Source of the DNA: Pseudogymnoascus verrucosus
Lineage: Eukaryota
DNA: 51,254 nt
NCBI GenBank assembly: GCA_001662655.1
Contig: KV460268.1
Direction: 5' to 3' (one strand)
Shown here: positions 1 through 51,254 of the stretch, piece by piece
Numbering within the stretch: position 1 is the stretch's first letter
Layout of the letters: every line of letters begins with the position of its first letter
Position numbers and translations under genes: made by a program
The notes under the pieces: model-generated
The model's input: only the letters and a program-made list of their open reading frames with translations
Database searches by the model: none
What the model was told of the DNA's origin: nothing

Positions 1-2
1 CT

Positions 3-2396
3 GTGCCGGATATGTACGGGTCTCAAATTTCCGCAGATGGCTCAGATGATCCAGACTCCCTCGTCATCCCTACACCAGATGACCTCTTTCGAATTGAAAA
101 AACCCTCTCTATCCGGACCGTCGAGGCCAAACTACGACCAACGGGCAAGAAACCCGAGCAACCCGTGGACGGGCGGCGGGGACATAAAGCCGAGCCCGAC
201 CCATCTGTGGGAGATTACTTTGCAGAAGTTGTTCTTGACGGAGAAGTTCGTTCAAGGACGACGACAAAGTTTGGGACGAACAAACCTTTCTGGCGCGAAG
301 AGAGCGAGTTTGGCGGGCTGCCTGCTGCGCTCCCGGAGATTTCGATTGCTCTCAAGAGGATGAAATCGAAGCCTCAGCCTCATCCTCAGGTTCATGGGTC
401 GAAATCTTCTGTTAGCGTTCACACCCCGGAAATTGTATGGGAAGTCCTATGCGGCATCGTCCACATACGCATGGATCAACTGGATCGCGGCAAGGATGTG
501 GAGAATTGGTGGCCGGTATTGAATGAGAAGAAGGAAGCAATTGGCGAGATGCTGATACGGGTGCGCCATGACGAGCTCGTTGTGTTACTGTTGAAGGAGT
601 ACAAGGCTCTATCGGATCTCTTGCATAAGTTTACCTTGGGATTGACGCTGCAGATGTCCCAATATGTGCCATCCAAGCTCCGCTTCCTGGCAGAGACATT
701 GTTGGACGTGTTCCAAGTCTCTGGGCAGGCTCAGCAGTGGCTGGTATCTTTGGTCGAGGACGAGATTGACGGCATCAGCAAAGAAACGCCGGTTCAGCGC
801 TTACGGTTCAGTCGACGCATGGGCTCGAACGATTCATTTGATTCAGTCAGCGACAGAGAGGTCCAACTCCGTGACATGAACAAGTCCCTCACAGGCGAAG
901 CCAATCTCCTCTTCCGCGGCAACTCCCTCCTCACCCAAGCATTAGACTTCCACATGCGCCGTCTCGGGAAAGAATACCTCGAAGACCTCCTCGGCGACAA
1001 AGTCCGCGAAATCAACGCCATGAACCCAGACTGCGAAGTCGATCCCTCCCGCGTCGGAGCCAGCGAAGACCTAAGCAGGAACTGGGCCACCCTCAACGCG
1101 CTCACCAGCGATATCTGGGCCCACATCTCCGCCTCGCACAACCAATGTCCCGCGGAACTGCGACAGATCCTAAAGTACGTCCGCACCGTCGCCGAGGACC
1201 GATACGGCAACTTCCTCCGCACCGCACCTTACACCTCTGTCTCGGGCTTCCTCTTCCTCCGCTTCTTCTGCCCCTCCCTCTTGAACCCTAAACTCTTTGG
1301 CCTCCTGCGCGACCACCCCCACCCGCGCGCCCAACGCACCCTAACACTCATCGCCAAATCCCTCCAGGTCCTCGCCAACCTCTCCACCTTCGGGCAGAAG
1401 GAAGCCTGGATGGAGCCCATGAACCGCTTCCTCGCCCAGAACCGCCAGACTGTAAAAGCATTCATCGACAACATCTGCTCCATCCCCGCCGACCGCACGC
1501 GCATCCCCCCACCAGCATCCTACTCCACGCCCCTCGCAATCCTCAAACGCCTCCCCATGACCTCCCGCGAAGGCTTCCCCTCCCTCCCCTACCTCATCGA
1601 CGAAGCGCGCACCTACGCCGCCCTGGTCCGCTTCTGGCTCGAATCCGTAGCGGGGGACACCGCGCGCGTCGCCGAGTTCTCCGGCGACCTCCTCGCCTTC
1701 CACAACGAGTGCGTCGCGCTCCAGAAGCGGGCAGATGAGTGTCTCCGCCGCGCCGAGGCGGAGGCGAAGGTCGAGGAGCCGCCGGAGCTGAAGTGGACTG
1801 ATATCTTGAGGAGTTTGGAACGCAGTAGTGCGCTGGATCAGAGGACGTTTACGGAGAATGATATTGTGCCCCATGCGGCGAATTCGTACCCGCTTGCGAC
1901 GCCGAGGGAGGCCGCGAGGTGGAATAGGAACGATGATGGTAGTATACCTGTGCCCGGGTCGGCGGGCTCGGAGACGGGGAGTAGAGAACGCAGAGAGCGT
2001 CAGACGTTTTGGGAGAGTACATTTGGGAAGGAGAGTTTGCGCATGCCCCGCCCTCTAGCTGCGGATGTGTTTGGCGGCTCCCTGGATATTGGGGCGATGG
2101 GTGCGTCGCCGCCTACGGAGCGGGGGTTGAGTAGGGAGGGGAAGGGCGGGAAGGGGTTTTTGAGCGGTGTTAGTGGGGTGTTGAGGAAGAAGGGGGGAGG
2201 AGAGAAGGAGAGGGAGAAGGAACAGGAGAAACAGCGCGCTAAGGCGGAGAAGGAGGCTGTTAAGGAGGGAGAGAGGGAGAAGGAACGGGAGAAGGAGAGG
2301 GAGAGGAAGGAACGGAATAAAATTACCCGCGAGAGGAACGGGCAGGGGGAGGAGAAGGGGAGGGAGAAGGAGAAGGGGAAGGGTGCTGCTGAGTGA
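3..2396 (+). CDS. Ras GTPase-activating protein (C2 + RasGAP, Bud2/Cla2-like), 5' part outside window
   Basis: C2-like segment (YFAEVVLDGEVRSRT...PFWREE) followed by RasGAP motifs LFRGNSLLT and SVSGFLFLRFFCPSLLNPKLFGL; E/K/R low-complexity tail; ORF open at the window edge. Confidence 0.9.
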   Translation: MPDMYGSQISADGSDDPDSLVIPTPDDLFRIEKTLSIRTVEAKLRPTGKKPEQPVDGRRGHKAEPDPSVGDYFAEVVLDGEVRSRTTTKFGTNKPFWREESEFGGLPAALPEISIALKRMKSKPQPHPQVHGSKSSVSVHTPEIVWEVLCGIVHIRMDQLDRGKDVENWWPVLNEKKEAIGEMLIRVRHDELVVLLLKEYKALSDLLHKFTLGLTLQMSQYVPSKLRFLAETLLDVFQVSGQAQQWLVSLVEDEIDGISKETPVQRLRFSRRMGSNDSFDSVSDREVQLRDMNKSLTGEANLLFRGNSLLTQALDFHMRRLGKEYLEDLLGDKVREINAMNPDCEVDPSRVGASEDLSRNWATLNALTSDIWAHISASHNQCPAELRQILKYVRTVAEDRYGNFLRTAPYTSVSGFLFLRFFCPSLLNPKLFGLLRDHPHPRAQRTLTLIAKSLQVLANLSTFGQKEAWMEPMNRFLAQNRQTVKAFIDNICSIPADRTRIPPPASYSTPLAILKRLPMTSREGFPSLPYLIDEARTYAALVRFWLESVAGDTARVAEFSGDLLAFHNECVALQKRADECLRRAEAEAKVEEPPELKWTDILRSLERSSALDQRTFTENDIVPHAANSYPLATPREAARWNRNDDGSIPVPGSAGSETGSRERRERQTFWESTFGKESLRMPRPLAADVFGGSLDIGAMGASPPTERGLSREGKGGKGFLSGVSGVLRKKGGGEKEREKEQEKQRAKAEKEAVKEGEREKEREKERERKERNKITRERNGQGEEKGREKEKGKGAAE

Positions 2397-3182
2397 GTGG
2401 AGTGGGTGGTGGGGGGTTAGAGCGATTTTGAGCATTTGTTGATTTACCCTCCGCTTTTTGTAGGGTGTTGAGAGGAGCGGGACGAGCGAATGAATGGGAT
2501 GATTGGATTGAGAGACACAAAGCAAGCATTGCACACTCTGCCGCGAATCGGGCATGATTTATTGGTAGTTTTTAATGGTCTGCAAAACTCGGGAATGAGA
2601 TCTTTTTTGGTGTCTAGTTTTGGAGAGCGGGGGGTGGCTTCGATTTGTTTGGGGGGGGGGGATTGTGGTGGTGGCACTCGTTTTATTTGTTGTGAGGAAT
2701 TCTGATGTTTGCACACATCTTTGGTGGGAGGGGAGGGTTGACTATAGACATAGAGAGGTGTAAAATCTTGTGTTTTTTGTCTATTTTTGTAGGGGAGGGA
2801 GAGGGTAGAAGACGGAGTGAATTAACGTTAAAATATCCATTTATCTACTTCATATACTTCGTTTTGTGAGGCGCTGTAATTATTAATTTGTCCCCTTTAT
2901 CTACTTGTTCGTGAGGCGTTCTAACTATTCCCTTCTTGGCAGCCCTCTTTCCCAAAGAGGCATTTCTAATGTTGGTCCAATTTCTGCCAGCCTCGTCCCC
3001 CCTGCATGCGCCTCATCTCTAGACGCGCGCAGCGACTGTGCGCGCGCCTTCAATTTAGATTTTGCAATTCCATCTTCCAATTCTATCGCGCTGGGCCAAT
3101 TTTGCGCGACGGAGTAGAAAGGTGTTTTATGCTACGCTCCTAACCCTAGGAGTGAGAACGGCTTTCTCACACGAGAGACGAC

Positions 3183-4467
3183 ATGGCGGTAGCCGTAGCG
3201 ATGGATTCTTCTGTTGACAAGCTGCCTGGGGTGGATAAGGAGGTCAAGAGGCTCTGGATCACGAAATTGAGTCTACGCTGCATCGCGGCGGTTCTCAGTC
3301 TCGTCGTCGTCGGGTGCTGCGCTGGGACTTATTTCGGGAACCCCGTGTTACTGGGTCCAGTAACTCATCCCCCCATATCATGAACTGGGGTAGCACTTCT
3401 TTCTAACCACCTTCACACAGGCAGCCGCCGCGCTGCTATGGAGTATCGCTGAGGCAATCACTCTGTTTGTCCGTCGGCAGACGTACAAGGGAATCCACCC
3501 CGGTGCCTGCGTCGGCGTCGATCTAATTCTCTGGCTTGTGCTGGGGACGATGGCGGGGTTGCAGGCGTTTGTGTTATTCGATGGGAATGTTATATCTGGG
3601 CCGCTTGATTTGCTCTATACCATTGCTGCAGTCTTTGGGTTGGTTGTAACGTATGATACTACTATGGGGAGACATGTGGGATATAGAGACTAACCTGTCC
3701 TTGATAGAGCTTTACTCATCGCACTCTTCATCATAGCTTGCATCGAGACGCATCGCCGGCGGAAGGGAGGTGTGCCACTTGCTCCAGTTCCTTACTACCC
3801 AGACCAGCAGCAGGGCGCATTCAACCAGCATCAACCCGTCTTGAACCCAAATCAGCAGCCTGGAGCATTCAACCCTAATACGCCCTTCAACCCAAACCAG
3901 CAGCCCGGAGCATTCAACCCTCACCAACCTCACCCCCCCTTCAACCCAACCCAACAGCAGCCCAACCAACAGCCAGGCGCCTTCATCCCCAACTCCCAAC
4001 CAACAACATTCACCGCAAACCCGTACCCCACAACTTTCCCCCCTACGTCCCCCTTCCCCGCCCACTACGCGCAACCACAGACACAAACGCCCTCCCCCCA
4101 ATCCACCACCACCCAGCCATTCGGACAAGGCACATTAGCGCCATCGCAGCCTCCCCAATGGGTTGGAAATTCGACGCCTCAGGGGCAGTATGAGATGTCT
4201 AGTTCTCCGGCGCCTCAGGCAGCTAGAATCTTCAATGGCGGACCTCCTCATGCAACAGGGGGATTTAACAACGGACAGCAGCAGGCGCAGCACGAGTTAG
4301 CAGGAGGCACCCCGGCGCCGGGGGGGTTCACCCAGATTGCTCCGCAGCAGATGTCACAGTATGCCAACAAAGTGGGGAGTCCGCCACCATTGTATGAGAT
4401 GTACGTGCGCCCTACCGGTGCCGAACGTGGCGGGGGGGTGTCGCATGAGATGGGGGGTGCGAGGTAG
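3183..4467 (+). CDS. MARVEL-like multi-pass membrane protein with Q/P/N-rich C-terminal tail
   Basis: Exons ~3183-3359, 3421-3650, 3709-4467 joined by GT..ctaac..AG introns; hydrophobic helices with the motif IHPGACVGVDLILWL; repeated NPNQQPGAF units in the tail. Confidence 0.65.
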
Positions 4468-4819
4468 GAAAATGGGGACAAGAGAGGGTCAAGGGCGGGG
4501 GACAGAAGGGGGAAAGGAGGAGGAAAAGGCGGGCTGGAGTATAATATGATACCCTAAGAAATTGTAGGCGGCCGAGATATGTGTATTCGATTTTTGTCTA
4601 GCCGCGGAATGGCTGTGTGTGTATATTTTTGTAGTAAGGGTTTCTGCTCAGCAATAAAAATACACAGGTTATTTTCTCAAGTAGAGAAAAAGAAAATCTA
4701 CACAAATCTCAGCTGAAACGGGTGTAATTAGCAGTGCAATACCTCAGTAACCAATCTTACCTCGTCCATCTGGCTTCACCTCACAGCGAGGCTTCAGCGC
4801 CTCGCCTATACTCCCCAAA

Positions 4820-5983
4820 CTACACATCCCCAAACTTCTCCGGCTGTCTCTCCTCCCTATAACACTGATTATCGCACAGCCTCGCCATAACCTGCGGCAT
4901 CACCTTCGGCGTCTGTACCCCTGCATATTCCCCCCACCAAGAATTCTCTTCATCAGGCATGTATTCGTCCATCCGCATGTACCGCTGCTCCTTCGGCACA
5001 GGAGGCTTCCACACCAATGCAGGATTTGTGTCCCCAAAACTCTCGGGCTGATCCTTCTGTATCCGCTTCCAAGCGGCGACCTGGAGAAGCCATCTGATTT
5101 TCTTCTCCCACGAGAGCACGGCTGCGTGGAATTCCCCGCTGAGGATGACGTTGAAGAGCTTTTCCACATGGGGCTCTGCTTCCTTCAAGGTAGGATCTGA
5201 GTTGTACAACTTGTAGAATTGACGTAAGCGAGGTACGTCGTCAAAGTCGACGGTTTGCACCAAGGCATCGCCTAGTAAGCCAAAGAGACCAGATGCTAGA
5301 GCGGCTGCTTTGTCGACATGCAGCGAGATGGCTACTAGAGTCAGGTATATGGTTTGATCCTCGGCAAAAGCCACGATGTGATAGATATCCTCTGCCCTTT
5401 CGTCTTGCACTTCGGTAATGGGTATGCTTGGGGTTGCCGATGCCACGGGCTCGGAGTCAGATGGTGGTGAGTTATTAGTAGTGGTGGCAGTATCTATCAT
5501 CAACTCTCCCACATCGAAGGGATGGATTACATCTCCAACGAGGGATATCCGCATGCCATAATCCCAGCGTGCCCTATAGATGAGCATCACCAGCGGGGTC
5601 TCATCATAACCAGGAACATAAGCATCATAGACCTGGTAAAACGCGTGATTCCTCCTCCGCGTCCAGTTAAGGTGAAGTGCCAAATCAATCTTGGGCTGGA
5701 GCCATATCGTCTCTAGACTAGTATCGTCCTGTGACTTTTGGTGCTGGCCCCATTCGAAGACCGTCTGGCGTGCTTCACGGCTGACCGCGGCAACGTAGGG
5801 CACCCGGGCGTTTTTAAAAGTGGTCCGGTTGGGCCAGCAGGCTTGACGAGAGCGTTTGCCGTCGAGGAGGGTGTAGGGGATGTCTTCTTCTGCGATGCGG
5901 CGGGGGAGACAGTGGAACCAGATGAGACAACGGAGTTCGAGAGGGAGACGGCTGAATTGAGGAAACGAGTCGCGAGTGCTCAT
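4820..5983 (-). CDS. 2EXR-domain hypothetical protein
   Basis: N-terminal FPQFSRLPLELRCLIW...VSREAR signature of fungal 2EXR proteins; ATG at 5983 chosen as start. Confidence 0.75.
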   Translation of the reverse strand: MSTRDSFPQFSRLPLELRCLIWFHCLPRRIAEEDIPYTLLDGKRSRQACWPNRTTFKNARVPYVAAVSREARQTVFEWGQHQKSQDDTSLETIWLQPKIDLALHLNWTRRRNHAFYQVYDAYVPGYDETPLVMLIYRARWDYGMRISLVGDVIHPFDVGELMIDTATTTNNSPPSDSEPVASATPSIPITEVQDERAEDIYHIVAFAEDQTIYLTLVAISLHVDKAAALASGLFGLLGDALVQTVDFDDVPRLRQFYKLYNSDPTLKEAEPHVEKLFNVILSGEFHAAVLSWEKKIRWLLQVAAWKRIQKDQPESFGDTNPALVWKPPVPKEQRYMRMDEYMPDEENSWWGEYAGVQTPKVMPQVMARLCDNQCYREERQPEKFGDV

Positions 5984-6361
5984 GCTGAACTTACCGTGAG
6001 GCCAGTTGAGATAGAAGGGATTGACGATGTAAAAGATGAGAGGTAGACTGCCTTTGCACCGTCTTGGTGGGTATGGGGTTCCGAATGACTCAGCGGCTGA
6101 ACTAACGATCCTTGTTCTTCGCCATGACATGCATCTTCCAACGGCACTGAACTCAAGGAAAAGCTGCGCTCATGCTATATGCGCTCACATCCCCAATGAT
6201 GCTCCTAGTCAATCTATCATGCCGTAGGTGACACGAAGCCTCTACGCGAGGTTTGTGTCTACCAGCTAAGTGTAGCGCGCCTACGGCGCCGGTTTTGAGA
6301 CGCACTTTAGTAGCACGTGGCTATAAGTTGGACAGGGATACAGTGTAATAGACACATACAC

Positions 6362-7284
6362 TTAAGAAGCATACAAGACTGTTAGAGCATTCGCGTTAAT
6401 CCATCCGTTATGCTTAATAAGGCTAGATACAGGTTTTCCTAGTCCCACGATAAAGTTATAGAGGTCCTCCGTGAACATAGGCCAGACGCGGGCGCTAGCT
6501 CTAAGCCCTCCATTATTATAGAACTCGCACAACAGCAAGCTTCCCGTGTCGAGCGTCTCCTGGTCAGCAAGGAAGACACCCGAGTTCCAGTAGTGGAACA
6601 CCACCGTGCCTATCGACGTCATGGCCATATTCTCAAATACAGTCGGCTCAACGTAGCTCCAGGTACTAAAACCTTCGACGGTCACAGGGTTGGACCAGCA
6701 CAATTAGGTCGGACTATAGCAGTAGATGTGTCGCCTCCAAATAGAGTGCCCCGTGGGCCGTCAAAGTGATACAACATAAGCACTATCTTCGTCCAAAGGG
6801 CGCGGTTCCGCGGACTGATCGGCTCCGGGACGATGAGACTGCACCAATCAGACTGTTGGATGTTCTGGCCGGTACTAGCCAGTTCTGCTGGAAACCACCC
6901 ATCGCTAGGACGTAATTGTGCCCTTTACTAGTAGGAGTCACGGGTATCCTGGCTCATGGTGGCCCATTCTTTAACGAGCTGACGCCGCCTGGTTATTCTA
7001 GAGGTCTGTTCCTGGCTACTGCCGTCACAGGGCGTCGCGTTTTCCTAGACACACGAGTTAGGTCTATGATTCATTTCACTCTTGGCCTTGTAGAAAGTAG
7101 AGTTTCAAACCTCAAGAAACAGTTGCCAGCCCTTCACCTCCTCTTTAAAGGCATCTATACCGAGGACTGGATTATCTTGACATCGAATATGTAAAGGAAT
7201 ACCACCAGGCCAGCATTTCTCAGGGTCTGTCATTTTCTACAGAGGGTTCAATAGACTCTGAGTTTGCTTGTAAAAAGTTGACAT
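6362..7284 (-). pseudogene. Pseudogene of an uncharacterised WPGGIP/HMG-like family, paralog of 36127-36993
   Basis: Conceptual translation MSTFYKQ...PL*KMTDPEKCWPGGIP...EEVKGWQLFLE / intron 7045-7110 / ENATP...RRRQLVKEWATMSQDTRDSY**RA...VFLADQETLDTGSLLL; several in-frame TAG/TAA stops consistent with C>T changes. Confidence 0.75.
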
Positions 7285-7569
7285 GAGAGTCCTTTGTATT
7301 AAACATGTGGGTGGAGTTGGCTAGGCACTAATTAATGATAGGGGTCACGCTACTGTCGGTCGCGGCGGCTAGATCTAGAAGGTCATCCTTCGCCCTCTAC
7401 GTACAATTATGGAGTAATTAAAGCTGCGGCTAGAGGCAGCACGATGGTCCCAGTGTTCGGCGGGTATGTATCCGGGTAGTATCCGTGAAGCTCACGGGTA
7501 GGGTAGGGTATATACCCGGATACATGAGGCTGAATATGGTATATAAAAATAGAATAGAGTATATAAAAA

Positions 7570-8435
7570 CAGCTAATATCATAAATGGGCCTCTTTTTAA
7601 TTCAAAAATCATAAATAGGCCTCTTTTTATATATAATATCATAAGTAGGCCTCTTTTTATTACAATATCAGGAATGGGCCTCTTTTTTTCTTATCGCGCA
7701 CGTGCCTAATTATTCTGCTAGTCATATGACCAAGCATTAGCTGACTTTGATTTCCCGCTCTAATTGAAGTTACAAATTTAATTTACATAGCAGACGACAA
7801 AGGGTATTATGATGTCCTAGCCATTCCTATGCTCCTAGACTCCTAGACTCCCAATCCTCCATAAGTTCATCATTTCAATCTTCCCGGATATTCATATCTA
7901 GTCATATGCAGGCGCATGCAACAGACAAGCTGCATGTCCTTTGCTTAGATGGTGACACGCTTAGCGTAAATGGCAGCTAGGTTAGTCACTAGATTGTTTA
8001 CTATAATGTTTACTATACCTTAAATTCACAGTGTGGTATATCTTCCTCCCCTTCTTCTTAGTCTTTAACAGTCTTGCATTTCAAGACAAATCTCATTAGC
8101 TTTAAGGTCTCGGTCTAGTACGATTGCCCGTTGTCTTTAAGAGCAGCTGTAATAGATAGCTTGGCTTCTTTCATTGAAGGGAAAACATTGCTAGAGTAGA
8201 CATTGTACGAGTAAGGATATAGTAATATACAGCTAGGAATACTCAAATATAAAATGTAAATAGAGGCAGTCAGAGTTTTCACTCGCGTAATATGTTGTAG
8301 GCGGTGAGCGATAAGAAAAAAAGAGGCCCATTCCTGATATTGTATTAAAAAGAGGCCTACTTATGATATTATATATAAAAAGAGGCCTATTTATGATTTT
8401 TGAATTAAAAAGAGGCCCATTTATGATATTAGCTG
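7570..8435. mobile_element. Internally deleted Mutator-like element (MULE) nested in the hAT
   Basis: ~128-bp TIRs (7570-7697 / 8308-8435) built of four GGCCTCTTTTT units; 9-bp TSD ATATAAAAA at 7561-7569 and 8436-8444; minus-strand remnant FPSMKEAKLSITAALKDNGQSY*...RFVLKCK (~8183-8070) resembling a MuDR N-terminus. Confidence 0.88.
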
Positions 8436-8487
8436 ATATAAAAATGAAGCTATTGATAATAATATAACGCCCTAACGCCCTAACCCC

Positions 8488-10713
8488 CTATATTTCTTCG
8501 TCTGCCTCATCATTAGCATCATCGCCGTCACTCTCTGCCTCCTGTATCCGACCCCAATTCCGTAAGCAAAGTAAATATCTAATCGTTAGCGGTAATAACC
8601 TGTTCCGCTTCTTTGTGATAATATCACTTCCATTACTAAATACCCGCTTAGAAGCTGCAGAGGTTGCTGGAATTACAAGATGATCTCGAGTAATACAGGC
8701 GATAACTAGATATTGGTATTGCTTTGCGCACCAATATTTAAGGATATCAGTATGCTCACTAGGCCGTGGTTTAAGCATCCACCGCCTCCATTCTGGTTCC
8801 TAGAATGCTAAGCCCTCTAAAGCAAATAGATCCTCGTTAGAGTTAGGCTTAGGCTCTGCTCTATTTAGAGCACTGTCTATAAGAGCCGTCTCACGGGTAA
8901 TACGCTCTATATTAATATAATACTCTCGCCTTTAATACGTCTAGTAAACGTCTTCAAATTAAGCTCTAGCTCGTAGTCTTTGTGAATTGTCTATAGTATT
9001 TAGATATAGCTTCTTAAATACTGTATAATTCATCTGTAGGTCGCAAATCGTAGCAACAGCTAAGTGCTTGCATTATAGATTCGTTATGAGAGTATAATAT
9101 ATATTAAGCTTTTAAAGCGTAGCTTCGTAAGCAAGTCTAATAGTAGAGCTATTACTAAGCTCGTCTTAAATTAACGTAACCTTATTTATCATCTTTAAGT
9201 AAAGAGGGATCGTAAAGTTAAGGGTTAGAAACGAATCGCTTTGTAGCCGTCTTAACGGCTTTAGGAATACTAGGAATAATCGTTCGAGAGCTTCAATAAT
9301 AGCCTAATCGTCTATAGTTAACGATATATCCTTTATACTAAGATTAAGCTTCTACGTAGAACACACTATAGTAATTGGTATTCGAAGCTTTAAAGCAGTC
9401 TTAAGCATATAGTACGTTAAGTTCTAACGTACTAGCATATTAAGTGATAATTGCCGTGGCTTCTGCCCTGCAGCTTAGATCTGCTTCTGTAAAGCATCCT
9501 TCTAAGCTCGACGGTTCCGAAATATATAAATATGCTAGCGTAGCTTTATAAGGGCTGTTAATACGTCGCTTCCTATATGCTGTAGTATCTAAGTAAGACC
9601 TTGCTTACACTAGTATGCTTCTACTTCTGTATCTAGGCTGGCTTTTAAGCTCTTAAAAGCAGCTTAGACTGTAATATTGATAATATATGCAATACATCAG
9701 ACGTCTCCTTCCTTTACTGTAAATTTCCACGGCTGTTAAATAGTAGGCTAACCCTTACTAGCTAGCTTCTCATATTCTGCAAGCATAACTGTATTCGTAG
9801 AGGCATTATCCTGTGTATAAGTGAAGATAGCGCCTGTGATTTCTAAGCTATCTGTTACAGCTGCTAATTCCTCAGCGAGATATTCGCTGCTATGGATTGG
9901 TTCTCGAAGGTAGATTACGTTGAGTAATACACACTAATGCTACCACTTCTCGTTGATCTAATGACCTGTAACTACAGCGTACTTAGTATAGTTCTGTGTA
10001 GTCTATGTATCTATCGTTATGGATATCCGGCCTCCACTTATAATATGAGACTGTAGTTCAATTTGTAATAGGCCTTGGTGATATGATAATTGCCGCTGTA
10101 GTTCTTAGTGTAGCGTTCAGGATGAGACTAATAACATAGATGGGCTTAAAAATTAAACTAATTAATAGAACGAATGGCTCTTAATAAGCCGTAAGGAGAG
10201 GTTATTTAATATAACAAATGAGAGTAGTAACTCTCGGTATTTCGCTCTACTATTCGACGATTGAATAGAAATAGGCTTAGGCTTCTAGCTCCGTGGCTTA
10301 AAGAACGACGACGCACTACTTAATAGGCTTAATCTTAATGGTATATTCGTCTAATTCTTCGTTGTATATGCTATCGTTAGATGCTTCTAAGAATAGTGCT
10401 TCTATAGATTACTAGTTGACGTCTGATTTATCACTTGCGGAGTAGGCGAATATCCACAGTCTAGTTGCAAGTAGGTTATCTTAACCGTAGGAGGCATAGT
10501 ATCAAGTATCATTCGGGAGTATAATAGCTTAGTGAATAGTATCGACGTCGTTAGCGGCAGCATTGGTCCTAGAGGCTGAAGCCGGAGCGGCGGTGTAGGA
10601 ATATGAGAATTATCAGGTTGAATAGGGGTAGGCAGGGTTGGTAAAGTGGGCTCGTTATAAGTATCATAACTCTCATAACCGCCCTCGAGCTCAGAGAGCG
10701 AAGAGTCACTCAT
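8488..10713 (-). pseudogene. hAT transposase pseudogene
   Basis: C-terminal hATC dimerisation motif DILKYW...RDHLVIPATSAASKRVFS...IITKKRNRL at 8488-8778; N-terminal fragment at 10402-10713; many stops between. Confidence 0.85.
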
Positions 10714-10998
10714 TATGAGGATATTTCAGCATTACTACAGGTCTCACGATATACGACGACGTCATGAAATGAAGCCTTAGCAACAGCTTGGCTATTCTTG
10801 GCATGTATCCGGGTATATACCCGGATACACCGGATACTCTACAAATATCGACGGGTAGGTATATACTCGGGTATATACCCGGATACCAAGGGTATATTGG
10901 TATCCGTGCCTAACACTGGATGGTCCTCAATATGCGAAGACGTCAGTTTTTGCGTTTTGGTGAGGGTCATATTAGACTTACATTTTAAGCTAGTTATA

Positions 10999-11181
10999 TA
11001 TGTTCCGGCCCAACCACCAACTATTCTGGTTGGCCAACTAGTCGGTCAGTTGGCCAACTGGCCGGCCGAACCACCAACTTTTAGGTTGGTCGTTCGGCCG
11101 GCCCAACCGCCAACTCAAAGTAGCTTTGCACTATAATTTATATGTAAAGATACTTTGAGTTGGTGGTTGGGCCGGAACATA
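10999..11181. mobile_element. MITE, Tc1/mariner-type (TA-flanked)
   Basis: 22-bp perfect TIR TGTTCCGGCCCAACCACCAACT (11001-11022 / 11158-11179) inside TA runs; internal copies of the CCAAC/GTTGG motif; no ORF. Exact ends are ambiguous within the TA runs. Confidence 0.75.
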
Positions 11182-11284
11182 TATATATGGTCGTACGATT
11201 GGTTTACTAATAACGGAACCTATCTCCCTTGCAACTAAGGGTGGCAGGATGGTTTCTTAGACCGTAATTACACTTTAACTCCTC

Positions 11285-14200
11285 TCATGGCGTACTTGGT
11301 CTAATAGCGTACTTGACCTTCAAATGCCGATCAAACATTTCAAGCACCTCAGCGTACTCCGCGTTGTTCCCAGAATCAGCCTCCTGCATCCTCAACTCTG
11401 CATAATCCCGCGCAGTCATGTTAGTCCCGAACTCTTCTATACTATCATCCGCAGCATTCTTAAGTAGCCATTCCACGGCCTTTGTAGCTGCATGATCAGC
11501 GGCCCAGTGCAAAGGCGTCCTCCCGGCCTTATTTCGTGCGTTTATATCAGAGACTTTGACTAGTAGCTCCAAGCACTCTGGGCTGTTCCAGCTAGCTGCA
11601 GTGTGAATTGGCAAGCTGCCGTTTAAAAACGACAATAAAGGGTCCGCTTTAAGCTCTAGTAAAAGTACTTCTACGATATCTCGTCTGCCGCCCTTGGCCG
11701 CCTTGTGCAATGCTGTCTCACCTCCTTCACACTGCTCATTGACGTCTGCACCGTACTTCTCAAGGAGACGGATCACGTCGACGCTGCCGCAACGGGCGGC
11801 GGTATGGATAGGCGGTTCGTTGTTCTCGCGGAAGTCGCTATACTTTCGTACATCCGCGCCAGCCTTCAGCATCGACTCGACTACTGATGCATCCTGTCCC
11901 GAGCAAGCCTCTGCAAGAATCGTAGCATCCCCTCCCACAATTGTGTGACATGGAGCGTTGGGATCTGCACCTGCATCTAATAGTCGATTTACCACCATCA
12001 GAAACCCCCCTCTCACGGCCCAGAACAACGCTGGCCCTGAATCTAAGCCTTCTTCTAGGGCCTTTACGTCAGCACCAGCGTCTAGCAGTCGGTTCACTAA
12101 GTCTAGGTTGCCGTTCTTAGCAGCCATCGAGAGCGGAGCCATCATCCCTTTCCGGCCGTTTACGTTCCTCCACAGATTGGGGTCTGCACCGTGTCCTAAA
12201 AGGAAGTTGGCCATGGGAATATTTGAGCAAAACACGGCGGCTTGAATTGGGCTGCCAGAGAGGGCCACATCGCTTATATATTCTGTTGATAATCCAGCCA
12301 TCATGTTGACATTCGTTCCGGCAGCGAGAACGATTTTCAATATGTCGATGTGGTCGCCAAGCACTGCTGCTTGCACAGGGCCGCCATAAATGCCAGTGCT
12401 GTCCTCTAGCGAAGCACCATGATCGATGAGAATCTGGACAATATCTTTATATCCTTCGTAGGCCGCAATTTGCAATGCTGGTCCGTCGTCACCACCCGCA
12501 TTCACATTAGCACCGTGGGTAAGGAGCAGCTTTACCATTTCAGGGTTGCATGCCCTCGTGGCCATTGTCAGCGCAACAGAACTCCCTCCCCAGCCTTTGC
12601 CCTCCCCAGCCTTTGCATTGATATCAGCGCCTTTATCAATCAACTGTTTTGCTATCCCAAGGTGTCCATTTGCACAAGCCTGAACTAGGGCAGACTGTGA
12701 CAAATCTTCCGGCCCCCAGGATCTTCTAATTGTGGTCTTTGTTTCCGACTTAGCACCTGTATCAAGCAAGTCTTCAACGAGATCCTTGTAACCAAGAGCG
12801 GCGGCGTAATTTAAAACATCGTCGGGAATGAACTCGACGAATATCTTCAGCATATCACGGTCTGTTGTTGCTCTGCTAGCTACTTCTAACCCACCTCGCG
12901 CAGTCATCCGACTTGCTTTCGGCAACATCAAGGCCACGCAGTCTTTGTAGCCTCGCGATGAAGCCGCTTCGATCGGATTCACATCAAATAACTTAAAGGA
13001 GTATTGGTTAGGACTAGCGCCGCCATTAATTAGCACTCGCACAACTTCAACATAATTCCGTCGAGAAGCTTCAGTTAACGCCGTGACAGGGAACGAATAA
13101 TTTGCATGTGCGCCATGTTCGAGTAATACCTCCACAATTTCAGCATGTCCTGAGGCCGATGCAGCGATGATAGGGACACGATAGAGCCCACCGCCACCAT
13201 TCACATCTGCTCCTGCCTTAAGCAAAGCACGGACGATACCAATATGACCGTTGCATGCTGCTGCCTGGAGGCCGGTTTTGTGAATTTCCCCCACCGCGTT
13301 ACAGTCTGCACCGGCTTTTAGAAGTGCTAAAACGAGGGGCTCAAGGCCCTCCGAACTCGCATAGTATAGCGGGGATGGACACGTCTTGCGCTGGAGATCG
13401 GGCTGTCTCCATGGTTTGCTCGGGTCAAATAACTTACACCAGTTCCTGTATGGTTCAGTCTGTCCATTGTCTCGGAGAAGCTGCAAAACAAGGAGTTCTA
13501 GGCTCGTCTCCTTTGACGCCTCTTGGTAATGATACAGCCATACTTCTGCAGCGTGCCTCGATAGCGGACGATCTTTTTGTAGCTCTTCAGTGAGGGCCTC
13601 CTGTATGCTTAGGATATATGCCAATGAGGTTCTAGCTACGAAAGCGTGCACCTGGGGCTTGTTTACAAACAGAGTCGTATGGCGCATCCGCAAGAAGAAT
13701 TCTTCTGATAGCAGATATTCCCTCACAGTGTAGTGTGCTAAACGGAGTTCAATACCCTTTTCAAGGGTACCATTACGACTCCGTAAGCAAGTTGTAGTTG
13801 TCGCGACAAGTGATGTGCACATTGCCGGAATCTCTATGGTTGGATCTAGAACCCGCAGATCCTCGTCATAGACTGGTCCACCCTCGGCTTCTAAGTCAAC
13901 GGCGAGGACTTCCGCAGCTTCGCCGATCTCGAGAGGCTTTGGAGAGATAGCAAGCCACATTAGAATCTTAACGGCATACTCCCAGTGATCCTCATCAATA
14001 CCGTCGATAGTTAATGCGTAGGTCTCTGAGAGCGATTTCGGTAGCGCTTTGAGTGCTTTTCTTATGTTTTTGATTGTAATGCACTTTCCAAGTATTCCGA
14101 GCTGGCAATGGACCCATCGGAACATACCACCGGCGCCACTGATAAGAGAATCTTGTATTTCCATTCGTAGACTGGCGGGCCATTTGGAGAGCTTAGGGTG

Positions 14201-15463
14201 GGTTTTCAATTGCTCTTGGACGAAACTGTAAATATCACCGCCCACGTCTTCACTTCTAGCTTCAACGGTATATGTAACCTTCGAGTCAAGAACTGCGCCA
14301 ATATCTCCACTACGTCTACTTGCCAGAAATATGCGCAAGCCATCTTCTTGGAAGGATAGGATGTCATTAAGGATTTCAAGTAACTCTCCTTGATCTAGAC
14401 ACTCGTCGAGCCCATCTACCACAAGATAAGTATCATCATACTCTTCCGCAATACCTCGCAAGATCTCAACAAGGTCCTGTGTCGTAGGCTGAGAAATCCC
14501 ATCTCGATAAACCGCCAACTCATCGCCATCGCCACAGTGAGACGTGGTCCTGAAATGTTTTCGAGCGCAACGTGATAGTGCTTTGGGCGGTTTTCCTCGC
14601 CACATCGAAAGTTGCGACACTAGTGAGCGAAGCATGACTTCCGATTTGCAAGTACTCTCATTGCTGAAATCAAAGTAGAAGTATGCTAACGCCACGTCGT
14701 GATTTCGGATATTGTGGGACTTGATGTGCTCTATGACAACTGAGCTGAGGACGCTCTTCCCACACCCCGGTATCCCATGGAGCCAAAAAGATGCCGTGGG
14801 GGCCTTGTGCCATACTCCGTACTCGCTTCCATCAAGGAGCCAAAGCCCACTATCCTTCGCTCGCTTCTTGCAGACGTCGTTGTGCCGGACGGAAGGATCG
14901 GGGGATCCTAGCCACTCCAGCATCACCTGCAGGTGTTCCTGTTCGGATATGTGGAAATTCGAGCGCCGATAGTCAAGTATCCTGTCCTTCAGCTCTCTCG
15001 TGTTCCTTTGGATCTCCACAATGGCCGCCGTAGAATCCGCGACAAGACCAAATTCTATAATGCCCTTCATGCGGTGTATGCTCCCAAGCGCCTCCTTGAC
15101 ATCGCGTTCTCGCAGTGGCCAGAGTAACTGTTCACCTAGCCGCTTCCACTTGGTGACTGGTTTGCGCAGCCGATCCTCGAGTTTCCGAAGGTCGCTTTGG
15201 AATTCAGAGATTGGCCCGTCGTTGACGCTCATATTCTTCAAGGAAGGCAGATTTACCTCGCTCCCGGCATCGTTGTTGTCGTCGACCAAATGGATAAGTT
15301 GCTCAATGACATTACGCAGGGACTGTGTTTCCCGAAAGATCTGCAGGACCTCTTTCTGCGCTCCCTGGAACCCGCGACGATAGTCATAACAGAGGGAGAT
15401 GATACTACCACTGACCTGCGCGATTGCTATTAAACTCGCTGCTACACTTAGGGGGTCCGCCAT
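11285..15463 (-). CDS. Fungal NLR: HeLo-like/SesA-type N-terminal domain + NACHT NTPase + ankyrin repeats
   Basis: MADPLSVAASLIAIAQ N-terminus typical of fungal STAND proteins; Walker A HGIPGCGKS; Walker B YLVVDGLDEC; GMFRWV motif; more than 10 ankyrin repeats; intronless 1392-aa ORF. Confidence 0.92.
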   Translation of the reverse strand: MADPLSVAASLIAIAQVSGSIISLCYDYRRGFQGAQKEVLQIFRETQSLRNVIEQLIHLVDDNNDAGSEVNLPSLKNMSVNDGPISEFQSDLRKLEDRLRKPVTKWKRLGEQLLWPLRERDVKEALGSIHRMKGIIEFGLVADSTAAIVEIQRNTRELKDRILDYRRSNFHISEQEHLQVMLEWLGSPDPSVRHNDVCKKRAKDSGLWLLDGSEYGVWHKAPTASFWLHGIPGCGKSVLSSVVIEHIKSHNIRNHDVALAYFYFDFSNESTCKSEVMLRSLVSQLSMWRGKPPKALSRCARKHFRTTSHCGDGDELAVYRDGISQPTTQDLVEILRGIAEEYDDTYLVVDGLDECLDQGELLEILNDILSFQEDGLRIFLASRRSGDIGAVLDSKVTYTVEARSEDVGGDIYSFVQEQLKTHPKLSKWPASLRMEIQDSLISGAGGMFRWVHCQLGILGKCITIKNIRKALKALPKSLSETYALTIDGIDEDHWEYAVKILMWLAISPKPLEIGEAAEVLAVDLEAEGGPVYDEDLRVLDPTIEIPAMCTSLVATTTTCLRSRNGTLEKGIELRLAHYTVREYLLSEEFFLRMRHTTLFVNKPQVHAFVARTSLAYILSIQEALTEELQKDRPLSRHAAEVWLYHYQEASKETSLELLVLQLLRDNGQTEPYRNWCKLFDPSKPWRQPDLQRKTCPSPLYYASSEGLEPLVLALLKAGADCNAVGEIHKTGLQAAACNGHIGIVRALLKAGADVNGGGGLYRVPIIAASASGHAEIVEVLLEHGAHANYSFPVTALTEASRRNYVEVVRVLINGGASPNQYSFKLFDVNPIEAASSRGYKDCVALMLPKASRMTARGGLEVASRATTDRDMLKIFVEFIPDDVLNYAAALGYKDLVEDLLDTGAKSETKTTIRRSWGPEDLSQSALVQACANGHLGIAKQLIDKGADINAKAGEGKGWGGSSVALTMATRACNPEMVKLLLTHGANVNAGGDDGPALQIAAYEGYKDIVQILIDHGASLEDSTGIYGGPVQAAVLGDHIDILKIVLAAGTNVNMMAGLSTEYISDVALSGSPIQAAVFCSNIPMANFLLGHGADPNLWRNVNGRKGMMAPLSMAAKNGNLDLVNRLLDAGADVKALEEGLDSGPALFWAVRGGFLMVVNRLLDAGADPNAPCHTIVGGDATILAEACSGQDASVVESMLKAGADVRKYSDFRENNEPPIHTAARCGSVDVIRLLEKYGADVNEQCEGGETALHKAAKGGRRDIVEVLLLELKADPLLSFLNGSLPIHTAASWNSPECLELLVKVSDINARNKAGRTPLHWAADHAATKAVEWLLKNAADDSIEEFGTNMTARDYAELRMQEADSGNNAEYAEVLEMFDRHLKVKYAIRPSTP

Positions 15464-15707
15464 GCTTGTTCGTGTGCGGCAAAGATACAGCTCTAGGAAA
15501 AGCGACTTCGAGCTTTGAGCGAGAGAATTGGGGGGTTCAGTTTGTGGTCATGGTGCAAGAATGGATGCGTATGCGGTGGTTGAGGCTGTGCGCTCCTTCG
15601 CAATGCCAAGGTTAGAAGTGCAGCTTAAGTTGGGGTAAGATTTATTAATAGCCACAATCTCTCAAGGGCATCTAGTACCACAGCCCATAACCCACGAACC
15701 CGGAGGA

Positions 15708-15799
15708 TAGGGTGGTAACGATCAAAAAATAAGGGACAAGGGCAGCGAGGCTCACCTACTAGGCTAGAAGTCACCGATTTAACTATTATCCATATGTTT
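15708..15799 (-). mobile_element. Terminal segment of a 5S-targeting element (inverted relative to the copy starting at 24775)
   Basis: AAAATAAGGG..AAGGGCAGCGAGGCTCACCTACTAGGC matches the reverse complement of ~24810-24853 and abuts a half-5S at the same breakpoint. Confidence 0.8.
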
Positions 15800-15862
15800 G
15801 CTTAAGATCACTAGATCAGTAGCTAGGTAGGTAACCACCAGCAAATACCCACTGTTATATGT
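15800..15862 (+). pseudogene. 3' half of a 5S rRNA gene, degenerate
   Basis: 63 nt colinear with the reverse complement of 24712-24774; differences mostly TG>TA; followed by a T-run. Confidence 0.85.
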
Positions 15863-16619
15863 TTTTGCCATTTTATTTTAGCTTGTTTTAGGCTAGAAAT
15901 GTTATAATTATACAAACGTTAAAACGTGGAGAGAGAGAGGGGTATATGAGAGAGATGATATGGGGGTTTGTTCCTGGTGTATGCGTGGCGATTCGCCAGG
16001 GGGATGGAAAGGATAGTTGATCAAAGACCCTTTATTTAACTCCTACTCCTAATCCTATCTACATCCACAACCCGGCCTGCAACGCATACCCATGCCATAC
16101 ACCAACCCCATCCCATCCCATCTCGTGCACAACCCCCCAACCACGCATCAATCCATTCATACACCTCCTAATGCAGCACCACCCCACCACATTCTACACC
16201 CTGCAAAGCCGAAAAAAAAAACACCGACACCGCCAATGTCCTGTATCCCATGTGTGTTCTGTATGCCACATGTATGATATATGCCCCAATGATGCCAGTG
16301 GTGATAGTATACAGTCTACAAGACCCGATCCATCTCTTTCGTCATACCCCCTATCACAAGATAGCACACGGTAGCCGGGGGTAGAGAAGGCCCATACATC
16401 TCCATACCGCTCGCTGTGGAGGAGTGCCTAACCTCAGATGATGGTGATACGCGGGGTCCTAGCACGCGCGCGCCAAAGACGCTGAATATGCGCACAAAGG
16501 GCGGGTACGTGCATATGTGCATGTGTATCCAAAAGCCCTTCTCGTATTGGGACAAGGACGGACGGAGGCAGACGGACGGACAGGACAGGACAGGAAGGGA
16601 CGCAGAACCGCAGAGCAGC

Positions 16620-19070
16620 TTACAGACCATGCTCGGTCATCTTGTGGTACGTCTCGTACGGTGTGCAAGTCCCCAGCGCGCGACGCATGTGCACATTGCA
16701 GATCTGCATTCCGTAGACGTAGCTGGCGTTTACCCATCCGAAGCTGTGTTGTTCGTTAGCTTCATTCTCACTTGACAAAAGAAAAAGAGACGAAAGAATA
16801 AAAAACTCACCCCTCCTTAGCAACCCCCTTAAAATCCAACCCCTGATTCCCATACTCGGCATCCACCCTATGCGGATCCACCGGGCGCGTAACATCATAC
16901 TTCTCCACCACCACACCGTTATAATCCACAAACGCCTTCGTAATCATGTACAACCACTTATACGCCAGTCTCTCGGCAACATCCTGGTGTCCATATCTCT
17001 GCAGTCCCGTCCACGCCAACATCTGCTGCGGCGCCCATCCATACGGATAATCCCACTGCCGATTCGGTCTCTCGAGGCCGATCTCGCCACGACTGTGGCG
17101 GGTACCAGATAATAGTCCTCCAGCGGCCTCGAGGATCGGAATCGCCTGCGCGACCATCTGCTCGCCCTGTTTCGGCGACGCGAGACCAGCCCACATGGCC
17201 CAGAAGGTGGTAGCGGACTCGTAAGTCTGCTGCTGCTGCGACACGGTGTTGTAGTCGAAGAACATACCCTTCTCCTCGTTCCAGAGGTACTTGTTAATCG
17301 CCTTCTTGCGCGCGCGCGACGCGCGGTCCCACAGCGCCGACGTCTCGAGCTGGCCCGCTACCATGTTACCCGTGCAGAACTCGGCGGGGACGGCGAGCTT
17401 GTCATCGAAGTGGACGCGGATGATGCGCGCGATGTCGACTTCGTATTTGTACAACAAGGAGTTTAGATCGATGGTAGCGAGGTCAGCGCACGTGCGCTCG
17501 AGGCGGTAGGACGTGTCGTGCCCGGACTCGCGGACCGCGCGGTCGTGCATGAAGTACTCGTCGAGTTCTGGCTCGAGGATCTCGCGGTTGTTGAAGGCCT
17601 CGACGAATTGGTCAAAGGTAAGGTTGTGCTTCTTCGCGTACGGCTCGAGGATGTGGATGAAGTGCGAGGCTTCGGTTTCCGGGGGGACGCCGAGGCCCTC
17701 GGGACGGTAGCGCGAGAGGCCTGTGATGGGGTCGTGGCGGGGCTCAGCGGTCCAGACGCTGCGGTATTCTTTGATGGCGGCGAGGGTGGCAAGGCGGAGG
17801 AACTCGCGCGAGCCCTTTTCGTGCTGGATCTTGTCGTAGACGCGGGAGGCCATGTCGGTGAGGAAGGGTGGCTGCGAGCGGCACAGGTAGTAGGAGCGGT
17901 TCGCGTTGAGGATCTTGCCGTAGTGCTTGATGCAGAAGCAGAAGTTGATGACCATGGCCTTGGCTAAGTCGACCCGGCCGTTGACAATGAGACCGAGAGA
18001 CTCCATGTAGCTATCCCATCCGTACAGCTCGTTGAAGCGACCTCCAGGCACGACGAAAGGCACACCTCTCAGCGTCATCTTCTGGGTGCTAGGATCGCGG
18101 AACTCCTCCATTGCCAGAGCGAGAAGCCCTGGTTTCGCGTTCATATCGCGGACACTTTCAGGGGTGATCTTCTCCGGCAGCCACTGGACATCCAACCGGA
18201 CTTCCGGTCTGTCCTTGGCCACCTGGGTGTAGTACTCGAACTGCTCAGGTGCGCCTCTCGGGATATAAATCCTGGGTCTCGGGTCATCCGTCCAGTCCTT
18301 GGGGTCCCTGCCAGCAATCTCAATGACGTGTCCATCAATGCGCCTGGTTAACCTATCCCAGAAAGTGTCCTTAATGAGGCGGGTCAGGCGATTCACTGGG
18401 TTCTCATTCAGCCTCGACTCGTCCAGGACGATCATATGACGACCGGCCTCCTTGGCCAGTGACAGTTCCTGGAGGAGATTGGAGAGCATGTATGTGCCGC
18501 GGATATCATGGCGTCGGAAGCCATTGGAAGTGACGGTTCCGAGGGAGATGACCTGAAAATAATGTTAACCTCCGTAGTCGGAGCTGGTATAGAGCGGGTT
18601 GGAGCTACCTTCGGGCCATTGTCCTCGATGGTGATTTGGAAGTTATTGTCGGTGTCTTCCTGCTTCTGCAGGTTCTCGAGTGTGCTGTCGACGTTGATCA
18701 GGAACTTGAGTTGTCCGAGAGTGCTCTCATCTGTAGTTGGTGAGCAGGTAGTCAGGGTGGCGGTATACAGGCAACTTACCATGGCTACCACGGCGAGCTG
18801 GCAGTTCGGACAGCGTGTCCTCGCGGACTCGTGAAGCAGCGTAGTTCTAGATCTCGAATCAGCTACTACCCTCATCACACAGTATATCCCACAAATACGC
18901 ACGGTAGAAAAGGTCGACTGTCTCCGCGGGTTCTGGTGAGCGGTGTTCTTCAGACCGTAGTAGGCGTCGGCAGGGGCGTATTCGCCGATCTCGATTGAAA
19001 CACGCCTGGGCTCGTTTGGTGATCCGTTACCGTTTGACTCGTTTGGTTTATTCCCATCTGTCGTGCTCAT
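16620..19070 (-). CDS. NTH1: Neutral trehalase (GH37)
   Basis: Ca-binding [52 protein letters not shown], last exon FGWVNASY; several GT-AG introns. Confidence 0.95.
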
Positions 19071-21074
19071 CGTGAGGGGGATTGTTGGGGGTGAGGACTG
19101 TGGCGATGCCGGAGGCGTTGGTTTCGTCTTTTTTGATGTTGGTGGTCTCGGGTGTGGAAGACGTCACAGGCAGGACCGGCGAGCGGCAGTGTTCAATTAA
19201 GCAATGGGGGGAAGAAATACAATGCTCTGTTGATGTCGATATGAGGTGGAAAAGAGAGTGGCGTGGAGTAAAAGAGTTTATCTGGGGGATGTAGTCAGAA
19301 GATAAGAGGAGGGAAGAAAGAAAGAAGGGAAGTCTTTCATGGGTAAGCTATGGGGTGGTTATGGGCTGGTGTGATTTTATTTTGGGAGGTGTGACAGTCA
19401 CTGGGTGGGTGGTGGAGGGTGGTTGTGGGAGACAGGAAGCTAAAAAAGCAAGGGTCTATGGTCAAAGTACCTGGAGGGTACTTTGAGTGCAGTACAGATA
19501 AGTAGCAATAGGGACAGTCACTCCGAGGTCACCCAGTCACCCCCATTCTTCACATCGTCTCTCACCGTCATACTGTGGATATTCATACTAATCATACCGC
19601 TATTAGAGCAATGTACCCCCATACTATAAAGTAGCACTAGAGTACATTGGTGTTAAATCCGTTAAATCCCCACTTGGCGGGTCTGAAAGGGAAGGGCTAC
19701 TAGGACAAAGAGGACTTTACTATGCTACTAAGAAAGACCGACTGCGGGCTTGTCAGTGGTAAGTGAGTGAGTGGTATGTGGTATAAGTGGTATAAATGCA
19801 ATAATTTTGTGGCAAGACGGCGGTAAGTCAGTGACCATTTCCAGTGATCATTTTTGCATCTTGGCGGCTGAACAAAGTGGTAACTGTTAGTGGTAGCTAT
19901 TAGTGGTGGATATTAGCCATTGCTGTTGTTAGCTGCTGCTCAGACACTCTCTCAACAGTAAAACTCATTAAACTCGAGTGGCGTTGCTAACGGGTCTCAC
20001 TTTGAGACAAAGAGAGACCGGTCGATGTGGTACAGTGTTTGTTGTAGTATGCAATTCACAGAATATGCTTTGTGTGTATGGAATGTGACTTGCAGCTTAT
20101 CGTGAGATGCATGTTTTGTACATATGGGATTAGTCAGCTGAGCATACTGCGCTTCCTTTGTACAGTACAGATATTATACTATACTAGGGCTCATGCTACT
20201 AACTTGCAGTAAATATAGTTATATCATCTTCTAAGCAGCAACTCAGCCTTAGCATCAGCATTAGCATCAGCCTCAGTTAAATTTACTTTTGTACGTACAG
20301 CACAGTTCAGCACACCATAAAAGAAGCATCCTCCCTACCCCGTCCCTGCCTCCTTCCCCTGTCTCATCCCCGGCCACCTTCCCTGCCTCCCTGCTCCCTG
20401 CCTCCTTACATGTACCCTATCCCGCCTCCACGGATCCCATCCCATCCCATCCCATCCAGTGGTGTGGCGTGGCGTGGGGGTTCCTCTCCAAGAATCACGT
20501 CGCGTGCCCATATGAAATTTCTCAGTGGGAGTGGGGGAAAGGAGTTCATTTGTCCAGCGCTTGACTCAGTAGTAACCTCCCTTTCGAGTAGCAGACGGCA
20601 CTGTGCTGGTGGTAGTAACTTACCAAACACCCGTTTGATAAGCTCAAGAATAAGGAAATATAAGTGAATATACCAATTATCTTCCGAAATTACATCATAT
20701 CAACAAAACAGCCGCTCCTAACCCACCGCGGATCCCCTAATCCATGCTCCGCGCGGCTACATTCTCCATACCCAAACTCCCCATCCATCGGAACTAATCC
20801 GTCCACCCACCCCCGCTATGATGCCAAGACCCCGCATCAGGTACCCTGCCGGATATTGATTGATCCATCCCCCCGCCGCCGCCCTCCAGCCTTCCATCAT
20901 TCCAGTAACTTACCAGCCACAAGTCCAGATCGTCGCCAGGCAAAAAGGCTAATGGGTCTATCGAGACGTCCACTCTCTCACTCTGTCGCCAGCAACTCCG
21001 CCTGCTTCTGCACCCTGTAACCCACTCCCCACTCCTGAAAAGGCCCAGACCACAGTCCATTGATCAACCCCACC

Positions 21075-22460
21075 ATGGCCGTCTTCGTCGAGCTCCCCGA
21101 CGACGACACCGCGCCCCAAGACGCCGCCGATGCGCGTTACGCCGCTGAATGCCAAGCGCGCGCCGCCTTCGAGACGGGCGGACTAAACTCCCTCTCCGTC
21201 GCTGATCAACCCGTCGTCGAGGTCATAAATGCAAACCGCAACTCCATCACCGAAGTCTTCGCATGTTACCCGTTCGCCCCCCTCCCCCCTTCCTCTACCC
21301 AACAACACATCAGACACTAAACAAAGCTAACACCTCCCAGCGCAGCAACAATAATAACCACCCACATCGACCTCAACACCCTCGACAGCCTGGCCCGCAC
21401 CTGCCGTCAGATCCGCGAGAACCTCCTCCAATTCCGGTCCCAGCTCATCAGCCGCACGCTGCGCTGTAGCAACGATGCCGTGGCGCTGGATAAGAACCAT
21501 ACACTGCGCTACCGGGCGAGGGCAACGAACTGGTATTTCGTGGAGGAGGATGGGGTGAATACAGAGGGGAAGGTGGGGGAGTGCGCGAGGGATTTGGTGG
21601 GGGGGTGTAGGAGGTGTGGGGTTGTTGTTTGTAGGGTACGTCTCATTTATTTCCTCTTCTATTTCCCCCACCCCCCCTTCTCCAAAACCAAATCTTCGTC
21701 ACCAAACCAGTTCGTTTCAGAGTATGGAAAATATAACTTACTCCCCGGACAGAACTGCGCAATCAAACCCCCCGCCCCAATCCTCCTCCACCACCGCCAC
21801 CGCCGCCTCTGTCCAACCTGCCTCTCCCTCCCCCTCCCCTCCCTCCTCTCCCCCCCCCTCCCCGTCCCCGTCCCCCTCACCCCCGTCACAACCTCCACCA
21901 TCTCCCGCTCCGTCTGCCAGTGCGCCTCCGCGGGCGTCTGGCTCTGCCAACCCTGCGGCCGTGGTCTCAAAAGCGCAGATAGCACGTATGACTCCATATG
22001 GCGGTGGCGCATGCAGTATTCCCCCACGCTGGCGGAGGGGAGTAGACGGTGTGGGAGGGCGGGGGAGTGTGGGGCCGCGGCGGTGGTGGAGGAGGAGGTG
22101 GATTGCGATGCGATGGATTTGAGGGAGGGTGGGGATGCGGTCGTGGATGCAGCCGGTGGAAGGGAGGGGGGTGTAGTTAGTCCCACGCCGAGTGAGGGGA
22201 GTGCTGGAGGAAGTGGGAGGAGTGTTAGTAGTGGGAGGAGGGGCGCGGGGTACGCGAGGCATGAGATTGAGGGGATTGGGGGCGTGGTGAAGAGGAAGCT
22301 GATTAGGAGGGCGAGGGTGGGGGCGTGTGTTGAGGAGTGGGAGGATGAGAGGGGGGTGGGGAGGTTTATGATTAGGGAGAAGGAGGGGGTGAGGAGTTGG
22401 TGTGGGTGGTGTTGGAGGGTTGTGCCGGGGGATGAGGAGAGGGGGGAGTGGGGGATTTAA
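21075..22460 (+). CDS. F-box-like, Cys-rich conserved fungal protein
   Basis: Spliced product has IDLNTLDSLARTCRQIRENL (F-box-like) and multiple CxxC pairs; two introns near 21272-21340 and 21636-21753. Confidence 0.6.
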
Positions 22461-22934
22461 AGGGGAAGTGGGCTGGGTTGGTACAGTCGTAGATGGCTTG
22501 TACGTTGGTAGCAGGGGGGGTTGTGGGATAGCTTCAGAGTGGCTGGATTGTCGGTAATGAAAACATGAAATAGAAGAGAAATTAGGTATAACTAAAGATA
22601 ATAAACTATTAGAAGATACAACTGCCATATATTCTCAAGCTATTTGACTTTCTAGTAAGATCTTGCAATCTCGTATGTCCCAAGTATAAGTTCCTGAGTT
22701 GGGGTCGCACAGAACCCCTCCCCCGCAATCGCGGCTAATAAATAATCCGGCCCCAACATGGAAGCTTCAAGAAACTAAGCACTGAAGCTCTTAAACCCCC
22801 ACCACCACCACAAACAAACACCTCGATCTTCAGCCTCACCAAAAACCACACCTTTCGAAAAACCTACCAATCCTCAACCCACCTCTCACCTCACCTCAAT
22901 TCACCTCCCAGATACCCCCCACCAAACCGCAACC

Positions 22935-24038
22935 ATGTCCAGCCCCCTCGTCTACTTCGACATCTCCATCGGCTCCAAGCCAATGGGCCGCATAATCTTC
23001 ACCCTCTACAACTCCATCGTCCCCCTCACCGCCGCGAACTTCCGCTCCCTCTGCACCGGCGACAAAGGGATCGGCAAATCCGGCAAACCCCTATCCTACG
23101 CCGGCTCCACCTTCCACCGCGTGATCAAGCAATTCATGATCCAAGGCGGCGACTTCACCGCCGGCAACGGCACGGGCGGCGAGTCCATCTACGGCGAGAA
23201 ATTCGCCGACGAGAACTTCGAGATCAAGCACACCAAGCCCTTCTTGCTGTCCATGGCGAACGCGGGGCCCGGGACGAACGGGAGCCAGTTCTTCATCACC
23301 ACGGTCCCGACGCCGCATCTAGATGATAAACATGTCGTCTTCGGCGAGGTCGTGGCGGGGAAGTCGATCGTGAGACAGATTGAGAATCTGCCTACCCAGG
23401 GCTCGGATAAGCCGGCGCAGGACGTCACGATCACGGCGTGTGGGGAGTTGCCGGCGGATTATGAGGTCGGGGATGCGAAGAAGGCGGATGCGACTGGGGA
23501 TGCGTTTGAGGATTTCCCCGAGGATGCGAAGACGGCGGATAAGGAGTTTGAGGCTGCTGAGATTGTGAAGATCGCTTCTGCGCTCAAGGAATACGGGAAC
23601 ACGGCTTTCAAGTCGGGAAACCTCCAGTTGGGCCTCGATAAATACCAGAAGGGACTGCGCTACCTCAACGAGGACCCAGACCTAGACGCCGCCTCCGCTG
23701 ACGACAAGGCTGCCCTCCGCCAACTCCGATTCACCCTCCACTCCAACTCGGCCTTGCTATCTAACAAACTCTCCCTCTTCCCCGACGCCGCCAAGTCCGC
23801 TACTTTCGCTTTGGAGGTCCCCTCTATCACCGACATCGAGAAGGCCAAGGCGCTGTACCGTCGCGCGCTCGCGAGCGTGGGCATGAAGGATGATGAGGCT
23901 GCGCTGAAGGATCTTGAGGCTGCGAAGGCGCTGGTGCCGGGCGATGCAGCGGTGGTGAAGGAGTTGGGTGCTGTGAAGACGAGGGCGGCGGAGCGGGCGA
24001 GGAAGGAGAAGGCGGCTTATGGGAAGTTCTTTGATTAG
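22935..24038 (+). CDS. CPR6: Peptidyl-prolyl cis-trans isomerase D (cyclophilin-40, TPR tail)
   Basis: [32 protein letters not shown] and [10 protein letters not shown] motifs; C-terminal TPRs (KALYRRA) ending YGKFFD. Confidence 0.95.
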
Positions 24039-24711
24039 ATGGTGTGGGGAGTTGGATTGATATGGGTGTTTTATGGGGTTGGAGGGATGGATGGGGGAGT
24101 CTGATTTAGGGATTGAGCGTGGGGGTGATTTTTTTAAAAAGAGAAAAAGAATGGGGGAGATGGATGGTTATGTTGGTGGTGGAGAGAGGGCGTGAGGGAG
24201 CAAGAGGAATAGCTATGACATCTCATGAACGAGAAATGAGGGTAGATAGACGAATGAACATTCCCAATTTTCGAACCCCATGCACAAGCATGTACGTTAA
24301 ACGTGTAACAAGTATTTCATTCCGATGAATCTTCACGACTCCAGGCCGCCACCAGCAGTGTAGCGGGTCAATAATCAACACGGCGGTGTAACTCCACAAC
24401 AAAACAGACACCAAAACACATCATCTCCATCGAACAGTGTTTTTTACATGCCAAAGAATTAGCTCACCATAAACACTGGCGCAAATATACACAAAAGCGA
24501 AATAGCGCAGTCATAGGGTATCTTATTGCACTCCCCCTTTTCCCTCACCCCTTCCCCTCCCCGGCTCACCTACCTCTTACTCCTACCTCGCATACCAAAA
24601 ACCAAATCCCCACACATAACCATTCCATCGCATCACCTCTCTCCATGTTTCAGCGTTTTGGCATTCCCACTTCTAGGCCAAAGGGGCAAAATAAAAAATA
24701 AATGGCAAAAA

Positions 24712-24774
24712 ACATACAACAGTGGGTATTCGCTGGTGGTCACCCACCCAACTACTAATCCACCGATCTCAAGC
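24712..24774 (-). rRNA. 5S rRNA gene, 3' half (interrupted)
   Basis: Reverse complement GCTTGAGATCGGTGGATTAGTAGTTGGGTGGGTGACCACCAGCGAATACCCACTGTTGTATGT followed by a Pol III T-run terminator. Confidence 0.95.
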
Positions 24775-24934
24775 AATCCTCTGGCAGATTGTTAAATAGG
24801 TGCCATCTGGCCTAGTAGGTGAGCCTCGCTGCCCTTACCCTTATTTTGTGATCGCGACTATCTCGACTACATTGACCACCCAAAAGTAGGTCTATTTTTT
24901 ACAACACGTTGTATTACAACAGTAGACGCCTATA

Positions 24935-25024
24935 GGTGAGTGGGTAAGTATGCTAAGGAAGGTGAGTAAGGTGAGCAGGGTGAGCAGGGTGAGCAGGGTA
25001 AGCTAGATGGGCGAGAAAGGTGAG
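24935..25024 (+). repeat. Subterminal GGTGAG(CAG) array, left end
   Basis: About six GGTGAG copies including tandem GGTGAGCAG x3. Confidence 0.8.
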
Positions 25025-26119
25025 TACAGCCAAACTAAGAAAATAGTATAAAGGGCCTGCTACCTGCTTCATATTCTACAGTCTCTATCTGCATTATATA
25101 TTTCCTTTCAAAGTATCTGGTACTATAGGACACCCAGTCTATACTCCTAAGGAGAGAGCTGCTATATCACAGGGGCAAGGTTTTATTATACAGACTACAC
25201 TGAACAGAAGTCTGTTCAGTCGTGCCTTCCTGATTACCAGAACGGGTAATCACCGAAGGCAAGAAAGTTGGGGCTACCGGGGGGTGGCAGGGGGGGCCTT
25301 GGCAATTACTACTACGGGTAATGGTCAGGCCGAAGGTCAGGCTGCTAAAACTGTCTAATGTGCAGGTGCACGGGGTGAGGAGGGAGGGAGGCCGGTGGTG
25401 GATAGATCGTGCACGAGTGTTACGTGAGAATTTAGATGATAGATGTAGATAGATATGTTTTGAAATAGACACAATGAGGTCCATACCCTTTCTGTAGTGT
25501 AACTTACTGATGGCTCTGCAACGAGTAGAAAATGGGAAGCCAAAGCGTTCTGAAGTGGGTGGTGGTGAGTTCATTCAGTGGGTGTTTCTCGCCGCCCGCT
25601 GGTACGAAGGTTAGCTGCGCTGGGGGGAAGAGTGGAGCCACTGGCGAGCTGGTCTACCAGATAATTTCCACGCACGTCAGCATCGGCAATCGATACATCG
25701 ATACGGCCAGTCGCGGGTGGGAAGCTTAAATGGACAACTATGAACAGCCCTATTTAGCAATGCAGATTACAGGGAGGCGTCACTGGGAACACTCAACATC
25801 TGACCTTTCACCTTCCGACTCTCTTCTGTGCATGAGCGGGCATCACATACGACCTTGTGAGGGAAACAATACGCTACAGAGAAAGCTCACGGGGGCGGTG
25901 GGCTCACAGGAGTCGAGCCCTCCAGGGGGTGTTCTCTCAGGAGAGAGAGTCTCTGAGGAGCTTTGTCCACGGAGAAGAAACGAACTCGGAGCATACTCCT
26001 TGGATGTACGAGCGCCCAGGAGGATCCTCCCGGGAGGATCCTCCTGGAGTGCTAGTCGGTTACAACGGTTATTTGCTATTAAATAAATATTTCATCGTTA
26101 TATTCTTCCCAAGTGTAGA

Positions 26120-28640
26120 TTAGGTACATGTTCCAAATGTTCCAGTCTTATCGCAATATGTTACACAATAGTCTGTCGAAGACCCGCAATCTCCGTATAT
26201 CGAACAGCAAGATCCGAAAGTTGACTTGGAACAAGTGTATCCCGTCGAGCCGCCGCAAGTCCCATCTGGGGAAACGTCGATCGTTGACGTGCTTTTTGCG
26301 CTTGACGTCGTCGGGGACGCGCTGCAAGTGCCGAAGACGCCCGTGGTATCACAATATGTCGAGCAGAAATCGGACGAAGAGCCACAGTCCCCGTAGATGG
26401 AGCAACAGGCGCCAAATGTCGACCCGGAGCACGTATACCCAGTCGAGCCCCCGCAAGTACCGTCGGGCGAGACCACGAGCGGGGAGGTACTCTTAATGCT
26501 CGAAGTTGTCGAAGTCGGAGAGCAAGTGCCGAACTGTCCTGTCGTGTCGCAGTACGTGCTGCAGTAATCGGCGCTGCTTCCGCAATCCCCGTATATGGAG
26601 CAGCATCTTCCAAAGGTCGAACCGGCGCAGGTATAGCCAATACTACCGCCACACGTTCCATCTGGGCTCACGACGAATGTCGAGGTCGAGGTCGGGCTAC
26701 TAGCTGTGCCTGTGCCCGTTCCAGACGTCGTGGTCGCTGCAACGGTAGCTGGTGCCGTGTACACGATACTCGAATTGAAGGGAACAGTTGGCAAATCATT
26801 GGGGTCAACATCACACACGCGATCGTACTCGTTGATCCAGTCTGTATCATCATACATATCTTGCGTTGGACCTGTTTCGGTGATGTTGTACTCTTCCTCG
26901 ACGTCGAGACAGAGCGTGTACGTTGCTAAGGCGGAGTATACAGAGGCATTGACTGCAGCAAGGGTAGTTGTTGTTGGTGTGGGCCAGGAGTAGAAGAAAT
27001 GTCTGACATTTGTGAGTACAATCCGTGAAGCATGTCAGAGAAAAAGAAGCTTACGTCGTGGTTCTATTCGCAGTCGCCGTAGCGTTGCGATTGATAGTTG
27101 ACGGCAGACTGGTGTAATTCGCGAGCGATGCAGCCACAGTCGAATACCCAGAGTAAGTGGCGACATTCCCAACTGCTTCAACACACTTTACTAACATGTC
27201 AGTAATTTTCTTTAATTTGGTCCAGGAAGGAGGCTCACATAGGAGTTTCCAAGCCATAGGTTCCCACAATCTGGAGCAATCTGAGGATTTAAGAAGTAGA
27301 ATGTTGCGTTGGTGATGCCGAATGTGGCTTCAATGGATCCGCAGGTATCGTTGGCAATAATGGTGTACCAGTAACCACAATCCACATTTGTGGTGCCGAC
27401 AGCATTGGTTGGAACGGCACTGGAGACAGTCAGTGACCGCAGTGGGGGGTTAGAGAGATACGATTGAATTGTATAGAAGAGCAAGGGACAAGCTCAAACT
27501 CTCAGCGGGGTGTAGAGAATATCCCCCACTACATCACATGGCATGAACTTACACTGCAGTTGCGGCAGGCGGGAGGTAGAGTGGCATCGGAGAACCAGGA
27601 GGGCTTGACAAAAGTTAGTGCACTGAAACATGAATCTAGAAGTCTGATTTCTAACCTGATGCAGATGTACGTGCCAACAAGAGCAGCTAGATTGGAACAT
27701 TGAGAGTTGATATTTGAGTTCCACGACGCCAAGTCAGCATTGGTGATCCCTGACGAAAAGGAGGAAATGATAGATGTGCAGGTATCGTTCGTCTTGACCA
27801 GATAGACGTCGCAAGTCGTTGGCAGACACAGTTTCTCGCCTGTACTCAAATAAGAGCAACCCTGATCCAGCCCGTTCAGGGAGGTCAGAGAACCAGTTGA
27901 CACATTTTGAGAAGCAGAAATGTCGATACAGGAGTCATTTGCCAAGACTGTGTACAGCGCAACACTCGGGTCCGTCTTGTTACAGCGGTCTCCAGAGGTC
28001 ACTGTGGGCGTTGCAGTCGAAGTGCTCGAGCTGGATGTCGCCGTGTAGGTAGCCGAGTAACCAGTGGCTGAGCAGCTCGATACTTGCGACTCAAATTCCG
28101 AGTTGCTGATTAGAGCCTGGCCCCATTCTGAGTTGACGATGCTTTCCATATAAGTCAGGTAGCATGTGCTGCAACTGACGCCGGTCGAAGAATTGGCGAG
28201 CGCCTCCTGGAAGTAAGTATTGCAGTACTCGCCAGAGGAAGGATCAGTCAGGCATGTGGTGCTTTGTCGCCATTGCATTTCCCTTCCTAGGTCCGCTGCC
28301 GTTTGGATGGTTCCGGAGATGTTGTATGTGGCCGTTGCCCCGCATACAGAATCAACGTTGGCAACATAAGCAGAAAGAGCAGTGGTGCAGTTATTTGCGC
28401 ATATAAATCCCAGAGCGCTCGAAGACCATGTTCTGCCCAAGAGGTCAAAGTCAGTATATACTTCTACCGGCTAGGATTGGAACATTCTCACGTTGTGTCA
28501 GTTACTGCCGATCTAAGGTTAGCATAGCAGCTGACATCTGCCGTAAGAGCTGAGAGGCACGAGGCTGAAGCAGAGATATTGGCAAATGCTGTGCTTGAAG
28601 AAGTGTATATGTACAGCAAGTCGACCGATGGGGTAGACAT
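26120..28640 (-). CDS. LysM + hevein (CBM18) chitin-binding protein
   Basis: Three LysM-like units (YTVLANDSC, YLVKTNDTC, YTIIANDTC) and three C-terminal VSPDGTCGGS.GYTC...CCSIYGDCG repeats; multiple introns; start at 28640 inferred from GCCATG context. Confidence 0.88.
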
Positions 28641-29557
28641 GGCGCCGAAAAGGAATGTGGTGATATGGTTGTAAAGACAGTTGGAGGGGGATTAGAAGCC
28701 TCTTGGGTCAAAAAAGGCTCCTCGAGGACTCTCCGTCGACCTCTGAACTGGGGGATGGGGTTGGCACGACCTCGAAGTCGGTTGGGCATAGGGAAGATTG
28801 AGGAGCACCATGATCGTCTTAGTGAAGATGCAAGGTTCGTTGCTGAAATCTCGATTCCCATCTCCGAAAAATCTGAAATGCAGGTACAGCACTGTAAATC
28901 GAATAAGCTCACGCAGGTGCTCACATGAAAAATTCAGAAAACCTTGTCTCCATGTAGCTACAAGCAGAATCCTTCAGAATCCTTTGAACGGAAGCAATGC
29001 CAAGCTGAGCCAAGTCTCGATCTAAAGGCTTATCCAGATCCATCTCGGCGTATTATCCTTGACAATAGCGGGTCGTGCCGCCGTGCACGTCAGCCACTCA
29101 CGATGTTCCCCTGAGAGGCTCGATTCCAAATAAGCTTACCTAGGCCACACATCTCCACTGGAATGTAACCTTACATCCACGCGGGTTCTGGCAATTATGG
29201 GTCTGACTTCAATTGCAGATCTGCCGGAGTTCGCACCTTTACAGCAAGTGTCCCTCAACCCCCCACATCACCAATACCAATGTCAAACTTGCACTTTGAC
29301 CTTCATTTTCAAAGCTAGGTACAGAACTGTGTCTCATTTCCGCTCTTGCAAATTCTTCATGAAATGCCCCAGTATCACAACTAAGCTTCAGCTCTACGCG
29401 TAGGATTTCAAAGGATTCCAGCTTATAGCTCAGCAAATCAGTTGCCCCTCAGTCTGTCTTTGCCGTTTGCTCCTGATCCTAATGGTAGCTATGTCTTGTC
29501 TTCCTCACCTCCAAACTTCTTGAAAGTATACCGTCTTTACCTCATTGCCGCAGCACA

Positions 29558-32500
29558 ATGGCGTTGCTTCCAACAAAAGCATCTTGGCCTGAACGGCTTT
29601 TTACACTCTTTATACTTCTTTCTGATTTACACATTACATCTCTAGTTTCTGCTCAGACAATCACTTGCAGCAAGGCAAGTCCTTGTGTAAACAATGCTTG
29701 CTGCAGTGTCGCTGTTGGGTCTACTGAAGGAGTAAGTTTGCCCATATGGAAGATGATATCCTCAAAGAGAAATCTCACAAGGGCGTTTGCTGACCGTTCC
29801 TCCAGATCTGCGGATATGGACCTTTCTGCAACACTACTACAACCGCTACTTGTGTTAGTAACTGCGATGCAAAGGCCGAATGCGGTAAATATGCAAAGAT
29901 ACCTGGAGCGACATGTCCTCTTTCTACCTGTTGTTCAGAATGGGGTTTCTGGTAAGTCGTTGTCCATCACTGAAATTCAAGTATTTTGCATTGAGAGCTC
30001 TCGGGCGCTGCTCTTTGGACAGCGATTGAGCCTGCATGCTTTCCTGTAGCATCCTAAATCTACAGCGCTAATTCATTAAATAGCGGTACAACGACTGAAT
30101 TTTGCGCGGATCTCTGCCAAAATAACTGCTTTGAGCCTACTGAACCATCCTGTACCTCAAATGATGTCCTGAAGAAAGTGATAGGCTATTACGAAAGTTG
30201 GTCGTCAGATCGGGCATGTGACGGCTGGGGACCAAGCGACATCTCTGCCAACGGACTCACACATGTTTTTTACTCATTTGCCTTGTTCGAAGAATATGAT
30301 TCCGACTGGAACGTGTATATTCCAGCACTGGATCAAGCTCAAACCGAGGCCGAAATGCTCAAACCTTTTATGGCTCTTAAACAGAAGAACCCTGGTCTAA
30401 GTACTGTTATTTCAGTTGGTGGATGGTCAGTAAATAACGTGCCCAATGTTCCTGTGGTGCTCTTTACTAAATCTAGTCACAGGTCATTCAATGATCCACC
30501 AACAGCAGGCTATTGGTCTACGATGTCGTCGACCGCTGCTGGTAGAAACTCTTTCGCTAAGAATCTCCTTGCATTTATGGTACTCTATGGTTTCGATGGT
30601 GTCGATTTGGACTGGGAATACCCTGGGGCCTCTGATCGTGGAGGAGACACGACGTTATGGGTAGACAGCGATAACTACATAGCCCTCATCAGGGAAATTC
30701 GCATGGTTTTCGATGCTACGGGAACAGCATACACGATTTCATTCACTACGCCTGCCAGCTACTGGTATCTCCAGACATTCCGGGTCAACGAAATGCTCTC
30801 AGCCGGTGCTGATTGGACCATGATGATGACTTACGATCTACACGGTGTTTGGGACGGCGATGACCCATATATCGGTAAAATAATCGGTTCTCATACTAAC
30901 TTGACAGAGATCAAAGTTGGCCTAGACTTGCTCTGGCGAACTAATGTAGATCCTTCCCAGGTTCTCATGGGCATAGGATTCTATGGCCGTTCTTTTACTT
31001 TGAGTGACATTGGCTGCCAAGATCCCGGATGTCCTTTCGATTCAGCTGGTGTTCCAGGTGTATGTACTGCCACTGCTGGAATTCTTTCTTATAAAGGTAG
31101 CGTTTGTTCTGCTCTGTTCGCTGCCAAATCTGTACTAACAAGAACAGAAATCACTGCGATCGTCACTGCTGGAGAAGGTACACCCGTGTGGAATGAAGAG
31201 GCAGCTGTCAATTATCTGACCTTTGCCGACAATCAGTAAGACTTTCCAATTATAAACTTGCGACTCTAAGTCAAACTTCCAAACAGAACAACTGACATCA
31301 TTTTCTATAGATGGGTTTCATACGACAATAATGTTACCTTTAAACAGAAGGTTGATTACGCAAACCAAATCTGTCTTGGAGGGGTCGGTATCTGGGCTAT
31401 AGACTTGGATACCTATGACTGGCAGGCACTGAGTGCTTTGACAGGCAAGGATATAAATGGCGGCTCCCTTCTAACCAGCGGTGGGGACCCTACCGAGCTT
31501 GCTTCAGCTTATAACGCTTACACCGGAGCTGATTGCTATGTCTCTGGATGCGTTGACTGGAACACAGGGTCGTGCAAGGCCGGGTACAGCGTGCTAGACT
31601 ATGTGCACTCTGGATCCATGGGTGTGATCGAAGATCCTGACAAGAATTTGTGCCGCAGAGGTGATGTGTCTGTTGAAGAGTCTACAGATTCACAATATCG
31701 TTTGATCTGTTGTCCGACAGATGCGATGCCAGTCAGCTGTTCATGGGAAGGAGCAGGAGCAGGAGTAGGATTTGCATTGTTCCCGCAATTCTGCAAGGGT
31801 GGCGGCTCTGGCTTCTGTGGCGCCGGAAAGTTTGAATTGATTGCAGACTCCTATACCGAAAGGACAGGAAGTACTCCGTGCATCTTGAACAAGCGATCTT
31901 TGTGCTGCGCAACGGATCCGGAGCTGGAACTCTGTTCTTGGACAGCTTGTGGTGACTCCTGTCTAGAGACACAGTATAAGAACCCCAACACTTCTGTGTA
32001 TGGCGGATCAAGTAAGTGTTGCCCCGAACAAAACACCAAATCTGACTAATGATGTTTCTCAGATCTCAATCAAGATTCTGAACTCTGCGCCGATGGCGCG
32101 AATCCAGCCGGCCCCTCTTCATTCTGCTGTCCCAGTAAAGGCACGCACACTCCTGATCCATGCCAATACTATCCTGCTAACTAGTTATCCAGATACGTAT
32201 ACTGGCTGTGCCTGGTATGGTGACGACTACTGCACGAAAAGCTGTCCGAGCGACAAGATTCTCATTACACAAAGATCGGAAATTGAGGACCTCCAAATTG
32301 AGCAAGGTTTGCCAGGTGGCTACGATGAATGTGTCACTGGATACCTGAAATACTGCTGCGATCCTCCTACAGCGACAACAGACTGGCCTGTCAGTCCGAC
32401 AGATTTGTTTGAGTACCCTGATACAACACACGTGAGCTACGAGTATGTCAAAGAGGATTCATCATATGACGACTGTATGTCTATATTAACTCCTCGTATT

Positions 32501-35500
32501 TTTTCTCATACGAATTACTGACTGTACTATAGATGATAGAGAAGAAGATGGCCCATTCGCCTTCGTGATGATTGACGGAGATACAGCCGCTTACAGCGAG
32601 TCACTGGTGGACCAGTGGGGCTTCCTCGATGATGACTTGAACCTATCAAAGAGAAAAATAAAGAAGCGCGACATGTTCACTAAACAAAACGACACATTTG
32701 ATAATGTTGTTGAGACATACACTATTAAGTGTCTTAATCTTGCCGGCTGTGAGGGTTTGTTTGAGAAAGGGGCTTCAAATACCATTGTCAAGCTGCCCGA
32801 CTCCATAGGTGCAGGACCTTATGCCAGGATTATAAGTCTGGAGCCTATCGGATCGACGAAGAGGTCAAGCAATATAGTGCCACGATCAGTAGGCGATACC
32901 TACAACTTGGTCGTGGATTATGATCTCGCAGGTGCCGCTGTGGAACAGAAGGGCGATGTTAACTTCAGAATCGATTACTCCAATCTCGTGGACTACTGGG
33001 CCGACGTCACAGACACTCCTGCGAAGAACAGAAAACGATGGTTTGGAGCCTTCAAGGCCTGGTTGGCCAAAGTCACGACCATGGTCAAATCGGATACGGG
33101 ATTCCTTCCCTTAGAGTACGAAGAGAACATCAAACTTTTCCATTTCGCCAAAACCTGCCCAAAGACCAATCTCAAAACGACCCTCGATTTGGACGCCAAT
33201 ATACATATGGGATTGTATGCCCAATACGCCTACTACTTTGAGGGCTCAATTTTGCCGACGCCAACTTTGATTGCATCTTACGGTTACTTTTCAGTGTCAC
33301 CCGCCGCCGCCGTACGTCGTCAGACTCCATGCTTTATTTTATCTTTCTAACCATCTTACTAACTACTGGCAGATCTTGATGACTCTTAGAGGCGAAGCCA
33401 TCATCCAAACGAACTCAGATGTTGTCAACATCTTAAGTGGAATTACCCTCCCAGGACTTTCTATCAAAGGACTCATCAGCATTGGTCCAGAGTTTGATTT
33501 GACAGGTTCTATGGATGCTTCATTGCAGGTTTCTGGCGAACTTAACGCTGGTGTTTCTGTCGCATGGCCCAAGGCCGAAGTATTTTTCCCCCAAGACAGT
33601 GATGGAACTGGGGCAACTATACCCCCAGGGACTTTGGACGATCCAAATGATCCTGACAAGCAGCAGACTTTTTCAGTAGTACCCACCTTTGACGCAAGCA
33701 TCACGGCTGTTGGAAATCTTGCACGCAAGTTATAGCACATCTTTCCTCACAGGAATTTACTGACAGTGTATTAGTGACTCTTACCCCTCAAGTCAAATTC
33801 GGAATATCTGTCTTAGGCGACGCTCTCATGAGCGGATATGTCACAGCAGGCGTAGCTAATACCATTACATTAGGACTCTCTGCTGGTGCCAGTGTTAGCT
33901 CAACCACTGGAGCTACTGCTGAGTTTTGTTATTGGGCAGACTATGTCTATTCTGTCTTCCTCTCTTCTGATGTCTCGTATGTTGGCCTCTCTTAACTCTA
34001 CGTTGGGCGTGAACTGATAAAAGTTACCTAGATTCGCCAATGGACTTGCTTACTGGGGTAACTCTATAGAGTTGGCATCGCCTGAAGATCCCCTGGTTCT
34101 CATTGACAAGACATGCGTTGACTACTCCTCAACCCCAGCAGACAAGCGAAAGCGAGATGATGCAAACCTTGTCCCTCTCACTACAGGAACGCCATGCTTT
34201 GGGGGTTTGATATCGTGCGAGGACACCGTTGACAACACAACTTGTGCAGTTGGAGGTCCTTCTTCCAAGCGAGACACGTCAACTTGTTACCTGCCTCCAG
34301 CACTTTTCTATAACTGCGCCTTCTTTCAACCTGGGCGTGTTGTCAACGACAATGAGAATACTCGAGCTGGTGGTGCATACGAGACATTCATTAGTAAGTG
34401 GCGCAACCTTATCTCAACTTATACCCTGCTGCGACACGTCTGCTAACATTTGACGTAACAGGTATTTGCCAAAATGTTCGAGGATATCTCCAGGACAACA
34501 ATAACGGTCAGACAATTGGATCCAACTGGATGCAGCTGACTTATCTTCCCGGCGGAGGGACCAATCGAAACGACGCCTGTAAGGATGTGTCTTCGGTCTG
34601 TGCCTTCACAAAGTCGTATCTGTGGCCGACAGCTGTTTTTGAGGCAGCGTTGACAGCCAAAAAGGATGACAAGGCCTACATGAACATGGCAGGGTACTCT
34701 GATTCAATTTCTTGCGATGAATTTCCCTTCAATGCTTCCGAAGAAGGTGGTTCTGGGGCGAACGCAGCATGTGTTACAAATGACCAGCAATTTTACCAGG
34801 GCCAGATCAATAATCTTGTTTCTAACGTCTATGATCTTGAGGAGGATAGCTTATGGTCACCTCGTGCTCCTAAACCAAAGTGGAACGGTGGCAAAAGACT
34901 CTACACCATAAATCTGTTCGATGCATCTACCAATGGAAACGATCTCTCTTCACCTTACGCTGGTACATGGAAATCGTCTGCAAATACTCCAAGCGGCGGT
35001 CTTACTCAGGTTGTGGGAGGTATCAATCTACAAGGCAATCCGCAATATCAATTAGGCGTTAACGGAGACGTGCAAAACGGTATTTGTATGACGATGCCAC
35101 GAACGATGACCCTTGCTGCTACTCAGAAGTTTTACAAATTGAAGGTACAGAAATGCTTTATCACCTTTGAAACGCCTGAGGATTTAACAAGGAGGGGCTT
35201 GGATCCTCAAGATCCACAGAACTGGCAGATCAAATGTGTGTACAAAGTTCCCCCCAAAGCATTATTGCTGTCAACCCTCACAAATAAATTCACACTAACA
35301 CCTTGGCAGCTGTCCAACTTGAAGATGATGACGAAGAGCTAATAAAGACGGAAAATGATGGCTTTGAGATGGATATCATAGAAGAGATTACTAAGGAGAT
35401 TGAGGTCTTAGATATTGCGAAAAAGTATCCAGCCGAAGCAGTGATTACACCAAGCCCGAGATTGGGACCAGGTCATGTACATGGACGTAGACATTATTAG
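29558..35500 (+). CDS. Subgroup C (killer-toxin-alpha-like) GH18 chitinase with CBM18 and C-terminal NucA/NucB-like domain
   Basis: Signal-peptide-like start; hevein CPLSTCCSEWGFCG; intact catalytic DGVDLDWEYP; MTYDLHGVWD; Cys-rich linker; KR|WFG; C-terminal SCDEFPFNASEEGG; about 11 GT-AG introns join the listed ORFs. Confidence 0.88.
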
Positions 35501-36126
35501 GCTGATAAGTAATTTTGGGGAACGAATTTTCTGAATTAAGTAGCTAAGTAACTATAACAATGTACTTATATTCTTAGATGAGTTCACTGCATTTAGTTAG
35601 TTGTAGGCGTAGTTTCAATGATCTTGTATGTCGAAATAACGAAATGATATCTGGGACCCCCCAGTTGCTGGCGATTCCGCAGTCACTGTCGATTCCGCAA
35701 TCACTGTTGACTATAGCTATTATATTAGCGACTATTACCGTTTATACCATAGGAAGTCACGAAAAGAGGCAGAATGAATACACAGTATCATGATCAGAAA
35801 ATTGTGAAATGCGTAGAAGACCATCCTCTCATTATGGTGAGTCTTCCAACTATATACGTAGCCCTGACACGACGCTGTGATAGACTACGCGCGTTAACCC
35901 GTACATTCAGTAAACTGAGAATGATCATATTCATCCCCTTTCCCCTCAGCCTCGAGGGCAAGATATCCCGGAGCATTCTGCTCGATCAGTGCTGGCCATT
36001 CATCAGGGCCCTGTTCAAGGTGTCCTGTAGCTTTCACATCTGCAAATATCTCTAGAATTGGCTTCGAGATATCGAGACTAAAACTCAGTTAGCACATTCT
36101 AGACTAGCAATTGGTTTGCTCCAAAC

Positions 36127-36993
36127 TTACCGCTGTCCATATTCCCCCTCATCGACATCGGCATGGACCCCATCAAACCCAGCATTTCCTCGTATCTCTG
36201 CCAACCCTTTCGCCAACCCATAGTGCATGTTATACAGGTAATTTAACTCCAGAACAGATGGCCGCATGTTCAACACCACATCTCCGTTGGATTCGATGTT
36301 TACAATCAAAAGCATGCCGTCCTCCAAAGACCGTTGGTCGGCGAAAACCCATTGATTCAAACCCTTAAAAGTAACTGTAGCATGGACAGTCATATACATC
36401 CAATTGAAATCAGCATTCTCTACAAATCCTGCCTTCATGAAATCCTTAGGCTCTACACCAGCAGTCGCTGAATGCGGCGATGCCTCAAGAACGCCGACCT
36501 CACAGATTCCATCGTTGGAATCGTAGAAGTCGTAGGAAAGAATCCGAAGCTTGGTCCACAGGGCTCGATTGCGAGGTGTATCGAGAGGCGCGATACAAGT
36601 GTACCATGATAAGCTGGATACATCGCCCCTTGGGAAGTACTGCTTCACAGCGCGGTTATTCCAGACCGGTGGCGATTCTAAAGCACGTGCGTGGAATTGA
36701 TCTCGCAAAGTCTGCGGAGCTTGAATCCATTCAGAGACGAGCGCTCGTCTTTGATTGGCTTCATATTCCTGGCTTGCTTCTCCGGATGGTTTGGGTATCC
36801 ATTTTTCCTACGTCGATGTTAGCATAGTAGCCTCGGAGACCGTACAGTGGAAACAATTGATCGAGGGGCAAGATTTCACCTTCACAAATAGTTTCCAGCC
36901 ATTAGTCAATTCGTCGACTTTGTCATCGGCTGTAGGAACTCCGTCGAATTTGACGTACGATGGAATGCCGCCTGGCCAGTATGAGAATGGCAT
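36127..36993 (-). CDS. Uncharacterised protein with WPGGIP motif and HMG-box-like N-terminal segment; start uncertain
   Basis: Intron 36808-36879 joins YWPGGIP...TNGWKLFVK to EKWIP...RRALVSEWIQAPQTLRDQFHARA and the 193-aa ORF; frame stays open upstream to ~37170; no signal peptide seen. Confidence 0.7.
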
Positions 36994-37649
36994 ATTGAAG
37001 TGCCAAGAAGGGTGAGGACGGAGGACGGCTGCGAAGTCAAAATTGCGAAGTGGAGGTGGGTAATAGTAGTGCGAGTTGAGCAAGGATTCAAGCGAGGTTT
37101 CGGCGCTGATCCCTAAGTCATGAGGGCGAATAAATATATTTGAAAGAGTGTTCTGACTACGAGGTTTGATAAAAAGTCAAGGAGAATGGCCAGTCCACCG
37201 AATTTCGTAAGGTAACAGTGTGTTGTAATTGCTCTTTCGCCTGCCGTAACTCCTACTGTACCGAACATGTCACAGTACCCGTTGGACGGGCAGCCAAGTT
37301 TACTTAACATGTCCGCTGAAGCTTCGCAACTACGAACGCCCACTACTTCGCGGAATATAATGGCCAATAGTATATCATTTCAGCTGCTTGACCGGTTAGA
37401 CTATTAACCATAAATGGGGTTGCAATGGTTGCAAGGAGCTGGAAGGACTGAGAAGTTTGAATATCGTTTGTTTGGTTTTAGAGGTTTGGTTCCGTCGCTA
37501 AATCACGTAAACCTCTATATTCTGAATGATCCCAAAAATAGGAGCAAAGGCGCCCTTAATATGGTACGTAAGCTCAGACGGCTAAACTTCGGTGTTGATA
37601 CGAAAATGACGCCAAATTGACGCCAAACTGACACGAAAATGTTGCTTCG

Positions 37650-37701
37650 CCTCACTCACCCTGCTCACCCCACTCACCCTGCTCACCCCCAGGCTCACCC
37701 T
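37650..37701 (-). repeat. Subterminal CTCACC array, right end (inverted versus 24935-25024)
   Basis: CTCACCCTGCTCACCCCACTCACCCTGCTCACC...GCTCACCC. Confidence 0.8.
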
Positions 37702-37775
37702 TCAGGCGGCAAGGGGCCGCGATTCCACGCTATGCCTATTGGCACGATTGAGACTATTAGCAAGAGGATACGCAG

Positions 37776-37833
37776 GCTTGTGTATGGCAGAGCGGACGGG
37801 ATGCCCAATTCTCTTGAGTCTATGGTCGTATGT
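37776..37833 (-). rRNA. 5S rRNA gene, 5' half (interrupted)
   Basis: Reverse complement ACATACGACCATAGACTCAAGAGAATTGGGCATCCCGTCCGCTCTGCCATACACAAGC; its CTCAAG pairs with CTTGAG of the 3' half. Confidence 0.95.
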
Positions 37834-37903
37834 GACTGTTACTCTCATATCGAGCTACAACTAACTACTACCTTGCGGGCAGGAAACCCACAAACGAAGC
37901 AAA

Positions 37904-37966
37904 ACAAACAACAGTGAGTATTCGCTAGTGGTCCACCACCCAACTACTAATCCACCAGCCTCAAGT
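37904..37966 (-). pseudogene. Second 5S rRNA 3' half, degenerate
   Basis: ACAAACAACAGTGAGTATTCGCTAGTGGTCCACCACCCAACTACTAATCCACCAGCCTCAAG is colinear with 24712-24774 and breaks at the same position. Confidence 0.85.
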
Positions 37967-38275
37967 TAGCCTGTAGATAATAGTTAAATTGGTGCTCTCC
38001 AGCCTAGTGGGAAAGCCTAGCCGCCCTTGCCACCATTATGTGATGGCGACCACCTTAACATTCAAAAAATTGGTGATGTATTTCAGACGCGCTCTACCGC
38101 GACATTGGATGCCTACAGGTGAGCAAGGTGAGCGGGGTGAGATAAATGGGCGATGAAGGTGGGTACTGTTGAGTTAAGAAAATGGTATAAAGGGCTAGTT
38201 CCCCGCTTTCATATTTCACGGTCCTCTGTATGCAACTTTGTTTATTTTCTTTTATCTGCTACCATGACTGGAAAT
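37967..38275 (+). mobile_element. Terminal ~300 bp of a related, older 5S-targeting element (far end not found)
   Basis: Colinear similarity to 24775-25130 (GTTAAAT..GGTGC, GCCTAGT, GCCTA.AGGTGAG, TAAGAAAAT.GTATAAAGGGC, TTCATATT). Confidence 0.8.
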
Positions 38276-38680
38276 GCCCTGCAACATACCGAGCTGGACA
38301 GACAGTATAGCTTGGCTACCTAGGTATAGAGTCTACGTGTATCAAGGCAATTCGGCGCCAAATTCCATGATCTTCCAAATGTTTACTACGTCTCTATTCC
38401 GCGGGGATATCTTTTTAAGGCGATGGTCAGGTGGTGATTTTAACAATGTGTGGTTTGCCACTCACTCACCTAACCCGAATTCAATATACAGAGTGTTTCG
38501 TCTGCTCTAAGAGAGTTACTCCACGGAGATACTGGAGTGGTTCGGTCATAAGTGAATTGTGACGTCACCATCTCCCCTCTCTTTATAACTCACACACTAT
38601 CTATATTACATTCTTCCTGTCGAGTTACCTACCATCTAACCAGCATCCATGTGTTACTAAATAGATATCAAGAAAACAGC

Positions 38681-39040
38681 ATGCCATCAAACAAGCACTC
38701 CATCGACGTCGCCCATGTCAAAGATGGACACCCGCGCAGTGGGCAAGCTGTGCTGGTGGACCGGATCTGGCCGCGAGGCCAGCGCAAAGACGAGGCACCA
38801 TGGGACGAGTGGCTCAAGGCAGTAGCACCGACAACAGAATTACGCAAGTGGTATGGGCACGACCCAGACAAGCATGATGAGTTCGTCCGCCGTTATAGCA
38901 TTGAGCTTCAAGGTGACGAGCCAGCGGAGGCCTTTGAGCATTTGCGAAAGTTGCACCAGAGCGGAGACTTGACTCTGATGACCGCCACTAAGGACCTGGA
39001 GACAAGCCAGGCTAAGGTCCTTGCAGAAATGCTAGCTTAG
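38681..39040 (+). CDS. DUF488/YeaO-family protein (bacterial-type)
   Basis: VLVDRIWPRG..K......EWLKAVAPTTELRKWYGHDP..HDEFVRRY signature; intronless, 119 aa. Confidence 0.9.
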   Translation: MPSNKHSIDVAHVKDGHPRSGQAVLVDRIWPRGQRKDEAPWDEWLKAVAPTTELRKWYGHDPDKHDEFVRRYSIELQGDEPAEAFEHLRKLHQSGDLTLMTATKDLETSQAKVLAEMLA

Positions 39041-40559
39041 ATTGGCGGCTCAAGAGCAGTGAGAGGGTAGAGCGTGGAGCACTTGTGGCATCTTTCCTTT
39101 CTGAGCAAGTATCGTACCGTGTACATGCTTATTGAGAAGGGTAAGTTTCCCGAATCTCCACAAGCTAAGAACAGAATCCTGACCTATTCACCGTCTAGTC
39201 CATATAGCGCAAGCACTACTCTACCATGGAGCACATTGACGGCTGATGTATTATCAACTAGATAAAAATAATTGCTAGGGGTCTTAGCAAACTACACCTT
39301 TCAGCTCAATCCACTTCGTGCAATGTGGCATTGACTATGAGTAATTTTCTTAGTGTCACGAACTCTATCAAATATATATATTTTTCTTATTTTAGATAAC
39401 TTTGCAGCATGTAATTTCCTGACCGAGGGAGCACAAACCTCCTTTCCCTATTTGGAAATCAAATTTCCAGTAACGCTCGTGGACCTACGAACTCGGCTCG
39501 TTCAAAATCAATCCCAGTTATTCATGGTAGATCCAAGTAGATGAGACTGATCTGGACTATCTTGCGCCTTTACGGTCTGCGAGTAAAAATTGGCAGGATC
39601 GAATCTCTCAAAGCGCTCCCACAAGTCGTAAAAAAAACAAGCGCGATCTGGAGCACAGGACGAACTAGAACGTCCCATCCAACTTACCTCGCCTTGTTAC
39701 ATTTGATAGGTGTGGCTCTGGTTCTGCAATAACAACTGTGCTTAGCCGTTTGATTTCATACAAATCTTAGAAGAGGAAGAAAGATTGTAATCCTCTTGCG
39801 ACTAGGTGTAAGACACAGTATAGAGGCGATGGATTGCGTGGGGCTATCTAGACCTGGCGTTACAGTAGGTCCACTGTTTGTGGCTATTAGGTGATCCGCA
39901 TTATCTAATAGTGCCTTAGGACATGGACATTATTAACATGAGGAGATGGATTATTCAATTTAGGGGCCAAGTCTAACGCGAAAAAAAAATGTGTGCTACA
40001 TGACGCAGCGTTACAGGGGCGTGGTGAAGAGTTAGAAGAGGCACAGCGCGAGAGCGGGGATGGAGAAATATTGTTCTATACTGAAATTTAACTGAATATT
40101 CTTAATTTAAACACCTTGCACCTTATTAATGATTGCTAGCTGCAAATATTTGCTCCCCTGTTGACTGTGTTGAGAACATGCCTAGCAACTGTCATACTAG
40201 GGACAGACGCCAACTGTGGTGGTCAGTTAACGTTCATGTGCTTAAGGCTGTAGTTATCCAGTCGCGTACACCTGTTAGCAGCCTCAATGTAGCTGATCAG
40301 TTGTCTGTCAAACGACAATTGTAGCTGAGAGAGAAGAAGTATCCCATAGAGCAGGACAAGCTGCATGTAGAAGTAAGAGGCAGTCCTGCGCGTACATAAG
40401 CCGTGAATAGAGTCGTTAATGACAGGGCATAGTTCAGATATCTGCTATGAACCACGCCGTCCTCATAGCAAACAGAGGACGGAGGAGGCCATCCTAGTTA
40501 TCTATAGACATTGGCAATTTTGATATATCTGATATGGTAGCTTACGGCATTACGTCTAG

Positions 40560-42060
40560 TGAACTTTAGGCGATGTGCTTTTAAAGATCATATGAAATTT
40601 AGGTAGATGATGATATAGTAGCTATTAAGATAGAATATAGGTAGATGATGATATAGAAGCTCTTAGGGGCTAGGAGATTAACACTATAGTTATAACGTCT
40701 ATGTTTTTACTATCTTAGATTAAAAGCATAAACAGCTAAACATTATAGAACTACCTATGCTTTAAGTCTTTAAATAAGGAATGTATTAGGTTGTTTATAA
40801 TTCCCTTAAGAACATATATAACTACCTCTTTCTTCTAACACTTTAAATTTTATAGCTTAGTTATTTTACACTACTAGGGACTATATATGTAGCTTTAATA
40901 TTATTACTAATAGGATCTAGGATAAATGCTATATAGTAGTTAGGGTAGATATAGGCTCTTAGCCCTAGTGTACTATTATCCTTAGCACCTACTATAATAG
41001 TAGCTATATAGAAAGCATCTATAGCATCCTTATCTATATTAAACTTATTAGTAGATATAAGGGATTATAATGCTAATTCTAGCTTACCTAGTGTACTAAA
41101 AGTAATATATACTATAGATTTAGCATTACTAATAGTAATCTACTACTTAGGACACTAGCTACTAAAGCTAGTTATACTATTAGGGAAACTTACTAGCTAC
41201 TTAAATTTTAAAGGCTTTAGTGTCTATATATAGAAGTTAACAACTATATAGTACTTAACTATACTAACTTTAATAAGAGTGTAAGTAATAACTATTATAG
41301 GTAGAAAGATACTATTTTCTTAGTATAAGCTAGTAATTAAGTGTTATAGAATAAAAGATGCCTACTTAAAGCTATAGTAGAGAGCTTACTTATATATTAT
41401 AGGAGTAGTATCTTAATAGCTCTATTACCTCTATAAGGATACCTCTTTACTTAGGTTAGTTATAGTTATTATAAGGTAATAAGTAGACTTAGTACTATTA
41501 TAGTTTATTTATAACTATAAGCCTTAGGTACATAGTATAAGGAAGCCTTAGGTAAATAGAGAGTTAGCTAAGTTAGAGGGGTTTTAGGTATTTAAGGAAA
41601 TAGGAATAGAGGGTTCCCCCTTTATCTTTTTTATATCCTTTATAGTAGACCTATAGGATTATACTATAACCTATCTAACTTATACTCCTATATGCTATTT
41701 ATTATAAGTAGTGTCCTATGTCCTTATATAGTATAAGTAGCTATATAACCTATAAGAGATGTTTCTTATGTATTTCTTTCTATATCTCCTTTTCCTATAT
41801 CCTACCTAACCTACTATATACTCTTATATACAAACAAGCTCTACTTTAACTACTAAGAATATGACGTTAAACACTTAGGGAAGTAGCCCTAAGTTGCCTT
41901 ATTACTTACACTTTATAAGAATTCCTTAAAAGGCATTATTGTATCTATTATAAGACTATTATCTAAAGAAAGTATATTTTAGTATAGGTTAGACAAGAGT
42001 ATGGATCTTTAGAAGGTATTTAATTATGTAATTTAGAGTAGTAGTGCCCTTTTAGGCTTA
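40560..42060. other. Heavily RIP-mutated AT-rich tract
   Basis: Strong TpA excess with CpA/TpG depletion by eye; no ORFs. Confidence 0.85.
40861..41295 (-). pseudogene. RIP-destroyed glyoxalase/bleomycin-resistance (VOC) family gene
   Basis: Reads DAIDAFYIATIIVGAKDNSTLGLRAYIYPNYYIAFILDPISNNIKA; reversing transitions gives a VOC-type motif such as VDAF.AAA.AAGAKDNGAPG.R...HPNYYAAFVLDP.GNNIEA; ATG>ATA at 41295; several TAG stops. Confidence 0.8.
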
Positions 42061-42915
42061 GCTGGGCGTAATAAAACAGATAGATAGACCATAGATGAAT
42101 TTGCACGCTACAGCAGCTACAAAGCTGATGACGATCTCCTGCATGGTGGGTAAGACATTAAGAGCTTCGATAAGGCCCCATTATAAGTATCAGGTATACT
42201 CTGCTTTATGTCTGCTTTAAGTGCCTCCATTCAATTGTGGTGGCAATCCCTACACGATCCCGACCACACATCGGATGATAAATATAGTCCATCAAGTGGA
42301 ACAGGTGGCGGCGACGACTGAAGTCCAGTGAAGATGTCATTGGCAGACCAGTGGCCACCACCAACACTTCTCACTGCTGCCACGACCCACCGTCGACCTT
42401 TTTCACCACCGATGCCTTTCCGCTGCCTAAAACTTTTGCTACATAGCCCCAGCATACTCTTATTCCCCGTCCCAAATCGATAGATATCCGCTGTGAGCCG
42501 GGTAATCTCACCCATGTGCTGCAATCCGTGCAAGGCCCATGAGGAATAGTTCATTGCGCTTCAGCCTGTGATTTATGATACAGATGGTCTAGCTATAAAC
42601 GTAGATTTCGCTGTCAACTCAGTAACATCTTCGTCGCCATCGTCGCCTTCTTCTTCATCAACGCTGTGGCGGACATCTAGGGTGATCTTTAGCTACCGTG
42701 GGCCATGAAAAAGATAAAAGTATGTAAATTTATTAAGTATACATGCAATATACACATCTCCTCCACACCTTCCAAATAACATCCAACCCGAAACGAAACA
42801 TAAATGCCAAAAACGCGCTTGTATCCCAGAAGACCCATTTCCAAACGCCCTCCTACTCCATCCCGCTGTATAAAACTCAAATCCACTACTTCACATCGCT
42901 CACTTCACTGCTACC

Positions 42916-44261
42916 TCACATCTCCATCCTCCCAGCCGTGCTCTCACCCCCTCTCTGTCCTCCTCCTCCTTCCAACTCCTGTCTCCCTTCCATCCCCTGT
43001 TCCACTGGTCTCCTCTTCAACCCAGCCGCAGCACTCCTACTATCCAGCTCCCCTGGCAAAGCAGCCTGCGCATGCAACTCCCTATACTGCGCGGGTGGGG
43101 GGGGACTCCCATACGGCGGCAGCGGCGGCGGCGACATAGGACCCACCGGCACCGCGCTCGCCGGTACCGGGCTTTGCGTCTGCGTTTGCTGCGACTCAGC
43201 CTGGGACTGAGCCAGGCCATTCGGCGTCGCCGTGCCAGGAGCTCCCCCCTCGGCGTAGCCGGAGGATGCCAGGTTGCTGTTGGAGTAGCGACTGGAGCCG
43301 ACATTTCCCATTTCCGGGCGAGCGCCGTGTGGGGAATCGTAATACGCCATCCCGGTGCTGACGTACATTGGTCTATTCTCCGGCGGCTCGATGATAGGTG
43401 GTAGGTCAAACCTCGGTGTTCCCGCTGCTTTGTTTAGCTTGTACCGTTTTACGACGCTCCAGGAGAAGAAGAGGGCGAGGATTAGGGCGATGCCGCCGAT
43501 GACGATGCCGACGATTGAACGGTTGCTCAGCTTGACGCCGTGGTTGGTGGTGCTGGTGTCGTTGTTGACGGTTGTGGTGGTTGTGTTGGAGATGGCCGTC
43601 GAGGAGGAGCCGGATTGGGTGTAGGTTGGGTATTTTATGACGGTGTCAGAGACCCGAGTGGGGTTGGGCGCGCGATATGCCTACGCCCATTTGGGAGGAC
43701 TGTTAGTGTTGTCAGCATTGATGTTCGCGGTCTGGGTGAGATGAGGGAAAGGGAGAGGGGAGGCGTACAGCTGTCAGGATCTCGGTGGCGGGAACCCCTT
43801 GATCGGCGACGAGACAGACCCCCGTCGCCGCTGTAGGGGGCTATAGCGACTAGTCCGGGTTCACAGCAGAAATAGCGAGGGGAGTAGGGCCAGGGATACA
43901 TTTCCATTGACTGGTCCGCGCATGCTGGGAGTGTAAGAAGTTTGTTGAGGCAATCCACCGCTGCACAGTTCGTCAGTGTCCGTTATTGAGCGTAGCGCAG
44001 GAGAACGAGGAACAAACCAGTAGGGCAGCAGTACGATCCATATCACGTTCCAAAACACGTCTCTCCCGTCGGACAACAGCTGTTGTTGCTCGTGCCGCAT
44101 GAGCTGGACCACGCGCCGCTGCAGATGTCGGTGGTAGACCAGGCCCAGCCGCCGATGTATTCGGCGCGAGGATTGATGCTTTGGTCGACGGGGCGGGGAC
44201 GATGGGCTCCGGCGTGGGAGGTAGAGAGGAGGGAGGCGAGAGTGAGCGTCGAGGAGCGCAT
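42916..44261 (-). pseudogene. Single-pass Cys-rich/Ser-Thr-rich (Mid2-like) membrane protein gene with stop and frameshift
   Basis: Signal-like start, CCP repeats, S/T stalk, TM IVGIVIGGIALILALFF, tail with PPPY and ELD/ELE motifs; in-frame TGA at 44043-44045 and an apparent frameshift in the G-run near 43819-43823 (could be sequencing errors). Confidence 0.65.
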
Positions 44262-45129
44262 TGTGAGGCGGCGCGACGTGCGCCTGGTGTGTGTATACTC
44301 TGATAGGCTGTAGGGGGTTGACGACAGTTGATGGATGTAGTGCACGGCGTATTCATCGAAGAGCGGGTTGGAGAGCAACGGAGATTTGCTAGATGGAAGC
44401 TTCAGGTCTACTAGTTACTGTCAGTGCTCCATTGTTCTTCACCCGTTCTTCTCAACAAGGATTCAGTTTGCAGTGAGATAATAACCTCGATTCAAATTTC
44501 AGTGTCTTGTACACGATGCTTTGTTCTTATGCCTCAAACTTAATTGACAAAGTCCAGTGAAACAGCCTCGCCGATCATAATTCTTGAGCTCAGTTTGAAT
44601 GGTTAACGCCTTTCTCACAGTGTTGCTTGTGGCTGAGCTGAAAATCCATAATAGAGAATGATAACGTTCACTGAGTGGCCATGGTTTCGCATAATGATCA
44701 GCAGCTAAGATTCACTGACTCGGGCATGGTTTCAATATATCACCGCCTTTTTTCACTCGGAGATACTGGCTGATGTCTTGTTGTTGCCTTAGATACATTG
44801 TGTGTGGTGTCATCTCGCGAGAAGGTCATTAACTTAACTTAGTTTGAGTGGCCCTCGAGCGTCTGCTGCGCCACTCCCATAACGACATCCTAGAGCCGCA
44901 CCGTCCGACCCAGACACGACCTGCGTGCCGTCTGGCGAGAGGACCACTGATTGAGGCGCAGCATAGTCTTGGCTTTGCTTTATCCTTACTTTTGAACTCC
45001 TTAGCTTAAAACCTCGCGAGACTTAACCTTACTAGAACCTTATCCTGCCCTTTTAGTAGAGAGTACATCTACGGGCCTCGTGCCTTTGCCTTTTCGCATT
45101 TATCTTCCGGATCATCGAGTGCGAGCACC

Positions 45130-46347
45130 ATGGCACACAAACGAGCCCATAACAAGTCTCGCAATGGATGCAATCAGTGCAAGGCAAGGCACGTTAAGTG
45201 CGATGAAAGAGGGCCGCCTTGTACGGTTTGTGTTTCTCGACATACCGATTGCCATTATTCGCGGCCAACTGCATCACGACGTTCCGACTCTCGGGCAATT
45301 ACAAACGCCATCTCCGACTCCGCGAGTGACGGGCGTACTAGTTCCCCGATCAATATTTCCTTGACTGTAATGGACTCGACAGGCTTCAGCAATGAATCTT
45401 TGCCGCCATCGACGAGACTGAGAGAACTGGAGCTGATGCACTATTGGTGTACTAAAACATGTCACAGCTTCACAAGCAGACTCTCTGATTTGTTCCAAGG
45501 CTACGTTGTGGAAGAATCAATCAAGCATGACTTTCTCATGGAATCCATACTTGCACTTACTTGTCTTCACATCGCCAGCAAGCAAGAGGATCAAATTTCT
45601 GCAGCAAGCTATGCTAGCGAAGGGCTGCGATATCAGAACAACGCCGTCCGACCCTTCCACGCTGCTTTGCACAACGTTACTCCATCAAATTGTCATGCGA
45701 TATTTGCGTGCTCGGTAGTGACTATGGCCTGCACTATTGTGTCACCACTCCTCCCAACTAGCAATCACGAGAAAGTTACATCAACAATAGAAAGCTTTCT
45801 GCCTCTTTTTGATTTCGTCAAAGGAATTTCGTCAGTTGTCTACATCAGTCGCGAATGGCTAGAAGCCGGGCCTTTAGGGGCCATGTTCCACATGAAGGCA
45901 TTCGGAGCCCCTGATGACGTGGCTACAATACGGCCACCATTCCAACGCCTTAGGGCTCTCGTGATCAGCAACACAGCTACCGGCGAGATCAGTCCAATTG
46001 TACACGAAATTTATCTTCAGACAATAGACCAGCTTGAGGTTGCAACGATCAAGAACAACACTGTACCGTGGTTGGGCTTCGTAGGCAACGAGTTCATAGA
46101 AGAATTGCGGATGAGACAGCCTCTAGCATTAATCATTTTCATGTACTGGGGTGTTCTATTGAATCGGATGGAGGAGCTCTGGTGGGCAAAGTATTTAGGG
46201 AAAAGGCTCATAGAGGAGTTGTCCGAGGACTTGATTAGGCGTGGGAAGGAATGGGAGAAGGCTACTAGATGGGTTATGATTCTTGTGGATTCTGGAGCGA
46301 CATTATCTAGCGAATTTGAATCAGACAAAACTAGAATATTAAGATGA
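45130..46347 (+). CDS. Zn(II)2Cys6 transcription factor, Upc2/sterol-uptake-control-like
   Basis: RAHNKSRNGCNQCKARHVKCDERGPPCTVCVSRHTDCHY; ELELMHYW motif. Confidence 0.88.
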   Translation: MAHKRAHNKSRNGCNQCKARHVKCDERGPPCTVCVSRHTDCHYSRPTASRRSDSRAITNAISDSASDGRTSSPINISLTVMDSTGFSNESLPPSTRLRELELMHYWCTKTCHSFTSRLSDLFQGYVVEESIKHDFLMESILALTCLHIASKQEDQISAASYASEGLRYQNNAVRPFHAALHNVTPSNCHAIFACSVVTMACTIVSPLLPTSNHEKVTSTIESFLPLFDFVKGISSVVYISREWLEAGPLGAMFHMKAFGAPDDVATIRPPFQRLRALVISNTATGEISPIVHEIYLQTIDQLEVATIKNNTVPWLGFVGNEFIEELRMRQPLALIIFMYWGVLLNRMEELWWAKYLGKRLIEELSEDLIRRGKEWEKATRWVMILVDSGATLSSEFESDKTRILR

Positions 46348-46907
46348 TATGTATATAAGAATCAGTATACAGAGGGGTGTATAGTGTAATAGAATCAATT
46401 GAACTACATAATCTATCTACGGGTTCTACGTGCCACTCATAGGCCGGCCTAAATAGCCAGCTTAGGCTTCGCTGATGCTCCGTGGAGCTGGTGCAGTTAA
46501 CCAGACTTTCCGAAGTCTGGTTCAGCCCTAAGGTGAGCCTCCGAAGCCGGTTCAGCCCAGCTTCGGGCAGAGTGCCTTGGGTGGCTCTGTAGCCCCCCTG
46601 ACTCGTAATACGCGGCCCGGCGTTTCACAACACACCTTAGTTGACTTGGTGTCACGTGATGAAATATACCTCATCTGGTCGTATTTTCTACTTATATCTT
46701 CTATTCTGGATAATATGTCAGTCACTAGTTATATGGCTCCGCTTCTAGATTGAAATCTAGATTTTTTTCTAGTTTTCTAAATGCCCGATATCCCGAACTA
46801 AGTAGATTCGTAGCCAATCAGCTATCGCACAGTATATTATTGACTAGTCCATTATAGTGCATCATTCCTTGATTTTCAGGCTTAGATCCCTTGTCTCTTT
46901 TAAACTC

Positions 46908-46956
46908 AAACGCAAGCGAGTGCGCAAACGTATGCGAGTGCGCAAACGCAAGCGAG
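46908..46956. repeat. 18-bp tandem repeat (AAACG.A.GCGAGTGCGC) x ~2.7
   Basis: Read directly from the sequence. Confidence 0.7.
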
Positions 46957-47508
46957 AACGAATGCACAGAATGCCTCTAAGTTAACTAATCACAATAACA
47001 AGATGCGAAATTGCGATGTATCTGAGATTTTCGATGGCTCTTGGCATCAACATAATGTATGGATACCAATTAACTTGAATACGTCTCCAGGCGCTGATCC
47101 CATTGTTAACAGGCTCGTTCCCGTATTCTCGTTCTGGCTTTGACATCGTAGCCCACAAGCCTGATCGAATTGTAGCCTGAACGAATTGTCTGTCATCATA
47201 GAGTTCATGCATTAGTATTAGTCGCGAAAATTGCTGAGCATTCGTTCCCGTTTACTCGCACCCAGCTCTAGGAATCTATAATTGGCATCGCAGTAGCATT
47301 AACGTCTCACTGAGGCTGAGCATTTGATAGTTATAAGAATCATTCCTTCTCCTTGCAACTCCATTCTCCTATCAGTATCACCCAATATTGATTTTTTCAG
47401 ACACCCTCATAATCTTTATTCAACTAGATCGCTTCCCCTCCTTGACTAATTTGCTTCATCCAATTTCATTTTTTTCAACTCAACACATTCTCCAAGCAGC
47501 TTATCGAA

Positions 47509-48416
47509 ATGACACAGGAGTCGCGCTGGCCTTATTCCCCTTCCTTAGCTGGCGGGGCTATCATGACCGGTATCTTCGCCATCTTGACACTCCTTCACAC
47601 GGTTCGCCTCTTCAGAACTAGGACCTGGTTCTGTATTCCATTTATCGTTGGTGGCATCTGTAAGTTTAGTATCCCCGATATACACTCGTTCCTCTAACTC
47701 TCTGCTGCAGTCGAAACTATCGGATATGGCGCACGCGCCGCTAGCAACTCTAATCGAGAATCCCTCCCGTTATACATTATGCAGGCGCTGCTGATTCTTC
47801 TCGCTCCAATCTTGTTCGCTGCTTCGGTATACATGATTCTAGGACGCCTGATCAGGGCAACCGGAGCTGAGTCCTATGCCATAATACGCGCCACCCGTAT
47901 CACCAAGATCTTTGTCGGGGGAGATATTCTTTGTTTCTTGGTACAAGCCATGGGTGCTGGCATGCTGTCTGGTGCCGATTCCAAAAAAGGGAAGGACAGG
48001 GGCCAGAATGTCATTCTTGGTGGACTTATTCTCCAGATCATCATATTTTTGTTGTTCCTTTTGGTTGCTATAATCTTTCACAAGAGGCTGCGTAATCGCC
48101 CAACCGGCAAAACTCTCGACGCTTCTATTACCTGGGAAAGGATGTTATCCCAACTGTATATTGTTAGTGTACTCATCACTATCCGCAACTTGTTTCGTGT
48201 CATCGAATACGCTGCTGGAGGTATGTTTTCCTAAGATTCTGCATTTGTTATAATCGTTAATAAAAATTTCCAGAGGATGGCTACCTGCTGCAAAACGAAT
48301 GGCCGATATATGTCTTTGACGCATTGTTAATGGCGACTGTCCTTGCCGTCTGCAATTTTTGGTATGTAGGAACGATGAGGCCTCGAGAAGACGACATTGA
48401 TCTTAGCTCGGCTTAA
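47509..48416 (+). CDS. RTA1-like lipid-translocating exporter
   Basis: Exons 47509-47659, 47711-48220, 48274-48416; motifs LLAPILFAASVYMILGRLI, TKIFVGGD, IRNLFRVIEY, EWPIYVFDA. Confidence 0.9.
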
Positions 48417-48906
48417 AGAGTGAAATTCGCATTTCACTTCAAACTGAGCTCTCGTTAATGTGTACTTTCCGGGTGACTTGGCAACTAGGTACCTGAATAC
48501 AGGAGTCTAGATGTCTAAGTTACCCAGCGCCGAAAAGTCAACAATCAATTAGTGACTATTTAAAAGAAGAAGATTCGAGGGTACTATGGATATTGATTCA
48601 AAGAAATTATTAAGAGTAAAATAGATTTTGTATTCTTTTTAGTATATTATTATTATAATACGATCTCACTAAAACTTTGATTTTCAAAATACATTTTTTC
48701 CGCAAGGCTGTCTGCGAGCTTACCATCTCGACAGATAAGATTATATGAAGCGGCAGATATTCTCCAGAGGAAAGGACTGAGATTGATCTAAGAAGAAGAC
48801 TTACGGATGCCCGCCGGCGAACCAGCAGCTGAAACAGATAGTAGATGAAAGGTCCATATGATGTCTTCAGGGACAACTGCAACAGGTTATACGTACAATC
48901 ACAGTT

Positions 48907-50650
48907 CTATAGTGTTTCTCTACGAGGCCGTACGTCGGCACGCACCGACTCGCGCACAGCCTGCTGCATCCACGTCAGGAGATCGCCGGGAGTCTGCTCA
49001 TCGATGACTGAGATGGGCGCCTGCATGGACTTGACGGCGAGGGATTTTGCGCGCATCAAGGTCAGCCAATACACGCCCATGACGCTGGCCGTGGCAGCCG
49101 CAAGGACGAAGAGCAAGATGACGGGCCATGGAACGCGCGCCCGTGGGGCTAAGCAGCCTTGAGTGGGGTCCATGGCGGGCGCCTCGCTCATATTCCACGC
49201 CGAGCCGCCCATGGTGACGATGACATCGAGAACCTCCACCATGCCGAGCGCAGGGTCGCTCTCCTCTGGCTCCGCCCACGGCTGTGGAGAAATAATCATC
49301 TCCTTGAGCTCGTTGCACCAGCTATCGATCATCGTGTCTAGCCGCGTTTGCGCCAGAATCCCCGTGATGGAAGGTGTGTCCATGATACACTCGTACACTC
49401 TGTACGTCTGCTCAGCCTGTAGGTTGGTCCCGTTTGAAGTCTCAACCGCGGCCCGTAAATCCCACGGCCTCCCAGACGCCGCTAGCTCAGACTGAGTCCA
49501 CACGACGCCTTGCCCGTAACCAGCGTTTCCGTGAACAGAGCCACAAGTGTAGGAGAAGGCAGTAAAGAAAAGCCCTCGGGCTTGTAGATCTAGAAGTACG
49601 TCCGCGGGATTCGTGCCCATAGGATATATCACGGTCTCGTTCAGGTCCTAGCACTTCCATCCCCCGACGGTGTCAGCCTCGTCAAAGTTGATATCGCTGT
49701 TAACCTTGTAGTAGATACCACCCAAACCACCATTACTCATGCTTATGAGTCGGGCAGCGCTAATCATCCTGTAAGTAGGGCCGAGGGGCGAAGGCTCGAC
49801 GAAATTCAGATCAGTGTGGGCTGAAAGTTGCGTCACAGTGTACAGCCCGGTCGTGTTGAAGGCACAGCGGCCGGGGACCATGGTCGTAAGCTAGAATATA
49901 AGGCTTTACCTACTTCCTATTGTTTTCTCTATAAATAATGCTACTAATCCCTCCTCTAAGACTAGTAAGTAGCTCCTCTAGATATATAGTAGAATACTAA
50001 TTAATTATTTAGATATAAAAACAATTCTAATAAACTAGTAGGTAATAAGGATATACTAGCATAGAGGTAATAACTTAGGCTAGGTTAATAGGAATTATAG
50101 ATTCTTAATTTTAAAGATACTAGTGCCTATGCCTACTAGGGCCCTTATAGCTACCTTCTATATACTTTATCTATACTACCCTTAGGCTAAATCCTATAGG
50201 ATCTAGTCCTATAACTACATCTAGTCCCTAGAGGAATAACGTATAAGAGGCAGTTAAGGGAAAATCTAGCTATTAGATAACCTTAGGAGACCTACTAGTA
50301 GAATTAGCAAAGTGATTTAGCTGTCTTATTCTACTTATCCTACCTAAAAATCTAATAATGTTAGAGTAAGTTATTCTTACTTAACTACTAGTAAGTCTTA
50401 CTACCTTTTTAGCTAATTATGATTTAGCCTTTATTACCTTAATTAGCATTAGATTTATGTTTTTATAGATTATATTAACTTAATTCGCCTAGGTTTAGAG
50501 GAGAAAGTTATAAATCTATCTAGCGTCCTCCAATAGAGAGTAGACACTAGCCGCCCTCTATAAAGGTAACTGCTCGACATATTAACATCTAACTTATTGT
50601 TAGAGAGTAGAATTAGACCCCTAGAAGATCTAGTATAGTTCGCTAATCAT
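48907..50650 (-). pseudogene. Hypothetical membrane protein gene, 5' part RIP-mutated
   Basis: In-frame ORFs 49648-49881 and 48907-49632 separated by one TAG; C-terminal TM (WPVILLFVLAAA); upstream sequence turns TpA-rich at ~49890; 5' boundary approximate. Confidence 0.6.
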
Positions 50651-51254
50651 CCATCTAAGTTAGACCTAGCCTAGGCGGTGACTAGCCCTTCATTTGATCA
50701 ACTACACGCTAATAACCAGTTATCGCATCCCTAAAGGATCGTGACGTCAGTAGAAGGCATACGTGTAGACATTAAAAACTCTCAGTGGCAACCACCTGGG
50801 TGCTGGCCCCTCAGCATCTCTTGGAAATTCTGATGAGCAGTCCACTAGAGATATGATGGATTACTTTTCCCAGGACGGTGATTGGCGTGAACAGGGGTAC
50901 ACTGACGCGAAGGAGCGTGCGGACCGGCCGTGGCCGGGGGAGGAGGGGTGTGCAGAGCGCTTTAGGGCAGCGGAGGTGCGAGTGCTGGGGTGGGCGGGGG
51001 TGGATGATTGTAAAGGTGTAGGCCCAGGGTCACGCGGGAGTTCAGGGAACCAGATCAGGAGGCAGGAAGGTGAGGTTATATAGCGTAACAATAGGTCTAC
51101 CTGAATACAGCGACTATTGACTGGAGTCCTCAACTGAGGCCCCAGCCCCTGATACCCTTCCATACCGTGAGCCCTAATAACCGGGCTATACCCGAATGAC
51201 CGCTCCACCGTAGGGCTGCCTTCGGCGTGGTACCTCACGTGCCATCACGTGAGG

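What the first reader, a model, noticed from the sequence alone, without database searches (positions are those of the whole stretch)
24712..37833. Complete 13-kb captainless cargo element inserted in the middle of a 5S rRNA gene
Seen: removing 24775-37775 and one GC copy restores ...CCACCGATCTCAAGCTTGTGTATGG..., a 119-nt 5S with pairing ends and a T-run terminator. Both halves look undegraded. I see no tyrosine recombinase or transposase inside. Known: some Starships (DUF3435 captains) target 5S rDNA, have short direct repeats and asymmetric TIRs, and are usually much larger. Inference: this is a minimal non-autonomous Starship-like element mobilised in trans, with both ends resolved to the base.
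Basis: partly seen in the sequence, partly recalled or inferred. Interest (0 to 1): 0.92.

Follow-up and report, generated by a model that had tools for sequence, protein, structure and literature searches.

The report
Captainless cargo element splitting 5S gene
A 13-kb piece of mobile DNA carrying a chitinase gene set but no enzyme of its own for moving sits exactly in the middle of a fungal 5S ribosomal RNA gene, and looks like a small hitch-hiking relative of the giant Starship transposons.

Summary
A 120-nt 5S rRNA gene on the minus strand is split at 24774/37778 by about 13.0 kb. The same joined sequence occurs at about 25 times single-copy depth in four related genomes. The flanking repeat is 5 bp, not 2: CAAGC on the left and CAGGC on the right, inside the palindrome CAAGCTTG. 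The insert has weak terminal inverted repeats and inverted blocks of a 9-bp subterminal repeat. It carries three apparently intact genes: a CBM18/LysM protein, a ~1,680-aa GH18 chitinase, and a protein of unknown family. A six-frame Pfam scan found no recombinase or transposase.

It belongs to a family. Two more "5S 3' half plus same left end" junctions lie in the window, one only 67 nt from the split gene. Contigs of related genomes show 4 and 6 further right ends at the same 5S site.

The best reading is a non-autonomous Starship-type element, site- and orientation-specific and mobilised in trans (confidence 0.55). No captain-bearing partner and no empty site could be found. A DDE-transposon origin, or a fixed relic within a larger composite, remains possible. 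5S-targeting Starships, captainless relics and trans-complementation are all published, so this is a new variant of a known kind.

The parts
24711..24774 (-). 3' half of the split 5S rRNA gene (64 nt), followed by a T5 run at 24706-24710
   Evidence: (Rfam 29.4 bits); joined fold; the intact joined form is seen in 4 of 4 runs.
24770..24774 (.). Left direct repeat CAAGC (part of the 5S sequence)
   Evidence: The right-hand partner is CAGGC at 37773-37777. Other family right ends carry CAAGC (loose ends before 37776).
24775..37772 (+). The inserted element proper, 12,998 bp
   Evidence: joint skips 13,003 with 2 shared letters.
24776..24806 (+). Left terminal inverted repeat (weak; starts ATCCTCT)
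   Evidence: 22 of 31 positions match the reverse complement of 37739-37769. Score 18 against shuffles 14.1 +/- 2.1; 21 of 300 shuffles reach it.
24961..25003 (+). Left subterminal block of the 9-bp tandem repeat GGTGAGCAG
   Evidence: 9 matches in the window against 0.4 expected, all at the two ends of this element and at the left end of copy 2. Also (33 nt, 91% inverted match to 37655-37687).
26123..28933 (-). Cargo gene 1: secreted-type protein with hevein-like chitin-binding (CBM18) and LysM modules
   Evidence: Chitin_bind_1 in ORF 26120-27034 and LysM (2 stretches) in ORF 27529-28470. The extent is approximate; the exon structure was not resolved.
29558..35497 (+). Cargo gene 2: large multi-exon GH18 chitinase with a CBM18 module and a C-terminal NucA/NucB-like domain
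   Evidence: Glyco_hydro_18 2.3e-51; DNase_NucA_NucB 1.1e-7; 1,650-1,680-aa homologues P0173 and P0175 map in about 10 pieces over 29558-35497.
35909..36993 (-). Cargo gene 3: about 330-aa protein of a small family with no Pfam match, three exons, apparently intact
   Evidence: 51 relatives, best 68-75% identity; 0 of 7 homologues have a Pfam family; the in-frame stop lies in an intron.
37654..37687 (-). Right subterminal block of the 9-bp repeat, inverted relative to the left block
37739..37769 (-). Right terminal inverted repeat (ends AGAGGAT)
37773..37777 (.). Right direct repeat CAGGC (one transition away from CAAGC)
   Evidence: ('both' = 2 for the joint).
37778..37833 (-). 5' half of the split 5S rRNA gene (56 nt)
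   Evidence: (the only match in the window).
37903..38265 (+). Copy 2: a second 5S 3' half (37903-37966, minus-strand sense) joined at the same position to a related left end, with its own 9-bp repeat block at 38118-38142. It starts 67 nt beyond the 5S 5' end.
   Evidence: (78% over 150 nt, 74% over 153 nt).
15719..15935 (-). Copy 3: inverted copy of the junction, consisting of about 80 nt of left end (15719-15799), a 5S 3' half (15800-15863, plus-strand sense) and about 70-110 nt of the flank beyond it
   Evidence: 78% over 222 nt; 53 of 64 identical, 1 purine/pyrimidine mismatch.

Best explanation
The 13-kb insert is a complete, non-autonomous member of a family of mobile elements. The family integrates at one position and in one orientation in 5S rRNA genes, at the centre of the palindrome CAAGCTTG.

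The most likely mover is a Starship-type tyrosine recombinase (captain) encoded by another element elsewhere in the genome and acting in trans on the element's ends. It would exchange strands within a 5-bp core (CAAGC) shared by the element junction and the 5S gene, leaving that core on both sides.

The element carries a chitin-related cassette (CBM18/LysM protein plus a large GH18 chitinase) and one gene of unknown family. It lies in a 5S-rich landing zone beside two more junctions of the same family.

Shown: the split gene, the 5-bp repeat, the paired ends, the lack of a recombinase gene, and further family copies at the same site.

Inferred: the enzyme class, the trans mobilisation, and present-day mobility.
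For: (1) Clean split of a 120-nt 5S gene; the intact joined form is present in 4 of 4 related runs.

(2) Same site and same orientation in 3 of 3 junctions in the window. In addition, 4 contigs in X2 and 6 in X4 read a related right end (...GGATTA-CAAGC) straight into the 5S 5' half (loose ends before 37776).

(3) Both ends are present: ATCCTCT/AGAGGAT termini and inverted blocks of a 9-bp repeat found nowhere else in the window except the left end of copy 2 (9 matches against 0.4 expected).

(4) No recombinase or transposase in six frames or in window ORFs. The inward-facing gene at the right end is not a captain.

(5) Published passages read:
- 23% of curated Starship insertion sites are in 5S rDNA, at >=5 distinct internal positions, with strand-specific orientation. 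The Enterprise type has a 5-6-bp repeat within a 10-12-bp palindromic target, and most Aspergillus Enterprise-family elements target 5S (PMC11162782).
- A 5S-rich Starship hotspot exists in Aspergillus fumigatus (bioRxiv 10.1101/2024.06.28.601215).
- The Hephaestus captain works in trans on a mini-element (PMC10104507).

(6) The element interior is closer between lineages than the left flank. In X3 there are 55 differences over about 11.3 kb, against 105 differences plus 46 gap letters over 2.2 kb of flank. In X4 the figures are 162 plus 17 gaps over 11.25 kb, against 96 plus 43 over 2.2 kb. X4 has the element but no cover of 38508-41175, so the unit is separable from its right-hand neighbour.

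(7) Contigs in 2 to 3 of 4 runs join left-end to right-end sequence, skipping about 12.6-12.8 kb. This hints at internally deleted small relatives.
Against: - No DUF3435 gene was seen in the 51-kb window, and no captain-bearing relative could be searched for.
- No empty allele at this locus and no presence/absence polymorphism: the interior is present in all 4 runs laid.
- The repeat is 5 bp, whereas 5S-targeting Starships are reported with 6-16-bp repeats, and repeats over 6 bp are associated with 5S targeting.
- At 13.0 kb it is below the smallest Starship in the starfish set, 15,020 bp.
- None of the conserved Starship accessory genes is inside it.
- Subterminal tandem repeats and miniature derivatives are classic features of DDE TIR transposons.
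- The terminal inverted repeat is statistically weak.
- The right repeat and terminus (..GGATACG-CAGGC) differ from the family consensus (..GGATTA-CAAGC), so this copy may no longer be a substrate.
- In X3 the high-identity block runs on past 37775 to at least 42499. The unit shared between lineages may therefore be larger than 13 kb.
Confidence: 0.55

Rival explanations
1. It is a non-autonomous cut-and-paste (DDE) TIR transposon that has packed host genes, comparable to the 14-kb ToxTA/ToxhAT element. It would belong to a family whose transposase recognises the 9-bp subterminal repeats and targets 5S genes, as Dada-5S does in fish. The 5-bp repeat would then be a true target-site duplication.
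For: - Terminal inverted repeats plus inverted subterminal tandem repeats.
- A short repeat of fixed length.
- Possible miniature derivatives (joints 24880->37728 and 24991->37587).
- Precedent for a 14-kb non-autonomous cargo TIR element in fungi (PMC12506042) and for DDE transposons specific for 5S genes (PMC8869645). That paper also reports replacement of one flanking repeat by another sequence, as seen on the right side here.
Against: - No matching transposase in the window. The only transposase trace is a hAT dimerisation domain at 8491-8799, and hAT makes 8-bp duplications (recalled).
- Dada makes 6-7-bp duplications and, in the passages read, is reported from animals and a protist, not fungi.
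- Strict single orientation relative to the target (3 of 3) is reported for Starships and is not expected of most DDE elements.
- In Pezizomycotina the known class that occupies internal 5S sites is Starships.
Confidence: 0.15
2. The 13-kb unit is not an independent transposon now. It would be one module of a larger, old composite (tandem insertions into neighbouring 5S genes, or a decayed giant Starship region whose captain lies outside the window or is lost), inherited or introgressed as a block.
For: - The split gene's 5' half is only 67 nt from another 5S 3' half joined to a related left end.
- In X3 identity stays at >=99% from 24964 to 42499, while the left flank is about 95%, so no boundary is seen at 37775.
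- Copy 3 shares flank sequence beyond the 5S end with copy 1, which points to duplication of an already formed junction.
- Captainless degraded Starship regions ('Derelict') are published (PMC9156397).
- The right repeat and terminus are mutated.
Against: - X4 has the 13-kb interior (98.6% identical) but no cover of 38508-41175, so the two parts occur apart.
- Both ends of the 13-kb unit carry matched repeat blocks, which a random fragment would not have.
- All three cargo genes look intact, and base composition shows no AT-rich decay inside it.
Confidence: 0.2
3. It is a chance or assembly-made juxtaposition: two unrelated 5S pseudogene fragments flanking ordinary host DNA.
For: Only one assembly is in hand. 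The ends are repeated in the genome, and short-read contigs break there.
Against: - The halves join to the base into the sequence of the intact copies.
- X2 has a 229-nt contig (24760-24988, 0 differences) across the left junction, and contigs starting at 37812 that run into the right flank.
- Paired end structures and further insertions at the same site.
Confidence: 0.03

Closest known systems
5S-rDNA-targeting Starships (Enterprise-, Arwing- and Voyager-family elements; Osiris of Aspergillus fumigatus)
   Same: Internal, gene-disrupting insertion in dispersed 5S genes. Fixed orientation. Short direct repeats that match the target. Optional imperfect terminal inverted repeats. Accessory-gene cargo. 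Several insertions clustered in a 5S-rich hotspot. The Enterprise type has a 5-6-bp repeat in a palindromic target (passages of PMC11162782, PMC9156397 and bioRxiv 10.1101/2024.06.28.601215).
   Different: No DUF3435 captain. 13.0 kb against a published minimum of 15,020 bp. A 5-bp repeat rather than the 6-16 bp reported for 5S targeters. The insertion point is mid-gene (about nt 56-58), unlike Voyager's 20 bp from the 5' start. It has 9-bp subterminal tandem repeats, which I did not see described in the passages read.
Derelict and other degraded, captainless Starship regions
   Same: Lack a DUF3435 gene while the cargo persists (PMC9156397; PMC11162782).
   Different: Derelicts are defined by Starship-specific cargo (FRE, DUF3723, OCH1) and decay. 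Here none of that cargo is present, both ends are preserved and the genes look intact.
Engineered mini-Hephaestus mobilised by HhpA in trans
   Same: A captainless element with intact ends is moved by a captain supplied from elsewhere (PMC10104507). This is the mechanism proposed here.
   Different: That is a laboratory construct of another family with a TTAC(N7)A target. No natural counterpart is described in the passages I read.
ToxTA (ToxhAT), a 14-kb non-autonomous cargo TIR transposon of wheat pathogens
   Same: Similar size; carries host-relevant genes; has no transposase of its own; embedded in Starship-rich DNA (PMC12506042).
   Different: It has a TA target duplication and Tc1/mariner affinity, with no 5S specificity.
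Dada-5S DNA transposons
   Same: TIR elements inserted at a fixed site in 5S genes, with one flanking repeat sometimes replaced (PMC8869645).
   Different: They make 6-7-bp duplications, encode their own DDE transposase, and are reported from fish, other animals and a protist.

Membership tests
Starship | DUF3435 tyrosine recombinase (captain) as the first gene at one end | tested here: not met
   0 hits in six whole-frame read-throughs of 24775-37775 at E<=0.1. 0 of 102 ORFs of >=85 aa scanned window-wide (102 of the 155 listed). 0 hits in six frames of 39040-42740. The inward-facing gene at the right end belongs to an unrelated 310-350-aa family.
Starship | Short direct repeats at both boundaries that reflect the target site | tested here: met
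   CAAGC at 24770-24774 and CAGGC at 37773-37777. Other family right ends carry CAAGC. The length of 5 bp is shorter than the 6-16 bp reported for 5S targeters.
Starship | Site- and strand-specific insertion (here: internal 5S rDNA site) | tested here: met
   3 of 3 junctions in the window are at the same 5S position and in the same orientation. 4 (X2) and 6 (X4) further right-end junction contigs are at the same base.
Starship | Terminal inverted repeats (present in many, not all) | tested here: inconclusive
   22 of 31 positions match. 21 of 300 shuffles score as high. The position at the very termini adds weight, but this was not quantified.
Starship | Empty insertion site in other individuals / evidence of transposition | tested here: inconclusive
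   Contigs break in the 5S repeat at 24733-24735 and 37812, so the locus cannot be read through. The interior is present in 4 of 4 runs.
Starship | Size of tens to hundreds of kb with multi-gene cargo | tested here: not met
   12,998 bp with three genes. The published minimum is 15,020 bp. That set is captain-anchored and could not contain captainless elements.
Starship | Conserved accessory genes (DUF3723, FRE, PLP, NLR) | tested here: not met
   None inside the element. An NLR (NPHP3_N/NACHT plus ankyrin, 1,420 aa) lies next to copy 3 at 11288-15547.
Derelict-type degraded Starship | Captain lost, Starship-specific cargo retained, ends and genes decaying | tested here: not met
   Captain absent (met), but there is no Starship-specific cargo, both ends are present and the cargo genes are intact.
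Dada superfamily | DDE transposase; 6-7-bp target-site duplication in a small RNA gene | tested here: not met
   No transposase. The repeat is 5 bp. The 5S target itself is shared.
5S rRNA (Rfam RF00001) | Match to the covariance model at gathering score | tested here: inconclusive
   The split gene cannot reach it: 29.4 against 38 bits for the 3' half. The joined sequence could not be given to the Rfam tool. Its fold and the high-copy intact form in 4 runs support the identity.

The most novel reading that the evidence does not exclude
This may be a natural family of recombinase-less 'shuttle' Starships, ranging from a few hundred bp to 13 kb. They would keep only the end sequences a 5S-targeting captain needs and be moved in trans. 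One member would have carried an intact chitinase/LysM cassette between diverged lineages of a soil fungus genus: the element is 98.6-99.5% identical where the neighbouring housekeeping flank is about 95%. Captain-anchored annotation cannot see such elements, so they could be a sizeable hidden layer of fungal gene mobility.
Probability: 0.3. Interest if true: 0.7.

Novelty: new variant of a known kind. Interest (0 to 1): 0.5.

Why it matters
Starships are currently found and classified through their captain gene. Elements that keep only the ends and borrow the enzyme are invisible to that approach. If small captainless elements with intact ends are really mobilised in trans, three things follow:
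- Cargo can move in much smaller packages than assumed.
- Counts of Starship-mediated variation are underestimates.
- The minimal cis-requirements for Starship transposition become readable from natural sequence (a 5-bp core, about 30 bp of terminus, 9-bp subterminal repeats).

Here the cargo is a chitinase/LysM pair, genes usually linked to fungal cell-wall attack and self-protection, so the element could spread an ecological trait among soil fungi. The practical value is a well-resolved test case, with both junctions known to the base and relatives in public data. It is not a new principle.

Tried and rejected
- **Whole-genome search and genome file:** no genome is held for this window. Other copies, a captain-bearing relative and the empty site could therefore not be looked for directly.
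- **Metagenome scans:** the right junction with degenerate positions and a left-end consensus motif each gave 0 matches. This says nothing about fungal genomes.
- **Reads and contigs:** all four runs are short-contig sets that break inside the 5S and end repeats. The locus could not be bridged and no empty allele could be called. Parts without cover in X4 (38508-41175) are reported only as absence of cover at >=90% likeness.
- **Partners for copies 2 and 3:** an exact-with-mismatch search and a purine/pyrimidine-space scan tolerant of transition decay found only the one 5' half. A right-end 60-mer found only itself.
- **Flank versus right end:** the idea that the flank below the 5S 3' end is an old right-end remnant was rejected. 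The local alignment is no better than shuffles (125 of 300 shuffles reach its score).
- **Right-end ORF as a decayed captain:** rejected. No longer relatives. It belongs to a 310-350-aa family without Pfam domains, and its stop codon lies in an intron.
- **Supplement of PMC11162782:** searched for the repeat and terminus motifs. There were only unrelated hits or none. The stored file is cut, so the curated repeats of the 23 5S-inserted Starships may simply not be in the part held.
- **Rfam microRNA hits at 11034-11191:** all are far below gathering scores. They reflect a palindromic repeat, not genes.
- **tRNA scan:** none found.
- **Earlier scan notes by sequence and for this genome:** nothing.


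Full report
**1. The observation**

The 5S gene is on the minus strand. Its first 56 nt are at 37833->37778 and its last 64 nt at 24774->24711, followed by a T5 run. Joined in a script, they give a 120-nt RNA with the three-armed 5S fold (-36.0 kcal/mol; variants).

Rfam finds no 5S at gathering threshold. It finds only the 3' half at a relaxed threshold (29.4 against 38 bits), as expected for a split gene.

The strongest confirmation is external. In contigs of all four related runs laid on 22500-42499, a joint 24772->37776 with two shared letters is present at 1257, 550, 952 and 328 depth units, against about 51, 22, 39 and 9 for single-copy sequence. That corresponds to about 25 intact 5S genes per genome with exactly the joined sequence. 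These contigs are short, so they do not show an empty allele at this locus.

**2. The junctions**

Contigs of other insertions read ...GGATTA-CAAGC into the 5S 5' half (4 contigs in X2, 6 in X4). The family repeat is therefore 5 bp, and this copy's right repeat carries a transition.

The target lies in the 8-bp palindrome CAAGCTTG of the 5S gene (one search prints the restored site).

The element proper is 24775-37772 (12,998 bp). Its termini start ATCCTCT and end AGAGGAT, with 22 of 31 positions matching. This is weak on its own, since 21 of 300 shuffles score as high.

About 190 bp inside the left end and about 90 bp inside the right end lie inverted blocks of a 9-bp tandem repeat (GGTGAGCAG). 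All 9 window matches to a two-unit probe fall in these two blocks or in the left end of copy 2, against 0.4 expected.

**3. Content**

Pfam on ORFs and on six whole-frame read-throughs with stops as X finds only Glyco_hydro_18, Chitin_bind_1, DNase_NucA_NucB and LysM. No DUF3435, other recombinase or transposase is found.

Three genes are present:
- A CBM18/LysM protein gene at about 26123-28933 (-).
- A multi-exon chitinase at 29558-35497 (+). Homologues of 1,650-1,680 aa map along it in about ten pieces.
- A roughly 330-aa gene at 35909-36993 (-).

The third gene sits where a captain would be, reading inward from the right end. It belongs instead to a small family of 310-350-aa proteins with no Pfam domain (51 relatives; 0 of 7 with Pfam). 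Its in-frame stop falls in an intron. The element is therefore captainless, and its cargo looks intact.

**4. A family in a landing zone**

The window holds three copies of "5S 3' half joined at the same base to a related left end":
- Copy 1 is the finding itself.
- Copy 2 is at 37903-38265. It shares about 355 nt of left end, including its own 9-bp repeat block, at 74-78% identity.
- Copy 3 is inverted, at 15719-15935, at 78% identity.

All three have the same orientation relative to the 5S gene. Only one 5S 5' half exists in the window, even in a transition-blind scan.

Copy 2's 5S 3' end is 67 nt from the 5' end of the split gene. Two 5S genes therefore stood in tandem, or two family members abut.

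Copy 3 also shares about 70-110 nt of flank beyond the 5S end with copy 1, and differs mostly by transitions. This suggests that an already formed junction was duplicated and then decayed.

Next to copy 2 is a DUF488 gene. Next to copy 3 is an intact 1,420-aa NLR.

A 5S-rich locus with several 5S-inserted Starships is described for Aspergillus fumigatus (passages).

**5. Relatives and history**

The nearest named proteins to the chitinase are from Pseudogymnoascus strains. The 90%-identity cluster has 7 members, 5 of them named, from 4 strains or species. The next relatives are only about 55% identical and come from Penicillium, Cytospora and Aspergillus. The window is therefore probably from that genus.

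In three of those assemblies the contig holding the gene is only 15-19 kb long. That would fit assembly breaks at repeated ends, but it is only a hint.

Results from the laid contigs:

| Run | Left flank 22500-24735 | Element interior | Right of 37775 |
|---|---|---|---|
| X2 | 2 differences | 6 differences in 11,353 nt | covered, 2 differences over 37812-42499 |
| X3 | 105 differences + 46 gap letters | 37 in 5,540 nt and 18 in 5,776 nt | >=99% identical to 42499 |
| X4 | 96 differences + 43 gap letters | 162 + 17 gaps in 11,250 nt, with G>A excess (142 against 41 C>T over all its laid contigs) | no cover of 38508-41175 |

The element is thus several-fold less diverged than the housekeeping flank, and it can occur without its present right-hand neighbour. 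This fits recent spread.

Two cautions apply. Only one 2.2-kb flank was compared. And in X3 the similar block does not stop at 37775.

Contigs that join left-end to right-end sequence while skipping about 12.6-12.8 kb occur in 2 to 3 of the 4 runs (24880->37728 in X3 and X4; 24991->37587 in X2, X3 and X4). These may be miniature relatives. The tool marks what lies between as unknown.

**6. Mechanism**

I consider integration by a tyrosine recombinase supplied in trans the most likely mechanism (0.55). The reasons are:
- One position and one orientation in a conserved multicopy gene.
- A short core shared by the element and the target.
- A palindromic target like that described for the Enterprise type.
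- The known dominance of Starships at internal 5S sites in Pezizomycotina (23% of curated sites, at least five positions).
- Experimental proof that a captain can act in trans on a mini-element.

The 9-bp repeat blocks could serve as accessory binding sites. That is an inference.

Against this reading:
- No captain was found.
- The repeat is shorter than reported for 5S targeters.
- The size is below the published minimum.
- The end architecture is equally at home in DDE transposons.

**7. Rivals**

- A DDE TIR transposon that has packed genes (0.15). ToxTA and Dada-5S are precedents.
- A module of a larger, now immobile composite or derelict region (0.2).
- An assembly artefact (0.03). This is contradicted by X2 contigs across the left junction and by the paired ends.

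**8. What is known, and novelty**

The following are in print in passages I read: 5S-targeting Starships, captainless degraded regions, Starship hotspots at 5S clusters, and trans-complementation.

I found no description of a natural captainless element with both ends intact. Searches were full-text term searches. I read listings for all three, and passages from PMC12506042, PMC9156397, PMC10104507 and PMC12256816. One search found one paper that names both Starships and this genus, a review seen only as a listing. The library lacks most subscription journals.

Earlier notes of this scan report similar captainless 5S-splitting inserts in other fungal genomes. They are unchecked leads. They suggest the form recurs.

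I rate the finding as a new variant of a known kind, with interest 0.5.

Noticed in passing
window 11288-15547 (-) with 15719-15863: An intact 1,420-aa NLR (NPHP3_N/NACHT plus many ankyrin repeats) starts about 170-250 bp (15547 to 15719-15799) from the inverted copy of the '5S 3' half + element left end' junction. NLRs are typical Starship passengers, but no other end of this putative element was found.
   Followed up: partly
window 37903-39037: A second junction of the same family lies 67 nt upstream of the split 5S gene, followed by a DUF488 gene (38552-39037). Run X4 has the 13-kb element but no cover of 38508-41175.
   Followed up: partly
window 6389-7224 (-): A distant paralogue (29-43% identity by tblastn with P0002 and P0178) of the element's unknown third cargo gene lies in the left accessory region. 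The family has no Pfam domain.
   Followed up: no
window 7570-7701 / 8304-8435 and 8491-8799: A 132-nt inverted repeat pair (98% complementary) next to a hAT dimerisation-domain remnant, in an AT-rich stretch (37-42% GC, 7-11 kb). This is probably a decayed hAT transposon.
   Followed up: no
window 11034-11191: Long palindromic hairpins give sub-threshold hits to several microRNA models (27-45 bits against gathering scores of 62-160). This is a repeat artefact, not microRNA genes.
   Followed up: no
window 29558-35497 (+): The chitinase combines CBM18, GH18 and a C-terminal NucA/NucB DNase-like domain. The same architecture occurs in about 1,600-aa proteins of Penicillium, Aspergillus and Cytospora at only about 55% identity. 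Against named congeneric proteins, the pieces at 29694-30046 and 32189-33314 are about 99-100% identical (the 30085-32151 piece scores lower, about 84-88%, likely from intron read-through), while the pieces at 33765-35497 are 93-97% identical, suggesting a mosaic history.
   Followed up: partly
run X4 laid on window 22500-42499: There is a strong G>A excess (142 against 41 C>T places). It roughly equals the extra differences of its element copy relative to X3. This is a RIP-like, one-strand signature and would imply the element was once duplicated in that lineage.
   Followed up: no
window ~41500-41660: A short AT-rich segment has very high contig depth in all four runs (192-1848 against 9-51 single copy), so it is a highly repeated, probably RIP-mutated, element.
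   Followed up: no
run X2, joint 37753 -> 24707: Two contigs read right-end-like sequence (stopping 22 nt short of the terminus), then about 31 other AT-rich letters, then the 3' end of a 5S gene. This arrangement, a family end lying just downstream of a 5S gene, is not explained by simple insertion at the mid-gene site.
   Followed up: no

Follow-up and report, generated by a model that had tools for sequence, protein, structure and literature searches.

A chitinase with a NucA/NucB-like C-terminal domain and a LysM protein gene carried by a 13-kb insertion in a 5S rRNA gene of Pseudogymnoascus verrucosus

In bacterial polymorphic toxin systems, a long secreted carrier ends in a nuclease and has a small gene beside it. 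The closest fungal systems are built around large GH18 chitinases. Chitinases of subgroup C have open reading frames (ORFs) corresponding to 150–250 kDa and contain CBM18 and/or LysM modules (PMC4392113). The C-II members of this subgroup, which are the carriers of zymocin-like toxins, have their LysM (CBM50) domains within the chitinase itself. Zymocin of Kluyveromyces lactis (plasmid pGKL1) and the zymocin-like clusters of Pezizomycotina share with the locus described below a large secreted GH18 chitinase, chitin-binding modules, and association with a nuclease; the clusters additionally share with it a LysM-only gene, introns, and non-syntenic, easily moved loci (10.1101/2024.10.25.620242). 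LysM-only genes are members of these chitinase toxin clusters. There, a gene of its own encodes the nuclease, a small secreted gamma subunit that cuts tRNA, and the chitinases belong to the LysM-containing C-II type (10.1101/2024.10.25.620242). Heneghan, Salzberg & Wolfe did not find such clusters in Leotiomycetes (10.1101/2024.10.25.620242).

Two further systems and one enzyme are relevant. In Trichoderma atroviride, the subgroup-C chitinase gene tac6 adjoins the co-regulated LysM gene tal6 (PMC4392113). The linear plasmid pDH5A of Debaryomyces hansenii encodes ORF2p, for which a killer role has been proposed; in this polypeptide, a signal peptide is combined with ChtBD1, GH18, and a NucA/NucB fragment, the DNase part being preceded by Kex2 motifs (PMC8472843). 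Chitinase–LysM pairing is already known, and the GH18–NucA/NucB fusion has already been noted on Debaryomyces killer-type plasmids. Bacillus NucB (PF14040) is a secreted, free-standing nuclease (mature form of 110 aa) that has extracellular DNA as its substrate and Asp93, Glu94, and Asn117 as essential residues (PMC5758888).

Here, we describe a locus in a 51,254-nucleotide stretch (the window) of contig KV460268.1 (assembly GCA_001662655.1) of Pseudogymnoascus verrucosus, a cave/soil fungus. An initial annotation of the window, made from its letters alone, had proposed three genes in a mobile element: a LysM/hevein gene, a large GH18 chitinase gene, and a third gene convergent to the latter. 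Gene models, Pfam matches, and homolog colinearity establish all three as real, with corrected coordinates (Table 1). The three genes are the single-copy cargo (26007–37257) of an element with multi-copy ends that splits a 5S rRNA gene. They fill this cargo, with gaps of 917 bp and 393 bp, and no gene for a gamma toxin (a small secreted ribonuclease) was found in it. The cassette is of a known kind of pair, namely a subgroup-C ‘killer-toxin-like’ GH18 chitinase beside a LysM/CBM18 gene. The head-to-head spacing, given earlier as about 920 bp, is 917 bp between start codons, and the arrangement fits the divergent pairing published for subgroup-C chitinases and LysM genes, as stated in the initial annotation.

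Table 1. Features of the locus, in window coordinates
Feature	Position	Strand	Basis or details
Third ‘5S 3' part + element left end’ junction	15719..15873	.	inverted, 83% identical over 156 nt
5S rRNA gene 3' part, 62 nt	24711..24772	-	Rfam; joint
Inserted element, 13,003 bp, boundaries ±2 bp	24773..37775	.	joint 24772>37776 in relatives; terminal inverted repeat
Element left arm, multi-copy, no recognisable gene	24773..26006	.	depth; Pfam-less ORFs
9-mers of the GGTGAGCAG type in a subterminal array, opposite in orientation to 37651–37688	24961..25002	+	inverted repeats I1–I4
LysM (x3) + CBM18/hevein (x3) protein gene	26120..28640	-	ATG 28640, stop 26120; 5-intron model, 723 aa
Divergent intergenic (promoter) region, 917 bp	28641..29557	.	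start codons 28640 (-), 29558 (+)
Subgroup-C-type GH18 chitinase gene with C-terminal NucA/NucB-like domain	29558..35500	+	ATG 29558, stop 35498–35500; 13 introns, 1692 aa
GH18 catalytic domain	30175..31410	+	PF00704, E 7.7e-45
Linker exon containing Cys and dibasic sites (KRKR, SKR), preceding the nuclease region	34033..34392	+	7-sequence alignment
Nuclease-domain exon	34464..35235	+	PF14040 E 4.7e-9; CDEFPF 34713–34730; Gln codon 34788
Third gene, no known family, no signal-like N-terminus	35894..36993	-	ATG 36993, introns 36879–36808 and 36130–36078, stop 35894–35896; 324 aa
Element right arm, multi-copy, with inverted 9-mer array 37651–37688	37257..37775	.	depth; contig ends
5S rRNA gene 5' part, 58 nt	37776..37833	-	joint 24772>37776
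Second ‘5S 3' part + element left end’ junction	37901..38265	.	same orientation, 74–78% identical to 24709–25126

In the LysM/hevein gene, two exons match LysM in Pfam (E 4.5e-13, with two stretches, in one and E 0.0027 in the other), the last exon matches Chitin_bind_1 (E 5.3e-7), and the translation shows three hevein-like repeats. With multiple LysM motifs and no catalytic domain, the product has the composition of a LysM effector; its N-terminus, MSTPSVDLLYIY..., is weakly hydrophobic as judged by eye. The pair resembles tac6/tal6 in its adjacency, with the differences that Tal6 has seven LysMs instead of three LysMs and three CBM18 repeats, and that a nuclease domain is not mentioned for tac6 in the accessible part of the description (PMC4392113).

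The exon models of the chitinase gene are confirmed by colinearity from end to end with four full-length homologs (P0015, P0016, P0014, and P0019); identity to P0015 is 52% over 1709 columns. Two of its introns are unusual (one with a GTCAGT donor, the other GC-AG), and the junction motifs are conserved. The public annotation splits this gene. The GH18 match exceeds its Pfam cut-off, and the DxxDxDxE catalytic motif is intact (DGVDLDWE, 30595–30618). The CBM18 match is partial (Chitin_bind_1, 25.9 bits) because an intron splits the domain, and the homologs have PF00187 at the aligned site. The N-terminus appears signal-like by eye. About 800 conserved residues separate GH18 from the nuclease, and the linker ahead of the nuclease contains at least one KR or RR in seven of seven aligned sequences. 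At 1692 aa and with a CBM18, the protein has the size and module expected of subgroup C. Pfam detected LysM neither in any of its exons nor in the full-length homologs scanned; the protein lacks the C-II hallmark, and its domain make-up is that of C-I. The window differs from the zymocin-like clusters in having a DNase-type domain fused to a LysM-less chitinase.

That the chitinase ends in a nuclease, as the initial annotation had claimed, is borne out by a NucA/NucB-like domain: DNase_NucA_NucB (PF14040) is matched at E 4.7e-9 (37.1 bits, against a cut-off of 23.8), over profile positions 42–82 of 100 only. Whereas NucB stands free, the approximately 40 core residues matching the profile lie here inside a C-terminal region of approximately 390 aa, and Asn117 is replaced by Gln (PMC5758888). 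Alignment of the chitinase tip to PDB chain 9fj7 (‘Nuclease’, 110 aa) is weak (E 0.65) and places CDEFPF...EEGG...DQQ on RDEWPM..EEGG..DQR. In this weak match, the Asp-Glu catalytic pair of NucB (D93, E94) is kept, with CDE of CDEFPF on RDE of 9fj7. The position of the metal-binding Asn117 (DNRG motif) is occupied by Gln (DQQ), which is conserved within the family, and 9fj7 itself reads DQR where NucB has the metal-binding Asn. An AlphaFold model (pLDDT 59.7), with which the beta-beta-alpha metal-finger fold was sought, gave no informative structural matches.

A C[DE]E[FLYW]P motif occurs in 46 of the 60 retrieved proteins (P0014–P0073), with CDEFP in nearly all. PF14040 was found on seven of the eight long GH18 homologs scanned, so that GH18–NucA/NucB fusions exist in at least seven other fungal proteins; the homologs with this combination come from Eurotiomycetes, Xylariales, Botryosphaeriales, and Pseudogymnoascus. 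Among these sequences, the nuclease tip is a conserved rather than a variable part of a chitinase subfamily. The description ‘polymorphic-toxin-like’, used in the initial annotation, is a poor fit for a tip that recurs in this way with a widely conserved CDEFP-type motif. The likeness to bacterial polymorphic toxins consists of a long carrier with a C-terminal nuclease and a neighbour gene; unlike in those systems, the tip is conserved and the neighbour is unlinked elsewhere. The chitinase shares its combination of domains with ORF2p; the latter has 1226 aa and is encoded without introns on a cytoplasmic yeast plasmid (PMC8472843). The window chitinase appears to be related to yeast killer toxins.

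The explanation that we favour, while regarding its chances as evenly balanced, is that of a DNase weapon that docks on chitin and is processed by Kex2, accompanied by a LysM partner and a passenger gene and residing on a recombinase-less, 5S-targeting element. The chitinase would be secreted and would dock on the chitin of other fungi via CBM18 and GH18, and a Kex2-type protease would then cut it at the dibasic sites. The DNase part would be the damaging moiety, which would make the chitinase a single-chain, DNA-targeting analogue of zymocin. The LysM/CBM18 protein would be a co-regulated chitin-binding partner, and the third gene would be a passenger of the element and not a dedicated antidote. 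What chiefly protects the producer would be the confinement of the nuclease to the secretory pathway. Entry of the nuclease into a target cell, taken alone, is a tentative element of this scheme, to which we assign somewhat less than an even chance.

A purely extracellular role fits most of the data equally well, because NucB itself acts outside cells. In this case, which we consider possible though on the unlikely side, the GH18 and DNase parts, anchored on chitin, would attack wall chitin as well as the extracellular DNA of fungal matrix, necromass, or biofilms, so as to gain nutrients or loosen the walls of competitors, and neither cell entry nor immunity would be needed. The secretion of NucB and its degradation of extracellular DNA (PMC5758888) favour this role; so do the signal-like N-terminus and the chitin-binding modules of the chitinase, which point outside the cell, and the lack of a linked immunity gene elsewhere is what it would lead one to expect. 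However, about 800 conserved residues between GH18 and nuclease, together with conserved dibasic sites, exceed the needs of a tether, and relatives of this chitinase group are toxin carriers.

The favoured weapon reading can be generalised, albeit as an unlikely conjecture: LysM-less, NucB-tipped subgroup-C chitinases might be single-chain, DNA-cutting counterparts of zymocin, one of which would have passed between Pseudogymnoascus species, with its LysM partner, on a small captain-less, 5S-targeting element. A single polypeptide of this kind would dock on chitin, provide a large region for translocation, be released by Kex2, and carry the DNase as its warhead. If true, the principle that a chitinase carries a nuclease would apply beyond the C-II/RNase clusters, in a second chitinase lineage and in Leotiomycetes.

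The third gene had been annotated at 36127–36993. Its start and its convergence towards the chitinase gene stand, but its end lies at 35894, and 36127 is a position near a splice donor. The corrected model is colinear with P0003 (74% identity over 322). As stated in the initial annotation, no signal peptide is visible: by eye, the N-terminus has no hydrophobic stretch. Searches of Pfam and PDB gave no match, and no family, fold, or motif ties the protein to any immunity protein. The initial annotation nevertheless proposed it as an immunity gene or antidote. In that scheme, delivery falls to the LysM protein and the chitinase and killing to the nuclease tip, and the third protein acts in the cytosol against re-imported or mis-sorted nuclease, all three genes forming one selfish unit spread by the element. 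We judge this improbable. It draws on the position of the third gene, which is 393 bp from the chitinase stop, convergent, and in the same single-copy cargo, and on the absence of a signal-like N-terminus. The family is also patchily distributed (13 proteins; those of a Leotiomycete and of Talaromyces rugulosus share 74% identity), and one related genome, X7, retains the nuclease half of the chitinase gene and the third gene jointly, at approximately 99% identity. Moreover, yeast killer plasmids with a chitinase–NucA/NucB ORF also bear small cytoplasmic ORFs for which protection has been proposed, although those of pDH5A have 120–122 aa as opposed to 324 aa here (PMC8472843).

Against this scheme stands, above all, the check suggested in the initial annotation, i.e. 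whether homologs of the third gene co-occur with nuclease-tipped chitinases. Outside this genome, they proved unlinked: the third-gene family (six other named species) and the nuclease domain (11 other named species) share no species and, besides the window, no contig, in word-index searches that are prone to miss distant or badly annotated genes and in which species names were looked up for 10 of the 37 HMMER matches, with ‘shorter’ proteins outside the search. Since the initial annotation had itself named such non-linkage as refuting its proposal, the result counts against the triad. One foreign third-gene locus (52–54% identical) was inspected directly. The metagenomic homolog L001 has housekeeping neighbours (RPA, NUDIX, SYO1-like, and Lon), and in the 10 kb to each side of it tblastn detected neither GH18 nor LysM nor a nuclease. 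In another related genome, X22, a homolog of approximately 81% identity lies on a 6.2-kb contig with nothing further resembling the window at ≥80% identity. By these sequence comparisons, the third-gene family and nuclease-tipped chitinases do not seem to travel together elsewhere. It is conceivable, though unlikely, that the 324-aa orphan is a new, lineage-specific protector.

The initial annotation had assigned the cassette to a 5S-targeting element, and the element boundaries agree. The 3' part of the 5S rRNA gene scores 29.4 bits with the Rfam 5S_rRNA model, under the gathering score of 38. Once the intervening 13,003 bp are removed, it joins exactly with the 5' part to give a single 5S gene of 120 nt, in which the insertion lies at position 58/59. 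The intact-5S joint 24772>37776 was recovered in four of four runs from related fungi, with 2, 3, 4, and 3 contigs of X3, X6, X7, and X22, respectively, skipping the 13,003 bp. At the joint, where a Starship would have a short direct repeat of its target, the sequence matching both sides amounts to 2 bp only. The two ends of the element are imperfect inverted repeats of each other, agreeing at 39 of 58 columns, with a score reached by none of 500 shuffles, and the inverted repeats I1–I4 of the subterminal arrays span 33 nt and are 91% complementary. Depth is approximately 4–10 times the single-copy level at 24871–24946 in the left arm and 2–20 times that level at 37613 in the right arm; contig 19 of X6, which carries the cargo, begins at 26007, and the cargo contigs of X3 and X6 stop at 37257. 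None of the eight scanned arm ORFs of at least 80 aa has a Pfam family, in keeping with the earlier statement that the three cargo genes are the only recognisable ones, and no recombinase gene was recognisable in the element.

The cargo differs from its surroundings in related fungi. In X7, the pieces of cargo cover 5,848 bp with 35 mismatches and 12 gaps (approximately 99% identical), as opposed to 207 mismatches and 51 gaps in the 1,967 bp of the housekeeping flank at 22479–24445 (approximately 89% identical); introgression of the region could explain this contrast as an alternative to transposition. In X22, the element ends are present and most of the cargo is missing (depth of 0–2 at 26572–35447), with coverage restricted to the third-gene end (35448–37349) and provided by a divergent homolog. 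Contigs of other strains break at the repeated element ends, and the 5S site of the cargo is not readable there. That the cassette is instead an ordinary, vertically inherited chitinase–LysM locus amid decayed, unrelated insertions of 5S fragments and repeats is highly improbable: X3 and X6 do share a left flank that stops within the same 5S part (at 24735), and a recombinase gene was not found in the element, but the exact 5S join, the inverted termini beyond chance, the multi-copy ends around single-copy cargo, the near-empty element of X22, and the identity contrast in X7 all oppose it.

Among described elements, the Starships in 5S rDNA (Enterprise, Arwing, and Voyager) are most similar, being cargo-carrying insertions inside the 5S gene in Pezizomycotina with presence/absence differences between relatives (PMC11162782). 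The present element differs from them in its size of 13 kb only, its imperfect terminal inverted repeat of approximately 55 bp, its inverted 9-mer arrays, and its lack of a DUF3435 tyrosine-recombinase captain; DUF3435 was absent from the arm ORFs and from the scanned window ORFs of at least 130 aa (16 of 51, outside overlapping frames). The left end of the element occurs three times in the window, and all three copies abut the same 5S position.

The three-gene cassette noticed in the initial annotation was confirmed by gene models, homolog colinearity, and Pfam domains. All three gene models were built by hand from splice signals and then checked against homologs.

Cargo genes of the 5S-targeting element, as modelled in the window
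Feature	Coordinates	Strand	Description
LysM gene	28640-26120	-	predicted 5 introns; LysM motif (x3) and hevein-type repeat (x3); start 917 bp from the chitinase ATG
GH18 chitinase	29558-35500 (ATG 29558, stop 35498-35500)	+	predicted 13 introns, 1692 aa
Third gene	36993-35894	-	predicted 2 introns, 324 aa

The chitinase is colinear over its full length with four of the retrieved relatives, P0015 (52% identity, 1709 columns), P0016, P0014, and P0019, and the residues at its doubtful splice junctions are exactly conserved in homologs. Its introns include one with a GTCAGT donor and one GC-AG intron (33725-33774, donor GCAAGT); the latter is required for the reading frame, and the resulting junction, GNLALTLTP, is exactly that of the homologs. 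An alternative model that retains the last intron and stops near 35340 was ruled out, since the C-termini of homologs agree with the spliced version. By eye, the N-terminus resembles a signal peptide (LFTLFILLS...VSA/Q); it is followed by Cys-rich chitin-binding modules (a partial Chitin_bind_1 match), the GH18 domain (E 7.7e-45, motif DGVDLDWE), approximately 800 residues that are conserved across homologs and for which Pfam gives just a sub-threshold DUF7223, a Cys-containing linker with dibasic sites, a nuclease-like region, and an acidic C-terminal tail. Public annotation splits this gene and calls just 273 aa of its nuclease region, as VF21_06789 of Pseudogymnoascus sp. 05NY08 (neighbour of VF21_06788), to which the nuclease exon of the window is 95% identical; proteome surveys would therefore miss the GH18-nuclease architecture here. 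A search of proteins of 512-2000 aa returned no full-length product of the gene.

The C-terminal region is likely a metal-dependent nuclease, judging from profile and motif matches. DNase_NucA_NucB matches it with E 4.7e-9 and 37.1 bits (cut-off 23.8) over profile positions 42-82 of 100, and the core CDEFPFNASEEGGSGA...TNDQQ aligns, weakly (E 0.65), to RDEWPMAMCEEGGKGA...SSDQR of the 110-aa PDB nuclease 9fj7. NucB of B. licheniformis depends for its activity on Asn117, in a DNRG motif, as well as on Asp93 and Glu94, both in a DRDE motif (PMC5758888). The Asp-Glu pair is kept in the window protein; the Asn position is occupied by Gln, which is conserved throughout the fungal family. A CDEFP-type motif is present in 46 of 60 proteins retrieved (P0014-P0073), and many of those lacking it are fragments that stop short of the site. 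Searching PDB by phmmer with the whole nuclease exon found nothing, and a profile search was swamped by GH18 matches. The AlphaFold model of the region (pLDDT 59.7) was too poor to help: with this low-confidence model, Foldseek gave no PDB matches at E <=0.001 and a wide structural comparison (VIA wide) reached a best Z of 2.1.

The fusion is not confined to this strain. Among 1.84 billion proteins, the nuclease exon found 37 representatives at E <=0.001 (HMMER), and a word-index search gave six long proteins. Fusions of GH18 and nuclease are seen in fungi of at least four orders, as well as on yeast killer-type plasmids; the relatives carrying both GH18 and PF14040 come from Lasiodiplodia, Seiridium, Truncatella, another Pseudogymnoascus, Aspergillus desertorum, A. 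ruber, and Penicillium verhagenii. Because PF14040 was found in seven of the eight long GH18 relatives scanned, drawn from varied fungi, the nuclease tip is, on sequence evidence, a stable component of one subfamily of chitinases rather than a swapped-in module. No LysM was detected in these nuclease-tipped chitinases, which are therefore C-I-like rather than C-II by the published domain criterion. As to the role of the large C-terminal halves in the subgroup-C branch other than C-II, a conserved DNase-like tip, probably released by Kex2, offers a concrete and testable answer.

Parts of this arrangement have published counterparts. Adjacency and co-regulation of a chitinase gene and a LysM gene are established for tac6/tal6 in the published account (PMC4392113). 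The C-II branch was recently shown beside tRNA-cutting toxins: Heneghan, Salzberg, and Wolfe describe clusters in the nuclear genome in which C-II chitinases are accompanied by gamma-toxin genes that are small and separate, often by LysM-only genes, and in some cases by an immunity gene, and report having found no such clusters in Leotiomycetes (bioRxiv 10.1101/2024.10.25.620242); the group's subsequent papers kept the focus on C-II. In these zymocin-like clusters, the gamma-toxin is a separate small gene and the chitinase is of type C-II, whereas in the window the nuclease is fused to a C-I-like chitinase. A published Debaryomyces hansenii plasmid ORF combines ChtBD1 and GH18 with a signal peptide and a NucA/NucB fragment, and has Kex2 motifs ahead of its DNase part; according to that study, no plasmid protein had been shown to have DNase activity (PMC8472843). 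Like the window chitinase, this ORF joins GH18 to a NucA/NucB part with Kex2 or dibasic sites ahead. We found no description of a GH18-nuclease fusion in filamentous fungi in the literature, the supplementary tables of the bioRxiv preprint lying outside the search. The new aspects are the fused DNase tip and a carrier without the captain (the DUF3435 tyrosine recombinase that defines Starship elements); the chitinase/LysM pair and the 5S-targeting cargo element are of known kinds.

Subgroup-C chitinases are induced by combat between fungi. From this biology, the targets of the window protein would be competitor fungi. Its domains suggest that the chitinase is secreted and docks on chitin, after which Kex2-type cleavage at conserved dibasic sites may release a C-terminal part that, by its motif, would cleave DNA; the cleavage is supported by dibasic sites in all seven sequences and by the yeast plasmid parallel. 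The nuclease may enter target cells or, with slightly lower probability, may act outside them. The LysM/CBM18 protein would serve as a co-expressed chitin-binding partner, and the third gene would be a passenger. All three genes are carried in single copy by what is most simply a non-autonomous element that targets 5S genes.

The initial annotation had read the cassette as toxin, delivery, and antidote, with the third gene as the immunity candidate. The chitinase with its nuclease tip, the LysM pairing, and the 5S element survive from that reading; the antidote is not supported. The end at 36127 formerly given to the third gene lies near a splice donor, and the gene runs further. Full-length homologs all start MPFS..WPGGIP and end APGYLA.E..G...YDHS, and over its main exon the gene matches VF21_06788 of Pseudogymnoascus sp. 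05NY08 with 100% identity, on the same contig as VF21_06789. An upstream exon was rejected because seven of the nine homologs that span the N-terminal region start with MPFS; the exceptions are P0005, which lacks it, and P0013, which has a different start. No Pfam family was matched up to E 10 in any of the 13 members, the best PDB matches in a profile search had E >=0.17, and the AlphaFold model (pLDDT 40.3) was left out of the fold search. The Atlas gave just Ascomycota clusters without names, together with a lead to DUF6924 that fell short of the tool's bar and was not used.

The third-gene family has 13 members among 5.8 billion clustered proteins, and its named holders are this strain and six other species: Coleophoma crateriformis, Talaromyces rugulosus, Phialocephala subalpina (two copies), Pseudogymnoascus sp. 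VKM F-4520, Lachnellula occidentalis, and Acephala macrosclerotiorum. It appears to be a patchy orphan family that has possibly moved horizontally. A Leotiomycete protein is 74% identical to T. rugulosus TRUGW13939_04852.

The nuclease domain has, as its named holders, this strain and 11 other species, and none besides this strain is shared with the six holders of the third gene, in species lists for which 10 of the 37 HMMER hits were looked up by name and ‘shorter’ proteins were left out. When the lengths of the longest contigs are compared, the two families coincide just for the pair of this genome (188,761 bp), in a test that relies on shared words and public gene models, where the window's own chitinase is split. 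The sole foreign third-gene locus inspected, a single one from a metagenome scan (L001, homolog 52-54% identical), has genes for RPA, NUDIX, SYO1-like, and Lon protease as neighbours and no tblastn match to chitinase, LysM, or nuclease exons. In X22, one of four sequencing runs of related fungi compared with the window (X3, X6, X7, and X22), a homolog approximately 81% identical lies on a contig of 6.2 kb that otherwise shows no resemblance to the window. The predicted complex of nuclease exon and third-gene protein (score 0.03) gave no verdict either way. Within this scope, neither species overlap nor the L001 context links the third gene to nuclease-tipped chitinases, an outcome that the initial annotation itself had named as refuting its reading, and the antidote model appears, as far as tested, unsupported. 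This negative result spares effort on an appealing model.

The insertion and the copy-number pattern of the element are evident from contigs and depth. On the minus strand, a 5S 5' part (37833-37776, 58 nt) and a 3' part (24772-24711, 62 nt) fit into one gene, and contigs of all four related runs join exactly these parts, skipping 13,003 bp. Such contigs represent uninterrupted 5S genes at other places in the four genomes, and they fix the insertion boundaries within 2 bp. No Rfam model matched the window at gathering score, the 5S part being seen below threshold. Its two ends are imperfect inverted repeats of each other, matching in 39 of 58 columns (score 33 versus 14.6 +/- 3.0 for shuffled sequence, with 0 of 500 shuffles reaching 33), and arrays of the 9-mer GGTGAGCAG lie inverted near both ends. 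In all four runs the arms have approximately 2-20 times single-copy depth and 26007-37257 is single copy; in X6, one 11,238-bp contig spans exactly that interval. No recombinase or transposase family was found in any ORF of the arms or the rest of the window. Starships are defined by their captain; because this element lacks one, we call it Starship-like in behaviour but not a Starship member. In the simplest reading it is a relative, itself non-autonomous, of some element that targets 5S genes. A recombinase-less cargo element of 13 kb would be a compact case of the movement of antagonism genes between fungi.

Two further junctions of a 5S 3' part with the left arm occur in the window at the same 5S position. 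One (15719-15873, inverted) is 83% identical over 156 nt and is separated by 170 bp from an NLR-type ORF of 1420 aa with NACHT/NPHP3_N and ankyrin (11285-15547); it suggests another insertion of the same family with different cargo, reaching towards the AT-rich 7-11 kb. The other (37901-38265) lies 67 bp from the interrupted 5S gene, with a DUF488 ORF (38552-39040) to its right; in the window, neither a right end nor a 5S 5' part was found to match it. Sequence rightwards of this junction also varies between strains, being present in X3 (99.7%) and X22 and at zero depth in X6 and X7 at 38618-39251. Very AT-rich blocks at 41001-42000 (GC 0.275) and 7001-11000 (GC 0.37-0.42), with many short inverted repeats, are probably RIP-degraded repeats. 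Sub-threshold matches of several miRNA models to a palindrome at 11034-11191 were taken as chance.

The whole cargo is present in X3 (~99.5% identity) and X6 (~98.5%), with the left flank (22481-24735) at ~94-95%. X7 holds just 31231-37053 of the cargo, with 35 mismatches and 12 gaps per 5,848 bp (~99% identical), against 207 mismatches and 51 gaps per 1,967 bp in its flank (22479-24445, including a cyclophilin gene). X22 has diverged flanks, multi-copy arms, and most of the cargo missing (depth 0-2 at 26572-35447), the third-gene end (35448-37349) being covered by the divergent homolog alone. Cargo approximately 99% identical between fungi that differ by ~10% in flanking housekeeping DNA, together with this pattern of presence across the four runs, favours recent spread by horizontal transfer or introgression, as judged from contigs that in the other strains break at the repeats. 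X7 keeps the C-terminal two thirds of the chitinase and the third gene; 26572-30375 is uncovered, the 242 bases that precede 31231 (near intron 4) on its contig are unlike the window, and the N-terminal half of the chitinase is deleted or replaced. Between X6 and the window (21500-40500), G>A changes number 177 versus 69 C>T, a strand-biased excess of transitions reminiscent of RIP.
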